A stretch of DNA of 64,000 nucleotides from Stegostoma tigrinum (taxonomy: Eukaryota). The DNA is taken from NCBI RefSeq assembly GCF_030684315.1, contig NC_081354.1, forward strand, positions 27,336,226 through 27,400,225, in the 5' to 3' direction. A program made the translations under genes and the position numbers. Shown here piece by piece: positions 1 through 64,000 of this stretch. Positions within the stretch are counted from its first letter, which is position 1. Every line of letters starts with the position of its first letter. The notes below the pieces were generated by a model, which saw only the letters and a list, made by a program, of their open reading frames with translations, had not been told where the DNA came from and made no database searches.

Positions 1-95
1 GTTTTTCTCCCTCTACAGATCCTTCCAGACCTGCTGAGTTTCACCAATATTTTCTATGTTTGTTTCAGATTTCCACCATGTGCAGTATTTGGTTT
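1..95 (+). mobile_element. Old PLE 3'-end (pseudo-LTR) fragment
   Basis: Matches the motif ttctctccacagatgctgccagacctgctgagtttc...cagattt that recurs many times in the window and forms the end of the GIY-YIG-bearing copy at 43438-44029. Confidence 0.55.
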
Positions 96-229
96 TTATA
101 TACTACTGGGCTCATTTAGTTAAATGATTATAACTTATTTTACATAATACAGAATTAGCAAGCATACTTGTCTCTAGATCAATAGGATTTAAATATCCTC
201 TAGGGAGGCTGAGTAAATTGATGACAGTG

Positions 230-870
230 CTGTGGCACAGGAGACCATTCAAGCATGGAGGACAAAAAGAAAAATGGTAGGGGATTCTATACTTAGGGGC
301 ACTTAGGCAAACTGAAATAGGACCTGTAGAGAATTTAGGAAGTAAAAAGTTCAACCAAGCCAGACAAAAGGAAGGGGAGCCTTTGTACCCTTTGTAGTGG
401 GACCAAGTCTCCCTAATGGTGTGTTGCCTGCTTGGTGCCAAGGTAAGGGAAATCTCAAACTGGCTTGAAAGGATATTGGAGTGGAAGGCAGTTGGGGAGA
501 GGTGGGGGGTGGGGCACGAGGGGTGATGCAATTATTGTGGTCCATTTTGAGACAAACAACATAGGCAGGAGTAGGCAAGATATCAGGAATTAGGAACAAA
601 ATTAAAGAGCAGAAACTCAAATGTCATAATCTCTGGACTATTACACAAGCCCAAGTAAATTGGCATATAGATTTTAAATATATAGGCAAGTAAACACATG
701 GCTAAAGGAACAGGGTGGGAAAGAGGGGTTCAATTTCATGGGACACTAGTATCAGTACTGGGACAGGAAGGCATTGTATCATTGGGGCAGGCTTCACCTG
801 AACTGATCAGCAACCCATGTCCTCGTAGAAAGGCTAAATAGGGCAGTCAGAAGGACTTCCAACTGGGTGG
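230..870 (+). mobile_element. Degenerate CR1 LINE ORF1 (esterase/SGNH-like) fragment
   Basis: Decayed coding motifs resembling CR1 ORF1 (VCCLxGAKV, VHxxTNNIG, IISGLL, GLHLN), broken by stops and frameshifts. Confidence 0.6.
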
Positions 871-1029
871 GGGATGACTTGGGGGAGGCAGTGGGATAGC
901 CAATAAAGTTTCAAAATTAAGTTACACGACAGAGAGTAAAGAAACAGTCAGCAATCACACTTCAGATACAGCAGATAATGGCAGAACTATAAAAAGTGTA
1001 TTGATTAAACTGTAAAAGAAAAATAATAA

Positions 1030-1510
1030 ATAGGTGTATTCGAAAACGCAAGCTTTCAAATCTCAGCTCCTTCCTCAGTATTAGTGTGAGAAAGAGGGTA
1101 TAAGTTACCGAATTTATAAGCAGAAAGATAACCAACCCTAAAACTGGCCATCTCTTGTTGAATCTTTAATTAGTTAGGAAGGAGATTACTCATTAAAATT
1201 AAAATACAGATTCCTCACAAGTCATTATCCTGAGACAATGAGAATTTTTGTCACTATATACAAGAGGTGACATATCAGGTTAGACAATACATTTTAAGCG
1301 TGAGGTCTTGCTTAGATCTGTCTATGTTTTAAACTGGGGTCAGGTTTTTTTTAAACAAAACAGAATGTATCCACGACTACACCAATAACTTGGATGAAAT
1401 AATTCATGTGTGTGTCCGTGTGCCTGTGTCTATATGTGTGTGTGGATGTATATGGTGTGTGCAAGAGAAAGAGAGAGAGTGTGTGTCCGTGTGTGTGCGC
1501 GTGTGAGTAT
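1030..1510 (-). mobile_element. PLE-type terminal fragment with decayed hammerhead-like motif and (TG)/(GA) microsatellite
   Basis: Minus strand 1078-1049 reads CTGAGGAaggagctgagatttGAAAgcttg; low-complexity TG/GA tract at about 1407-1505. Confidence 0.45.
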
Positions 1511-1529
1511 GAGCTATTAGTTTTAGGTA

Positions 1530-2945
1530 AAACTGAATTTAGTTAGATGAGAGAAACTGTCCAAAATAAACTGTGAAAATCTGCTAATGCATAAAACAAC
1601 TGAAGAGCAATGGAGCATTTTGAAAGAAACATTTAACACAATACAAAACTAGTTTATACCTGCTAGAGAGAAAAGCTCCACTTCACCGAAAAAAGCATGG
1701 ACCTTGACAACTAAAGAGATAACAGTCAGCATAAAAAACTAAAGAAAAGTAGTTCATGCTGAATGGGAAACGTATAAAGAACAGTAAAGAGCCACAAAGC
1801 AGCTAATAAGAGCTAATAAGAGAAAATTTGTGGGGAAACTTGCAAAGGTCTTCAAATCAATCACAAGAAATGTTATAGTTACATATAGGGAAAGTGGGCC
1901 GTCAGAAGCAACGTTGACCCACTAAAGACTGAAAGTGGGGATTGAAAGTGTCCTTGACTATAGCAACATGACACAAAGGTTGAAAAATTACTTTACCTCA
2001 GTATTTGCAGTAGGAAAGGAAGATACCTTGCTGAAAGTTGCAAGGAAATTAATAGTGGATAAAAGATAGGAACTGATTAAAATTAACAAAAGTAAAACAT
2101 TGATAATGAGGAAATTAATGGAGTTAAAGAGTGACATATCTGCAGGACCTGAAAGTTTTCATCTGAGGGTATTAAAGGAAGCAGGGGAGCACATTGTAAA
2201 TGCCCTTACTGTAACCTGTCAGAGGTCCCTAGAAATAGGAGTCACCCCACTGGATTGGAAAATTGCACATTACTCCACTTTTTAAGAAGGAAAGAAGAGG
2301 AAAACCAGGGAATTACAGACACTTAGCCTACCATCTGTGGTGGAGAAATTTTTGGAATCAATAATCATCGATAGGGTAACCGAGTACCTTGAAAATTTTG
2401 ATTTAATCGGGGAGAGCCAGTTTGGATTCACGAAAGATTTCAACTCTAACATAGATGGGAAAGTATTCAAGGTATTAGTAGGAAAAGGTGGAGTAGATAA
2501 AGGTAAACAATTTACAGACAGGGAATAGAGGGAAATGGTTTATGTGCAGGCAGATGGGGTTAGTTTAGAATAGCATCATGATCAGCACAGTCATGGTGGG
2601 CTGAAGGGCCTATTGCTGTGGTGTCCTATTCTATATTCTATTTCCACTGGCTCGGCATTCGAGAACTAGGGGGCGCAGTCTAAGAACTAGGGCCAGACAA
2701 TTCAGGAGAGATGTTAGCAAGTACTTCGACACACAAAGGGTGGTAGATGTTTGAAACTTTCTCTCACAAATGACAGTGAATGCTAGCTCAGTTGTTAATT
2801 TAAAATCTGAGACAGATCAATTTTGATGTGCAATGGTATTAAGTGATATGTGCCAGAGGCAGGTAAATGGAATTAGACCACAGGTTAGCCATGATCTCAT
2901 TGAATGGTGGAAGTGCCTTGAGGAGTTGTTCCCGTGTCCCTATGT
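1530..2945 (+). mobile_element. Degenerate CR1 LINE ORF2 fragments and 3' ends
   Basis: ORF-track peptides GPESFHLRVLKE, PLDWKIA and VEKFLESIIIDRVTEYLE...ESQFGF are typical CR1 RT N-terminal motifs; CR1-like 3' UTRs at about 2540-2640 and 2700-2945. Confidence 0.75.
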
Positions 2946-4644
2946 ACTCTTCTTGAGATCTTCTTTTGTATTTAGCACTGGCCTTGCAGCATTTTTCTTC
3001 TTCTGTTAAAAATCTGACCAATCTTGCAGAACCTGATTTGTCTACTGGTCTATTTCTCTTTGTGCAATTTTAGCAAACTGCAAAATCATCCTGTCCAAGC
3101 TGTCAGTTCCTGAGATTCCAATAGCAATGAGGCATTTCCTAAGTACAAAACTGTCACTTTTCATTACATGCTTTGGAAGGCAAAAAGTATGTTTGTATAA
3201 ATAACTACTTTCAGTTTTCTAACATAAATGTTTGTAAATATACATTGTTTTAAATGCTAACATGTTAAAATTAACCCATTTTGCATTCTGTGAAAAAACA
3301 GTCCCAAAAATCCTGATATGTTAGAAATTCCAAACAAAATCTCACATAGACACAGCAGCAGGACTCCAAGACCCTCAGGTCTGTTTACCTTTCAGTAAGA
3401 TCACGATTGATCTTTGACCTAAACATGAATATCTGTGCCTGGCTCTCAGTAACTTAACAGTAGCAGAAATCTATCAATCTGTTTTAAAATGAACAATTGA
3501 CCAAGCATCAACTATTACTTGTGGAATAGATTTGAAACTTCTGCTGTTCCATCTATGTAGAAGTATTTGGTCATTTGTTTCTTGGGCTGCATTCACTTGG
3601 CTATATTTGCCTCCAAAGCAAAGCAGTTTTTGCATGATAAAGTTTAACTCTTACTCAATTACTGAAATCATTAACTATGTCCCTGAGATTGCTTCTGGGA
3701 AGTAACGAGTTTTGAAAAAACTGTAAATACTTAGTGGAAAATCTTAGAAGTACTCTGAGAGAGAGAGAAATAATTACACTTAGAATCTACATTCAATCTG
3801 GTCTCAACAAATCATTGACGACCTGCTTGACTTCATTCTCATGCTATTCACCCAAGTGAATACAACAGTAGCACAAGTATGACTTTGAAGACTGGAAGAC
3901 ACAAAGATCTAAGACATTCAGAGCATTTTTCATATGAGTTTGAGTTTCCAAGCAGGCAATATAAATCTAACCTAATAATGAGGTTATTGTCTACCATGTT
4001 TCACCAGTGTATATCAAGGAATTGGAAATTGCGTGGAAACTTTGATCTGTATGCCTGATAAGGAATATCACTGTTGAAGTGAGGCAACTCTGAGTGGATC
4101 ATAGTATATGGAGAAATATTGGACTCTGTTGTACTTTGGGTAATATTCAAGTTGAAATGTATTGCCTTTGGTCTGTTTGCCTGACATGGAATGAAAATTG
4201 CTGATAGCAAGAATTATGCAGCATGTTCCATTCAATACAAGGATATTAAAAAAGTTTTGTTTTGTTGCACTATCCATAATATGCAATTTGGATGTTTTCT
4301 AGTGTCCTTTTTAGTTTAAAAATTCTATAAATAAGGCTTTTGTCTGAAAAAATTCTCAAACTCTTTACCTCAGAAGTGTAATTCCAATGATGTTTACATA
4401 CAAAATCAGCATTTTTATTTGGACTCTTCACCTGTTACTATCGGCATCAATGAATCTTGTTGGGTTTGTGATTCCAGCGTAATGCATAGAAATGCGTAGA
4501 ATATAGGAGTTGTCCTTTATTCCAAAACAGGGGAGTACCAATAATAGTCAAGTAGTGTCCTTTATCTATTGGGGTGCAACTTCAATCTGCCTCTGACTAG
4601 CCACTGCAGAGTACCATGTGCCCAGACAGAAACGCCACACATAC

Positions 4645-4735
4645 CTTTCATATTCAGCCGGGAAGCGAACCAGGACATAGAAAGAAATGTACCCAGGACG
4701 AGCGCTGTTAAAATACGTTCATTCCTGAACTTCAT
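4645..4735 (-). CDS. MGAT4D: First coding exon of an MGAT4-family GlcNAc-transferase (probable MGAT4D orthologue); gene continues beyond the left edge
   Basis: ATG at 4735 gives MKFRNERILTALVLGTFLSMSWFASRLNMK, which resembles the MGAT4A/B N-terminus (MRLRNGT...FLxLSWY) with a type II signal-anchor. Phase-1 donor AAAG|GTATGT at 4645/4644. Divergent orientation upstream of ELMOD2 matches human MGAT4D-ELMOD2 synteny. No second exon was found in the window; the symbol rests on synteny. Confidence 0.7.
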
Positions 4736-4879
4736 CTCATGCCAGAAACACACAAAGCGAACAGGTATCTGCTAGTGCTGGGTATTGTCACGTTTTGGGG
4801 CTGGGATCAAGTTTTGTGAGATTAATCCAGGCAAGCACTGTCTTTCATTCTCCCCAATAGTCCTGCTTTTGTCTTGATC

Positions 4880-5620
4880 CTCTCACTCAATCTTCAGATA
4901 CTGTCCGCTATCACAGAATCTGATGAGGGCAGTGCTCCACTTTGACCAATATTCTATCTCTTCCTTCGTGAGTGCAGTTCCCAGCTTGTTCGAAAGTCTC
5001 CTCTCCAGCGTTTTACGCTTTTAATCTATTTCCACTCTTAATTCTTCCCTGATTTGCCCAATCATTTTTCTATGTCTTTCCTCTCCAGCAGCTCCGCTCT
5101 TCATTCGAGTTGCTGCTGAGTTCAGTGACACACACACACACACACACACATCGCTCAGTCCCTGCCTAATGACTGTCTCTGCTCAGACGATTGTCATGAT
5201 TTCACAGTCTCTGTTGCAAGCCCTATCGGTCTCCGCCCTCACTGCCGCTACCCCTTCCTGCCTCTACAGTGGTTCTCACTGAAGCAGCTGGTCTCCCCCT
5301 CGCTCCCACACGCATCCAGTTCCTTTATTTTCTTTCACTTCTCTCTTAGATATCAGCAGTGGCTGCAGTCTGTGTTACTCGGGTGTTCCTTCCTCCGTGT
5401 TTTTATCTCAGGTATCGTTCCCGCTTTGTGTCTTTCGCCCGCTGCCTCTGAGTGGATCTCGGGCGTTGCTCTGTGTACATGTAGAGTTTATTCCCTGTGC
5501 GTACTTGTTGGGACTTGTTCCGTGTGGGGTTTGCTCTGTGTGTATTTTTTGGGATTACTCCCTGCGTATTGCTGGGGCGCAGCTTTCAACTCTTAACAGA
5601 TATTGTTCCTTCGCTCTACC
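4880..5620. promoter_or_regulatory. CpG-retaining region upstream of the MGAT4 exon (putative 5'UTR/promoter), containing a (CA)n tract
   Basis: CpG density is higher than in the flanks; (CA)~11 at about 5128-5150; directly 5' of the MGAT4-like ATG on the minus strand. Confidence 0.4.
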
Positions 5621-5977
5621 CTATACCTGTTCGTATTTCTGTTTTCAGCGCTCCTCTTACAACAAAGGCAATCATGGCAAAATAAAACTTAAACTAAAAG
5701 TGATCTACAGCCTAACCACAGGAATTTTATTATGCCCATTCTTTTACACTATCCTTCTACCCTTGTTGCATAACTAAAGAGTGTATTTGTCATTTTTTTG
5801 TTTCTAATTATGACATGCTTGCAATTATAACGAATATAAAAATAACTCACGAAATTTGTGAAAGTAATGATTGATCTGGATTTTTGAGAAGATTTGTAGC
5901 TCAGGTTGAGGCTCGGGATGTAAGTTCGCTCGCTGAGCTGGAAGTAATGATTGATATATACTTAGGAAATGTGTTTC

Positions 5978-6074
5978 AGAGATAGTAGGAACTGCATCTG
6001 AGATAACAAGGTGTAGAGCTGGATGAACACAGCAGGCCAAGCAGCATCAGAGGAGCGGGAAAGGGTCTAGGCCC
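5978..6074 (-). mobile_element. Short PLE 3'-terminal fragment (young family)
   Basis: Reverse complement of the element end (ccagctctacaccttgttatctcag...ctatctct), with internal deletions. Confidence 0.75.
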
Positions 6075-6702
6075 CATCCAGCTGTAAACCTTGTTACTTA
6101 GGCAAAGTGTTTTCTTAGATATCTCTATTCTCGTACATGATGTGGGAGTTACATAGACTAGTGTTTTGATCCAATAAGGAGCTCAGCCAAATAAGCACAT
6201 GTTTCATAGTGTTAAAATAACCATTTATGAATATAGATTAAGCGAATTTCAACCCCACCTAGTGGCTCCTTTCTGTAGTGCAGCGTTTGTCGCAACTGAT
6301 GAGAAGATAGACTTTCATAGTAATCACCGTTTAATTCCCACGGAGTTTCCGTGGACATATTTTCTAACCAATCTATTCAGAAATATTATGACATATCTCC
6401 GGAGCAGTTGGTTTAGAAGTAGGGACAGTGGTGTTGCACCACAAGAAGCCGTTATATGGAGTTTGCGTGCGCTTTAGTGACAGTTAATTTACACCCGTTT
6501 AACGAAAGGAAAATTTTGTTGCTTTTTTTTTGAAGTTATGGACCTCGCTACCTCTATCGCTGTTAATTGGCAGCAGGAATAATACTTGATGAGGAATTTA
6601 AATTTGCCTAAGTATCGCAGCAGCTAATCCAGAGGAACAGTCTGTCTCAAACGCAAAAAGGGGATTTGGTAGCAGATTGGTAATGTCACTAAAGTTAACG
6701 AG

Positions 6703-7013
6703 CATAGAATCCCTACAAATGCGGGAAGAGCCCTATTCGGCCCATCGAGTCTGCACCGACTCTCTGAACAACATCCACGCTATCCTCGCAGCCGCTCATT
6801 TTACCGTGGCCAATTCACCGAGCCTGCACATGTCGGGACACAACTGGGCAATTTAGCATTGCTAATCCACTTAACCTGAACGTCCTTGGACTGCGTGAGC
6901 GGGAAAACCACACAAAAACGGAAGGGACACGCAAACTCCACATGGGCAGTCACCGAAAACTGGAATCAAACGCAGGTCCTGGGACTGCGACAGCACCGCT
7001 AACCGTTCTACCC
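6703..7013 (-). mobile_element. HE1-like tRNA-derived shark SINE
   Basis: Minus strand has a tRNA-like head (cggttagcggtgctg...gtttgattcc), a central gtccaaggacgttcaggttaagtggattagc segment and a CR1-like tail ending tagggattctatg. Confidence 0.65.
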
Positions 7014-7420
7014 AATCTAGTACACCAGCATAATGTTCTAGGGACGTGAGGTCAAACCCTATTACGATGGGGAAACTTAAATTCACCCAAACTGGAAATG
7101 TGGAGCTAGCTTCACGGGAGCCATGAAACCAGTCAATTGACAGTTTTTTTAAAAAAAACACTACTTCACAGGATATCTGCTGGCCCAGTTGTGACTCCAG
7201 ATTCACAGCAACGTAAGCAACTCCTAACTGCCTGCCCTCTGGGAAATTAGGGATGGGCAATCAGTCCTGTGTAGAGAGTGCCCCCTGGTTCTGACACTGG
7301 GCTTATATAGTGGAATGCAGTGTGATGGAAAACACAGAAGGCAGATGCTTCAGAAGCCAAAAAAAAGTTATTGAAAAACAGCAAATTGAATACATTTACA
7401 GAAAACAAGAAAGTGAATAT

Positions 7421-8776
7421 GAAGCTGGATGACACAGCTGGCCAAGCAGCATCTCAGGAGCACAAAAGCTGACGTTTCGGGCCTAGACCCTTCATCAGAG
7501 AGGGGCATGGGGAGAGGGTTCTGGAATAAATAGGGAGACAGGGGGAGGCGGACCGAAGATGGAGGGAAAAGAAGATGGGTGGGGGGGGTGGGGAGGGAAC
7601 AGGTCAGTCTAGGGAAGACTGACAGGTCAAGGAGGTCGGGTGAGGTTAGTAGGTAGGAAATAGAGGTGCAGCTTGAGGTGGAAAGAAGGGATAGGTGAGA
7701 GGAAGAACAGGTTAGGGAGGCGGGGACCAGCTGGGCTGGTTTTGGGATGCAGTGGGGGAAGGAGAGATTTTGAAGCTTGTGAAGTCCACATTGATACCAT
7801 TGGGCTGCAGGGTTCCCAAGCGGAATATGAGTTGCTGTTCCTGCAACGTTCGGGTGGCATCATTGTGGCACTGCAGGAGGCCCATGATGGGTCTAGGCCC
7901 GAAACGTCAGCTTTTGTGCTCCTGAGATGCTGCTTGGCCTGCTGTGTTCATCCAGCCTCACATTTTATTATCTTGGAATTCTCCAGCATCTGCAGTTCCC
8001 ATTATCCATGATGGACATGTCGTCTGAGGAATGGGAGGGGGAGATAAAATGGTTCGCGACTGGGAGGTGCATTTGTTTATTGCGAACCGAGCCGAGGTGT
8101 TCTGCAAAGCGGTCCCCAAGCCTCCGCTCCCCCTCCCATTCCTCAGACTTCCCAGTCGCGAACCATTTTAACTCCCCCTCCCATTCCTCAGACGACATGT
8201 CCATCATGGGCCTCCTGCAGTGCCACAAATGATGCCACTCAAAGGTTGCAGGAACAGCAACTCATATTCCGCTTGGGAACCTTGCAGCCCAATGGTGTCA
8301 ATGTGGACTTCACAAGCTTCAAAATCTCCCCTCCCCCCACTGCATCCCAAAACCAGCCCAGCTCGTCCCCTCCCTCCACTGCATCCCAAAACCAGCCCAG
8401 CCTCTCCCCACCTCCCTAACCTGTTCTTCCTCTCACCCATCCCTTCCTCCCACCTCAAGCCGCACCTCCATCTCCTACCTACTAACCTCACCCCACCTCC
8501 TTGACCTGTCTGTCCTCCCTAGACTGACCTATCCCCTCCCTACCTCACCACCCACACTCCTCTCCACCTATCTTCTTTTCCCTCCATCTTCGGTCCACCT
8601 CCCCCTCTCTCCCTATTTATTTCAGAACCATCTCCCCATCCACCTCTCTGATGAAGGGTCTAGGCCCGAAACGTCAGCTTTTGTGCTCCTGAGATGCTGC
8701 TTGGCCTACTGCATTCATCCAGCTTCACACTTTGTTATCTTGGATTCTCCAGCATCTGCAGTTCCCATTATCACTG
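7421..8776. mobile_element. Composite inverted PLE insertion (inverted arm, nested 3'-end piece, direct arm)
   Basis: Flanked by direct repeat aagtgaatat (7411-7420, 8777-8786). The arms encode the GIY-YIG C-terminal region (RRLGDRFAEH, VANHFNSPSH, EQQLIFRLGTLQP). Confidence 0.85.
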
Positions 8777-8999
8777 AAGTGAATATCAAGACCTGCCTGT
8801 TCTGACTGAGACTGGTCTCCCAATTAACTTGGCCTCCAGTTAAGCTTCACAGCGAAGATATGATACAGAGGGTGGCTGTTACCTATGCTAGAGGGAGAGA
8901 TTACCTGCTGACCTGAAGTCCTATGCCACTTCCCTTCCTGAGGGGTGCCCTACATCATTAACCCCGAATCCCACTTTCCCCTATCTAAGACTAGCCAAG

Positions 9000-9275
9000 C
9001 TGGTTTAAAAGGTCTCAGTGACCTTAGGCATGTCCCTGGAGTGATTGCTGTGGTCTGGAGTCACATGTAGGCCAGATCAGGTAAGGATGGAAGTTTCCAT
9101 TCCTAAAGGGCACTAATGAACCAGATGGGTTTTTTTTCCTGACAATGAGCAATGTCTTCATAGCCAGATATTTTTATTGAATTTAAAATTTCACCAACTA
9201 CCATGGATTTGAACCAGGTCCCCAGAATGTTACCTGGGTCTCTAGATTAACAATCCAACGGTAATACCACTAGGC
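9000..9275 (-). mobile_element. tRNA-derived SINE; related copies near 7030-7262, 22260-22375, 51100-51280 and 57170-57560
   Basis: Shared core ggttcattagtgccctttagg...ccttacctgatctggcctacatgtgactccagacc; tRNA B-box-like ggttcaaatcc. Confidence 0.55.
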
Positions 9276-10313
9276 TATCACCTCCCCATAACCGCTGAGG
9301 TGATTAGACACATTGGACCAGACCAGTACCTTGGGCTTTCTTTCTTTTCTTGGTGATCTTTGAGTGGGTCGTTGGTTTTGATGGTGGCGGATGTTGCTGG
9401 TGTTGCCCTGGTCAGTGTCTTGTATCTCTGGATGCCTTCTGTGGCCTTTAGGCATTTAGTGGAGGTTTGTGGTTAGTTGTTGGTATTTAGTTGTTGTGAA
9501 GGCTGCTCTCCTTCGTGAGCAAGGTCTACTTCTTGCTCAGACTCTCGAACTCCCCTTGCAAAGCCTACCTCAGAGCCCACACCGGGTTGGAATCGGGGCA
9601 TGTTGCTGGTATCACAGTGCCCAGAGCTGGGCTTAGCTGTACCCAACTGCAGGTCCCTTTCTCTTCCATCTAATCTGTTGAGCTATTGCTCCTCCTGTTG
9701 GGTCTGAATGAACTTCATGATTAATGGCATAGGTGTGAATGGTTTTTCAATTAAGTGAATGGTTTTGATGGTTTTGGAACGCTCAGTATTTCCCTTGGGT
9801 TGATATTCGTTCAGGTTTGAAAAGTGGTGTGAATGTTTTTACATCCAAAAGTGGAACAGGTTTGAACGTAGCACAATGGTGTGGAACATTCAGTACTTCT
9901 GTGCCTGAGCACTGGTTGGAAAATTAAATAGCATGGTATCTCTGTAGGCTCCAGAAGGTCCGAAGTTTTGTTTGTTTCTTACAATCTGGCTTCCATTGTT
10001 TAAGCTGGGACGTGAATGGGTCTCTTTCGTTTCTGCAAGCTAACCCCTGTTCCAGACATTTGCCCCTGGGCTTGCATCTTCCCCAGTCTGTCCCAACCAG
10101 CCTTTCTAGCCCATGCTTTCTGGAGTCCCAAAAGTTCAGTGAATTTACTCCAATGTAATTTCTACAACTTCTGTCTTCAGAGGGTTTTAAGTCTAGGGTA
10201 TGTCCAAAAACCGATGGGATTTTTGCCCCACCTTCCACCTGACCTAGTCAATAGTGGTTGCATTGCATGAACAATTTTTAAAAAATATATACACATTCAG
10301 CCCAACCAATTCA

Positions 10314-10523
10314 GGCAGGTTCTTTACGCAGAGAGTTGTGAGAGCATGGAATGCGTTGCCAGCAGCAGTTGTGGAAGCAAGGTCATTGGGGTCATTTAAG
10401 AGACTGCTGGACATGCATATGGTCACAGAAATTTGAGGGTGCATCCATGAGGATCAATGGTCAGCACAACATTGTGGGCTGAAGGGCCTGTTCTGTGCTG
10501 TACTGTTCTATGTTCTATGTTCT
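10314..10523 (+). mobile_element. CR1 LINE 3' end
   Basis: FFTQRVVRAWNALP...SFKRLLD is the CR1 ORF2 C-terminus; ends in a (ttctatg)n tail. Confidence 0.85.
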
Positions 10524-10536
10524 AATTCACATTTAC

Positions 10537-10708
10537 AAAACAACACAGAATGCTGGAGAAACTCAGTAGTTCTGGCAGCATCTGTAGAGAGAGAAACAGT
10601 TGTTTGCTCTGAAAAACAAATACCAGACACAAAATGTTGATTCAGTTTCTCTCCCCACAGATGCTGTCAGATCTACCCAGTTTCTCCAGTATTCAGTTTG
10701 TTTTGAAT
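10537..10708. mobile_element. Old PLE-derived mini-palindrome (inverted 3' ends)
   Basis: Left arm gaatgctggagaaactcag...cagcatctgtagagagagaaac pairs imperfectly with right arm gtttctctccccacagatgctgtcaga...tttctccagtattc. Confidence 0.65.
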
Positions 10709-11224
10709 TTTGCCTATACATTGTTTATAAATTGATGTCTCACAGGTACGTTTGCTGTTTGAATGTTTTTCCTACCTTCCTGTTGAGCAGATGTGTTTTG
10801 GAATCAGATAGATTGATTGCATTTTCTTTTTGGCCCAACAGTAGTTCTAAAGAATTTACAGGGATACAGCGACTTAAAAAAAAAACAAAACTTTGAAGAT
10901 ACTATTAATTAAAATATGGCAGAAAACTCAACAGGTTAGAAGAGAAAGTTATTATTTGCAGGTGAATAAAGGTGAAGTAGCCATAATCTTTCCAGACATT
11001 AGGACTCATTAGAACTGAGGGTCAGAGAAGGAGAATTTCATTGCAACCTCAGCTGGTAGTAGAAATTGAACCCACCCTGTTAGCACCTATATCAGCCATC
11101 CAGCCAACTGAACTAAAGCAACCCCATAGCGAATCAAATATATCCCTTCTGCATTTATCCAAACCTCCAGTTATCTCCAAACACCTTAGATTCAAATACT
11201 TTTGAGCTATTGTAAAGTAGATAC

Positions 11225-11435
11225 CCAGCAATTTGCACATGGGAGACTCCCAGACAGAAATGTCATGGTGATCAGATAATTTTGTTTGACTGCTGCATAG
11301 ATATCAGTTAGTACACTGGAGAGAGCTCCTTTAATCTTTGCAACAGTGCCATGGAAACTTTTAAGTCCAGCAGAGAGAGCAGAAAATGTATCCTCTAGTA
11401 CAAAAATAGCATCTCCAACAGATGCAACACCACAC
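11225..11435 (-). mobile_element. Deu-domain-like SINE remnant
   Basis: Resembles the DeuSINE/AmnSINE central domain (gatgctattttt...ctgctctctc...ggacttaaaagtttccatggcactg). Confidence 0.45.
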
Positions 11436-11519
11436 AAGCCAAGAGTTCATCCCCTGCAGTTGCAGTGACAATAAATGCAGTTAACAAAATTGCACATTTA
11501 GTACTGTTCTGAAGTGTCA

Positions 11520-11895
11520 GAGTCACAGAGTTGTTCAGCACGGAAACAGACCTTTCGGTCCAACTCAGTCCAGCTCATCAAAGCCGACCAGATATCCTAA
11601 ATTAATCTAGACCTATTTGCCTGCATTTGGTCCATATCCCTCTAAACCCATCCTTTTCATATACCCAACCAGATGCCTTTTAAATGTTGTAATTGTACCT
11701 GTATCACCACTTTCTTTGGCAGCTCGTTCCATACACGCACCACCCTCGGTGTGAAAAAGTTACCCCTTAGGCCCCTTTTAAACCTTTTCCCTCTCACCTT
11801 AAACCTATGCCTTCTAGTTTTGGACTCCTCTATACTGGGGAAAAGACCTTGTCTATTCAACCTATCCGTGCCCCTTGTGAATTTACAAACCTCTA
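11520..11895 (-). mobile_element. CR1 LINE 3' end
   Basis: ORF 11657-11860: LFP...TRRHRFKVRG...NFFTPRVVRVWNELP. Confidence 0.85.
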
Positions 11896-14800
11896 CCCAG
11901 TTCCTAGGTTTATAAAAGCAAAATGGGGGAGACAGAGAGAGAGGAAAAAATTGGGAGAATAATAATGTAAATCAAAAGAACTACCAGTGCTGAAGATCTG
12001 AAACTGCTAGAGAAAATCTGTGGAGGGAAAGCAGAGTTAGCATTTTCAATCTGGTGAGAGAGTAACAATAAATCTTAAGGGTAAGGTTTAAGTAAATAAC
12101 AGTGAGAATGTATGAGGAGCAGCAGCCACCGCCATTGACTAAAGTGGGTGCCAATGGCATTATGTTAAATCCCTAGGGTGGAGCCTTTTTAACAATGTAT
12201 TTAAGTTACTTGTATAGCGCAGCAGATTTATATAAGAAAGTACACAGTGGAAATGTATTGTATTAAAACTGTTGGATTTAATGGGTTAATGTTTATTAAA
12301 ATTATTATTAAAATAAAAGGTATTTCATATTTGCAAAGAAAATAGCTAACACTGTAAAGGGAAAATGTTTGAGATATTTTTCAGATGAAATGTTAAGCCT
12401 TGAGTCGTTATTAAAGACCTCGTGGGATTTGTTTATCAGTGAATTTTGGCGTTCAGTAATTTTAAAATTCTTTCCTTAAATTAACAACCATTCTTATAAA
12501 ATTGTTTGCAGCCTATTACTGTAAAAAGTGGAGAAACAAGAAAATACCTCCAACAATTTTGAGCACATCCCTAATTGCTGATTCAGATTTAGGAGATTTT
12601 TGATCACAACTACAACTGCTTTCACTTTAAAAGCTTCAACCAACGTCCAAACACTAATCAGCTACTGCATCAAGAAGTATTTTCTCATATTGGAGAAGGA
12701 AACAGAGTTAACATTTTCAGCCTGATATCATTTCAAAACTGAAGAATCATAACTCTATTTCTTTCTTTGCAGATGCTGGCCAGATCAAGAGTTTTTCCAG
12801 CATTCTCTGCATTTGCCTTAGATTTCCAGCATCCACAGCATTTTGCTTTTTTTCCCCCTCATATTGCTTTCACTTCTTTTGCCGATTACTTTAAATATGT
12901 GCTTTCTCATTCTTGCTCCTTTGATGATGGGGAGCTGTTTCTCACTATCAATTCTGCCTCTCAAAAATTTGAATATCTCTATTAAGTCTCCTTTCAGCCC
13001 TTTCTTCTCAAAAGGAAAGCAGTGCCAACACCCTTAGTCAATCTATATAAATGAAGTCTGACATCCTTGGAACCATCCATGTTCAATCATTTTTTCTGCA
13101 CCCATTTAATCCTTCACAACCTTCCTAAAGTGAAATGCCAAAAATAGGATGCAATATGCTGAGACTGAACTTCTATCTTATACAAGTTCAATCCAATCTC
13201 TTCATTCTTGTGCTTTATGCTCCTATGAATGAAGTCTAGGGTACTATATATTTTATTAACTGTGTTCTCAACCTATCCTGTCACCTTTAATGGATCATGT
13301 AAATATACACATGTTCCTCTGCTCCTGCACCTTTTGTTTTACCTCTTCACGATCTTCCTTACAAACTGAACAACTTCACATTTTCCCATATGGAGTTTCA
13401 TTTGCTATCTACCTGCCATTCAACCAACTTGTCAATATACTTTTACATTGTAAACATTCCTCGTCACAATTCATAATGAATCAGATTTTTTTTAATAGGA
13501 AATAAATTATGAAATAATGCCCTATATGCCAACGTCCAGGAAATTAGTATATATCAGGAAAACAGGGGCTTCAAAAGTGATACCTGGGATATTCCAGCAT
13601 AAACATTCTTCCAACTCAAAAAACATATGTTGCTGTTTCTTGTTACTCCACAAATGTGGTACACTGCATTTATTGGTGCTGCAACAGAAGGGGGTCATAC
13701 TCATAGGCAGTACTGAAACGTGGACAATGACTTCACTGATAAGTAGAATTGGGAATGGGGGAAAGCAAACAGAGTAGGGAATGGAAGAAAGTGGGGGGTG
13801 AACAATCAGGGGTTGGAATAGAAGGATGGAGGGTTAGGGCTTAGCAGAGTGGGAGAGTGGAAGGGGAAGGAACAGTCAAGATCAGGGCAGCAGGATAGGA
13901 AGGTGAACATAGGGGGCGGGAGAGCATAGCTCTGATTGGGGGTAGGGATTCCAAACAGAGTGTGGATTGTGGACAGCAGAGCCGAAAGCTGGAGTAGGAG
14001 ACTGCAGGGCAGGGAACAGAAGAGCAAGACCTGGTGCTGTGAGCAAAGGGAGGGTGACAAGGGTTTCTTGGAGGCAGCAACATCACATGCATATGCAAAA
14101 ATGCAGCTTCCGTCATGGCAGTTTGACATCATTGCCACCTGTGAAAGTGGTGGCCACCTTTGCTGGCCATTTTGGTGTCGCCAATATGGACTCTGAATTT
14201 TGTATCCATATTGTTATTTAGAATTTTCTTTCATTAGCTATAAATTCTCAAGTGTGTTGTGGGCATTGTATCAAACACTTTTTGGACATCCATGTATACA
14301 ATCAACATGAATAATGTTGCCCTCATCAATTCTTCCTATTACGTTTTCAAAATATTCCAGCGACTATTTTAGCTAAACAAATTTCCCGTGACTATTTCCT
14401 TCCAGTAATACCTCACAAAATTATTGTTTCACAGCAACAGCAATTGTGTTGGTAATATGTCCAGGTAGCCTCTGTGAAAGTTTAGTGGTGTGATATGTAC
14501 AATTGTAAGTAGCACTATGATTGAACAGAAGCAGGAATAAACCATTCAGCCTGTTAAACCTGCTCCACCACTCAAAATCATATACCTCAATTTAATTTCC
14601 TTGTAATATTCCCAAATTCCTTGATTTCTTTGATCCCTAGAAATCAATCAGTATCTGCATTGAAGAAATGTAATGACTAAGCTTCAAAATACCTCCAGGG
14701 TAAAAAAAAATTCAAAAGGTTCACTACCCTCTACATGAAGAAGTTCCTCCTCTCCTCAGTCCTAAATAACTTGCCCCTTATTCTAAGAGTGTGTTGTCTG

Positions 14801-15131
14801 ATTCTAAACACCACAAGGAAGGGAACCATCTTCTTACACTGTCTACCCCTTTAAAAGTTTCAATGGCATCACCTTTTATTCTTCTAAACACTCACAAATA
14901 CAGGGTCAGTCTCCTCACAGGGCAGTCTTGCCATCCCAGGAATTAATCTGGTGAACCTCCATTGTACTCCTCTGTGACAAATACATCTTTTATTGGGTAA
15001 GGGGATCAAAACTGTACAGTATGGCAGATAGAGTGTCACCAAGCTTCTATAAAGTTGGTGTATGACATTTTTACAGTTATACTCACCCTACAGAGTTCAT
15101 ACTTGACAACCACACATGAACATTTCCCTTG

Positions 15132-16593
15132 AGATAATAAGATGTAGAGCTGGATGAACATAGCAGGCCAAGCAGCATCAGAGGAGCAGGAAGGCTGATA
15201 TTTCGGGCCTCGACCCTTCTTCAAAAATGGGTGAGGGGAAAGGGGTTCTGATAATAAACAGGGAGAGAGGGGCAGAAGATGGATAGAGGTGAAGATAGCT
15301 GCAGAGGAGACAGACAGGTCAAAGAGGTGGGGATGGAGCCAGTAAAGGTGAGTGTAGATGGGGGACAGGAGGGGAGGGGGGAAGATAGGTCAGTCCAGGG
15401 AGGATGGACAGGTCAAGGGGGTGGGATGAGGTTAGTAAGTAGGAGGTAGGGGTGGGGCTGGAGGAGGGAGCAGGGGATAGGTGGAGGAAGGACAGGTTAG
15501 GGAGGTGGGGACAAGCTGTGCTGGTTTTGGGATGCAGTAGGGGAGGGGAGATTTTGAAGCTTGTGAAGTCCTCGTGTACCACCCCACCAACCTCTGGATC
15601 CAATGCATCAACCTCCGACACTTGCGTCATCTGCAATCCGACCCCACCACCACATTTTTCCCTCCCCACCTTTATCTGCCTTCCAGAGGGACCACCCTCT
15701 CCAGGATTCCCTTGTCCGCTCCACACTCCCCTCCAACCCCACCACACCTGGTACTTTTTCTTGCAACTGCAGGAATGCTACACCTGCCCCGATACCTCCC
15801 CCCTCACCCCCATTGCAGGCCCCAAGAAGACTTTCCACATCAAGCTGCTGTTCACCTGCACATCTGCTAATGTGGCATACTGTAGTATCCACTGTTCCTG
15901 TTGTGGCCTCCTCCAGTGTGAAACCAAACGGAGGCTTGGGGACTGCTTTGCAGAACACCTACGCTCGGTTCACAATAAACAACTGCACCTCCCAGTCACG
16001 AGCCATTTCAACTGCCCCTCCCATTCCTCAGATGACATCCTGAGCCTCCTGCAATCCCACAAAGATGCCACCCAAAGGTTGCAGGAACAGCACCTCATAT
16101 TCTGCTTGGGAACCCTGTAGCCCAATGGTATCAATTTGGACTTCACAAGCTTCAAAATCTCCCCTTCCCCTACCACATCCCAAAACCAGTCCAGCTTGTC
16201 CCCGCCTCCCTAACCTGTCCTTCCTCCCACCCATCTCCTCCTCCCACCTCAAGCCCCAATCCCATTTCCTACCTACTAACCTCATTCCACCCCCTTGACC
16301 TGTCTGCCCTCCCTAACCTCCCACCTACACTCACCTTTACTAGCACCATCCCTGCCTCTTTGGCCGGTCTGTCTCCTCCCCACCTATCTTCTCCTCTATA
16401 CATCTTCTATCCCCCTCCCTCTCTCTCTCCCTATTTATTTCAGAACCCCCTCCCTCTCCCCCATTTCTGAAGAAGGGTCTAGGCCCAAAACATTAGCCTT
16501 CCTGCGCCTCTGACGCTGAATGGCCTGCTATGTTCATCCAGCTCAACACCTTGTTATCTCAGATTCTCCAGCATCTGCAGTTCCTACTATCTC
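15132..16593. mobile_element. Inverted-arm PLE insertion with GIY-YIG endonuclease region
   Basis: 15-bp TSD tgaacatttcccttg (15117-15131, 16594-16608). Inverted arm runs to 15571; the direct part encodes CYTC...ANVAYC...ETKRRLGDCFAEH...LQEQHLIFCLGTL. Confidence 0.9.
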
Positions 16594-17889
16594 TGAACAT
16601 TTCCCTTGTTGACTGCTATTATCTCTAAAGTTCATGAGCAGCAAATTCAACTGTCACATTCCAATGCCCTCATGTTCTTTGCAGCATTCCCCATTTGTGG
16701 TCCATGGACTTCTTTCATGCCAATACTAATACTGCTGAAAAACAAGACATTAGGAGATTTGTTACCACAGAACATTAGAGAAATGCCTTACGAATGGCTA
16801 TCTCTGATTTTGCGTTTTCGTCTTGTGAAGAGGCACCTGGGTTCTCCTTGCTAACATTCATAACAGTAGATGGGCTCCGGCTTACACATCATATGGAGGT
16901 TGGTGTTGATGCTTTGCCACTAAATGAAACTAAGTTAAACTGACACAATAAAGAGGTGGGTGGTAGGGCTGGAGGTAAAAAGCACTTAACAACCACATGC
17001 ACACATTTCTCCTGTTCCAACTGCTATTATCTCTCAAGATAAAGATCCAAATCTGTTTTGAAAAAATGAACATGCAAAAACATAGACCATTAGTGTCAAA
17101 AATACTATTTTGTTTATTGCTTTGGAAAGAGACAATTTATAAAAAGCAAAATATTTACTGAATATACTTAGGTTTTTTGTTAGTACATCTAGTGACAATA
17201 ACCACAGCTTCATTGCTAAATGCTGAGAAGGAAATTAGAATCCACAATGGACCTGGAATTTGCCTTTTTGTACTTAGCAATCAACAACTAGTTTTCCCTG
17301 TCAAGATTATGTACTAATGATAACAAATTCTGGTCTCTGCATATGTGTGGCTAAATGTGAAAACCCTAAAGTTTCTGTTGGAGACACTTGTCCTGTCTTC
17401 ACATGATAAGACTGTTGCATCATTGCTGTGCAATCAGCACAGGACTAGTAATTTTACATTTACTTTACTATTTTAAGCTCTAATTTTATTGAAAATGGAA
17501 AAACAGTGCATTAAGTTAGAACTTCTTGAATGAACTCAAGTGTTCTAAGTCGCAATTATTCATAAACAACCTCGCGGAACCTTAGAAATACAGAATGTTG
17601 TTCCTTATATTTCAATATAAAAATTCCATGTTTCAAAAATTAATATTACAACAAATAAAAGGTAAAATTAACTTAATCTCTACCTTTAACTCTGTGCTTG
17701 ACCTAATTGTTATCCTACACTCTGCAAAATGATTAAAAAGTGAATTTGCAGATTTCCTGCAAAAATTCCTCAATTTGGTTGTCTGCTCTGCCTTTGCTGA
17801 ATGTCAGAAGTTCTCCATGGAGAGCTCCAGTGTGAAATTGGCATAATAATGGGGGAAAGCAACATCACAGAATTTGCTAAATCCTTTTG

Positions 17890-18690
17890 GTTTATTTTTA
17901 TTTCAAAAATATACTTTATTCATAAAAATATCTTTATTATATTGACATACCGTCACTAAAACAGTTCAATTCTATATGGCAGCACGTGAAGAAACAAACA
18001 AACATTGGAGTTTAGCTCTATCCAAAAAACAAACCAAAGGCATCTCTTACTTGTGTAAGATTATAGTAACATATAATGGAAGTACCAGGTGGGTCTGATA
18101 ATTGAACAGACCCCCATTTGACTTTGGCAGAAAGACCTCAGACAGTGGTTTCTCCACACTTTGCCTTGGCAGCAGCTGCCCCAAGCTTTAGTGCATCCCT
18201 CAGCACGTAGTCCTGGACCTTGGGATTTTGCCAGTCTGCAACATTTGATTGGGGTCAACTCCTTGTTCGGGAAGACCAACAAGTTTTGGGCAGGCCAAAG
18301 GCGGTCTTTCACCACGTTGATGGTCCTCCAGGTGCAGTTGATGTTTGTCTTGGTGCCTCCTGGGGAACAGACTGTAGAGCACAAAGTCCCCTGTCATGGA
18401 GCTGTTTAGGATGAACCTCAACAAAAACTGCTGCATCTTTCTCCAGAATTCCTTTGCAAAGGCACATTCCAGCAGCGATGGATGATAGTCTCTAACCCTC
18501 CCCTACAGCCACTTCAAGAGCAGAGTGCAGTGGCATAGTCTCAAAGGTAATGCCTTTCTCACCACCAGCCAGTGCTAGTTGGAAAGTTCCGGTGATGAGG
18601 CATTTTGCCAAATGACTTTTGACAGCCTGCTCAGGAATCACTTGACAAGATCCATCCTCTCCTTGCTTTTGGGTAGCTTTCTTCAAGATT
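17890..18690 (-). mobile_element. Tx1/L1-clade LINE 3' fragment
   Basis: Peptide WRTINVVKDRLW...NLLVF...CCRLAKS resembles Tx1-like ORF2 C-termini; AATAAA and an A-rich end at about 17890-17920 on the minus strand. Confidence 0.65.
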
Positions 18691-20709
18691 ACTGATAGCT
18701 CACAATTTCATTTTGTTTTTGGCAAAGGCACTTACAGCCTCCTCCACGCTCCTTACATGATGTACTGTTCTGAAGTCACCCACATTCAAAAATTCATTAT
18801 CTTGTTGGCACAGGTGATTTTAATACAAACAGGCTACCTTTTACTGGTATCGACTGCACATCCGTGTACCTACTCCTCCAGCGGCATCGCTCCATTGCAG
18901 TACATGAGGGAATATCAAATTGGCGAAGACGACTTCTACAAGCCTGCCTGGATTTTCCGTTCAGTGTGGAAATGTAAACATCTGACTTCCGGAGGCGATG
19001 CTGACCTAACATTAATATATTCATGCTGTTATGCCAATCTTATTTGCAAAATATAATTACAACTTCAACGCTAAGTATTAGTGAGGTGGAAGAACAACCT
19101 GACTTGGGGAATTATTGATCCCAATAGCGTGAGCCAGCGGTAAGACGCAGCAAAAGCTCTGGACCAATGATGCATTTACGACTTCAGTTTTATGTTCTTT
19201 ATATTCACTAAGATATCTAGCAAATCGTAGCATACAGTTCTGGAACGTTTGTATATGGTCGCGTGTGTTGTCGAAAAAAAATCTATAGGATTATTAAACA
19301 CTTTATATAGTTCAATTTGTGTGACATTAATATTGCCCGAATTATTTGTTTACAAGCCTTTTCATTTTTAGGCAAGAGACTTAAGAGAACGGGTGGGACA
19401 AGGTTCTTAGGTGTACCTTCCCAAAATATAGAGATTTGGCAGAGGATTCAGAAAGAAATGCATGCATTTCCAGCAAGGATTACAGAATAGCAATCCGGCA
19501 ATTGAATTGCTGTTGATTATTCCCTCCGGATGCCGGCGCTAAAGCCGACTACAGCATTCACACGAGCACCCTATCTGCGGTTAGTTATATCAGTATAGGC
19601 TGGGTAACCAAGTTTGGGAAAGTCTCGGCCAGAGGGAGGCAGACATTAGAGCAGTAATAGGAGACAACATTACTCAATCACCTTTTGACCAAAAACGATC
19701 GTCGGTAAAACACATACCACAAATGCACTCTCAAATACTTAACTCTTGTGACATTGGGCATTTATCTGTTTTATTGAGCATGATCAATATTCATTATTCA
19801 CCTAAATCTGCAATGATTTCTCATTGGCATTGTAGGTTTCAGTAGGTGTGATCTGTCACACGCATTTTCTGGAAAATTTCACGCCTAACAAATGTCCAAT
19901 TTGGACATCTTTGCCCCATAAACAACAAACGTAGAGGCCTTTTTTGTCAAAGAGAATTATGATGTGCTCATTCTTGTTATGGAGTAATTTGGACACGAAC
20001 TTCCAATCCATTCACAACTGCAGTTGCACACAGAAAACAAGAAGTTGTGTCCAAGTTATTTTAGTCCACCCCAGGATCTACAACAGTAGCACCTCACTGG
20101 GCAATGCATTAAAATCTACATTAAGGCATTACGTTTGAGGTACTTGCTTTTTAATTACACACTGGAGATTTCAAAAAATGTCTTTTAATGTTGTGACCAG
20201 TCACAATTACTTCCAAACAACTTGAAAATACAATTTCAATATGATTTTGTGGAATCTCACTCCTGCAGTGTAATTAGTGTCATGATTAGAATATAACTTT
20301 TCTGTTTTAATTTGTTTGGAATTCCCTTTTGCCTTCTCAATTTTGTTTTTCACTTTCTGAACATGATTTCAGTCTTAAGTTATGTCTGACTTCAAAAATT
20401 TACATGCTCTTTTGGAAGTGTGCAAATACTAGGTGACCAACAAACTTCTTAAGAGCATGTGTCAATCTCACTTGCAAATATGATTGCGCCTCAGGCTGCT
20501 TTCCCTGGAAATAGACAGTGCACTCAGTCGGGAACCCATCCACCAATGGACAGAATGCAACTGCAGACTTGTCACCAGACCCTTGAAGGTTCCATCTGTA
20601 AGCAGCTTACAAGAGGTAAGAGCACAATGGAAATATGCCAGAGGTCTGATATAGTTACAACTAACCCGGCCTTTACATGGTGAAAACAAGACTTGGATCA
20701 TTGTGGGCA

Positions 20710-20902
20710 GAGATAATGGGAACTGCAGATGCTGGAGAATCTGAGATAACAAAGTGTGGAGCTGGATTAACACAGCAGGCCAAGCAGCATCTTAGGAGCA
20801 CAAAAAATTTTCTGAAGGGTCTAGGCCCAAAACGTCAGCTTTTGTGCTCCTTAGATGCTGCTTGGCCTGCTGTGTTCATCCAGCTCCACACTTTGTTATC
20901 TC
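20710..20902. mobile_element. Mini-palindromic (MITE-like) PLE derivative
   Basis: Arms at about 20743-20805 and 20839-20902 are reverse complements; 33-nt tail on the left; TSD ggatca(t/a)tgtgggca at 20695-20709 and 20903-20917. Confidence 0.85.
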
Positions 20903-21823
20903 GGATCAATGTGGGCACAGATCTGTCATTGCAACAGTCTCTCATTGTGTCTGCTGTCCAGGAGAGAACTCAGATTAAATACTAGTCTTCAGATGCTTTC
21001 AGTCTCATCTCTTTCATCATTAACTTTAGTCATTTATTTCAATGGTCATGATCTACTTGCTCCCTATTCAGGGGCACTCACTGCTGTCACAGTGAACTCT
21101 GCCAGTCATGTTAACCTTGAGTTGGTGATGGGCCTTCCTGCCTCTTCAGCTAGAATAGAATAACCCAGTGATCCCGGAGGCAGGTTGTTTGGGTCCTTCT
21201 TATCAGGTCATGGCTGAGCAACCTTTGCTGCTGCAAATGGGATTGATGCCTGAACATTTAGCAAATCTTCTGGACTTTAAGAAAATTAGGATTCTTTAAT
21301 CTGTTTGAAGTTTTGCTGTTACCAGCCCTTCTACACATGTGTAGGTCACTGCATCAGATGCTGAACAACAGGTCTCCTCAAAAGCCTGAAAAAAAATCTG
21401 TGAACAACTTTCAGTGAAATCTTTACCATAAATTTATTAACACAGCTAACGGTCCTTTTTTGGCCTTTATTTTAAATTGGCATGTTAATAAACCATAAAA
21501 TTAGAAACCATATTTTAACTTCATTTGTTCAATCTTCATGGATACCTCCCACCATGTTTAGAAGAGGTGCAAGTAGATTTCCCCAATAGGCACTTTGTCC
21601 ATTTTTACTATTTGTTAATGAGTTATAGGCATGACTTACTGGACCAACATTCATTGCTCACCTCTAAATATCCAGTGTGACAATTCAACCAAATAGCCAT
21701 AGCTCTTCAGTCACATGTAAAGCGAGACCTCAAGAATGACAGATTTCCCACCCAATGTCTAAGATCTTTCTGCCAAAGTACAATGAGGGTTTGTTCTGTT
21801 ATCAGAACCTCTCTTTACCTCAA

Positions 21824-22143
21824 AATGTATGTAAACCTTGTCTTGTACAAGTAGGAAATGCCTTTGGTTTTGCACTGCAGAGAATGTTAAATTCCAATTT
21901 TTTTTCTTATATTGTTACAGTTTTTGCACAGAAAAAAATAAATATTGGAATTTGACATTCTCTGCAGTGCAAAACCAAAGGCATTTCCTACTTATACAAA
22001 GCACAATTTACATACATTCTGTTACAGTTTTTTGCATATATGTAAATCACATCTTGTATAAGTAGGAAATGTTGTGTTTTGCACAGCAGAAAATGTCAAA
22101 TTCCAATATTTGTTTTTCCTTATGCAAAAACTATAAATAGAAT
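21824..22143. repeat. About 100-bp unit present three times, with the middle copy inverted
   Basis: Unit core aagtaggaaatgcctttggttttgcactgcagagaatgt(t/c)aaattccaat appears as +, - and + copies. Confidence 0.85.
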
Positions 22144-22529
22144 TGCTTTGGTACCCATGGACATAGGTTATTCATAAAAAGGTATATTTTTGCAATTAAA
22201 AAAAGTGTAGATTTTTTTATAGCAATAAACAGTAGATACATATTTGCCACTAGTCTGGCATTTTAATCAAAATCAAATTTCACCATCTGTCATGTAAGAT
22301 TCAAGTCCATGTCCCCACAACATTACCCATGGTTCTTGATTACTAGTCCTGTGACACTACCACTACTCCATGACCTTCCCTTATGCATTAACTTTTTGGA
22401 GGATCTGACGGCATGCCTCCTGGAAAATGTTGATTTTTTACATCCTGCAGTCTGATTTATTTTAAACACTTTTTCCTGATTTTTTTGGTTTTAATTCAAC
22501 AAAAAAAAAAGGAAGTTAACGACTGCTCT

Positions 22530-23060
22530 TATCCTTTTTCTTAAGCAGCCCCTCTATTTGAACATGACTTGCTACGACTGGTTTAGTGAGTTTTAAGACA
22601 GCTGACAAATCTGCTGTATGAACTGCAAACTCTACCACATGAGAGGTAGGTGGTACTTCAAGGATCAAGTAGATAAGTTGTTTGGAGGTTTGAGTGTTTT
22701 CTCCTGTATCTACAGTCCACCTCTGCAGGAAATCTTGCAATGTTTGGTGCTCTAGTAAATGAACCTACTGTATTTTGGTCAGTTACAAGTCAGGGATTTG
22801 CAAGTTTGACTGCTTCAGAAATGGTTTAAGACAGACATCGCTATAGCATTTGCCCATCATCCTGGGAATCTGCTGCCACAACTGAATTCTTGAGTAAAGG
22901 AGATGTTTTGGGAGTCTGGTGTCAGGCAGATGCAGATGTTCTGCTGTTGGACCTTTTTGTTTTTGTCATCACATTTGGAGAACCCTGTAAAGACGCCATT
23001 GGTGATGTTTCTGCTAAGATTTGAGATACATGCATATGAAAAACACCAAATGCATCAACA
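22530..23060 (-). mobile_element. RTE-clade LINE 3' fragment
   Basis: Minus strand encodes LPDTRLPKHLLYS and a decayed C-terminal CGRVC...LKTH motif typical of RTE ORFs. Confidence 0.6.
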
Positions 23061-24024
23061 AATGTCCCTCTATTGGCTGCCTTCTGCAAAACCAGAGTCT
23101 CCTCTCTTTGTACCTCTTAAGTAGTTGTCTCCCTGAATCACTTTATGCTTGTGGCCTCACAATCCAATTTTCTTTATACTCCCTCCACCATTCTGTCAAC
23201 AATACTGTACTTTTTGGGGTTCATAAGATAAAATCACAGGTTACAATGAACATGGAGTAATTCCTGCATGAAACTGACAAAAGCATTCCAAGCCTCTGAA
23301 TCTCCAATTCAGCACCATCATCACAGTTGCTGTTTTTTTTTGCTGAGTCCAAAATTGGGCATTAAGAATAGCATGCAGTTAACTCTAGTGTATTTAGTCT
23401 AATTTTCTCAGATTCTGAAAGTCTTTTTCGTGTACTTACACCCAAAGGACTACAGTGGTTCAAGAAGAGAGCTCACCACCGTCTTCTCAAGGACACTGGA
23501 ATGGGCAACAAATAGCCAGTGGCACTCAGATTCTGTGAATGCATTTTAAGAAGTAAATGTCGCCAACTTGAAATGGACATATTTCTGGATGTTTCTTCAT
23601 AGCATTCAACTACCCAGCATTCCTGTCAGCGGACAACTGACACAGCTGCCCTACAATTTCACTTACCAATTGGAAAGCAATCACATTCTTCAATGTGCAG
23701 TTGAATGAATCTTGACTGTTACTGCAACAGCTTCTTTTATCCCCATTATGCATTTTTTTCTAATTAAATCAACTAAACTCTTCAAAAGGAAATAAATAGC
23801 ATCATTTTTTTTGCACCTATAATTCCTTTCTTTGGCTGATGATAAGTATCAAGCAACTAATGTTTAATTCCAGAATTTTCTAGGGTAATCCTAGACAGTT
23901 GGTAATCCTAACCTCACACCACTACATCACTCCATGTCAAGCAGGCTGACATTTGTCCACTTGAAACGCATCACATTTGGAGATGGGTTCTGATCCATGA
24001 TATTTATACTTCTGATGACTGTAT

Positions 24025-24510
24025 ACACATCTATCAAGTCACCTCTCATCCTTCATCATTCTAAACAGAAAAGCCCTAGCTCTCTCAACCTTTCCTTGTA
24101 AGATGTTCCCTCCATTCTAGGCAATGTCCTGGTAAATCTCCTCTGCACCTTTTCCGACGCTTCCACATCTGACCTGTAATGGGGCAACCAGAACTTGACA
24201 CAATACTTTGGATGGGGCCGAACCAGGGTTTTGTACAGCTGGAACATAACTTCACAGCTCTTGAACTTAATCCCTCCATTAATGAAAGCTAACACACCAT
24301 ACGCCTTCTTAACAACTCTATACATCTGGGTGGCAGCTTTCAGGGAACTGTGGACAAGAACCCCAAGATCCCTCTGCTCCTCCACACTGCCAAGAATCTT
24401 TCCGATAACACTGTATTCTGCTTTCAAATTTGTCCTTCCAAAATGAATCACCTCATACTTTTCACGGTTAAACTCAATCTGCCACTTCTCAGCCCAGCTC
24501 TGCACCCTAT
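24025..24510 (-). mobile_element. CR1 LINE ORF2 C-terminal fragment
   Basis: ORF 24056-24604: WAEKWQIEFN, EQRDLGVLV, LYKTLVRPH...CVKFW, EKVQRRFTR, YKERLRELGLF. Confidence 0.9.
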
Positions 24511-27500
24511 GGTACATGATTAAGTCAGTCACTACAGATCCTAACACTATCTGTCTGAAAGTCATAGGGTATATTCCAAACTTGAATGATTGCAAAACAG
24601 CCACTAAGGATAAAGCAGAGTTGAGAAAACTACTAGAGAGGAGAGATCAATATCAAATACATGCACGCACACATTAAACAAACATATATAGATGGTAATA
24701 TATATTTGGCCACAAGCCCAGATTTTGTGGTCAGAACGGATGGTGTAGGCAGCAAATTACACTTTTCACATACTCATGTGCTATGAAATTTCACACTGAT
24801 ATTTGCAGTAATTAGAGAAATGAAACAGCGCAACATCTTCACTTGCTGGTGTGACCTGTGCAAATAAGGCAAACAATTATAAGGTAGATATGCCAAACAG
24901 ACCGAAAAGTCCTTACTGAGTCTAAACCAGGAAGAGTATAATAGATTATTCAATGTACTGTAGGAAAAGAAAAGCATTAACATAAGGCGATGAGACAGAA
25001 AGAAAGACTTAAAAAAAAGTTCAGCAATTTTGAAAATCTGGAAATGGGTGGGATGCTTTCTGGTCTCATGGGGTTCCGATGTTTAAAGATTCTGAAATTC
25101 GTTTGGGTGGATTTATGGCGAGTGCACTGAGACAGGTTGGGGTAGAAGATACCTGCATGTATATTCTTTGAATATGGGGTGATCATCGTACACCAACAAC
25201 AACAGCTAAGGTAGGTTTGGGCCCAGTGACAGGGAAGTCCAAGATGACTAGAGACCACACCGTGTTGTAGGACAGAGGGGACTAGCAAACATTCATCTTC
25301 TAGTAATTGTTACCAATTATTAACATGATAGCGTAGGAGACAAAGTCTGTAGTGGTGGCATATCCTGGGCCAGAGGCCAGGCCCAGTCCTGGGCTGCTTG
25401 CACCCAAGTTCCCATGGTGACAGGTTAAGGATCAAGTCATGATAGTGCAGAGGGAGCTGAAAGAGGCCAGCCAATGGAGTTCCTTCCAGCTATATCCTGG
25501 GAATTTGCCTTAAGCCAACCGGTCTAACCAACCGGGCAGTATCCTGGCAGTCTGACTCGACCCTACCATATCCCAGAGGCGAAACAATTGGATTGTGATA
25601 GGAACCATTAACCTGGGCCTGTTCCTAAGAAAAGAAACCCTCGCAGTTGTAAACATGGAACCTTCACGTTTTTAATTTAGTCCTTGCAGCTTGTACTGGG
25701 TATTAAACACTGCCCGTCTCCTGTAGGTTTGTCTTTGCTCCACACCACCACTATTTATATGAATTTGAACAGCATGTCAGTCCCTGAGATGATAATGTAC
25801 AGCAGCTTGTGAAACAGCAGAGCAAATTGGACAGAAAATTGCGGGCAATATTTTTTGGTCAGCAGTGAAGAAACAGTGATCACCACTGCCCTTGAAAGCT
25901 GCTTATAAAGATCAAGAAAGGCTTGGTGACATGTATTTCCCCTTTCTAGATGGAAGTTAAAATTTGGTGCCAAATCCGGTTTTGCCATCAAACAGGGCAA
26001 GCAGCCTATCACACTATAGTATTCTTACAGTCAGCAAATGGGGTACATTGAATTTCCAGATAATAATAATTGGTGTTTCCAAAGTAGAAGTAAATCAATC
26101 TTAATTTTAAAGATGAAACTAAAATATTAAACTTTCAAAATAATGCAGATGTTCTTAGTGAGGGAGAAGTTTTACAAAATAAAAATTCATTTTTTGGACA
26201 GGGTGTTGTTTAGCACTAAATTAGGAATATCGTGCACCATTAAAAACCCAGTTATATCTTATTTAACAAAATGTAACCTTTTCAAGACATGTTTCAACAG
26301 CACTCTTCACATGAACAGATATGTGCAAAGGGTCAGATGGTCGTCTACACCTGCTGCTCTCATCAGGAACTGCTACAATCCAAGCTCCAACCTTTTCTAT
26401 TGCAACATATGTTTCCCCTGCCCGGTTCTCTTGACATCACCTATGCTTTTTCCTCCCCCCAACTGGTTGCTGAATGGGACTTTATTGCTCTACTGACTGT
26501 TCTGTCAGATCGCAGTGATTGGCTAATTACTAATTACATGCATGCACCTGCATAAACAGAGTTTGAACAGGCTTTGGCAAACACATTGTGTGACAGAATT
26601 ACTGTTTGAATAATAGGATATTGTCTCTCATTTACCTGTCGAAAAATTTTCTGTTGGAGGGGTAAAGAATCTATGAAGTATACAAATTTGTTTGGGGAAG
26701 AATTTCCGAAGTGATTCTGAACCTGAATTGTTTGTGAACTATTCCGGGAAGGGGGTCATAATACTAGTGGTGATTTTTGGAGGCATGGGGCTTAAATTTT
26801 TGGGTTGTGCTAGGGCAACTTATAGGAGATACCGGAGTCAATTTAATCCACAAAATGTGAAATAATCAGGATAAATATATTTGTAATAATTTAGGAGAGA
26901 TGCTGGGAGTTGCAAATTCCTGGGAAGTGTGGAAACTTAAGGCCACATCTGCAGATACCAAAAGCAGTATACCTTAAGATATAATATGCTGTTGTACATC
27001 TGGATCGCATGGAAGCCCTAAGATGGCATGTGCACTAACTGCCCGAGAAGATTAAACATGGCTTTATGAAAATTTCTCCAATATTTAATTTTGTATTGGA
27101 TATTTTGGATCTAAGTACTACCAACATGAACCGTTCACTGGAAAGTCATGTCAGTCATTAATAGCAGAGCTTACCCCACTCCCATTACAAAAATATCCCC
27201 ACACCAACTACCACTCCAACCTGACTGCCCATTCTTGCCTCCTCCACCCTGAAACTCACTCACTTCCATCCCTAAATTTCTTATTGTTTTTGAGGTATTT
27301 ATCATTGAACAGAACGTACAACTGCTGTGGGAAGAAGGTTGTGACCTCACCTCTTCAACACTCCACATTCTTCTGTCCTAGCACCTAAATTCTGCTGCAC
27401 CCAAGACTGGAAGACAGCTGCAGTTACAAAAAGAACAACTATAATTCGTAATTGTCTTTTCTTACTGTTAGCTAGAATCACAACAGTACTTTTGCTAACT

Positions 27501-29469
27501 GGAAGGCCTGGCCTATTAAATTTAAACCTCAAATTCTTGGAATGTCTTTCAAGGCTGTTTTTGTAATTTTTCAATATTGTAAACTTTGAATTATTCACAT
27601 AATAACAGGAACTTTGAAATTAACTTTTACTATATCATTCAAAAATGCTTTATGCATATATGTGAAAAACTAAATACTAACAGGAACTTTTAAGCATATA
27701 CTATTGTAGTATCTACAGTATTATACAACAAAAATCCCTTGCACAACTTAGAATTATTCATAGAAAACCACAGGAACTTTGAACATAATTTTTCACAAAT
27801 TGCTTTCACAGAAATTGTGTATCTGATCGCTGAGCTCCAATATGCATTACATTTTCATGATTTTTTTCTATTAATTTCAGAAGAACTTTTACTTCTCACC
27901 TAACAGCATTCTTCCAGTAGGAAGATAGTTACCCAAACTCTCTTTGACTCAAGTTTTGTGGAGCCTTTGTTAGGCACTTCTTTGGAAGCAAGTTCATATG
28001 TACTTTTTTTCCCCCATCTGACATAGTTCCATAGCATTTCCCCTCATGTTTGAAGGTAGCATCTTCAAGTTTACTTGTTCCCTCGTTCACTGTTGATTGG
28101 ATCATGACTTATGTGAGTTTTTCATAATTATAACAATCTAAGCATGCTTCTGGAGGCCAAGAAAGCAGCAGCCATTATACTACCTAAATGTCTTCAGTAC
28201 AGGCAATTGCAGAATCAATAGTTAGTTTCTGACTTTGCAATATGAATGCTTAAACTGCTGGCATGAGTTCTTTCATTCATTTAAGATAGTGTCACTTCTG
28301 TTTCATCTGCTTCTATATGAAATTCCATTCTGTCAGAGACTGTCCACAGTCACAACATGTCATTATTTCAATTTTTGTAATTTCCTCCATGCATATGTGC
28401 AAGCAGAATATCTCTTTGGGGATTTCATTTCTGTACTGGGGTTAATTGGAACATGCAGACATGAGAACAAACAGATCTTCTAGTAGATTTTAATGTTCAG
28501 TAGCCAGGTGGAGAAGATTGAGGTAATCTCTCAACATTGATGGCCAGAAAATTGAAAGAACAGACGTAATGCTTCATTAGTTTAAAGTAATGCTTATAAA
28601 ACTTGTGCGGCTGAACCAAACATGACCTGCACATTTCAAGCTCCATGTCCACTTGATACTACTTGTCAACAGTAATGCACTTTGTACCTGAATTAAGCTA
28701 GATTCCAATGGTGTCAGCATCTCTGTAATTATCCTGCCAGCTCCAAAAGGTATTTCCCCAATGTGGTTACTTTTGTTCACCCACAGACTAAATCTATGAT
28801 CCTTCTTTCACAGCCCCCACAGTCCTCGTTATGTCCAATCCCTTTGGACTAATATTGCAGCCAAAACACATGTTTCTGTTTTTTTCCATGCAGTGGCAAG
28901 TCTTGTCTGTGACAGACAGCAGAGTTGTCTTCTGTCATACAATGATGCCACATATGAGGCAGCTAGTACAATCTTTGTTTGTGGGATCCTGTCACTTACA
29001 ATTTCCACTGAAAATCCTCACTACTGAGCATACACCAAATCTTTGGCCAAACCTAACAATGGCACCAATGTTTCACAGATACTGGTTCTTTCTGTGATAA
29101 ATACCTCCAAACAGCCTGTAGTAGGAAATTTGTGTTAAGAAAAAAATTTACTCCAATGGTAAAAGGTAGATCCATACGATTATCAAAGCACAATTCCTGC
29201 AGAAAACAGACAGATTTTCTCCCTTATAGCACTGAACAGGAAGAGTCCATGATGTGAGGAGGAAGGGCCAACTGAAGAGCAGCAAAATGTCAACCAGCTG
29301 ATTTGCTTTTAACATAACAAAAAACGACCATGCACAAACAACCAATCATTCCAAATTTTATTATGCATTAACCACCAATTTAAGTTATAGGCATTATTGG
29401 AAAACTCTTGTTAAAACAGTCCTGAATGTGATTAGTAGCTGCAAAAACAGGTGAGTTCAATTCCTGCAG

Positions 29470-30228
29470 TTACTTGTGAATTTTCTGGTGTTTCTGCAGG
29501 TGTGAAGACTGAATGAATCCCTTCCCACATGCTAAACAGATGAATGGCCTCTCCCCACTGTGAACTCGCTGGTGTATCAGTAAGTGGGATGAAGTAATGC
29601 ATCCCTTTCCACACTCAGAGCAGGTGAATGTCTTCTCCCCAGTGTGAACCTGTTGGTGTGTCAGCAAGGTGGATGAACGAGTGAATCCCTTCCTGCAGAC
29701 TGAGCACATGAATGGTCTCTCCCCAGTGTGAGTGCGCTGATGGGCCAGAAGTTGCTTTATACTTTTAAAGCACTTCTGACAGTCAGAGCAATGAAAAGGT
29801 CTCTCCTCTGTGTGAACTTGCTGGTGTGTCAGAAGCTCAGATGACTGAATGAAACCTTTCCCACATGCAGAGCAGGTGAATGGCTTTTCTCCAGTGTGAA
29901 TTCGTTGGTGTCTTTGAAAGTTAGCTGACTGGGTGAAACCCTTTCCACATACAGAACAGGTGTAAGGTGTTTTACCAGTATGAACTCGCTGGTGTCTCCG
30001 AAGGCTGGCTGATTGAGTAAAACCTTTCCCACAGTCAGAACAGGCGAATGGTCTCTCCCCAGTGTGAATTCGTTGGTGTGTCAAAAGGCTGGATCTCTGT
30101 GTAAATTCTTCCCCGCAAGCCAAGCAGCTGAATGGTCTCTCCCCAGTGTGACTGCGTCGATGATTTTCTATCTGGGATGGGTAACTGAATCTCTTCCCAC
30201 AATATTCACATTTCCATGGTTTCTCCAT
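29470..30228 (-). CDS. Tandem C2H2 zinc-finger protein, 9 fingers, 252 aa, no effector domain visible
   Basis: Uninterrupted ORF with nine CxxC...HxxxH fingers joined by TGE(K/R)PF-type linkers. Candidate acceptor ctttttacag|G at 30410/30409 upstream; AATAAA on the minus strand at 29357-29362. Confidence 0.9.
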
Positions 30229-31745
30229 ATTGGGGTGGCCTTGTCTTTCTCCAACACTTATAATCAGTTGAAGACTGATCCACTAATAGAACACATATTC
30301 GTTTTTGCTATGATTAGCATGATACTTTTGCAGGCTGCACAAATGGTTGAAATACTTCTTTCACATTCAAAGGCTGCTGGTATTCAGGCCCTGAAGAGTC
30401 GAGTAACCCCTGTAAAAAGGAGTTTACAAAAACTATCATTTTCAGTTTAAGAACGAAAGTTGTGAGATTCTCTTCTGCTTCCTGGTGGAAGATGGCTGTG
30501 CAATTGACCTATGGCACACTGCCCACAGGAGTCACAATATGCCTTACTGCACATTGTGTTTGTTTTTAAATTCAGGCAACATTTTGATTGCTAACATTTG
30601 TGTAACTCATTTTTCACTTGTTATGTTTCTGAAAGACATATTAAGGTTAAATGCCAAAATATGAAAAGCAATGTAAAAAAGATAGACATCTTAAAAACTG
30701 GAAATGTGAAAAACAAAAGAAGTGTAAAATGGTCAGTGTCAATATCTGTGGAAAATGATACAGTACCTCATTTCTAAATCAGGAGACCTTTTCAATGCAC
30801 CAACTGGTTGTTATTTCAAGACACAATAAATATTTGTCTGAGTGGCTGTTGTGGCATGAAAATTTTTAAATATACATAAAATTGAGGAGTGGCAACAAGC
30901 ATCAAGAGCAGAAAAGAGGTCATGAGAGAAAAATCCACTTTTGCAAGTAATGCACAAATTACCTTCATTGATGTTTAATATTATAAATGTTCTGTTTAAA
31001 GTTTCTATTAGAATTATCGCACATTTATACACGTATATGCAAAGTATCTTCGTTCAATCATTCAGCAGACATTGGCCCAGATTTCCCTATGGGAAGACAG
31101 TCATTGCAGCAGCGTGGACTGGATTTGCACTTAAGGACCACGTGGAATCCCCCACACATCTGACTCCCCGGGTACTGTGCCGCAAGTTGAAATTTCTGAC
31201 AGCCAATTATCTAATGTTTCAAAGCCTCTGCAAAAGTCCCAATTCAAACCAGACCTTTTGGAGGGTTCCTAGTTTAATTACCCAGAGTAAGCCAGAAGAA
31301 TTAAAATCTGTTCTAATTGCTGGAATACTATTAAATTATAACCCATAAATCACTAACGAATCCCCTGTTTTAACACCCCCTGGACACCCTAGCCCTCCAT
31401 ACTCCCACACAAATTGGACCTGAGTCCCAACTGCAGCCCTTACACTCCACCGTATTGAATCTTGCCACTGAGTGGAACTGCAGATGTAGAGTTCTCAATC
31501 GAACCAGAAGATCTAGGCCATTATGTTCAAACAACTTATTGGTATTGATTATGCACACTTATGTTCAAAGCAATTTCTATATTACTCAACAAGGCTTTTT
31601 TTCCCTAAAGTTCCTATTAGTATTAATTCTACACATAACAAATCATCTTGAGTGGTAACAGTTACATTCACAGATCCTATTAACAATATGTGAATTAGTC
31701 TAATTCTACCAAGGTTTTGAAATTTCCCAACAGCCTTGAAAAATA

Positions 31746-34114
31746 GAGATAACAAGGTATAGAGCTGGATGAACACAGCAGGCCAAGCAGCATCAGAGGA
31801 GCAGGAAAGCTGATGTTTCAGGCCTAGACCCTTCTTCAGAAATGGGGGAGGGAGAAGGCTTCTGAAATAAATAGGGAGAGAGGGGGAAGTGGATAGAAGA
31901 TGGATAGAGGAGAAGATAGGAGGAGAGGAGACAGGTCAAAGAGGTGGGGATGGAGCCAGTAAAGGGGAGTGTAGGAAGAGAGGTAGGGAGGAGATAGGTC
32001 AGTCCAGAGAGGACAGACAGGTCAAGGGGGCGGGATGAAGTTAGTAGGTAGGAGTTGGAGGTGGGGCTTGAGTTGGGAGGAAGGACAGGTTAGGGAGGCA
32101 GGGATGAGCTGGGCTGGTTTTGGGATGCGGTAGGGGGAGGGGAGATTTTGAAGCTCATGAAGTCCTTCCCAAAATCCACAAACCTGACTGCCCTGGTCAA
32201 ACCATTGTCTCCGCCTGCTCCTGCCCCAACAAACTTATCTCCACCTATCTCGACTCTATTTTCTCCCCCTTACTCCAGGTACTCCCTAACTACATCTGTG
32301 CCACCACCCATGCCCTCCTCCACAACTTCCAATTCCCCTGTCCCCAACACATCTTTACCAGTCCCTATACACCTGCATTCCCCATATGGATGGCCTAAAG
32401 GCCATCTGCTTCTTCCTGTCCTGCAGGCCCAACCAGTCTCCCTCCAGTGACACCCTCATCCGCTTAGCCGAACTCGACCTCACACTTAACTTCTCTTTTA
32501 ATTCCTCCCACTTCCTATGAACAAAGGGGGTGGCCATGGGTACCCGCATGGGACCAAGCTACGCCTGCCTCCTTGTAGGTTACGTGGAACAATCCCTCTT
32601 CCGTACCTACACTGGCCGCAAGCCCCACCTCTTCCTCCGTTACTTTGATGACTGTATCAGCGCCACCTCGTGCTCCCACGAGGAGCATGAAATGTTCATA
32701 CACTTCACCGACACCTTCCACCCCAACCGTAAGTTCGCCTGGACCATCTCGAATACCTCTCTCTCCTTCCTGGACCTCTATCTCCATTTCTGGCAACCAC
32801 CTAGAAACTGATATCCATTTCAAGCCCACCGACTCCCACAGCTACTTAGAATACACCTCCTCCCACCGACCTACCTACCTACAAAAATGCGATCCCCTAT
32901 TCCCCTTTCCTTTGCCTCCGCTGCATCTGCTCCCAGGAGGCATTCCACTCCTGTACATCTCAGATGTCCTAATTTTTCAAGGACCGCAACTCCTCTCCCC
33001 CCCTCACTGGTCGAGAACGCCCTCAACTGTGTCTCCCAGACATTTCCCGCAACTCATCCCTCACACACCTCCCCGCAATTACAATCAAAACAGAATACCC
33101 CTTGTCCTCACCAACCTCCAGATCCAATGCATCATCCTTCGACACTTCTGCCATCTGACCCCACCACCAAAGGCATTTTTCCCTCCCCACTCTTATCTGC
33201 TCTCTGGAGGGACCACTCTCTCGGTGACTCCCTTGCCTGCTCCACACTCCCCTCCAGCTCCACCTCACCCGGCACTTTTCCCTGCAACCGCAGGAAGTGC
33301 TACACTTGCCCCTACACCTCCTCCCTCACACCCATCCCAGGCCCCAAGAAGACGTTCCACATCAAGCAGACCTGCACATCTGCTAATGTGGTATACTGCA
33401 TCCGCTGTTCCCACTGTGGTCTCCTCTACATCGGGGAAACCAAGCGGAGGCTTGGAAATTGCTTTGCAGAACATCTACGCTTGGTTCGCACTAAACAACT
33501 GCATCTCCCAGGGGCGAACCATTTCAACTCCCCTTCCCATTCTGACATGTCCATCCTGGGCCTACTGCAGTGCCACAACAATGCTACCAGAAGATTGCAG
33601 GAACAGCGACTCTTCTTCCGCTTGGGAACCCTGCAGCCCAATGGCATCAATGCGGACTTCACAAGCTTCAAAATCTCCCCTCCCCTGAACGCATCCCAAA
33701 ACCAGCCCAGCTTGTTCCCGCCTCCCTAACCTGTCCTTCCTCCCACCTATCCGCTCCTCCCACCTCAAGCCCCACCCCGATCTCCTAACTTCATCCCACC
33801 CCCTTGATCTGTCCATCCTCCCTGGACTGGCCTATCTCCTCCCTATCTCCCCACCTACACTCACCTTTACTGGCTCCATCCCACCTCTTTGACCAGTCTG
33901 TCTCCTCTCCACGTAGCTTCTCCTCCGTCCACCTTCTATCTGCCTCCCTCTTTCTCTCTATTTATTTCAGAACCCCCTCCCCATTTCTGAAGAAGGGTCT
34001 TGGCCCAAAACGTCAGTCTTCTTGCTCCTCTGATGCTGCTTGGCCTGCTGTGTTCATCCAGTTCTACACCTTGTTTTCTCAGATTCTCCAGCATCTGCAG
34101 TTCCTTCTATCTCT
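31746..34114 (+). mobile_element. Longest PLE copy: inverted pseudo-LTR arm (31746-32165) followed by frameshifted RT, zinc-knuckle linker, GIY-YIG and pseudo-LTR
   Basis: 14-bp TSD agccttgaaaaata (31732-31745, 34115-34128). Motifs LPKIHKP, GVAMGTRMGPSYA, RYFDD, FLDL, HFKPTDSHSYLEYTSSH, CNRRKCYTC and NVVYCIRC...LYIGETKRRL. Confidence 0.92.
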
Positions 34115-34710
34115 AGCCTTGAAAAATAAATCTATCAATTCCAGGTTCAAAATTTAAAATTGAGCTACGTTATAGTCGCCAGTGACTCTGTCGCGAATTT
34201 CATTTCCAGATGCAGCAGGGATTCTAGGCTGTAGCCATCTGGTCAGTGTATGAAACACAGCAAAATTGAAAGCACCCCTGTACTTTAAAAAAAAATTATC
34301 CCTTTCTTGCAATTTCAAATACATCTAAATTTGTCTTATGGGTTATGTACATACATTTAGCATTCAGATTTCAAAAGGTGCCAATCTCGTTCCACAGGTC
34401 TTTATTTTATGTTCAAAATTGTACCATGTTCTTTTTCCTTGTTAGCATATTGTTCTTCATAAAATTACTTCTTGCTATCTACATACTAACTTCAGCATCT
34501 CATGTGCATCTTAAAACCATTACAAAAAAAGGAGCAGGATGTTCCTATTAAAAATCGGAATAGAAATTTCAACCCCACAGGGCTGCTTTGCCATTCAATA
34601 GGATATGACTGACCTGACATTCTGCATGTCCACTTTTATGCCCTTTCCCCAAAACTATTGATTCCCCTACTGATCAAGGATCTATTTCCTCTATTAAACA
34701 TACACAAGGA

Positions 34711-35616
34711 TAATAAAGTGTGAAGCCAGATGAACACAGAAGGCCAAGCAGCATCTCAGGAGCACAAAAGCTGATGTTTCAGGCCTAGACCCTTCATCAG
34801 AGAGGGGGAATGGGGAGGGGGTTCTGGAATAAATAGGGAGAGAGGGGGAGGCGGACCGAAGATGGAGAGAAAAGAAGATAGGTGGAGGAGAGTATAGGTG
34901 GGGAGGGGATAGGTCAGTCCAGGGAAGACGGACAGGACGAGGAGGTGGGATGAGGTTAGTAGGTAGGAAATGAAGGTGCGGTTTGAGGTGGGAGGAAGGG
35001 ACAGGTGAGAGGAAGAACAGGTTAGGGAGGCAGACACAGGCTGGGCTGGTTTTGGGATGCAGTGGGGGAAGGGGAGATTTTGAAGCTGGTGAAGTCCACA
35101 TTAATACCATTGGGCTGCAGGGTTCCCAAGTGGAATATGAGTTGCTGTTCCTGCAACCTTTGGGTGGCATCATTGTGGCACTGCAGGAGGCCCATGATAG
35201 ACATGTCATCTGAGGAATGGGAGGGGGAGTTGAAATGGTTCGCGACTGGGAGGTGCAGTTGTTTGTTGCAAATGGTGTTCTGCAAAGCGGTCCCCAAGCC
35301 CCTGCTTGGTTTCCCCAATGTAGAGGAGGCCACACCAGGTACAATGGATACAGTATACCACATTGGCAGATGCGCAGGTGAACATCTGCTTAATATGGAA
35401 AGTCATCTTGGGGCCTGGGATGGGGGTGCGGAAGGAGGTGTGGGGGCCAGTGTAGCACTTCTGCAGTTGCAGGGGAAGGTGTCGGGTGTGGTGGGGTTGG
35501 AGGGGAGTGTGGAGCGAACAAGGGAATCACGGAGAGAGTGGTCTCTCCGGAAGGGGATGGAAAAAGGTCTTGGGTCGTGGGGTCGGATTGTAGATGGCGG
35601 AAGTGTCAGAGGACGA
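34711..35616 (-). mobile_element. 5'-truncated single-orientation PLE copy inserted in a CR1 3' end
   Basis: NVVYCIHCTWCGLLYIGETK (GIY-YIG). Begins at the short gataataa end with no tail; possible 7-bp TSD acaagga (34704-34710, 35617-35623). Confidence 0.85.
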
Positions 35617-36169
35617 ACAAGGACTTAGAAGTTTGAAGGAAGAAATTGCTCCATGTCTCAGTCTCAAATCTTTTATTCTGATACTATGCCCTAAGTTCTA
35701 GACACTCCCGCGAGGGGAAACATTCTCTCAGCATTTACCCTACCACATCTTGAATAGTCGGCTCTTTTGTTCTCCCTTCCAAAATGAATAACTTTGTTCA
35801 GTGAGCATAAATACTAACAATTATTCAAAATATACAAGAGCTTACTTAATCTACAACATTTTGTAGGGCCTCTTCTGATTCTGCAAGCTGGTAGTGCACA
35901 GGTTTGCTTCTAGTACCTCTAATTCTCACCATCCAATTTTTTGAATGTTTGTTCAGTGTACAGATTTAAAAATGTTAATAACCAGAAGGCCTCCTGTGCA
36001 TTTAACCTCAGGACACCCGAAAATAGCCCAGGTCTTCTACAAACGACCACTGCCTCCGACTGTTTTAATAACAATTATCATTCAAAGCCTCTTTTGCTTC
36101 AAACGCAGCTCACTGCTTTCGTCCTTCCACCCCCAACAATTCAAACGTTCAGTAAAAGACGGTTTTATT

Positions 36170-36800
36170 TTTACCCAAGCGACGTCTCCGTTCGCCGATC
36201 TAATCAGCCGCACATAAAGCACGATGGCGTCACGTCTTCACGTTCGGGGTGGTTAGCCAATCAGAGTCAGTTCCACCCTATGACCTGCCCCTATAACGCC
36301 GTGAGCCGCCTGCATGTGTCACGCCCCTTTATCTCTGTTCTGCCTCCCTACAGCTCGTGCCTGTTGTCCGTGCGCTACAGCGCCGCCTCTGACCGCGCAC
36401 CTTTCATTCCTCACCTCGCGGTGCTCGTTCGGTGCTGACGTAGTTCCTGTGGCCGTTGGCCTGGTGACGGTGATTCATCATTGGTGGTGGGGGCGGGGGA
36501 AGAAGTTCCTTCGGAGCCGTAACCCTGTGAGTAAAGTCCCTCGGTTGCCGAGGGATCTGGAGGCTCCGAGTCTACTGCCATAAGGCAAGAGGGCTGAGTG
36601 GCTTTCAGTTCCACTTTCTCCGGGGAGTATCCAGCAGCGGAGCCTGGGCTGGCCACTTGTTGCTGCCTCTCCACCTGGTTAATTCCCGTTCTGTTTGCAC
36701 CATCACGGGGACTCTTCTCGAAAACCACTCGGCCTTCAGTTCAAGTGGTCCCATCCTTTACCTCCTGTGCCAGTTGTGCGCTGTTCAGAAGCGGGCTGGA
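36170..36800. promoter_or_regulatory. ELMOD2: CpG-island promoter and non-coding first exon of ELMOD2
   Basis: CpG-dense region with CCAAT at about 36257, a GC box (ggggcgggg) at about 36490, CRE-like tgacg/cgtca elements and YY1-like gatggcg; candidate donor CT|GTGAGT at 36526/36527. Confidence 0.7.
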
Positions 36801-38249
36801 GGCACTCGTGGCTCTATTTTGTTTTTCGGAGTATGTTTTCCATCTCAAACTTTTTCCCCTTGGTGTGTTTTGACCGTCAACCTATTTCCGAGTTTCTTTT
36901 GTTAAATTGGGTGCGAAAAGCAGATGTAGTTTACTTCCAGTGAGGCCTTATGTTACAAAAGATGTGTAGGCTGATCGAGAAGCTAACTTGTCCTTCAGCA
37001 TAATTTGCGACTCACAATACCGCTTAGGTTTACAGCAGAACTCCGAGAAGTGCGTTGCAGAGCGTTTGAGTTTCTTATTTTAAACCCAAGATTGTTCGAT
37101 ATAATTCGAATAGTGCATAGCATGGAAGTAACGATGTCCGTTTTGCTGCCATTGCAATGGTGTATAGTGCTGAGTCGGATTTAATGAATATGTTGCTACA
37201 AGAGCACATGGTATTTTTAATTGTTACTTCTGCATCACTCGGCTTTTTCAATGTTGTACACTGTAAATTGCCGCCTAAAATGGTTAAAAAGTAGCTCATC
37301 AAATAAAAGATGAATAAAGGACTGAAAGATCAGTATAACATAATCTTTGTTCCTTCATTCTGTGTTAATATCATAGAATCCATACAGTGTGGAAGCAGGC
37401 CATTTGGCCCATCAAATCCACAATGACCCTCCAAAACGGTGTGACAATGGAACATGGTAACAGTTTTTTTTGTATGTGTGTTTTGGAGGGTGATAAATGA
37501 ACAGGGATTACTGACACCAAGGAGAAATCATATTTGCTCGAGTATCAGTTAATGTCATGTAAAGTCAATGTTTGACATCTGTCTGAAGTATTCATTTATT
37601 TTTCACATACTTTCTGTATAGATCAACTCCTAACCTTTAGCCAAAGAGTCCAAGATCTTTATATTTAACCATCCTGCACACACTGAAGTCAGAACTGCCC
37701 TGGTACAAATCTACTTCTGCTACAACTAAAATAGTATGTTCTTGAAGTCAGCTGTCAGCTCCTTGAGTCTAAGTAAGAGCTTAGCACACAGGATGTCATT
37801 TGTGATTGCTGAGGCATTTTCACAGCCGAGACAGTGGATTAACATGACAAGTTTGAATGTGAAGTTGTGGGAAAAATGGGCACAGTTTTGATTGGTGATT
37901 AATTTTCCAAACAGTTTTTAAAATAAAGTCTTATCAGACTGAAAATGTTAATTTTGTTTCTCTCTCCACAGATGCTGTCAGACCTGCTAAGTTTCTCCAA
38001 CATTTTGTTTTTATTTCAGATTTCTAGTATCTGCAGTACTTTGTTTTTTTATGTGAGTGTGAGATTGAACAGCTCAGTAGTTGCAGAGTACATAGTGTTA
38101 TGAATATCTAGTTTATGGTTCTTGGAATTTTCAGTTTTGGGTATTAAGGCATTTTGTGAAATGGAATTGAGGAGCATTAAAGTCTGGTATATTTGAAAGG
38201 TTGAAGTAATTTTACTTTCAGGTTACTTGTGTTTGTTTAATGGAATCAT

Positions 38250-38466
38250 CGGGGTTGGTCAGCTCAGATGGCAGGACATCATCCTGCATCACAAGTCAGT
38301 TTTCAACATGATTCAATTCTTGCACTGTCTGAAATTACTGTGAAGCACTCTGCTTCTCAACCTCTCCTCTACCCTGAGGTGTGGTGACCTCAGGTTAACT
38401 GCAGTACCAGTCATCTCTCTGAGAGAGCAGCCCTACAATCCTGTAGGACTATGGTGACTTTACCTT
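38250..38466 (+). mobile_element. tRNA-derived SINE; related copy at about 10970-11125 on the minus strand
   Basis: A/B-box-like head (agctcagatgg...ttcaattc) and tail ggactatggtgactttacctt, shared with the second copy. Confidence 0.5.
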
Positions 38467-38659
38467 CGCAAATGGAATCAGAATCTGATTGTTTTGGGAG
38501 GGTAAAGTTAAATTAACTAGAATGCATTCTGTAAGGCTGAAGCACCTGGTAGCTCAGAACAAACTACGTTTCACGGAGATGAGTGGACTTAACATATTTT
38601 AGGTTTCAGTTTACCTGGATGCTTTTTCTGGGAGAGTGCTGAAGTAACAAAGTTGCTTT

Positions 38660-39820
38660 GATATCGTGCCTCACGGGAGGCTGCTGAGCAAGGTGAGGGC
38701 CCATGGTGTTCGAGGTGAGCTCCTGGCTTGGATTGAGGATTGGCTGTCTGACACGAAGGCAGAGAGTTGGGATAAAAGGCTCTTTCGGACTGGCAACCGG
38801 TGACGAGCGGTGTTCCGCAGGGTTCAGTGTTGGGGCCGCAGCTGTTCACCTTATATATTTATGATCTGGATGAAGGGACTGGGGGCATTCTGGCAAAGTT
38901 TGCCGATGATATAAAGATAGGTGGACAGGCAGGTAGTACTGAAGAGGTGGGGAATCAGCAAAAGATTTAGACAGTTTAGGAGAGTGGTCCAGGAAATGGC
39001 TGATGAAATTCAGTGTGAGTAAATGTGAGGTTTTGCACTTTGGGGGGGAAAAAAAATACAGGCATGGACTATTCTCTAAATGGTGAGAAAGTTCGCAAAG
39101 CAGAAGTACAAAGGGATCTGGGAGTGTTGGTCCAGGATTCTCTAAAGGTTAGTTGCAAGTAGAGCCTGTAATTAAGAAAGCGAATGTAATGTCGTTTATC
39201 TCAAGAGGGTTGGAATATAAAAACAATGATGTGCTTCTGAGGCTTTATAAAGCTCTAGTCAGGCCCCATTTAGAACAGTGTCCAATTTTGGGCCCCACAC
39301 CTCAGGAAGGACATATTAGCCCTGGAGCATCTCCAGTGGAGATTCTCACGCATGATCCCTGGAATGGTAGGTTTAACGTATGATGAATGGCTAAGGATCC
39401 TGGGATTGTACTCATTAGAGTTTAGAAGGTTGAGGGGAGATCTAATAGAAACTTACAAGATAATGTATGGTTTAGAAGGGGTGTGGACGCTAGGAAGTTG
39501 TTTCCATTAGGCGGGGAGACTAGGACCCATGGGCACAGCCTTAAAATTTGAGGGGGTAAATTTAAAACTGAAATGAGACGACATTTCTTCAGCCAGAGAG
39601 TGGTGGGCTTGTGGAATTCATTGCGACGGAGTGCATCCACGGGATGTTGGATGCCTTCAAGGCAGAGATCGATAAATTCTTGATCTCAGAAGGATTCAAG
39701 GGCTACAGGGAAAGTGCAGGAAGTGGAGTTGAAATGCCCATCAGCCATGATTTAAATGGCGGAGTGGACTTGATGGGCCAAATGGCCTTACTTCCACTCC
39801 CATGTCTTATGGTCTTATGG
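38660..39820 (+). mobile_element. Relatively young CR1 LINE (RT domain to 3' end)
   Basis: [30 protein letters not shown] and FFSQRVVGLWNSL motifs; (cttatgg)2 tail. Confidence 0.9.
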
Positions 39821-41322
39821 CTTTAGGCAGCACGAGTGTAACTGTTTAGGTTCCAGGCAATTAGGGCAGGAGAAGTCTGTGGAAGTTATTGTGAGAGTGG
39901 GGCCAAGGACACCACAAGCACTATTTGCTTCATTGCAGCTGAGAGAACCCGGGGATATTGTTAGCTTAGTGAAGCTATCTATCTAGGAAAGAGCTAGAAC
40001 TGATGCTGTAATGCAATCTCAAGATATTCAGTAGAAGAGTTTGAACGACCTAGGTGTGTGCGGTTGGTGAAGCGCTCTGTGATAGAATGGCTTTTTGAGG
40101 GAGATGTAAAGCCAGAATTTTGAAGGTGAAGAATTGGAATCTTTTGTAAATGAGATAATATTTTAATGAGATTTGGTGACTCTGCCACAGATGTTTACTG
40201 GTTGCTCAGAAATGTGTGGAATCTGTCTTGACCACACTTACAATTAGATGCGCTTTGACAAGCGTCTGACTGCCTTTATTTACTTCATGTTAGTTCTGGA
40301 TGTTAAGTATATATATTGCATATATTGTGTGTTGTGTAACCATTTTAACTTTAAATCATGAAGTTTATTTAGTTTGTTCAAAAAATGATGAACCCTTCTG
40401 GCTTTATTGTCTTCCTCCATGTCTAGAATCTCAAATTTTGCCTACTTTTTAGAAAACAGTTATTGGCCTTTAGCAGTTCATAAAATAAATTTGGCAGATT
40501 CCTCCAGGATCACAACAATAGTGAATGGAGCCTGGCTAGTTAAGCATTTTAAAGAGCAGTTGTAAGTGACTTGGGGTAAGCTATTTCCAAAGACAGACGG
40601 AAAAACAGTAGATGAAAGGCAGTTGAGTGGTAAAACCACAGAGTTGATCAGAAATGGCCTTCTTTAACAAGCAAATGTATTTTACATTGTCACTTGAGCA
40701 GTTGAGAGTGGGAATGCATTCTGATTTACAATGGCTACTTAAGTAACAAAAGTAATTAGTGTATGGAGAAGTTGAAATAAAAATGGTATTATAAACAGTT
40801 TATCAAAATTATTTTGTGGAACAACAATTTTTTTGTACCATCTGAGTCTGAGATTTGAATGGTTTCACTAGTTTTGTGGTGATTTGTTGCCAATAAAGGA
40901 GCTGCTTTAATTTGTTGGTATTATTGGAAACCAGCGTAGAGCATCTTCAAAATAAGAAATATCTATTTTGCTGTATGGTTGTGACGGTAAATTTTAGTTA
41001 CACCATCCCTTTTTCCTAATAAAAAGCATTTTTGCAGTTGGGAATGAAAGTATTAAGTGTGAAAATTATTAGGATAATTGGTTGACATTCCAAGCACTGT
41101 ATCCTTTTACATCTATGTTTGAGTTCATATCCAACCCACCATCTGTACTCTGTTTCATTGAGGTGCAGTAACTGAGATAGAACTTCCAATGAAATGCAGA
41201 ATTGACTTGTAGATAGGTCTGGATGGTTTTGACTTGGAAGGGTCTTAAAACTGAAAGCAGGTTAGCTGTTCAGCTATGAATCACATTTAGTGAGAATATC
41301 TTTTTGTTTTCCTCACCAGAAT

Positions 41323-41467
41323 ATGATTAGTTTAATTTGGAATTACCTGTACAGCACTCTTCTGAGGTCCTGGATGAAGTGGATTTTAAGAAAGATTACT
41401 GGAAGATGTGAACTACAACGTATTTGTGCCAATACTGTTCAAGGAGCAGAGCGAACAATGAAGATAG
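41323..41467 (+). CDS. ELMOD2: ELMOD2 coding exon 1 (start codon)
   Basis: MISLIWNYLYSTLLRSWMKWILRKITGRCELQRI...ERTMKI matches the ELMOD2 N-terminus; acceptor cag at 41317-41319, donor G|GTGAG. Confidence 0.95.
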
Positions 41468-42533
41468 GTGAGCAGTGGGGAAAGCTATTCCTGAATTATA
41501 AGTAGAGTATTAACTACTGCAATTAAAGCACACTTTTTTTATTGTATTATGGCCTCAGTGTTCCATGCTTAGGCTTGGCATTCAGGAACATTCATTTGCC
41601 TCATCCTTATATTATCCAAACCTATTTATTTTGGAAAAACCCTATAATATTTCCTCTTTGATTCTATGACTGTATAAAAACTTACAGCACAGAAACAGAC
41701 CCTTTGGTCCAACCTCTTCTATGCTGACCAAGTTTCCAAAACTAAACTAGTCCCATTTGCCTACATTTGGTCCATATCCCTCTAAACCTTTTCTATTAAT
41801 GTACTTGTCAAAATGTCTTTTAAATATTGTAACTGTACCTGTATCTATGACTTTCTTTGGTAATTCATTCTACGTATGAACCAACCTCTGTGAAGAGGTC
41901 CCTTTTTAAATCTTTCATCTCTTATCTTAAAAATATGCCCTCTAGTTTTAAAATCTCCTATCCAAGGAAAATTCCCCAGATCATTCTCTAATCTTGTAAT
42001 CTTAGTGCAATTTTTTCTGTACATCTTTTAAAATTGTGGATTCCAGGACTGCAAGTTGTATGCTAAGTTTAATTTGACTAGAGTATATGTATGATTATTA
42101 GAGCTGTAAGAATATTTTCACTTCATTTTGTGCACACTTAAGATCTTTTGATGGAACCTTACATTAACATTTCTCATTAGCTACTCCACAACCTTGTTGT
42201 TACTAATTGTAGAATTTTGTCTAGTATGAATTCAAGATTGGTCCACAGTTTCTTCATCTAGATCCTTTTCAATAATGCATAGAACTATATTTATGGTTAA
42301 TATTGTTAAAAGATAACTTGCAGATGAAAAATATTTTAATCTTTTAAAACAATTATTACATTTATAAACATTTATAACAATTAGAACAGTTGTTAACTTG
42401 TGCAAGTTTTGTATCCATCTTAGTATACTTGTTTGCCATCCATACTTGATTTAAGCATATTTCCTGAAAATCTTTTCTAATGTACTGAAAATTATTTAAG
42501 CTAAAAGCTAAAATTTTCATTTCTTTCAAATAG

Positions 42534-42562
42534 AATATTCTTTGAAATCATCCAGAAACGAA
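42534..42562 (+). CDS. ELMOD2: ELMOD2 coding exon 2 (29 nt)
   Basis: tag|AATATTC...GAA|gtaagt; EYSLKSSRNE; phases are compatible with both neighbouring exons. Confidence 0.9.
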
Positions 42563-43089
42563 GTAAGTGAGATTCACTTTTTTGTCTTCTTCTGCTTGAT
42601 AAATTAAGTCAATATTATTCTTGGTTATCGAGGTACTGGGCCTGACCCACAAGAACATTGATTTTTCCCTTTTATAGTTGTATGGTCTACTAAGAATTTT
42701 CTCATGTTCTAGCTCCCCTGTTTCATTCCACCATATGTCTCCGTTCAATGTCAGAAGCTAAACTTGGTGAAATTTGTCCTTCACACTGGAATGTGGTAAC
42801 TGAAATACTGCTAGTAAGGTGTGATCTGAGCTTCAGCTGCTGTGCGAGAAGTACGCATTCAGCATGAAGACAATTGTACTTCGTTAAAGAAATCCACTTA
42901 AAGATCTACATAACTGTATGATACTGAGGAGATCAATCTGCAAGTTATTTAGCCTGAAGTGGGATATTCGTGGAAGAAGCAAGAAACCAATGATAGAGAA
43001 GAAGTAAAACTCTAAGTAATCCAGTACAATAAAATGGTGTAGATACTGCTTCAATCAGTGTAAGCATTTTATAAGTATATTAAGAGCAA

Positions 43090-45490
43090 AAGGATATTTG
43101 GAGAAAGAGGGTGTAGGTAAGATCTTAAATCAATGTTTTTCATCTGTATTCACAAAGGAGAAAGATACTGTAGCTGGAGATTTTGGTTGGGTTGGTGAGG
43201 TTCTAGAAATGTAAAGATTAATAAGGAGGAACTGTTAGATATTTTATCAGACATACTAGTGCAAAAATCCTTAGGCATGATGAGATGTATCCCAGGCTGG
43301 GAATTGCCCAGCCCCTGATGGAGATATTTAATACTTCACTGATTTACTGGTGAAGTGCCAGATGACTGGAAGATTGGCAATGTGGTTCCTTTGCTCAAGA
43401 AGAGCAGCGAAGATAGGCCAAGTAATTAGACCAGTTACAAAAACAAAGTTGCTGGAAAAGCTCAGCAGGTCTGGCAGCATCTGTGGAGGAGAAAAATGAG
43501 TTAACATTTCGGGTCCGGTGACCCTTCCTCTGGGAAAACATCAGTTTATATGCAGAAAGTAGGGAGTTGGATGGGGTAGGGAGTAAATGATAGGATAGAG
43601 CCCAAAGAGAGAGAAAGAGAGTCGGACAAACAAAGGAGTTGCTAACGATCAGGCTGGGAGGGTGAATAGTTGTTATTGGGGACTGTTAGTGACTATCAAC
43701 AGGGAGTCTGTAGTCGCAGGCTATGTGGTAACAAGGCCTGGTGTGTGGGGTGAGGCGCTGGGACATGGGAGAGTTTCGGCCCTAAAATTATTGAACTCAA
43801 TATTGAGTTTGGAGGGCTGTAGGGCCCCCAAGTGGAAAATGAGGTGTTGTTCCTCCAGTTTGCATTGGGCTTCACTGGAACACCATAACAAGCTGGAGAC
43901 AGATGTTGGCCAGAGAGCAGGGTGGTGCATTGAAGTGACAGGTAGTTTGAGGTCTTTTTTGTGAGCAGAATGTAGATGTTTTGAGAAGTGGCTGCCAAAT
44001 CTACACTTCCTCTCCCCAATGTAGAGGAGAATTAGACCAGTTAGCCTTATGTCATTAGTAGGGAAATTATTGAAAAAAAACTTGAGGCTCAGGATTAATC
44101 AATCCTTGGAAAGGCAGGAATTGATGTGGGATAGTCAGCATGGATTCATTAGAGGGTGATCACAGGTCATAAAATCCCTACAGTGTGAAAGCGGGCCCTT
44201 TGGCCCAACAGGTCCACACCGACCCTCAGAGCATCCCACCCAGACCATCCCCCTATAACCTGCTAATTTACACATGGGCAATTCTTGTCTAACTAATTTA
44301 GTTGAGTTCTTTTTGAAAAGGAACTAAACATGAGGTTAGGCAGTTGATTTGGTTTACATGGGTTTCAATAAGGCTTTGACAAGGTTGCAAGTGTAAGGCT
44401 GCTTCAAAAGCTAATGGCTTGTGGCATCCAAGGCAAGTTGACCAACTGGATGCAAAATTGCCATTTGAAATAGGCTACAAAGGGTGATGGTGCAGGATTG
44501 TTTTTGTAATAGGAAGCTTGTGACCTGTGGTTCTGGGACCCTTGCTGTTTATGTACATTAATGACTTGGATGTAAACATTGAATGTATAACTAGTAGGTT
44601 TGCAGATGATACAAAAGTTGGTGGTGTTGATGGTGAGGAGAATGGTCTCTGGATATAGTCTGATATTGATCAGCTGGTAAATTTCACAGGGCAGTGGTAG
44701 ATGAAATTTAATCTGATAAATGTAAGGTGATGCATTTTAGAAGGCCACATAAGGGTCAGATGTACACAATAAATCACAGGTCCCTAGGGAGTACTGAAGA
44801 ACGCAGGGACCATAGTGTATAAGTCCATAGATCCCTGAAGGTCTCTGCAAAGATACAGTATAGTGAAGAAGGCAAACAGGATGCTCACCTTCATTAGCTG
44901 GGGCATGAAATAGAGGAGCAGGGAAGGCTTGTTACAACTTCTTAGAACAGTGAGTAGGACAGATGGAATACTGTGTACATTTCTGGTCACCACACTATTG
45001 GAAGGATGTGATTGCACTGGAGTGGGTACAGAAGGGCTGTTGCCTGAGGTGGAAAGTCTCAGTTATGAAGAGAGCATGAATAGGCTGAGTTTTCCTCCTG
45101 GAGCAGAGGAGGCTGCAGAGGTATCTGGTCGAGATAAATTAAATTACAGCATGGACGAGGTAAATCATGAGAATCTTTTCCCTGTGGCAGATGTGCCTAA
45201 AACTAGAAGGCATAAGTTTAAGGTAAAGAGCAAATGGTTTAGAGGAGATCTGAGGAAATGTTTTTTCCACTCAGAGGGTGGTAGAAATATGGAAAGCACT
45301 GCCTGAGAGGGCAGCGAAGACAAGTACTCCCATAACATTGAAGATGCATCTGGATGAGCAGTTAAAATGCCTGGATAAAGTAAGCTATGGACTAAGGTGC
45401 AGGGAAAGTGGGATTAATGTGGTTTGGTGTTTGTTTGTTGGCAGACATGCTGGGCCAAAAGGGCCTGTTTCTATGCTGTATGATTCTAGT
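43090..45490 (+). mobile_element. Degenerate CR1 LINE interrupted by a PLE fragment and a SINE tail
   Basis: Motifs VPDDW..NVVPL, SQHGF, KFADDTK-like and TRRHKFKV; 3' end gggccaaaagggcctgtttctatgctgtatg. Confidence 0.8.
43438..44029 (-). mobile_element. Second PLE family, 3' fragment (GIY-YIG C-terminus plus pseudo-LTR)
   Basis: 14-bp TSD aattagaccagtta (43424-43437, 44030-44043); LYIGE...EAQCKLEEQHLIFHLGALQP...NIEFNNFR. Confidence 0.85.
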
Positions 45491-46680
45491 GGGAGGGATA
45501 GGGGCGAAGAAAATTGGCTTAATCTCTGGAGTACTGGATCCCATGTGTTATACTGTGATTTAAAAAAAAACGGGTTTTAAAGTTGAGACAAATGTGATTT
45601 TTGATTTTACTTCTGTAGAGGTGATTTGTTTTAGGAGGTCAAAGTCATTTTTGAGTAGTTAAGTTACCTGTAGAGTTAGTCAATGAATTTTTTGCAAAGT
45701 TAAACTTTAGTGACATACAAAAAGGCAGATGAGGACCACAACCAGATTTAAATTGAGAGGAACCATTTCATACCAGCAGAAGGGCATTTTAGTCAGTGGC
45801 TGTCAAAGCAAACCTTAAAACTGTTTTAGCAGGTTAAATATACAGCATTGTTCTTAAATTTTAATTTAGAAAAGTAAGTGAAATAGCTACTGTCTGTATA
45901 TCTTTGGATGAGACTGTACAGGGATAATCACATCTGAATGTGTAGGAAGTCACCATAGGGAATGCTTGCAACTTAGTTAAGAAATTATAGTTAAGAGTAA
46001 AATTCAGTGAGTGTTTGTCAAGGATATTGCTGGGAAAAGGGTCAATTCTTTTGCTGTTTACTATAAGATCTTTCAAAATTTATTTGCTATATTTTGTGCA
46101 ATAAACTGTTCTTTACTACGTGAATATGTTCAGTGACTGAACACCACTGCAACGAAACTGTAAAATTAAAACTTACTCTGACAAATCATGTTTTACTCTG
46201 TGACCTGACTTGTCCAGTTTTACCCTCCTTTAGGATCACAATGGTAAAGTTCATTGTTATACAATAAATAACGTGGCGGCGGGGGGGCGCGGGGAGAGGA
46301 GGAGTTGTTTCTCAACAATATATGTAATTCTAATTCCTTAGAAACATTTGGCACCCTAGACACTAGTATTCCTGATGTAGGACAGTGTTTAATCATAAGT
46401 AAGATGAAGCAGGGAGCAACATACTTGAGTAAATTTTACTTTGCAGGTTTATACTTGCTGGTACTTCTGCCCTGTGGGGAATGTCATTCTGCTGGGTTAT
46501 ACAATTGCCACTTTGTCAGAGAAATGAACAACTGAAAAGGAGAAGAGATGTAGTAGCACATTTTAATTTGCACCAACATTGACATTAAACATTCTGAATG
46601 CTTATTTCCCAAAGGCATTAACAATGTTTAATAGTTTAGTGCTAACTAATATTTGTTTCCACAAATTGATTCTCATTTAG

Positions 46681-46778
46681 GCTTTAAAGACATCAGTGGC
46701 TGGCAGTGTGGAAGATGTGGAGAACAGAGTTCGGGATATTATGGTGATAAAAAAGATTTCCATTCAGAAAAATCCACA
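46681..46778 (+). CDS. ELMOD2: ELMOD2 coding exon 3 (98 nt)
   Basis: ttag|GCT...CCACA|gtaag; ALKTSVAGSVEDVENRVRDIMVIKKISIQKNP aligns to ELMOD2 VDDIMKEKNINPEKD. Confidence 0.88.
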
Positions 46779-47575
46779 GTAAGCTTTGAATTGTATTCAT
46801 AAATCAGCATGAATTTTTTAAAAAATTTTATTGTCCCTTTTAAATTTTTCAATGTTTCTACTGGAGCTTTGAACGTGTGAATGCTCAAAAATTGTTAGGC
46901 AGGTGCTGGAAATCTTGAAATATAAAGGAAAATGCCAGAAGTACTCAAATCAGGCAGCATTTGTGGAGAGAAAACGTTAATGTTTCAGAATAGTGACCTT
47001 TTGAGTAAAACATTAACACTGTTTCTCTCCTCGCTGATACTGCCTCACCTGCTGACCTTTCCAACAATTTCTTCATATTTAGTAAACAGTATCCATGTGC
47101 ATATTTTACATGACTGAGATTTAGAAGTGGGAATATTGTTGCGCCTTTAGCTCCTCTTAATTGCTGCATTATATTGCCCTCATTATAGATAACTAACTTA
47201 TCACAAAGCAGGGATGGAAGCATGTAGCTTAGGAACAAACCACTTGCACTTACTCTGAAATCGTTATTGCATTCTTCTCTCTATTTTCCTCCTCTTTTTC
47301 TAAAATTAGTTATTTTAGAGTATGATCCCATGGTTGCTGTCCACATCTTACCCAAGGGACTGTTCATTAAGTGAACGTAGATTATAACTGAAAGTAGATC
47401 ATTTGGTCACGAGAACATTACAAAGCAGATTATCTGACCTCCTAATGCCACATGTGTTACTGGGTAACAATGAAAATTTGTCCAATCTCCTTTCTCTACA
47501 GGTAACAAGACCAGTTGTAGTATACCTGTCATTTCCCCAGACCTAAAATTTTGCTATGTCAGCATGAAGCCTGAA

Positions 47576-48401
47576 TCTCTTGTAAAAGCTAGTTAGGTTA
47601 ACAACTCAGCATAGTTAATGCATACTCCAAGCAGCTATGTACCATGACACTTTCTCCTCCCCCATCATACCCTACAGGCAGGATGATCCCCAAGAGCTGG
47701 TGCTCTTTGGTCTCCAAACACCTAACAATGAAGACAGTTCCCAGATGACACAGTAACCATTATGTTTAGCTGCATTATTTTAATGCAAGAGTAAAGTTAA
47801 AGGCTGGTTGACTACATCAGAGCTCATTAACCAGCTATTGTGCAGTTATCACACTAATCTTTAATTCATATTTAAATGAGGCTGTATTTGATACTGAAAA
47901 TTTGATCCTTGACCTTTCTTACGAAACCAGTTTTGAAGAAAACCTTATTCTGAACAAACTTTGGCATTCTTAAGTCAGAAATAGCAAAAGCCCTGATTCC
48001 TTTTAACTATGTAAAACTTGAACTAAGTTGCTTTCTGAAAAGTTTTGCCACCAATTCAACTTCAGATGTTTTAATACCAGTGCTTGGCCATACTGCCTCA
48101 TTTTAAATATGAATTAAAGATTAGTGCAATAACTGCACAGTAGCTGGTTAATGAGCTCTGATGTAGTCAACCAGACTTAACTTTACTCCTGCATTAAAAT
48201 AATGCAGCTAAACATAATGGTTACTGTGCCATCTGGGAACTGTCTTCATTGTTAGGTGTTTGGAGACCAAAGAGCACCAGCTCTTGGGGATCATCCTGCC
48301 TGTAGGGTATGATGGGGGAGGAGAATGTGTCATGGTACATAGCTGCTTGGAGTATGCATTAACTATGCTGAGTTGTTAACCTAACTAGCTTTTACAAGAG
48401 A
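47576..48401. repeat. Long inverted repeat with about 312-bp arms and a 200-bp spacer in an ELMOD2 intron
   Basis: 47576-47887 is the reverse complement of 48090-48401, with roughly ten differences by eye. Confidence 0.92.
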
Positions 48402-48824
48402 CTCTCAGATTTATTCACAGCAATACGATTGTAGGATGAGTCATTATGAAATTATAGGTCTTATTAGTTCAACATATGTTGTGGAAAAGTGACTAGAACC
48501 TGTAATTAGGGGCAGAGTGATCAAGCAGATAGGCAAGTATGGCTCTATTTCATTAGTACAATGTAGACCTATAAAGGGAAAGCCCTGAGTAACAAAAGTA
48601 GTTGCACTTTTTTCTTTTGAGTATAAAATGGCAGATGAGGGAAAATCTGTGTATGTTGCTTGTATGAATTTTCAGAATCCATTTGGAAATATTTCACAAC
48701 AGAAACTTAAGAGTTAAGAATGTTTGCTATAAAAGTTAACCATTTGACATAAGGCATTATGTATAAAGTAATATGCAAAGAATAAGGTTAGTAGGTTTGT
48801 ACTCATATATTGGCAAGGTATTTT

Positions 48825-50975
48825 TATTCATTCAGGGCATGTGGGCTTTGCTTGCTTGGTCAGCATTTATGGCTCATCCCTAATTGAGATGTTGGTGATG
48901 AGCCTGTCTTCTTGAACCATTGTAATCTGCTTTGGTTAAGTATGCCCACAGTCCTGTTAAGGAGAGAACTCCAGAATTTTGGCACTGTGACAGTGAACGA
49001 ATGGAAGTATATTTCCAAGACCATGTGGTGATTGCCTTGGATGGGAGCTTGAAGGTTGTGGGGTTCCTGTTAATCTGCTGTTCTTGTTCTGCTAGACGTT
49101 AATGATAATGGGTTTGCAAGTGCTGTCAGAGGAGCCTTTCTGCAATGAATGTTATAGATGGTACATAGTGCTGCTGCTATGCATCATTGTCAGAGTGATT
49201 GGCACCACATGCATAAGCAATCAAGCAGGCTGCTTTGTTCTGAATGGTAGACAAAAAGCTGAAAGAACTATATAGATGCTCAATCTGAAACAAAAACAGA
49301 AATTGCTGGAGAATCCCAGGAGTTAACCTCTTTCCCCCAAGCTTTCCCCACCCCCACATACCACCAGATCTTGTCATCACATGGGCTGCCACCACACAGT
49401 ACCCATTGTCAGCCACTCATAGCCCCATTAGCAGCTTTTCATTCCCCAGACTGACCTTTAACCATTTCTCTGTCTGTCCAACTGTTTTTCTCTCTTTTGG
49501 GTTCCATATCCATCTATCTTATTCTTCAGCCAAGACTCCTTACCATCTTCTGTAACAAAACCCATCCTTTTCCTTGCTACCATCAGTTCTGAAGTAGTGT
49601 CACTGGACCTGAATTGTTAACTCTGGTTTCTGACCACAGAGGTTGCCAGACATGCTGATGTTTTCAAGCAGTTTTTGTTTTTGTTTTTGTTCTGAATTGT
49701 CAAGTTTCTTAAATGTTGATAGCACTGCTCTCATCCTGACTTGTGCCTTACAGATAGTGCACAGCCTTTGGGGAATCAGGGGTGAGGTATTTGCAGGATT
49801 CCTAGACTCTGACCTGCTCTCCAGGCCACAGTTTTAATATGTTGAGTTCAATTTAGATTTCAGTCAATGGTAATAACCCTCAGAATATTCGTACTCAGAA
49901 ATTCAGAAATGGTAATACCATTGAATGTCGAAGGGTGATGGTTTGATTCTTTCTTGGTGGTGGTCATTGCTTGGCACTTTGCCACTTGCATATTGTCCAG
50001 GCTTGCTGCTTTTGGACATGCACTGCTTCAGTATGAGAAGTCCTGAATGATACTAAACATTGTGGCATCAGTGAACATCCCCACTTCTAACCTTACAAAA
50101 GATAATTGATGAAACAGGTGAATGTGTTTGGGCTAAGGGCATACCCTAAGGAATTCCAATGGAGATATTCTGGAAATGAATGACCTCCAACCATCATCTT
50201 TTGTGCTAGATATGACTTCAGCCAGTAGAGTCCCGTGATTCCCATTGATTCGACCATTGGGGCTTTTTGATGCCATGCTTGATCACGAGCTGGCAGAGGA
50301 AGTGGTGGAATGTGGTACAATTAAAACATTTAAAAGGCATCTGGATGAGCTTAGAGGGATGCTGGCAAATGGGACTAGATTAATTTAGGATATCTGATCA
50401 GCATGGACAAGTTGGACCAAAAGGCCTGTTTCCATGCTGTACAGCTCTATGACTCTATGACATGCAGCCTTGATGTTAAGGGCAGTCATTCTCACTTCCT
50501 CTGTGGAGTTCAGCTCTTTTTTTTTTGTCCATGTTTGAACTAACGATGGTATGAGGTCATGAGTTGAGTAACCCTTGTAGAATGCAAACTGAGCATCAGT
50601 GAGCAGGTTTTGGATTAGCAAGTGCTGCTTCATAGCACTATTATAATCCCTTCCATCCATTGACAGATGAGTAAAAGTATATAGGTGCTGTAAGGCTTAA
50701 TTTGCCTTGCCTTTTGCATAGAGGACATATCTGGGCAATTTTACATATTGACCGCTAGACGCCAGTATCATAGCTGTACTAGAATAGTTTGTCTAGGGCT
50801 GTGGCAAGCTCTGGATCACAGGTTTTCAGTACTATTGTTCAAAGGTGTCAGGGCCCATAACCCTTGTTGCATCCACCAACTTAAACTATTTCTTGATATC
50901 AGAGTGAATCGAATTAGTTAAAGACTCGCACCCTTGACACTGGGGACCTCCCAAATCAAAATGGACCATCCACTC
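48825..50975 (-). mobile_element. Degenerate L2-like LINE with nested PLE (49246-49685) and CR1-tail insertions
   Basis: Minus-strand peptides NLLTDAQFAFYKGYSTHDLI, VRMTALNIKAA and WLKSYLAQK; the nested PLE is flanked by tttgttctgaat (49234-49245, 49686-49697). Confidence 0.65.
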
Positions 50976-52663
50976 AACATAGGAAAGGTTCAGAGGGATA
51001 TGGGCCCAAACAGGTAAACGGGACTAATTCAGTTTAGGCAATCTGGTTGGCATGGATGAGTTGGGCCAAAGGGCTTTGTTTCAATGCTATATGACTCTAG
51101 GTTAGGCCAGCACATTTCTTTCCCTAAAAACATAAGTGAACCAAATTAATTTTCTTTTAATGACAATCATTAGACTTTTCATTCCAGATTTTTAAATTCA
51201 AATTCCACAATCTGCTGCAGTAACCAATCCTTAGAGTATTACCTGGGTCCCTGGATTACTAGTCCAACAACAATACCAATTTTAGAGTCTCCTAGAAGTT
51301 TCAGCTTTTTATTGTTTGTAAAATGAAGGCAGCCGGAAGTATTGCAAGTTTGTTGGCATTGAGTTAGTTGTCATGGTAAGCAGTATAAATGGGAGAGAAA
51401 GTTGCAATGTGACGTTGGTAGATTGTGGTTGTCAAAACTTTAGATGTGGAATTTAATATATAGAAACATGAAGTCATCCAGTTTGAACCTAAGAAATTTG
51501 AATCCGGGTATTCTAAATGATGAAAAGCTATAAACTGTGGAAGAGTAAAAAAATTTTTGGTGTCCCTATGCATAAATCATTTAAGCTGCTGGACAAGCCC
51601 AAAATTTGACTCTAAATGTGGTGTTAACTTTTTATCTTGCGGAAGTTGAATCCAATAGGAGAGAAACTGTGTTAGAGTTATGCCTAGTTTTAGTTAGATT
51701 CCACCTGCAGTACTGAGTTTACTTCTGGTTTTACACCTTAGGAGCAATGCACTAGTCTTGGAGTAGTAGAGCCCAGATTTGCTAGAATAATACAGGGCTG
51801 TGTATGGATACTTGACGTTCTCTTTGAAAAGTCTCTATGACATCTAATGATTTCTGTGGTAAGAATGTTAACCTACAATTGTTTGTAGCATTTACTAAGG
51901 ATTCTCAGCATCAAAGCTGCAGTGATGTCATCAAATGGTCCAAGCAACCAGTTATACTGAAGGTTTCTTGCAGACAGCCAAGCAGGAAATTACAGCTAAA
52001 ATCAAATCTCTTTTGAAAGATTTTTACTGAATAGAAAAATTTGGTCTACACTTGAAATATGAAGACAGAAGCTGAAATATAAAATAACTTCCTTTTTTAA
52101 TTGTTTTGAAACACTAACTTTAGAAAGACCTGAAGATAAATCAGAAAAGCATTCGGTTGTGAGAAGCTAGAAATAACCTCAACATTTAGCAGGGTTCCAC
52201 ATATTTTTCATAGCCAGGTTGTTCAACCGTACTTACTACTCATCACTGTTAAAATCCTAGTTACAACTCGCTGAACAAAGCTTAACTTCTTTGAGAAGAA
52301 GAGAGCAGGCAGGTTTTTCAGGTCAATTGATTTCACTGTTGCCAATTATTTTGGGCATAGGCTGGGAGGGCTTATTGCATAGCCTCCAACAGTAGGGAAT
52401 GACAGAGTGCAACTTTAGTGTTTCCATTGTTACTGCACTTGTGATTAATCCTGACATTGCGGTCAGGTTCACAGATGAAAAGTGAATTTGCCATCAAAAG
52501 CTCTACAAATTCAATCTTACTATCAAAAATACCAGTGCAACTGATTTGTTTCTCCTTGAATTCCTTTGTGAAATTAGTAGGAGCACTGAGACACAGTCTT
52601 GTGTTAAAAGCATTTTAAAAAGGCTAACAAATTCCTTTTATGGATGTGTTTTTATTTTTGTAG

Positions 52664-52793
52664 CTTCAAGTTAAATTTACAGATTTGCTTGCTTCAAGTC
52701 TCTGGCTTTAAAAAACTTTTCGCTGATGTAGAATACCTACGGAAGCAACCATTTGACTCTTCAAACAAGCAACATGAAGATCTGCTATTAAAG
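52664..52793 (+). CDS. ELMOD2: ELMOD2 coding exon 4 (130 nt)
   Basis: FKLNLQICLLQVSGFKKLFADVEYLRKQPFDSSNKQHEDLLLK; tag acceptor and AAG|gtatg donor. Confidence 0.95.
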
Positions 52794-53591
52794 GTATGTT
52801 TATTGAATTTTCAATCTTACTGTTTACTCAGGCAACCTTGCCTTACTGTACTGTAATACTTAAAAATTTATTTTGGGAAGATAAATGGCATTGATCTTTT
52901 AAGAGGATTTTCAATGGAGAACTTGCAGTGTTTGTCATAACCCCTTGAGTCTCTCAACAACTTTTGGGGGTTAACGGAAGAATCTTGAAGTGGTCTGTCA
53001 TTGTGAATTACCGACTTCTCTCCATTGTTGCTGATTAAAAGCAAAATGTAACAGTGATTGTGAGGGAACCATTTTGTGTGTAAAGATAACATTGTGCGCA
53101 TTGAAATTATTTCAATGGGGAAAAAGTGAAAGGTGGAATCATTACCCAAAACGTTTAGTAGTTACTAATATTAAGCACTCTATTTGAAACCTGTTTCGTG
53201 AAGCATGGCTCACTTACTTTGGGAATATATTCTTAAAAGTACATGTCATTTATATTTTCACAATTTTTTTTCCTGTACCCGTGAGTATGAAGTAACTTGA
53301 CTTCCTTTTGGATGAAAAGTGGCAATTTGCTTTTCTTTAAAAAAAAACCCAGATGTTAACAAGTTGAACAAAACGTGCTGTGCCTGAGGTGGTTGAACAA
53401 ATATGTCTCTCTTGAACTGTTCTGTTGTCATCCATAACTAATCAACTATAAAACAGAAGCTAATCTATTTAAACCCTTCCATTTTTCCTTTTTAATAATT
53501 GCAGTTTGTGTGAAGGACTGTTCCAGTTATACTTTCATTGTTTAGTGTATCGTCTCATTTGCTATTTGTTTATTTCTTTCATAATTTTTAG

Positions 53592-53725
53592 TTGTGGCAG
53601 TTGATGATGCCCAATGTAAACTTGGAGTCAAGAATCACCAAACAGTGGGGTGACATTGGGTTCCAAGGTGATGATCCTAAAACTGACTTCAGAGGCATGG
53701 GAATGCTGGGGTTACACAACCTAGT
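53592..53725 (+). CDS. ELMOD2: ELMOD2 coding exon 5 (134 nt), ELMO-domain GAP motif
   Basis: LWQLMMPNVNLESRITKQWGDIGFQGDDPKTDFRGMGMLGLHNL contains the conserved WxxxGFQxxxPxTDFRGxG motif with the catalytic Arg; canonical splice sites. Confidence 0.97.
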
Positions 53726-54645
53726 GTAAGTCTTTGTATAGGATATAAATAGCACTTTTTTTTTTCTCCCCCAAAAAACACCACAGGTTAAGTAATCCCT
53801 TCCATCTTAGCATGTTGTTCTGTGATTTTGTGTTCTATGTATTGAAAAGATTAGTTTGCAAAGTAGATTTTGCAACTCTGTGTACAGGAGGACCGATATC
53901 AGTCTATCCGCTCCAGCAGCCACCTGATCACTGATTTTGTTTATTTTAAGTTATGCCTTAGAATCATTTCTGTTTAAAACCCTCAATTTTTCTGTAATTT
54001 AGACAGTCATTATTGTCACAATGCTAACCTCTTGAATACAACAAGAATTAAGACTGTGTGGGTGGGGCTAAAATGTGGATATGATACTGGCTTTCCCATT
54101 GGTCCTGCAATTCTACTGACTCCTGTTTTAATTCTGGGATTTTGGAAGGTGTGATACCTGCACCACAAGAAGACAGACATTGTTAAATTATGGTATGTGA
54201 TTCTAAAATATTACTGCTTTTTGAGTTAGTTGATATGTAAGTTTACAGCACACTTATTGATCTTCTGCTAAAACTTTTTTTGTTGGAGAAGTACTTCAAC
54301 TCAAACTTGCCCTGAATTTACAGAGATATCCTTTGTTATAAAGGTAGATGCTTTCTTCCTGAGATGCAAGGGGTAGAATTTTTATTTCAGAGAATTATTC
54401 ATCCTCCTGCTTGGCCATTCTTAAAATGTCTGCTACATTCATTGCACTTCGTAAATGTGGGAAAGCCAAATTTCATGTGATTTGTTCTGATGTCAAAAAT
54501 AGTTTACAGTGGGATTTCTCCGTGTGCTAACTCTTCTGACGTACAAGGTGCTGTGTCATAGAAGGAAGAAATACGAAGCTCAAATATTGATTCTTAATGG
54601 CAGGTGTGATTTTTATTTTTTAACTTGTGTCATTAAACTGTTTAG

Positions 54646-54714
54646 GTTCTTTGGGGAGCATTACACCAAAATAGCTCGCCAGACTCTTTCGCATTCAAAT
54701 CATCCCAAAATTGG
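54646..54714 (+). CDS. ELMOD2: ELMOD2 coding exon 6 (69 nt)
   Basis: FFGEHYTKIARQTLSHSNHPKIG; ttag| acceptor and |gtaagt donor. Confidence 0.95.
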
Positions 54715-56193
54715 GTAAGTGAAAGCATGTAGTTTTTATGCCATGTCGTTCATTTTACAAGGAAAAGCCTACCAAAAATGTGTTAACATGATTTAAGCGT
54801 GATAGCACCTTTTTGACACCTGTTTGAAATCTCATTTCAAATTAATATGGAAATTCTGTCTGAGCAAAATCTAAAGTGAAAACTAGCAGCATTGACTACT
54901 TGCAGAATTTTAAGTGAACGAATGCTTTTGGAAGAAATTGCACTAACACCCTAATTTTTACAATGGAAATAATTTTTATGAAATGTTCTTGGTATGTTCA
55001 TAAGTGAGAGCCAGGCTGGACACTACCGCCCAGATCTAAAGGTCTCTGTAATGTCAATATAATCACTCGGTGTCTGGGACCCTGTGAAAATTGCCCCAAC
55101 TGTAATTGGAGTCAGAAACTTTAAAGGGTTTCACTTTAAATTAGAAGAATTAAAACCTGTTCCTATTCTTGGCTAACTATGAAAATGAGCCCCCTGACCT
55201 ACCACAGAGTTTTCCCCTTGATCACTTTCCTCGATCTTCCTTGAACACCAGACTTGCCTCCCCATCGCTGAACACCTGACAGCTCACCCTTCACATCAAA
55301 TGCCTGACCATTCATGACATGTGACCCATCTACTCTATCACCCACTTACTTAACATGCTGCCTCTAATCCCACAAGTAGCAGTGGGCCCACTAGACCCCT
55401 GCCCACCATTACGTTTTCTCCTTAATAGTAAAAGTGGCTTTGGGACCTTCAAAACTTTGGAATATGAGCCATTATTGCCATTAAAAGTGACATTTCTGTG
55501 CCAGTTAACTCCAAGGCTACCTCAGTAGTTTACTAGACTATTTGTTGAAATGGATCCTGAGAAGCTAAGAGGATAACATTTTGTCCAGTGTGGTTTAGAA
55601 TTCTGGGTTCTGATTCAGATCAGAATACTTGGTTCCATGCTTTTGAAGAAAGAAATTTACTTGTAAACCTGCTAGGATAAAGTCATGTTATCTAGCTTTA
55701 TTCTGATTTAATTGTTTAGTTCCATAAACCACAAAAGCAATTCAACCTGTTTTGCTCGAACTCAAGATAATTTAAAGTCAAGTTTGTTATCAGACAGCGT
55801 GTAAACAGAGCTACTCAGCTTTGATACAAGGACTCTCTTTCTTTTTTCGAAAAAGAACAGGAAATGTACTAATGAAATAAGATTAAAAATCTCCTTTTTA
55901 TAACCTAAAAGAAAACCAAAAAGACTGAAGTGGTCAGCAGTTCAGCAGCCACATGTGGGTAGAGAAGCAAAGTTAAAGGGCTCAGGGTGATCACTTTCCA
56001 TCAGAGCATCAAAGATCTTTTAGCAGTTAGTGTTATTTAGTCTAATTATATGCCGAAATGATTTGTATTGTTGCATATCGCACTGTCAGTAAATGTTGAA
56101 AATTAAGAATATTTTTCTTTTGCAAGCTTTAGAAAATAGTACAGATATTTAAATTGATTTGACAGCTAAAGCTGTGATATTTTGTGGTTCCAG

Positions 56194-56327
56194 ATATTCC
56201 TATGCTATAGTTGGAATAAACCTTACTGAAATGGCTTACAGTATGATGAAGAGTGGCTTACTAAAGAGTCATTTTTATAACCTCGTTCCTGGAGTTCCAC
56301 AGTTGCAACATTTTCATCAGTTTTATT
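56194..56327 (+). CDS. ELMOD2: ELMOD2 coding exon 7 (134 nt)
   Basis: YSYAIVGINLTEMAYSMMKSGLLKSHFYNLVPGVPQLQHFHQFY; cag| acceptor and |gtaagt donor. Confidence 0.97.
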
Positions 56328-58706
56328 GTAAGTACTTTAAACTGTAGAGGGTAACAGTCTAATGCTTATTTCTCACCAGAATATGTTTTGTTTGCAGTGA
56401 TACTGTGATTAATATCTGTGACAATAATGTTGCATGTCCAATTGGGTGTGAACTATTGGAAATGTAATAATACCCTATTAATTTAATGCTATAAAAGTAG
56501 TTAATTTTTAGCAATTGTAATGTATCTGACAGGTAAAGCATAAGTAATGTAATGTGTCATGACTGACTGTTGAGACCTGTCTCTGTCCATATAATGTATC
56601 TGACTACAGCACTTCACTTTCAGACTCTCGGAATATTTGTGCTTCCCAATTCTCTGTAATTTACACGTTCTGACCCTATGTCATTATATTCAGCTTATAC
56701 ACCTGAGGTTAGACTTATAGCCTCTCTCCATTAGCAAAATAGTTAACTGACCAATCTGGATCATTCTTAAAATCACATTGCTGAGATCGATAATTTACTG
56801 CATGGAGATTGCAAACTGAAATCCTAGTAAAGACAATGAATGCAATAGACATAATTGCCATCATACATTTTTCAGGTTTTTGATTCTTATTTTTGACCAC
56901 TCTTAGGAGACTAAATTTGAAGAAAGTTCAATGTACAGATTCTGTTCTTTCTTTCTATTTTCTTGAGAAATGCAGCATTTTACATGGTTATTTTACCAGC
57001 TGTGATTGAAAATGTCTTTTGGTGGCTCATGTGGCTCACATTTTACATGAAGTTGTTTTATGTCAAAATGCGGATTTGCTTGACTAAACTTGGATAGTTT
57101 GTACATAATGTATGCCTTATCATTTTTTTAGAATCTGTTATTGCAATAAGTTGATGGGTTGCTGTTGGTAATGTTACTGGACGTGTAATCCAGAGGTTCA
57201 GCCAATGCTTTGAAGACACCAATTTAAACCGCATTACAGCAATGAGGCCAATTTGAATTCAATTTAATTTGTTTAAAAAATCTGGAATAAAATACTAATT
57301 TAATCAAGAAATTACCAGATTTAAAAACCCATCCGAATCATGGAAGTCTGAGAGGAGGAAATTTCCCATTAATAAGCAGTCACATGTGACTCTAGATACA
57401 CAGCAACAATCATTTGAAAAGGCATAACAAGCCATTCAACTATACCAATCTGCAAAAAAAAGCAAAGCATCTTGCATATATCTACACCACATGGACTGCA
57501 GCATTTCATGAAAGTGGTTCATTTTTACGTTATCGAGGGCAGGTAGGAATAAGCAAAAAAATTTGGTCTTTTCTGTGATGAACACACTTCAAGAAGTAAA
57601 GGAAAACTCCTCTCTAAGGTCTAGGTGTGTTTTATGTTGAAGGATTTACCTTCAGCTCAAATGCCATTCTTTGATTTGTTTATTATCGCTAAAGTTGGCA
57701 TATTTTAGCTTCAAAAAAACAGCAGAAGTATTGTGTGTATTACAGAATACTCACTAACTTTAGCTTTGTCGTAAATGAGTTTTTTTCTCTGCTGATTTTA
57801 GTTTTCTATCATTTTAGCTGTGGTGACTATTGCTGTTGATTTACTGGATTTTTAAAAAATCTATTGTATAACATCTGCAGCATTTGGTAGCGGTTAATGC
57901 ATTCTTAACTTAAATTCATGGGCAGTTTTGTTTTACATCTATTTCTTATATTTAAAATAGATGTAAGTTAATTCTTTCAGAATATTATTCTAATATGATT
58001 GCAACTATTTTGATCTATTAGATCAAAGATTACTGTATATGTGGTTTGATTTATCCACATTCCAAAAATTATACCAAACCTTTTAGTGATTTAAAATATT
58101 GTTTACTCATCATATTTTACAGTATGTCAGTATGTGGTGCCTAGAGACATGTTATTACATCATAAGCATGTATAAATGCAAAATGTGCTATACCACAGTG
58201 GTGAGATATGGGTGTTAAGAGTCTGGAACACGTAGCCAGATGCGTCGTTGGAGACAGATCTGAAAAGGGGTGTCTAAGGCACTTTTTAGACAATCACATG
58301 AATATGCAAGGAATGGAGGGATAGGAACGAAGGGCAGGCAGAAGTGATTAGTTTAATTTGGCCCCATATTCAACACAATAGTGTGGGCTGAAAAGCCTCT
58401 ACCTGTGCTGTGTAGTACTGTCAGGTGTTGAAGTAATCTGATAGCTGGAGAACAATTGAGCTACACACGCGCACGCACATGCACACATATTTTCTGAACT
58501 TGTAATTTACTTATTTCCAATGCTGAGTGCATATTACCAGACCAAAACAGGATTGTACATATTTATGGGCAGATCACTATGGATGAGTGGTTAGAAATGT
58601 AAGTGAAACTGTAGTGTTCTGTGTTTTAGTTAGTGTACAGAATGGAAAAGAAGCATTAAGTAAATGCAGTCAGTTTTTGTGAACAATAGTTTCTATCTTG
58701 TTTTAG

Positions 58707-58858
58707 GTTACCTAATGTATGAGTTTGATCAATTCTGGTTCAAGGAGGAACCATCCAGCATCATGGAATTCAACCATTACAGAGAGCAATTTCATGAGAA
58801 GGTGAAACGGCTTTTACAAGATTCAAAAACATCGCTTACCTTGAACTTCAAAACATAG
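58707..58858 (+). CDS. ELMOD2: ELMOD2 last coding exon
   Basis: CYLMYEFDQFWFKEEPSSIMEFNHYREQFHEKVK...NFKT-stop. The eight exons sum to 891 nt (296 aa plus stop) in frame. Confidence 0.96.
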
Positions 58859-59618
58859 ACAGTAATTTGCAATAAGCCTGTGAGGTAACACTTGGAATTA
58901 ATTGCAAGATATGAGCTTATGCTGTGGATCTTTGATTTTTGAATAGATTTTTAACTTGTAAATAGGAACTGATTAAAAACATTGTGACTGAAATTCAGGA
59001 TGGATCCACTTTCACTATAAATGTGTCATCAGATTTGTTTCTGGCTGCCTGGTGTTTGGCATAAATATGGATAATTTATTTAGTGACATCCACAAAGCAG
59101 TAATTGAAATGGTGCTTCATTATGGAAGGAACTATTCAAAGTGTATATAAATTCAAATTAAAGAGATTTTCAATATTCCCTTTGGAGCACAGCAAGTAGC
59201 ATGAGTTTATTCCTTTAACATTTTTAATTGTACCTTGTTATTGCTGCTGCTCATACATGCAGTTTCATAAACACATCATGTTCAAAGCAGCACTCTAGCT
59301 TTTAGATTACTGAAGATAAACAGCAAATGGGGTTCTTTGAGAGCAATTACAACACTGTAATCTCCCCAGTTGTCAGAACAGGGCTTGGGTGGCTTAGCTA
59401 CTTCTGAACTTTGTGATTGCTGTTATGTCTACTATGACAAAGTACATCCTGAAGTTGGAGGATGCCAAGTGGCAAAAGGAATTCATCAAGGTTTTTTTTA
59501 AATAAAAGCAAAAGACTTGCAGGTACTTGAGATCTTAAATAAAAGTAGTAAGTGCTAGTGAAACTCTTAACAGGTCTGCTAGTGTCTATGTTACAAGAAA
59601 CAAACTTTAAATATTTTG

Positions 59619-60803
59619 AGATAATAAAATGTGAGGCTGGATGAACACAGCAGGCCAAGCAGCATCTCAGGAGCACAAAAGCTGACGTTTCGGGCCTAGA
59701 CCCTTCATCAGAGAGGGGGATGGGGGGAGGGAACTGGAATAAATAGGGAGAGAGGGGGAGGCGGACCGAAGATGGAGAGCAAAGAAGATAGGTGGAGAGG
59801 GTGTAGGTGGGGAGGTAGGGAGGGGATAGGTCAGTCCAGGGAAGACGGACAGGTCAAGGAGGTGGGATGAGGTTAGTAGGTAGCTGGGGGTGCGGCTGGG
59901 GGTGGGAGGAAGGGATGGGTGAGAGGAAGAACCGGTTAGGGAGGCAGAGACAGGTTGGACTGGTTTTGGGATGCAGTGGGTGGGGGGGAAGAGCTGGGCT
60001 GGTTGTGTGGTGCAGTGGGGGGAGGGGATGAACTGGGCTGGTTTAGGGATGCAGTGGGGGAAGGGGAGATTTTGAAACTGGTGAAGTCCACATTGATACC
60101 ATATGGCTGCAGGGTTCCCAGGCGGAATATGAGTTGCTGTTCCTGCAACCTTCGGGTGGCATCATTGTGGCAGTGCAGGAGGCCCATGATGGACATGTCC
60201 ATCATGGGCCTCCTGCACTGCCACAATGATGCCACCCGAAGGTTGCAGGAACAGCAACTCATATTCCGCCTGGGAACCCTGCAGCCATATGGTATCAATG
60301 TGGACTTCACCAGTTTCAAAATCTCCCCTTCCCCCACTGCATCCCTAAACCAGCCCAGTTCATCCCCTCCCCCCACTGCACCACACAACCAGCCCAGCTC
60401 TTCCCCCCCACCCACTGCATCCCAAAACCAGTCCAACCTGTCTCTGCCTCCCTAACCGGTTCTTCCTCTCACCCATCCCTTCCTCCCACCCCCAGCCGCA
60501 CCCCCAGCTACCTACTAACCTCATCCCACCTCCTTGACCTGTCCGTCTTCCCTGGACTGACCTATCCCCTCCCTACCTCCCCACCTACACCCTCTCCACC
60601 TATCTTCTTTGCTCTCCATCTTCGGTCCGCCTCCCCCTCTCTCCCTATTTATTCCAGTTCCCTCCCCCCATCCCCCTCTCTGATGAAGGGTCTAGGCCCG
60701 AAACGTCAGCTTTTGTGCTCCTGAGATGCTGCTTGGCCTGCTGTGTTCATCCAGCCTCACATTTTATTATCTTGGAATCTCCAGCATCTGCAGTTCCCAT
60801 TAT
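59619..60803. mobile_element. Palindromic PLE insertion (1154-bp palindrome plus 31-nt tail)
   Basis: Identical ORFs on both strands (59936-60436 minus, 59955-60455 plus); symmetry axis at 60195/60196; 16-bp TSD ctttaaatattttgag (59605-59620, 60804-60819). Confidence 0.93.
60680..60707 (+). ncRNA. Minimal type I hammerhead-ribozyme-like motif in the PLE pseudo-LTR; identical copies at 8648-8675 (+), 7471-7498 (-) and 59684-59711 (-)
   Basis: CTGATGA-A-GGGTCTAGGCCC-GAAAC-GTC: both conserved core boxes, a GGGU/GCCC stem II and a GUC cleavage triplet. Stem III is loop-less (palindromic ACGU) and stem I is only about 2 bp. Confidence 0.6.
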
Positions 60804-62899
60804 CTTTAAATATTTTGAGTCCAGTGAGACTCTTCAAGAGTTTCAAAGTCACATTGTACTCAACGTTAACTGTTTTGCTTTTCACAAATGCTGCCAGACC
60901 TGCTGAGTTTCACCAGCACTTACTGTTTTTAAACCAATAGGATGTTCATGTATTTACTAGCGGAGGATTAACTTCTGTGTGGTGTAAAATTAAATTTTCC
61001 AGTCTTAATCTGTTTCATTCTGACTATAGTAAATGCCAAAAAGTTCTAAAGTAACAATTAATGTATTTTCACAAAAACCTCGTATTATGAAACAAATAAT
61101 TCTAAATTTAATTTTTTGTGATAAGTCACGGGATAATCTACTCAAAGAACAACGTAGTCTGTCAATTTCGTGAAATTTTGTTTAATGAGTTCAAGTTATT
61201 GACAATCTTGCAGGTACAATTAAACTGAGCACCTCTTGAGGTACGTACTTTTAATCTTAGTGATTTTGTTAAATTGTGTGATGTGTAAACTAGCTGTTGC
61301 CACCAAGTGCATTGTAATGTATCACGTGGTTATATTTCATAGTGAAAAATTAACTACCAAAAAGTTAGTTAATAGATTATTGAAAAATTTCAAAATTAAT
61401 GTTATGGTCACTACAGTATTTGAAGAGGCATAAGGAAAAATGAGCCTCCTCTCACTCAGGAAAGCAAAGGAAGTGTTTTTCCATGCACCATTCCAGCTTT
61501 TTATTGATGATCCCTTATTGATGAGTAACAGTGAAAAGTTTTTTGTATTTATTACTGATTATTCTGGATAAAACGTTTGTAGCTGAAAGTTGCTAAATTT
61601 ATTGGATGAAATGCTCTTTTCCAGAAAGGTATGCTATGATGTTTGAAGTTTATATAGATTTCTACTGGTTGGCTTTCCATTTAAGAATGGGGTAGAGAGG
61701 GGTTGGTGGGGTGGTGGGGGAGATGAAGCTTTATTTTATGAATTTTTGCTGAAATAAATAGTTCAAAACTGAAACAATTAAACGCATCAATGTATTTTTA
61801 ACTCAGTTGGGATTTTTGGGAGGTCAACTGGGTATTTATCTAATCTTTAAGTCTGTATGTCTGCACAGAGGAATGTTGCTGCATTAAATATTAAATACCA
61901 TTGATGTGAAATCAATTTTGCACCAATTACTGACTCCAGAAGAAGTGTTTCATAGAAAGCATGCTGTGATCCATGAACATTCCCATAATTTCTCTCCATT
62001 CTCTGCTGCTTGCCAATATTTTGGAAAGAGGGAAATTTTTCGGATTTCAGAATCCACCACATCTCCTTCCTACGTTTGAACCATATTTACATTTGAAGGA
62101 ATTAATAGAGACTGTGTCTGTTAGAGAATGGCCACTGATCTATTGACTGAAGTTCAGGTGGTCAGATCAAGCTGCTATTTCTTGTGAATTTTTAGGGAGA
62201 GCAGGAATGCCTAAAGGCTGTTTTGATATACCGAATCAATTTGGTGCAGCATGTGGCTGATATTACTGCTACTGCAGATACATTGGGCAGAATTTTACTA
62301 AACATTTAACTGCATCAATGGCAGGATTTTTCACATGTTTTCTCTCCATATGTTATCTCAAGCAATTTTACTCTACTCACTTCCTATGTATGCACTGTGC
62401 TATATGGTAGTCTGCTTATGCTATAATATACTTAGCAGTGGTGGAAGTACTTGCCGCTGCTGGCACCATCTCTGCTGGTGCTATGTTTAAAACCCCAGCT
62501 GTGCAACAGGGCAATCACATTGGCCATGAAAAGGCCTTCATGCTACACATAATGGGAGGGAAACATGAAAATAAGCTTCTGAGAGCATGTGGATTATACA
62601 GAAGATAATTTGTTTGAAATGCAAGCTACGTCATCTGACAGTTAATTTCACCACAGCTACAAGAACCAAGCTATACAGCTAACTGTCTGTAGTGCTATAT
62701 TATGTTAGAAACAATTAGGGGGTTGCTACTTGTTTCCTAATGCCTGATCAATGTGGGACAGTCACATGCTGGAAACGTGAAATGGTTCAAAGTGTTTGCT
62801 TTTGCAGTTGTGCAAAAAAGTTAAGGAAAATTACAAATAGCTGTACTTGCTTCCAGGAGCAAGCAAGCAAGTTAGTTTAAAGCACCAAAACATTTACTA

Positions 62900-63592
62900 G
62901 TCATAGAGTTGTACAGCACACAAATAGACCTTTTCAGTTCAACTTGTCCATACTGACCAGATATCTTAAATATAGTCCAATTTACCAGCATCTGGCCCAT
63001 ATCCCTTTAAACCCTTGCTATTCATCTACCCATCCAGATGCTTTTTAAATGTTATTGTACCTACCTCTGATTCCACCTCCAAGGAACTATGAACCTTAAC
63101 CCCAAGATCCCTTTACTCAACAACTCTATCCAGGGCCCTCCCATTAAGTATATAAGTCATGCCCTCATTTGCCTTACAAAAATGCAACACCCCACACTTA
63201 CCAAAATTAAACTCCATTTGCCTCTCCTTGGCCCATTCGATCAGGGTTCTGTTGAGTTCTGAAGATAACCTTCTTTGCTGTCCAACACACACCATTTTTT
63301 TTTGGGCTGGGGCAGTGGTGGGAGAATTGTCATCTGCAAACTTACTAACAGTTCCTTCTATATTCCAATCCAAATCTTTTATGACAAAAAGCAACAGACC
63401 CAGCACTGATCTTTGTGGTACAAAGGTCACTAGTCAGAAAAACAACCTTCCACCACCACCACTGTCTGTTTCCTGTCTTCAAGTCAATTTTATATCCAAA
63501 TGGCTAGGTCTCCCTGAATTCCTTGTGATCTAACTTTGTGAACCAGTCTACCATGCAGAAACTTGTGGAGTGCCTTGCTGAAGTCCATACAG
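62900..63592 (-). mobile_element. CR1 LINE fragments
   Basis: VPQRSVLGLLLF, SKFADD, WAKERQMEFNFGKCGVLHF; CR1 3' UTR at about 62900-63060. Confidence 0.85.
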
Positions 63593-64000
63593 ATTAAATT
63601 ATTAATAAATGCATAAATCCATCATACAAAAAATTATTATTCTTACTTATTCAGTAAAACTGAATTCTCAGCAAATGTTATAGTCAATGAATGATGACTG
63701 TGCCCACTCACATCTATTCAATTCAGGTGTCAGTTAAGTTCTGATTGACTTGTTGCTCCTGATGCTGCATGTCACTGTCATGCTGAAGGAATATTCTTCT
63801 CCCCACACACCAAACATCAAGCCTGGTACAATATTCTCACCTTCCTCATCAGAAGACTGTTGCTGTTCTATCAGCTCTTCAATATCCATGTCCCCTTGTT
63901 GCCACCTCCAGGGTGCAGAGCGCAGCATGCTAGAATTATGCAGCACATCTGTGTAGTCCATAAGGCTTCTGCTGACCAATCCAAGCATTGGATTCTCATC

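Follow-up and report, generated by a model that had tools for sequence, protein, structure and literature searches.

The 64,000-nt stretch of Stegostoma tigrinum contig NC_081354.1 analysed here (the window) raises the question of how a retroelement can repeatedly insert as two inverted arms within one TSD, with a short tail on only one of the arms. The origin of PLE inverted repeats and of their tail is stated to be open in the literature, and the counts reported below bear on that question.

Inverted insertions in the window and identity of the element

As shown in Table 1, the five noted insertions of the window each consist of two head-to-head PLE arms within a single TSD, one arm tailed and the other tail-less. 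The TSD-flanked insertions with unequal arms described in the initial annotation are thus real, with TSDs of 10-16 bp at all five (matches from 14/15 to 16/16, and 10/10). Self-BLAST gave overhangs of 34 (33 counting the G at 15131), 33, 34 and 31 nt for four of them, and the short arm of the 7421-8776 copy starts about 14-15 nt further in, as annotated. Table 1 also lists a likely sixth pair (5978-6096) and a nested mini-insertion (7885-8006), neither of which had been mentioned before. Note that a deletion in the 31746-34114 copy shortens the spacing between the TATTTATT box and the inferred RNA 5' end, and that the frame from the ATG 34033-type start continues beyond the tail in longer copies.

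Table 1. Positions, within the window, of the inverted-arm insertions and their parts
Feature	Position	Strand	Remarks
Insertion 31746-34114: TSD, left copy	31732..31745		14 bp; 14/14 match with right copy
Tail-less arm	31746..32165	-	420 bp; subfamily A
Tailed arm	32166..34114	+	decayed RT C-terminal half, linker, GIY-YIG, 3' pLTR; GPSY at 32550; linker CX4CxxC; GIY-YIG 33388-33440
TATTTATT box	33959..33966	+	5' of inferred RNA 5' end; putative promoter role
Minimal type I hammerhead-like motif	33985..34016	+	CUGAnGA, stem II, GAAAC-GUC; predicted cut after 34014
ORF start	34033..34114	+	ATG 34033, MLLGLLCSSS...
34-nt tail between the two end sites	34081..34114	+	TTTTCTC ends 34080; CTATCTCT ends 34114
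TSD, right copy	34115..34128
Insertion 15132-16593: TSD, left copy	15117..15131		15 bp; 15/15 match
Tail-less arm	15132..15571	-
Tailed arm	15582..16593	+	tail 16560-16593
TSD, right copy	16594..16608
Insertion 20710-20902: TSD, left copy	20695..20709		15 bp; 14/15, 1 mismatch
Tailed arm	20710..20805	-	tail 20710-20742; shorter arm by template extent
Tail-less arm	20813..20902	+
TSD, right copy	20903..20917
Insertion 59619-60803: TSD, left copy	59605..59618		16/16 match (59605-59620), 2 nt inside arm start
Tail-less arm	59619..60195	-
Palindrome, 1154 bp, 100% perfect	59619..60772		centre GACATGTC; self-BLAST
Tailed arm	60196..60803	+	tail 60773-60803
TSD, right copy	60804..60819
Insertion 7421-8776: TSD, left copy	7411..7420		10 bp; 10/10 match
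Tail-less arm	7421..8128	-	outer end ~14-15 nt short; interrupted by nested insertion
Nested single-arm tailed mini-insertion	7885..8006	+	own 9-bp TSD CCATGATGG
Tailed arm	8147..8776	+
TSD, right copy	8777..8786
Likely sixth pair	5978..6096		tailed arm -, tail-less arm +; internal deletions in both arms; by eye
TSD of likely sixth pair	5961..5976 / 6097..6112		14/16; by eye
Single tail-less arm	34709..35616	-	TSD uncertain, 7-nt match

The earlier assignment to the PLEs is borne out by RT motifs, a C-terminal GIY-YIG and the inverted pLTR with a tail. A single ORF encodes RT, followed at the C-terminus by a GIY-YIG endonuclease, as in EN+ PLEs; the frames of one copy (L189) contain the RT motifs TMDVQSLY, GPSY and YIDDC together with VVYC..C..YIGET, and EN carries a DKG motif and a CCHH zinc finger. 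The tail overlaps the start of this ORF, which reads from MLLGLLCSSS... through the tail and beyond. A CX2-5CxxC linker (FPCNRRKCYTC in L189), known from Neptune and Nematis and absent in Penelope/Poseidon (PMC8557442), lies between RT and EN. Neptune is further characterized by a CxxC between the two motifs of its C-terminal GIY-YIG, a DKG motif and a hammerhead-like motif in the pLTR (PMC8557442). The element has Neptune's RT-linker-GIY-YIG order, CxxC and DKG, along with a candidate hammerhead-like motif, and this placement, made by motifs, suggests a Neptune-type PLE. Searches returned 74 homologues (most with RVT_1, identity up to 54%) and a Pfam GIY-YIG match of E 0.0012 and 19.5 bits, under the 22.6 cut-off, while Pfam RT on the decayed copy, Pfam on eight window ORFs and PDB searched by sequence gave no match. 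No intact copy was seen among the copies examined.

Inverted pLTRs of which one end may or may not bear a tail of 30-40 nt are known from Adineta Pen2a (PMC3846280); descriptions also exist for Naiad, with a general PLE scheme (PMC8557442), and for a 34-bp repeat of D. virilis (PMC2377424). Like the described PLEs, the present element has head-to-head inverted arms in one TSD, a tail at one end only that encodes the ORF N-terminus, and a TATA-like box in the pLTR.

Pairing of tailed and tail-less arms

We counted end types in three sets of loci. In a blind 1.6-Mb sample, a tailed arm was joined to a tail-less one in 66/66 TSD-verified pairs (P 1e-20 versus the 50% ceiling of independent site choice). 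These 66 were drawn from 75 pairs at a TSD score of ≥10, leaving out 4 window pairs, 3 pairs beyond the end range and 2 with arm-internal false TSDs; the 5 left-out pairs from outside the window were also tailed plus tail-less, as judged by tail score. The same combination was found in 17/19 pairs of a replicate set, whose loci were picked on the inner junction, and in 22/22 TSD-consistent pairs of a third set of 88 further loci (counted from 37 pairs, 15/37 lacking a consistent TSD). Over all three sets, 103/105 TSD-flanked pairs were tailed plus tail-less, and tailed/tailed pairs numbered 0. The exceptions were L207, where two tail-less arms are truly paired and flanked by a TSD, and L192, where the second arm has its end near -94. 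Ten same-type neighbours, typed by tail score, shared no TSD of score 10: 5 were nested, deleted or parts of larger one-of-each insertions, 1 comprised two copies each with its own TSDs, and 4 stand apart without a common TSD. Among single-arm copies with a TSD both ends are in use, 13 copies being tailed and 24 tail-less. Where the second arm is vestigial (7-30 nt or more), it was of the complementary type in 9/10 cases examined by eye, and one is possibly of the same type as its partner.

The tailed/tail-less asymmetry itself is not new, being the published optional PLE tail. What is new is the near-strict one-of-each pairing, a quantitative constraint on the mechanism of a known structure: whereas the tail of described PLEs is optional, here one of each is the near-rule, with one site per arm, tailed/tailed pairs are absent and either arm may be the longer. 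Our literature search found no report of coupled site use or of a cap G in PLEs among openly accessible papers.

Could the arms be independent adjacent insertions, or neighbours by chance? Nesting does happen (the 7885-8006 copy of the window, and copies in the C19 and C26 blocks). However, a common TSD of score ≥10 was found for 75/114 real pairs versus 13/562 shuffled flank pairings and is therefore beyond chance, and junction gaps are ≤15 nt in 58/66 pairs. Because the arms share one TSD instead of having separate ones, we regard this explanation as refuted, with a negligible probability left to it. TSDs are 10-19 bp long, mostly 13-16, and the targets are AT-rich; microsatellite targeting was not evident in the TSD list.

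The ends are clustered and not broadly distributed, in agreement with the two defined end positions proposed initially. In the 66 pairs outside the window, the tailed end is sharp, with an sd of 1.5 and 64/66 within 3 nt, and the tail-less end is broader, with an sd of 3.3. The claim of an offset fixed at 31-34 nt was overstated, since 27/66 pairs fall in that range; the median is 35, the range 22-46, and 59/66 pairs lie within 29-40 nt. TATCT(C) was confirmed at both end sites, but the short terminal inverted repeats read from it were not, exact repeats of ≥5 nt occurring at the very ends in 2/66 pairs. An exact terminal inverted repeat located within 5 nt of the ends was found in 32/66. A TIR DNA transposon or MITE was rejected on the scarcity of such repeats (≥5 nt in only 2/66) and on the variable TSD length of 10-19 bp. 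RNA folding of the 144-nt end revealed no unusual stability (z 0.48), so we make no structural claim for the start sites.

Arm extents, inner ends and the template

Published schemes suggest self-priming with resolution by EN, in which tail-end-primed cDNA folds back and copies itself, EN then trimming the second arm about 35 nt short (PMC3846280, PMC8557442). Perfect palindromes such as 59619-60772, private variants common to both arms and the broader tail-less end would agree with such fold-back, and at a single locus (C3 block, 179656-185046) real fold-back into flanking DNA was seen. Under fold-back, however, the tail-less arm should never extend 5' beyond the tailed one. Among the 66 pairs the arm reaching further 5' was the tailed one in 17 and the tail-less one in 23, with 26 equal, and in long pairs the tail-less arm extends further in 12/20 (e.g., -1019 vs -124). 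That either arm may be longer argues against simple fold-back, as do the tail-less ends on 24 single-arm TSD copies. Fold-back is already largely refuted for most copies, and we judge it improbable as a general explanation.

The counts point to a shared template. Arm extents correlate (rho 0.73), and the arm length class is concordant in 61/66 pairs, compared with a mean of 43.5 and a maximum of 55 in 20,000 subfamily-stratified permutations. In 18 long pairs, 28 private variants are common to both arms versus 121 and 177 unshared. Note that gene conversion or unsampled sub-lineages could also account for shared variants, and symmetric deletion at palindrome centres for correlated lengths. Another explanation is that the two strands prime on two RNAs, mostly from the same active source, with an asymmetric dimer taking one outer and one inner site. 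This would explain the one-of-each rule without strand displacement; subfamily labels are discordant between arms in 9/47 pairs, and a short arm resembles its partner no more than it does the nearest other copy (closer 12, equal 17, further 36; n=65). Yet, unless a single source dominates locally, two RNAs do not readily account for the arm-length concordance within subfamilies (61/66) or for the 28 private variants in common. We consider two templates unlikely, though a serious competitor.

Many arms end at a single base that lies 30 nt below the TATTTAT box, at a distance of 132 nt upstream from where the tail ends. Of 116 inner ends, 53 lie at -133..-120 and 2 near the hammerhead cut. Blunt junctions genome-wide number 888 at -132, 91 at -131 and 12 at -133, and the ratio of G to A preceding C(-132) is 987:127, compared with 26:16 at an internal control site and a background of 1.29. 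Single-arm copies likewise end at the -132 base with an excess of G. In L1, an untemplated 5' G marks capped RNA. The common stop and the G excess are what run-off at the 5' end of a capped RNA would be expected to produce, and -132 is likely to be such an end, which would mark the RNA start at single-base resolution. A hammerhead core (CUGAnGA/GAAA/GUC) is present in the pLTR, its cleavage being predicted only; stem II pairs are retained in 31-38 of 41 distinct variants, with mostly one-sided changes, and Rfam matched no hammerhead, returning only sub-threshold miRNA hairpin matches.

The identical junction in 888 copies, together with the correlated arm lengths, would also suit palindromes copied whole from pre-formed inverted masters (MITE-like and non-autonomous) that pass on the asymmetry. 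But that junction accounts for only 888 of 6,927 matches at the spot, almost every one of the 66 sampled pairs has a different junction, single-arm copies end at the same base with excess G, and exact terminal inverted repeats are nearly absent. Copying from masters is therefore quite improbable, even more so than fold-back.

Proposed priming from two sites and the genomic load

The end sites can be compared with the start sites of the Anolis carolinensis Poseidon element (PAc) in vitro. According to that study, PAc RT starts at two internal sites that border the tail and lie inside the ORF start; both target strands are cut and extended, a dimer is predicted, the main template is uncleaved RNA, and targets are AT-rich (PMC11167929). 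The element here shares with PAc the position of the end sites, which border the tail inside the ORF start, and the AT-rich targets, and differs in being Neptune-type while PAc belongs to the Poseidon clade. Start-site use by PAc was alike on top and bottom strands, within-event coupling being untested there, and neither two-site pairing per insertion nor a capped 5' run-off end is reported in the accessible text (PMC11167929).

On balance we favour, with some reserve, priming of RT by both nicked target strands at two sites that lie about 35 nt from each other, probably on one and the same RNA. Staggered nicking, presumably by the GIY-YIG domain, would yield the TSDs. The two end sites, both with a TATCTC-like motif within the 5' coding region of the ORF, would be RT start sites, a reading that leans on the Poseidon work in vitro (PMC11167929). 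Each target strand would take one start site through an RT dimer, because one start site could not be occupied by both active sites of the dimer, and the trailing RT would displace the first cDNA. With the 5'-most sites in use, synthesis would run off where the capped transcript begins, while long arms would be started at those same sites of a tandem unit further downstream. End-joining of the two cDNA ends would then give the palindrome, and failure of one arm a single-arm copy of either type. The earlier proposal of one priming site per target strand fits 103/105 pairs and keeps its conditional standing; in the only in vitro study, start-site use was alike on the two strands (PMC11167929).

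More tentatively, and with somewhat less than even confidence, we propose a dedicated PLE double-priming, in which a dimer copies one capped RNA in tandem with strand displacement, its RTs about 35 nt apart. If so, the tail would be a footprint of how far apart the two active sites lie, the inverted pLTR would be what the reaction normally yields, and the ~130-nt copies would represent strong-stop-like run-off cDNAs. The counts yield direct predictions for the existing in vitro Poseidon system.

In L1 twin priming, the RNA of the element is primed from both target nicks, and the inverted product carries a TSD; annealing of the second primer takes place at variable internal positions, without overlap between the two pieces. 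Here, by contrast, there are two fixed adjacent start sites and the arms overlap, giving true palindromes. An L1-type twin-priming inversion, a process named in PMC4859970, was set aside on these two differences, the working being similar and the structure different. A few L1-like non-overlapping inversions were also seen.

At least 7.9% of the sampled DNA belongs to the family. Extrapolated from 41 per Mb, double-priming, if true, would account for some 10^5 palindromes in this genome, as an order of magnitude. The initial description of a routine generator of genomic hairpins is supported. Given this coverage and that most pairs are near-perfect palindromes, the family probably generates cruciform-prone DNA on a large scale, and palindromic pairs, if transcribed, may also be a source of double-stranded RNA.

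Inverted-arm insertions and the element

The five inverted-arm insertions proposed in the initial annotation were all present, each with two head-to-head arms inside one target-site duplication (TSD), and such insertions are a real feature of this DNA. The copy at 59619 is a 1154-bp palindrome (100% perfect). Positions in the pseudo-LTR (pLTR) are numbered from the last tail base (0 = window position 34114), with negative values upstream.

Inverted-arm insertions, pLTR elements and other repeats (window coordinates, except the pLTR rows)
Feature	Position	TSD	Remarks
Head-to-head pair	15132-16593	15 bp	overhang of one arm 33-34 nt
Head-to-head pair	20710-20902	15 bp, one mismatch	overhang 33 nt
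Head-to-head pair	31746-34114	14 bp	overhang 34 nt
Head-to-head pair	59619-60803	14-16 bp	overhang 31 nt
Head-to-head pair	7421-8776	10 bp	7421 arm a further ~14-15 nt shorter
Separate mini-insertion	7885-8006	own, 9 bp	nested inside 7421 copy
Likely sixth pair	5978-6096		
TATTTATT box	about -162		in pLTR
Minimal hammerhead-like motif	-128..-100		in pLTR
ORF ATG	about -81		in pLTR
270-aa open frame	29470-30282 (-)		about nine C2H2 zinc fingers, visible as 84-bp repeats
315-bp inverted repeat	47573-47887 / 48090-48404		96.5% identity, 200-bp spacer; not PLE
AT-rich nested inverted/tandem repeat	21821-22136		unique in sample
Older short head-to-head arms	10536-10705, 37932-38052, 43432-43519, 60862-60930		similar end TTCTCCAG...CAGCATCTG
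~300-bp dispersed SINE-like repeat	11519-11821, 41683-41949, 45199-45407, 50285-50456, 50979-51091, 62899-63062		

Judged by its sequence, the element is a Neptune-type Penelope-like element (PLE) as defined in PMC8557442. A nearly complete copy outside the window (L189) carries DKG and RT motifs as well as the linker and the CCHH finger, a GIY-YIG match was given by Pfam at an E-value of 0.0012, weaker than the Pfam cut-off, and the majority of 74 homologues had RVT_1. The Rfam search gave no match for the hammerhead-like motif of the pLTR. In longer copies the ORF frame continues through both end sites and past them, which places both sites within coding sequence toward the 5' end of the RNA.

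The tail-less arms at 15571 and 32165, from two independent insertions of one sequence subfamily (A), have the same inward end, template base -460, close to where the ORF ends. A palindromic GACATGTC site is likewise the break point of both the 7421 and the 59619 copy. These coincidences hint that RT stopping or joining favours certain sites.

The structure and the two-site idea of the initial annotation are already in print. Inverted pLTR pairs in which one member bears a tail were described (PMC3846280, PMC8557442), the tail was reported as a 34-bp repeat (PMC2377424), and hammerhead pairs are noted on opposite strands, 100-700 bp apart (PMC4209133); in PMC11167929, RT was shown to start at two sites, the borders of the tail, with both strands extended and no difference in start site between them, and a dimer was predicted. 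A search of openly accessible literature found no report of the near-strict one-of-each pairing, the shared-template evidence or the cap-like 5' edge given below.

Outer ends and pairing of arm types

The 3.2-Gb genome was sampled in eight blocks of 200 kb, placed at round coordinates on eight contigs, and termini were located with a tail-free probe, which found 338 outside the window. A tailed arm carries the ~35-nt tail at its outer end, and a tail-less arm stops short of it. By tail score, 99/109 adjacent head-to-head pairs in this blind sample were one of each. A TSD score of 10 was reached by 75/114 real pairs (window counted in) versus 13/562 shuffled pairings. Removal of 4 pairs from the window, 3 calls out of range and 2 false TSDs internal to an arm left 66 TSD-verified pairs, all of them one of each. 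None of the 10 same-type neighbours in the sample shared a TSD of score 10; six were explained as nested, separate, deleted or within larger one-of-each insertions.

The tailed end was sharp (64/66 within -3..0) and the tail-less end broader (53/66 within -38..-31). The proposed 31-34-nt offset held for four of the five window pairs (31-34) but not as a rule, since the sample had a median of 35 and a range of 22-46, with 27/66 in 31-34. The proposal of short terminal inverted repeats was overstated: a 5-8-nt inverted match near the ends occurred in about half of the pairs and is a by-product of the shared TATCTC-like motif, not a transposon TIR.

In a first replicate of 19 loci picked solely by inner junction, 17 were one of each, 15 of these with a TSD score of at least 10. 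The two exceptions are L207, a true pair of tail-less arms, and L192, where the second arm stops near -94. A second replicate comprised 88 further loci, 29 of them picked for tail presence; a consistent TSD was found in 22/37 pairs, and all 22 were one of each (one by eye reading). Over all sets, 103/105 pairs were one of each and none was tailed/tailed. Single-arm copies with a TSD use either end (24 tail-less, 13 tailed), so that independent choice would give mixed pairs in at most half. Vestigial second arms were of the complementary type in 9/10 read by eye. These counts constrain PLE integration sharply and in a testable way.

Origin of the second arm

If fold-back of tail-primed cDNA made the second arm, the tail-less arm would never extend further 5'; however, it did so in 23/66 pairs (tailed further in 17, equal in 26). 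Inheritance from a palindromic master copy is argued against by nearly every copy having a different junction. Arm extents correlated with a rho of 0.73: the two arms were long in 15 pairs, short in 46 and of mixed class in 5, and the agreement persisted within subfamilies (61/66; permutation mean 43.5). Among variants of 18 long pairs that the 15 nearest copies lack, 28 were common to both arms, versus 121 and 177 unshared; rough arithmetic gives few expected by chance. The length correlation and shared variants point to a common template for both arms, although conversion, unsampled lineages or symmetric centre deletion could contribute to them. On the other hand, the partner of a short arm was no nearer to it than the nearest other copy was, and the subfamily labels of the two arms were discordant in 9/47.

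Two other arrangements were seen. An insertion on contig C3 (L188:9656 to L189:5046; G000:C3:60179656-60185046) with a 14-bp TSD has ~300 bp of flank and part of the tail-less arm copied in inverted form, then a nearly full-length tailed arm, and is a fold-back or template switch into flanking DNA. L1-like non-overlapping 5' inversions, a minority of copies, occur in the C26 sample block (188676-189476 and 10890-12676).

Inner ends, proposed model and other repeats

Inner ends lay at -133..-120 in 53/116 cases and near the hammerhead cut in only 2/116. Genome-wide, 6,927 head-to-head junctions fell here, with blunt joins at -132 (888), -131 (91) and -133 (12); in 64/81 copies the TATTTATT box begins 30 nt upstream of -132. 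The base before C(-132) was G in 987 and A in 127, versus 26 and 16 at an internal control site (Fisher P 1e-5) and a background G:A of 1.29; the extra G was mostly outside the TSD (30 loci read). Untemplated 5' G in L1 and SVA is read as a mark of reverse-transcribed cap (PMC4859970), and a YC/TCT-type start is a C within a pyrimidine run (PMC6954239). We infer a putative capped RNA start of this kind at the C.

In a model built on where the ends were seen to fall, how the arms pair, how long they are and the excess of G, a putative PLE protein dimer would nick both target strands ~14 nt apart, and each 3'-OH would prime at one of a pair of TATCTC-like sites separated by ~35 nt, probably within a single RNA and presumably with strand displacement. 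Use of the 5'-most site pair would let both cDNAs run off the putative capped end, giving ~100 + 130-nt hairpins, and use of a downstream tandem unit would allow both arms to be long. The centre would be closed by end-joining, and failure of one arm would leave a single-arm copy of either type.

Among other features of the window, the 315-bp inverted repeat occurred nowhere else in the window and was absent from the 1.6-Mb sample, and the AT-rich repeat gave sub-threshold miRNA hairpin matches. The 270-aa frame is probably a zinc-finger gene exon. The older arms are possibly another PLE family of the same build, and the SINE-like repeat had 75 matches in the window and blocks.

Follow-up and report, generated by a model that had tools for sequence, protein, structure and literature searches.

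Insertions in which an inverted, truncated copy lies beside a direct copy, together with a 31-bp tail, a target-site duplication (TSD) and palindromes at the junctions, have been described for Penelope (PMC3846280, PMC8557442, PMC8969392), and the formation of the inverted copies of Penelope-like elements (PLEs) is stated to be unresolved (PMC8557442, PMC11167929). One close system is Pen2a of Adineta vaga, which displays an inverted 5'-truncated copy adjoining the direct copy, a 31-bp tail, a TSD and a junction palindrome, with pLTRs of 181-218 bp (PMC3846280). Another is PAc, a Poseidon element of Anolis carolinensis, whose protein, modelled as a dimer, is reported to cleave both target strands and to extend them from two start sites flanking the tail; in an ORF opening at helix II of the hammerhead, the start region is found at 111-118 nt (PMC11167929). 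As for clades, a CX2-5CxxC linker is given as a feature of Neptune/Nematis that is absent from Penelope/Poseidon (PMC8557442).

In this work, we characterized an insertion located 3' of ELMOD2 in a 64-kb stretch of shark DNA (the whole stretch analysed, hereafter the window). Its architecture is known, and this focal copy is a new and unusually clean case of the Penelope insertion pattern, remarkable for its length and perfection. It has in common with Pen2a all the features listed above, but its two identical arms measure 577 bp each and are not separated by an ORF body, so that, apart from the tail, the insert consists entirely of one palindrome. A literature search, which covered main texts and few subscription papers, returned no report of kilobase perfect Penelope palindromes or of shark Penelope palindromes. 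The features of the locus are as follows:

58707..58858, + strand, last coding exon of shark ELMOD2, by protein match
59504..59604, - strand, left portion of the insertion target, a small, older inverted-repeat element from a different family
59605..59620, + strand, left TSD copy, 16 bp at most, the final 2 nt also matching the element end
59619..60195, - strand, tail-less arm, the 3' end of the element as an inverted, 5'-truncated copy
60192..60199, no strand, centre, an 8-bp self-complementary site native to the element (carried by sisters A, C and D)
60192..60455, + strand, open frame, by protein matches the C-terminal end of the GIY-YIG endonuclease region
60196..60772, + strand, tail-bearing arm (direct 5'-truncated copy)
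60324..60440, + strand, three 39-bp units, the same in both arms
60680..60707, + strand, putative minimal hammerhead ribozyme motif from a pattern scan, mirrored at 59684-59711 on the - strand
60773..60803, + strand, family tail, 31 nt, its end at +116 to +118 from the helix II start
60804..60819, + strand, right TSD copy
60820..60931, + strand, right part of the older target element

Computed on the window, the segment 59619-60772 (1154 bp) is its own reverse complement, with 0 mismatches over the full length and a 0-nt spacer, the latter as read from the assembly. A second method recovered the same arms (59619-60195 and 60196-60772, 577 bp each, 100% identical), all 8 homopolymer runs of at least 5 nt are mirrored exactly between them, and the other even palindromes in the window have arms of 8 bp or less. 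The insertion is flanked by a direct repeat (59605-59620 and 60804-60819, 16/16 identical), for which the chance probability within 30 nt on either side of the insertion's two ends is about 9e-7. This repeat shares 2 nt with the element at either end, as the left arm begins inside the left copy and the tail motif extends 2 nt into the right one; the true duplication therefore measures 12-16 bp, a length in agreement with sisters A, B, C and E (14-15 bp). An earlier, sequence-only reading of this DNA had put forward the perfect spacer-less palindrome, the 31-nt tail, the 16-bp repeat, and a single TSD-flanked insertion of a PLE 3' end in both orientations with a family tail, of which the first three were confirmed and the last is supported. 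It had also called attention to identical 166-aa ORFs on both strands; these exist, but they are an automatic consequence of the palindrome, and neither a gene nor independent evidence. They have a TTG start, cross the centre, and consist of antisense sequence followed by the endonuclease C-terminus, and were rejected as a gene candidate.

Judged by its sequence, the focal insert is the 5'-truncated 3' end of a PLE in both orientations, from a family with a Neptune/Nematis-type linker. The open frame shares 85% identity with a named zebra-shark protein and 89% with a named whale-shark protein, the latter relative scoring above the cut-off for GIY-YIG and below it for RVT_1. The focal copy carries only the C-terminal end of the endonuclease region, and the combination of a reverse transcriptase (RT) with a C-terminal GIY-YIG endonuclease in one ORF, which is the criterion for EN+ PLEs, was found at the family level, via sister C and the whale-shark relative. 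Sister C aligns to the RT-region and endonuclease-region parts of an RVT_1 protein over 456 columns (E 1e-55), its GIY-YIG match being weak (E 0.024, below the Pfam cut-off); no solved structure matching its frame was found. A CX4CxxC linker is present upstream of the endonuclease in sister C and in the whale-shark protein, and the cysteines expected of EN+ PLEs were seen in sister C and the two shark relatives, at a position upstream of the focal truncation point. Sister C also carries CCHH-type cysteines, and the C-terminal GIY-YIG of the family displays an internal cysteine pair; the latter and the upstream CX4CxxC linker, as seen in sister C and the whale-shark relative, are traits in common with the Neptune/Nematis EN+ PLEs. 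The family would thus fit the Neptune/Nematis clades, the clade being assigned by motif only, and membership in the Penelope/Poseidon clade, which goes with the absence of the linker, was rejected given its presence.

Further EN+ PLE features of the focal copy are 5' truncation, inverted copies, a TSD, and the 31-nt tail (30-40 bp expected), which lies on one end only and recurs in sisters A, B, C, E and G as well as in the nested insert. The putative hammerhead motif includes the core, an extra base before helix II, a palindromic helix III and a 2-bp helix I, in line with the features described in PMC4209133; the pattern occurs at 4 sites in the window, all of them in the focal element's family, and Rfam hammerhead models gave no match at E<=5. 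The focal tail ends at +118 from helix II, in agreement with the 111-118 nt start region of PAc, and PAc likewise has a hammerhead motif followed by two tail-bounding ends, the outer one about 118 nt from helix II, as well as an AT-rich target (PMC11167929). PAc, and with it the in vitro data, belongs to the Penelope/Poseidon clade without a CX2-5CxxC linker, whereas the focal family has the linker. Regarding the 39-bp units, sister A carries 2 in one arm and 1 in the other, and B, C and D carry 1; extra units are also present in the zebra-shark relative. Other classes of sequence were considered and rejected: a MITE or DNA transposon, given that the right arm is set apart from its TSD by the 31-nt tail, that both arms derive from retrotransposon 3' ends, and that the sisters differ in TSD length; and a microRNA precursor, given that 18/18 Rfam matches, centred on or spanning the hairpin, fell below gathering scores.

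The family comprises 8 insertions in the window, namely the focal copy and the following:

5959..6112, no strand, sister G, a decayed miniature head-to-head copy
7411..8790, no strand, sister A, 14-bp TSD with 1 mismatch, direct arm shorter than the inverted one
7891-8005, insert nested in A, 115 nt, 9-bp TSD
15117..16608, no strand, sister B, 15-bp TSD, inverted arm separated by a spacer of about 500 nt from the direct copy with its tail
20695..20917, no strand, sister E, a miniature head-to-head copy, tail-less arm longer than the tail-bearing arm
31732..34128, no strand, sister C, the longest, broken RT and GIY-YIG coding sequence with the CX4CxxC linker, 14-bp TSD
34693..35616, - strand, sister D, a single tail-less copy without an inverted partner or clear TSD

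An inverted arm is present in 6 of the 8 insertions (the focal copy and 5/7 of the others, D and the nested insert being without one), TSDs of 9-18 bp flank 7/8, and only the focal copy is spacer-less. The rarity ascribed to the structure in the sequence-only reading was overstated, as inverted copies and junction palindromes are the described Penelope pattern and are this frequent in the window. The focal copy shares with B, C and E the element position at which the tail-less arm terminates. The tail-less arm extends beyond the tail-bearing one on the 5' side by about 63 nt in A and 31 nt in E, 2 cases of an asymmetry that may also reflect later deletions; B and C have the longer arm on the tail-bearing side. 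The junction of B displays a 4-nt microhomology, judged against the native sequence in C.

Regarding the host site, a named shark ELMOD2 protein, which carries the ELMO domain, maps to 7 exons on the + strand (41317-58852), and shark ELMOD2 proteins match the last of these (58707-58858) at 83-85%. The palindrome follows the stop codon by 761 nt, and AATAAA signals lie upstream of it (59501, 59538) and inside its left arm (59623), so that it may fall outside the mature ELMOD2 mRNA. Read-through by RNA polymerase from ELMOD2 would give a 577-bp RNA duplex, probably a substrate for ADAR. The focal copy itself is dead and 5'-truncated, with no function implied. The flanks of the palindrome are not mirror images, except for one 39-nt stretch at 85% that is part of the older repeat. 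When the insert and a single TSD copy are taken out in silico, the resulting empty site runs colinear with three paralogs of this older repeat, and aligns to a paralog across the junction (129 columns, 69%, E 1e-8); compared with random 16-mers, the 16 nt right of the junction gave 1/5000 (strong), 167/5000 (modest) and 2458/5000 (not significant) for the respective paralogs. The restored older repeat stands in for an empty allele and thus excludes a plain fold-back chimera, the centre not being addressed by it. No general preference for palindromic targets was seen by eye, as the focal TSD is quasi-symmetric and those of B, C and E are not.

Over 924 nt of D and 624 nt of the direct copy of A, the 8-mer at the centre of the palindrome is the sole self-complementary site of at least 8 bp, and over 1950 nt of C it is 1 of 5; the centre would fall on a native 8-mer by chance in about 1/256 cases per position. 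Since spacer-less head-to-head joining by microhomology requires such a site, any microhomology route would explain this coincidence. The computed energy of the two-molecule 8-mer duplex is -8.3 kcal/mol, versus +1.3 kcal/mol for a fold-back hairpin with a 2-bp stem. RNA folding around the native 8-mer in 2 sisters gave no consistent strong structure to explain a stop at this site. The self-complementary 8-mer was absent from the sequence-only reading, and it is the feature that best explains the missing spacer.

With a confidence slightly above even, we favour a relatively young Penelope-like insertion formed by two separately primed cDNAs that stopped at, and were joined through, the native 8-mer. 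The endonuclease would have cut both target strands 12-16 bp apart, as the TSD suggests, and each target 3' end would have primed its own reverse transcription, one from the tail-end start site and the other from a site 31-33 nt upstream. Both activities have been demonstrated in vitro for PAc, of the Poseidon clade (PMC11167929). Both cDNAs would then run toward the RNA 5' end, be cut short at the 8-mer, anneal via this site and be filled in, the product being an inverted arm, a direct arm and a tail between two TSD copies, with no spacer. The sisters would come from the same reaction with cDNAs of unequal length, hence their spacers. A second RT start site is expected to give tail-less arms one common end, as is seen in the focal copy, B, C and E. 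In L1 twin priming, both target nicks also prime cDNA, and the pieces are joined by microhomology into an inversion inside the TSD. L1 twin priming, however, copies non-overlapping parts of the RNA, whereas the focal cDNAs would have copied the same stretch, giving a palindrome.

The main competing route is the self-priming that Arkhipova et al. proposed for palindromes at Penelope inverted junctions (PMC3846280), in which a single cDNA would stop at the 8-mer, fold and copy itself, the tail then being trimmed from the copy by the endonuclease or by repair; Craig et al. indeed ascribe the tail to endonuclease-mediated resolution (PMC8557442). Such a route would yield identical arms by construction (0/577 differences, the three 39-bp units included), but the hairpin it needs at the 8-mer is energetically unfavourable with respect to the two-molecule duplex, and an extra step is required for the same stop position in the focal copy, B, C and E. 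Moreover, fold-back would be unable to make A or E, as their tail-less arms hold sequence missing from the tail-bearing arms, which copying from the tail-bearing cDNA cannot give. Because of the better duplex energy and the longer tail-less arms of A and E, two cDNAs are preferred over fold-back, which we regard as unlikely. Quite unlikely, in our assessment, is also a longer-armed insertion with a spacer whose centre was later deleted in vivo by slippage between two 8-mers, these being direct repeats of each other since the site is self-complementary. A deletion of this kind, in vivo or in the course of sequencing, would yield an identical sequence. Both arms of sister A do contain the 8-mer, about 170 nt apart, and microhomology-mediated deletions are described as common in Penelope copies (PMC3846280); against this, removal of a spacer makes an inverted repeat less stable (PMC7999016), and the focal copy displays no other post-insertion change (0/577 arm differences, 16/16 TSD positions).

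The perfection of the palindrome may also be technical: although the insertion is real, amplification or sequencing could have jumped over a spacer at the 8-mer, or one arm could have been overwritten with the sequence of the other in polishing. Palindromes are difficult to clone and sequence, nanopore base calling is reported to be degraded by inverted duplicates (PMC7229812), and the mirrored homopolymer runs fit accurate data and homogenisation equally. Nevertheless, the youth of the focal copy is shown independently of arm identity by its match to the insert nested in A, focal-specific residues and extra repeat units recur in the named zebra-shark protein, and another inverted repeat in the window retains both 96.5% arm identity and its spacer, so we consider a technical origin of the perfection improbable. 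Perfect mirror symmetry without a spacer is the usual look of fold-back artefacts, and on this ground the whole feature could be a fold-back read or an assembly chimera; yet the flanks are not mirrored, the tail lies on one side only, a 16-bp TSD is present, the empty site restores the older repeat, and the sisters share the design, all of which makes a chimera extremely improbable. The claim of the sequence-only reading that the palindrome is not a fold-back artefact holds for a simple mirrored read, given the unmirrored flanks and the restored repeat; it does not extend to the loss of a central spacer, which the TSD and the tail do not exclude because the 8-mer at the centre allows slippage between the arms.

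Under the favoured reading of two separately primed cDNAs, a broader proposal can be made, which we advance tentatively and with a confidence well below even: shark PLEs may generally integrate by two separate reverse transcriptions, each with its own target nick and start site, and, where both stop at the 8-mer, give recurring kilobase perfect palindromes that persist in the germ line. If the two-transcription reading is true, copies throughout the genome would read out the second-strand step of Penelope transposition, and would form, in a vertebrate with a low mutation rate, a dated series of natural cases in which the decay of palindromes and the load of double-stranded RNA can be followed. 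The focal locus and its sisters provide a simple test, i.e., which arm is the longer one, and whether or not spacer-less centres fall on native self-complementary sites, and the locus is thus a useful test case for inverted-copy formation and palindrome persistence.

The focal copy is young relative to its sisters. It differs from A and D by 8-11%, and the insert nested in A matches it at 114/114 aligned positions (0 substitutions, 1 indel), a result with P ~0.006 were the nested insert as old as A. Focal-specific residues and the extra 39-bp units recur in the zebra-shark protein, and are thus subfamily traits rather than decay. The absence of arm differences (0/577) bounds divergence at 0.26% per arm, which corresponds to at most about 3.7 million generations at the mutation rate of a different species, the epaulette shark (7e-10 per generation, PMC10587355); since spacer-less palindromes are expected to be unstable (PMC7999016), the age is probably much lower. 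'Very recent', as the insertion had been called in the sequence-only reading, thus stands relative to the sisters only. CpG content is uninformative as an age marker (9 in 614 nt in the focal copy, 9/486 and 6/579 in A, 10/573 in the direct copy of C).

That reading had further suggested that arm divergence in sister copies gives an LTR-like insertion clock, which was not validated, as the arms of one insertion did not group together consistently in trees. Arm-to-arm divergence (44/486 in A, 56/412 in B, 53/407 in C) is of the same size as divergence between copies. In a tree on 323 shared columns the arms of A paired with 60% support, but in the gapped tree they did not, and the arms of B and of C paired in neither; quartet counts favoured the arms of A 6:4:2, and for B and C gave 2 versus 4 and 2. 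Against a simple arm clock, the arms of A differ in 39-bp unit number, and B and C share the exact nucleotide at which their inverted arms stop. The TSDs of B and C together show 0/29 mismatches versus about 11% arm divergence (Fisher p=0.039), whereas all five sister TSDs show 4 mismatches versus 6.6 expected (p=0.21, not significant). Taken together, the arm clock is unproven, being neither validated nor refuted.

Lying close to the 3' end of a gene, this perfect palindrome of 1154 bp is a candidate fragile site and RNA-editing substrate, and Penelope copies are reported to be heavily edited in a lizard (PMC5625713). The human PATRRs are also long vertebrate palindromes, PATRR22 measuring about 600 bp (PMC7999016, PMC1851657). 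They are AT-rich, whereas the focal palindrome is about twice as long and has 57% G+C with a GC-rich centre. A GC-rich centre should slow cruciform extrusion.

Rearrangements were found within about 10 nt of the native 8-mer, the element's own self-complementary site, in four of the five insertions of the Penelope-like family that cover this 8-mer, with the focal palindromic copy and three of its sister insertions (A, B and C) displaying the following arrangements:

7882-8205, sister A: nested insert of the family and a 20-nt re-copied piece
16030-16045, sister B: 6-nt deletion
33540-33555, sister C: 6-nt deletion
60192-60199, focal copy: the 8-mer is the palindrome centre itself

This pattern, picked out post hoc from five insertions, would make the native 8-mer a possible rearrangement hot spot. 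Further, the inverted arms of sisters B (window position 15572) and C (32165) end at one common nucleotide of the element, a shared stop that may reflect either an RNA 5' end or the edge of a repeat within the copy from which they derive.

The focal element is inserted in a member of an older short-repeat family, which bears a distant likeness to the Penelope end and includes some members arranged head-to-head:

59504-59620 with 60820-60931: target of the focal element
15-102, 10539-10704, 37927-38049, 43439-43530 and 49584-49690: other members

Judged by eye, the entry point in this older repeat is apparently a decayed hammerhead-like stretch.

Regarding the host gene ELMOD2, a CpG-rich stretch recognized by eye at ~36100-36900, upstream of the first coding match, is probably its promoter, and sister insertion D lies, also by eye, ~500 nt before this stretch. 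An ELMOD2 intron holds a separate inverted repeat (47573-48404; arms of 316 nt, 96.5% identity, spacer of ~200 nt), which displayed no similarity to the Penelope family, and for which no paralog was found within the window. Another interspersed repeat (family D12) is present in three diverged copies (11574-11705, 41714-41845 and 62939-63070), and an open frame on the minus strand (29470-30282) encodes nine C2H2 zinc fingers, which show up as an 84-nt tandem repeat.
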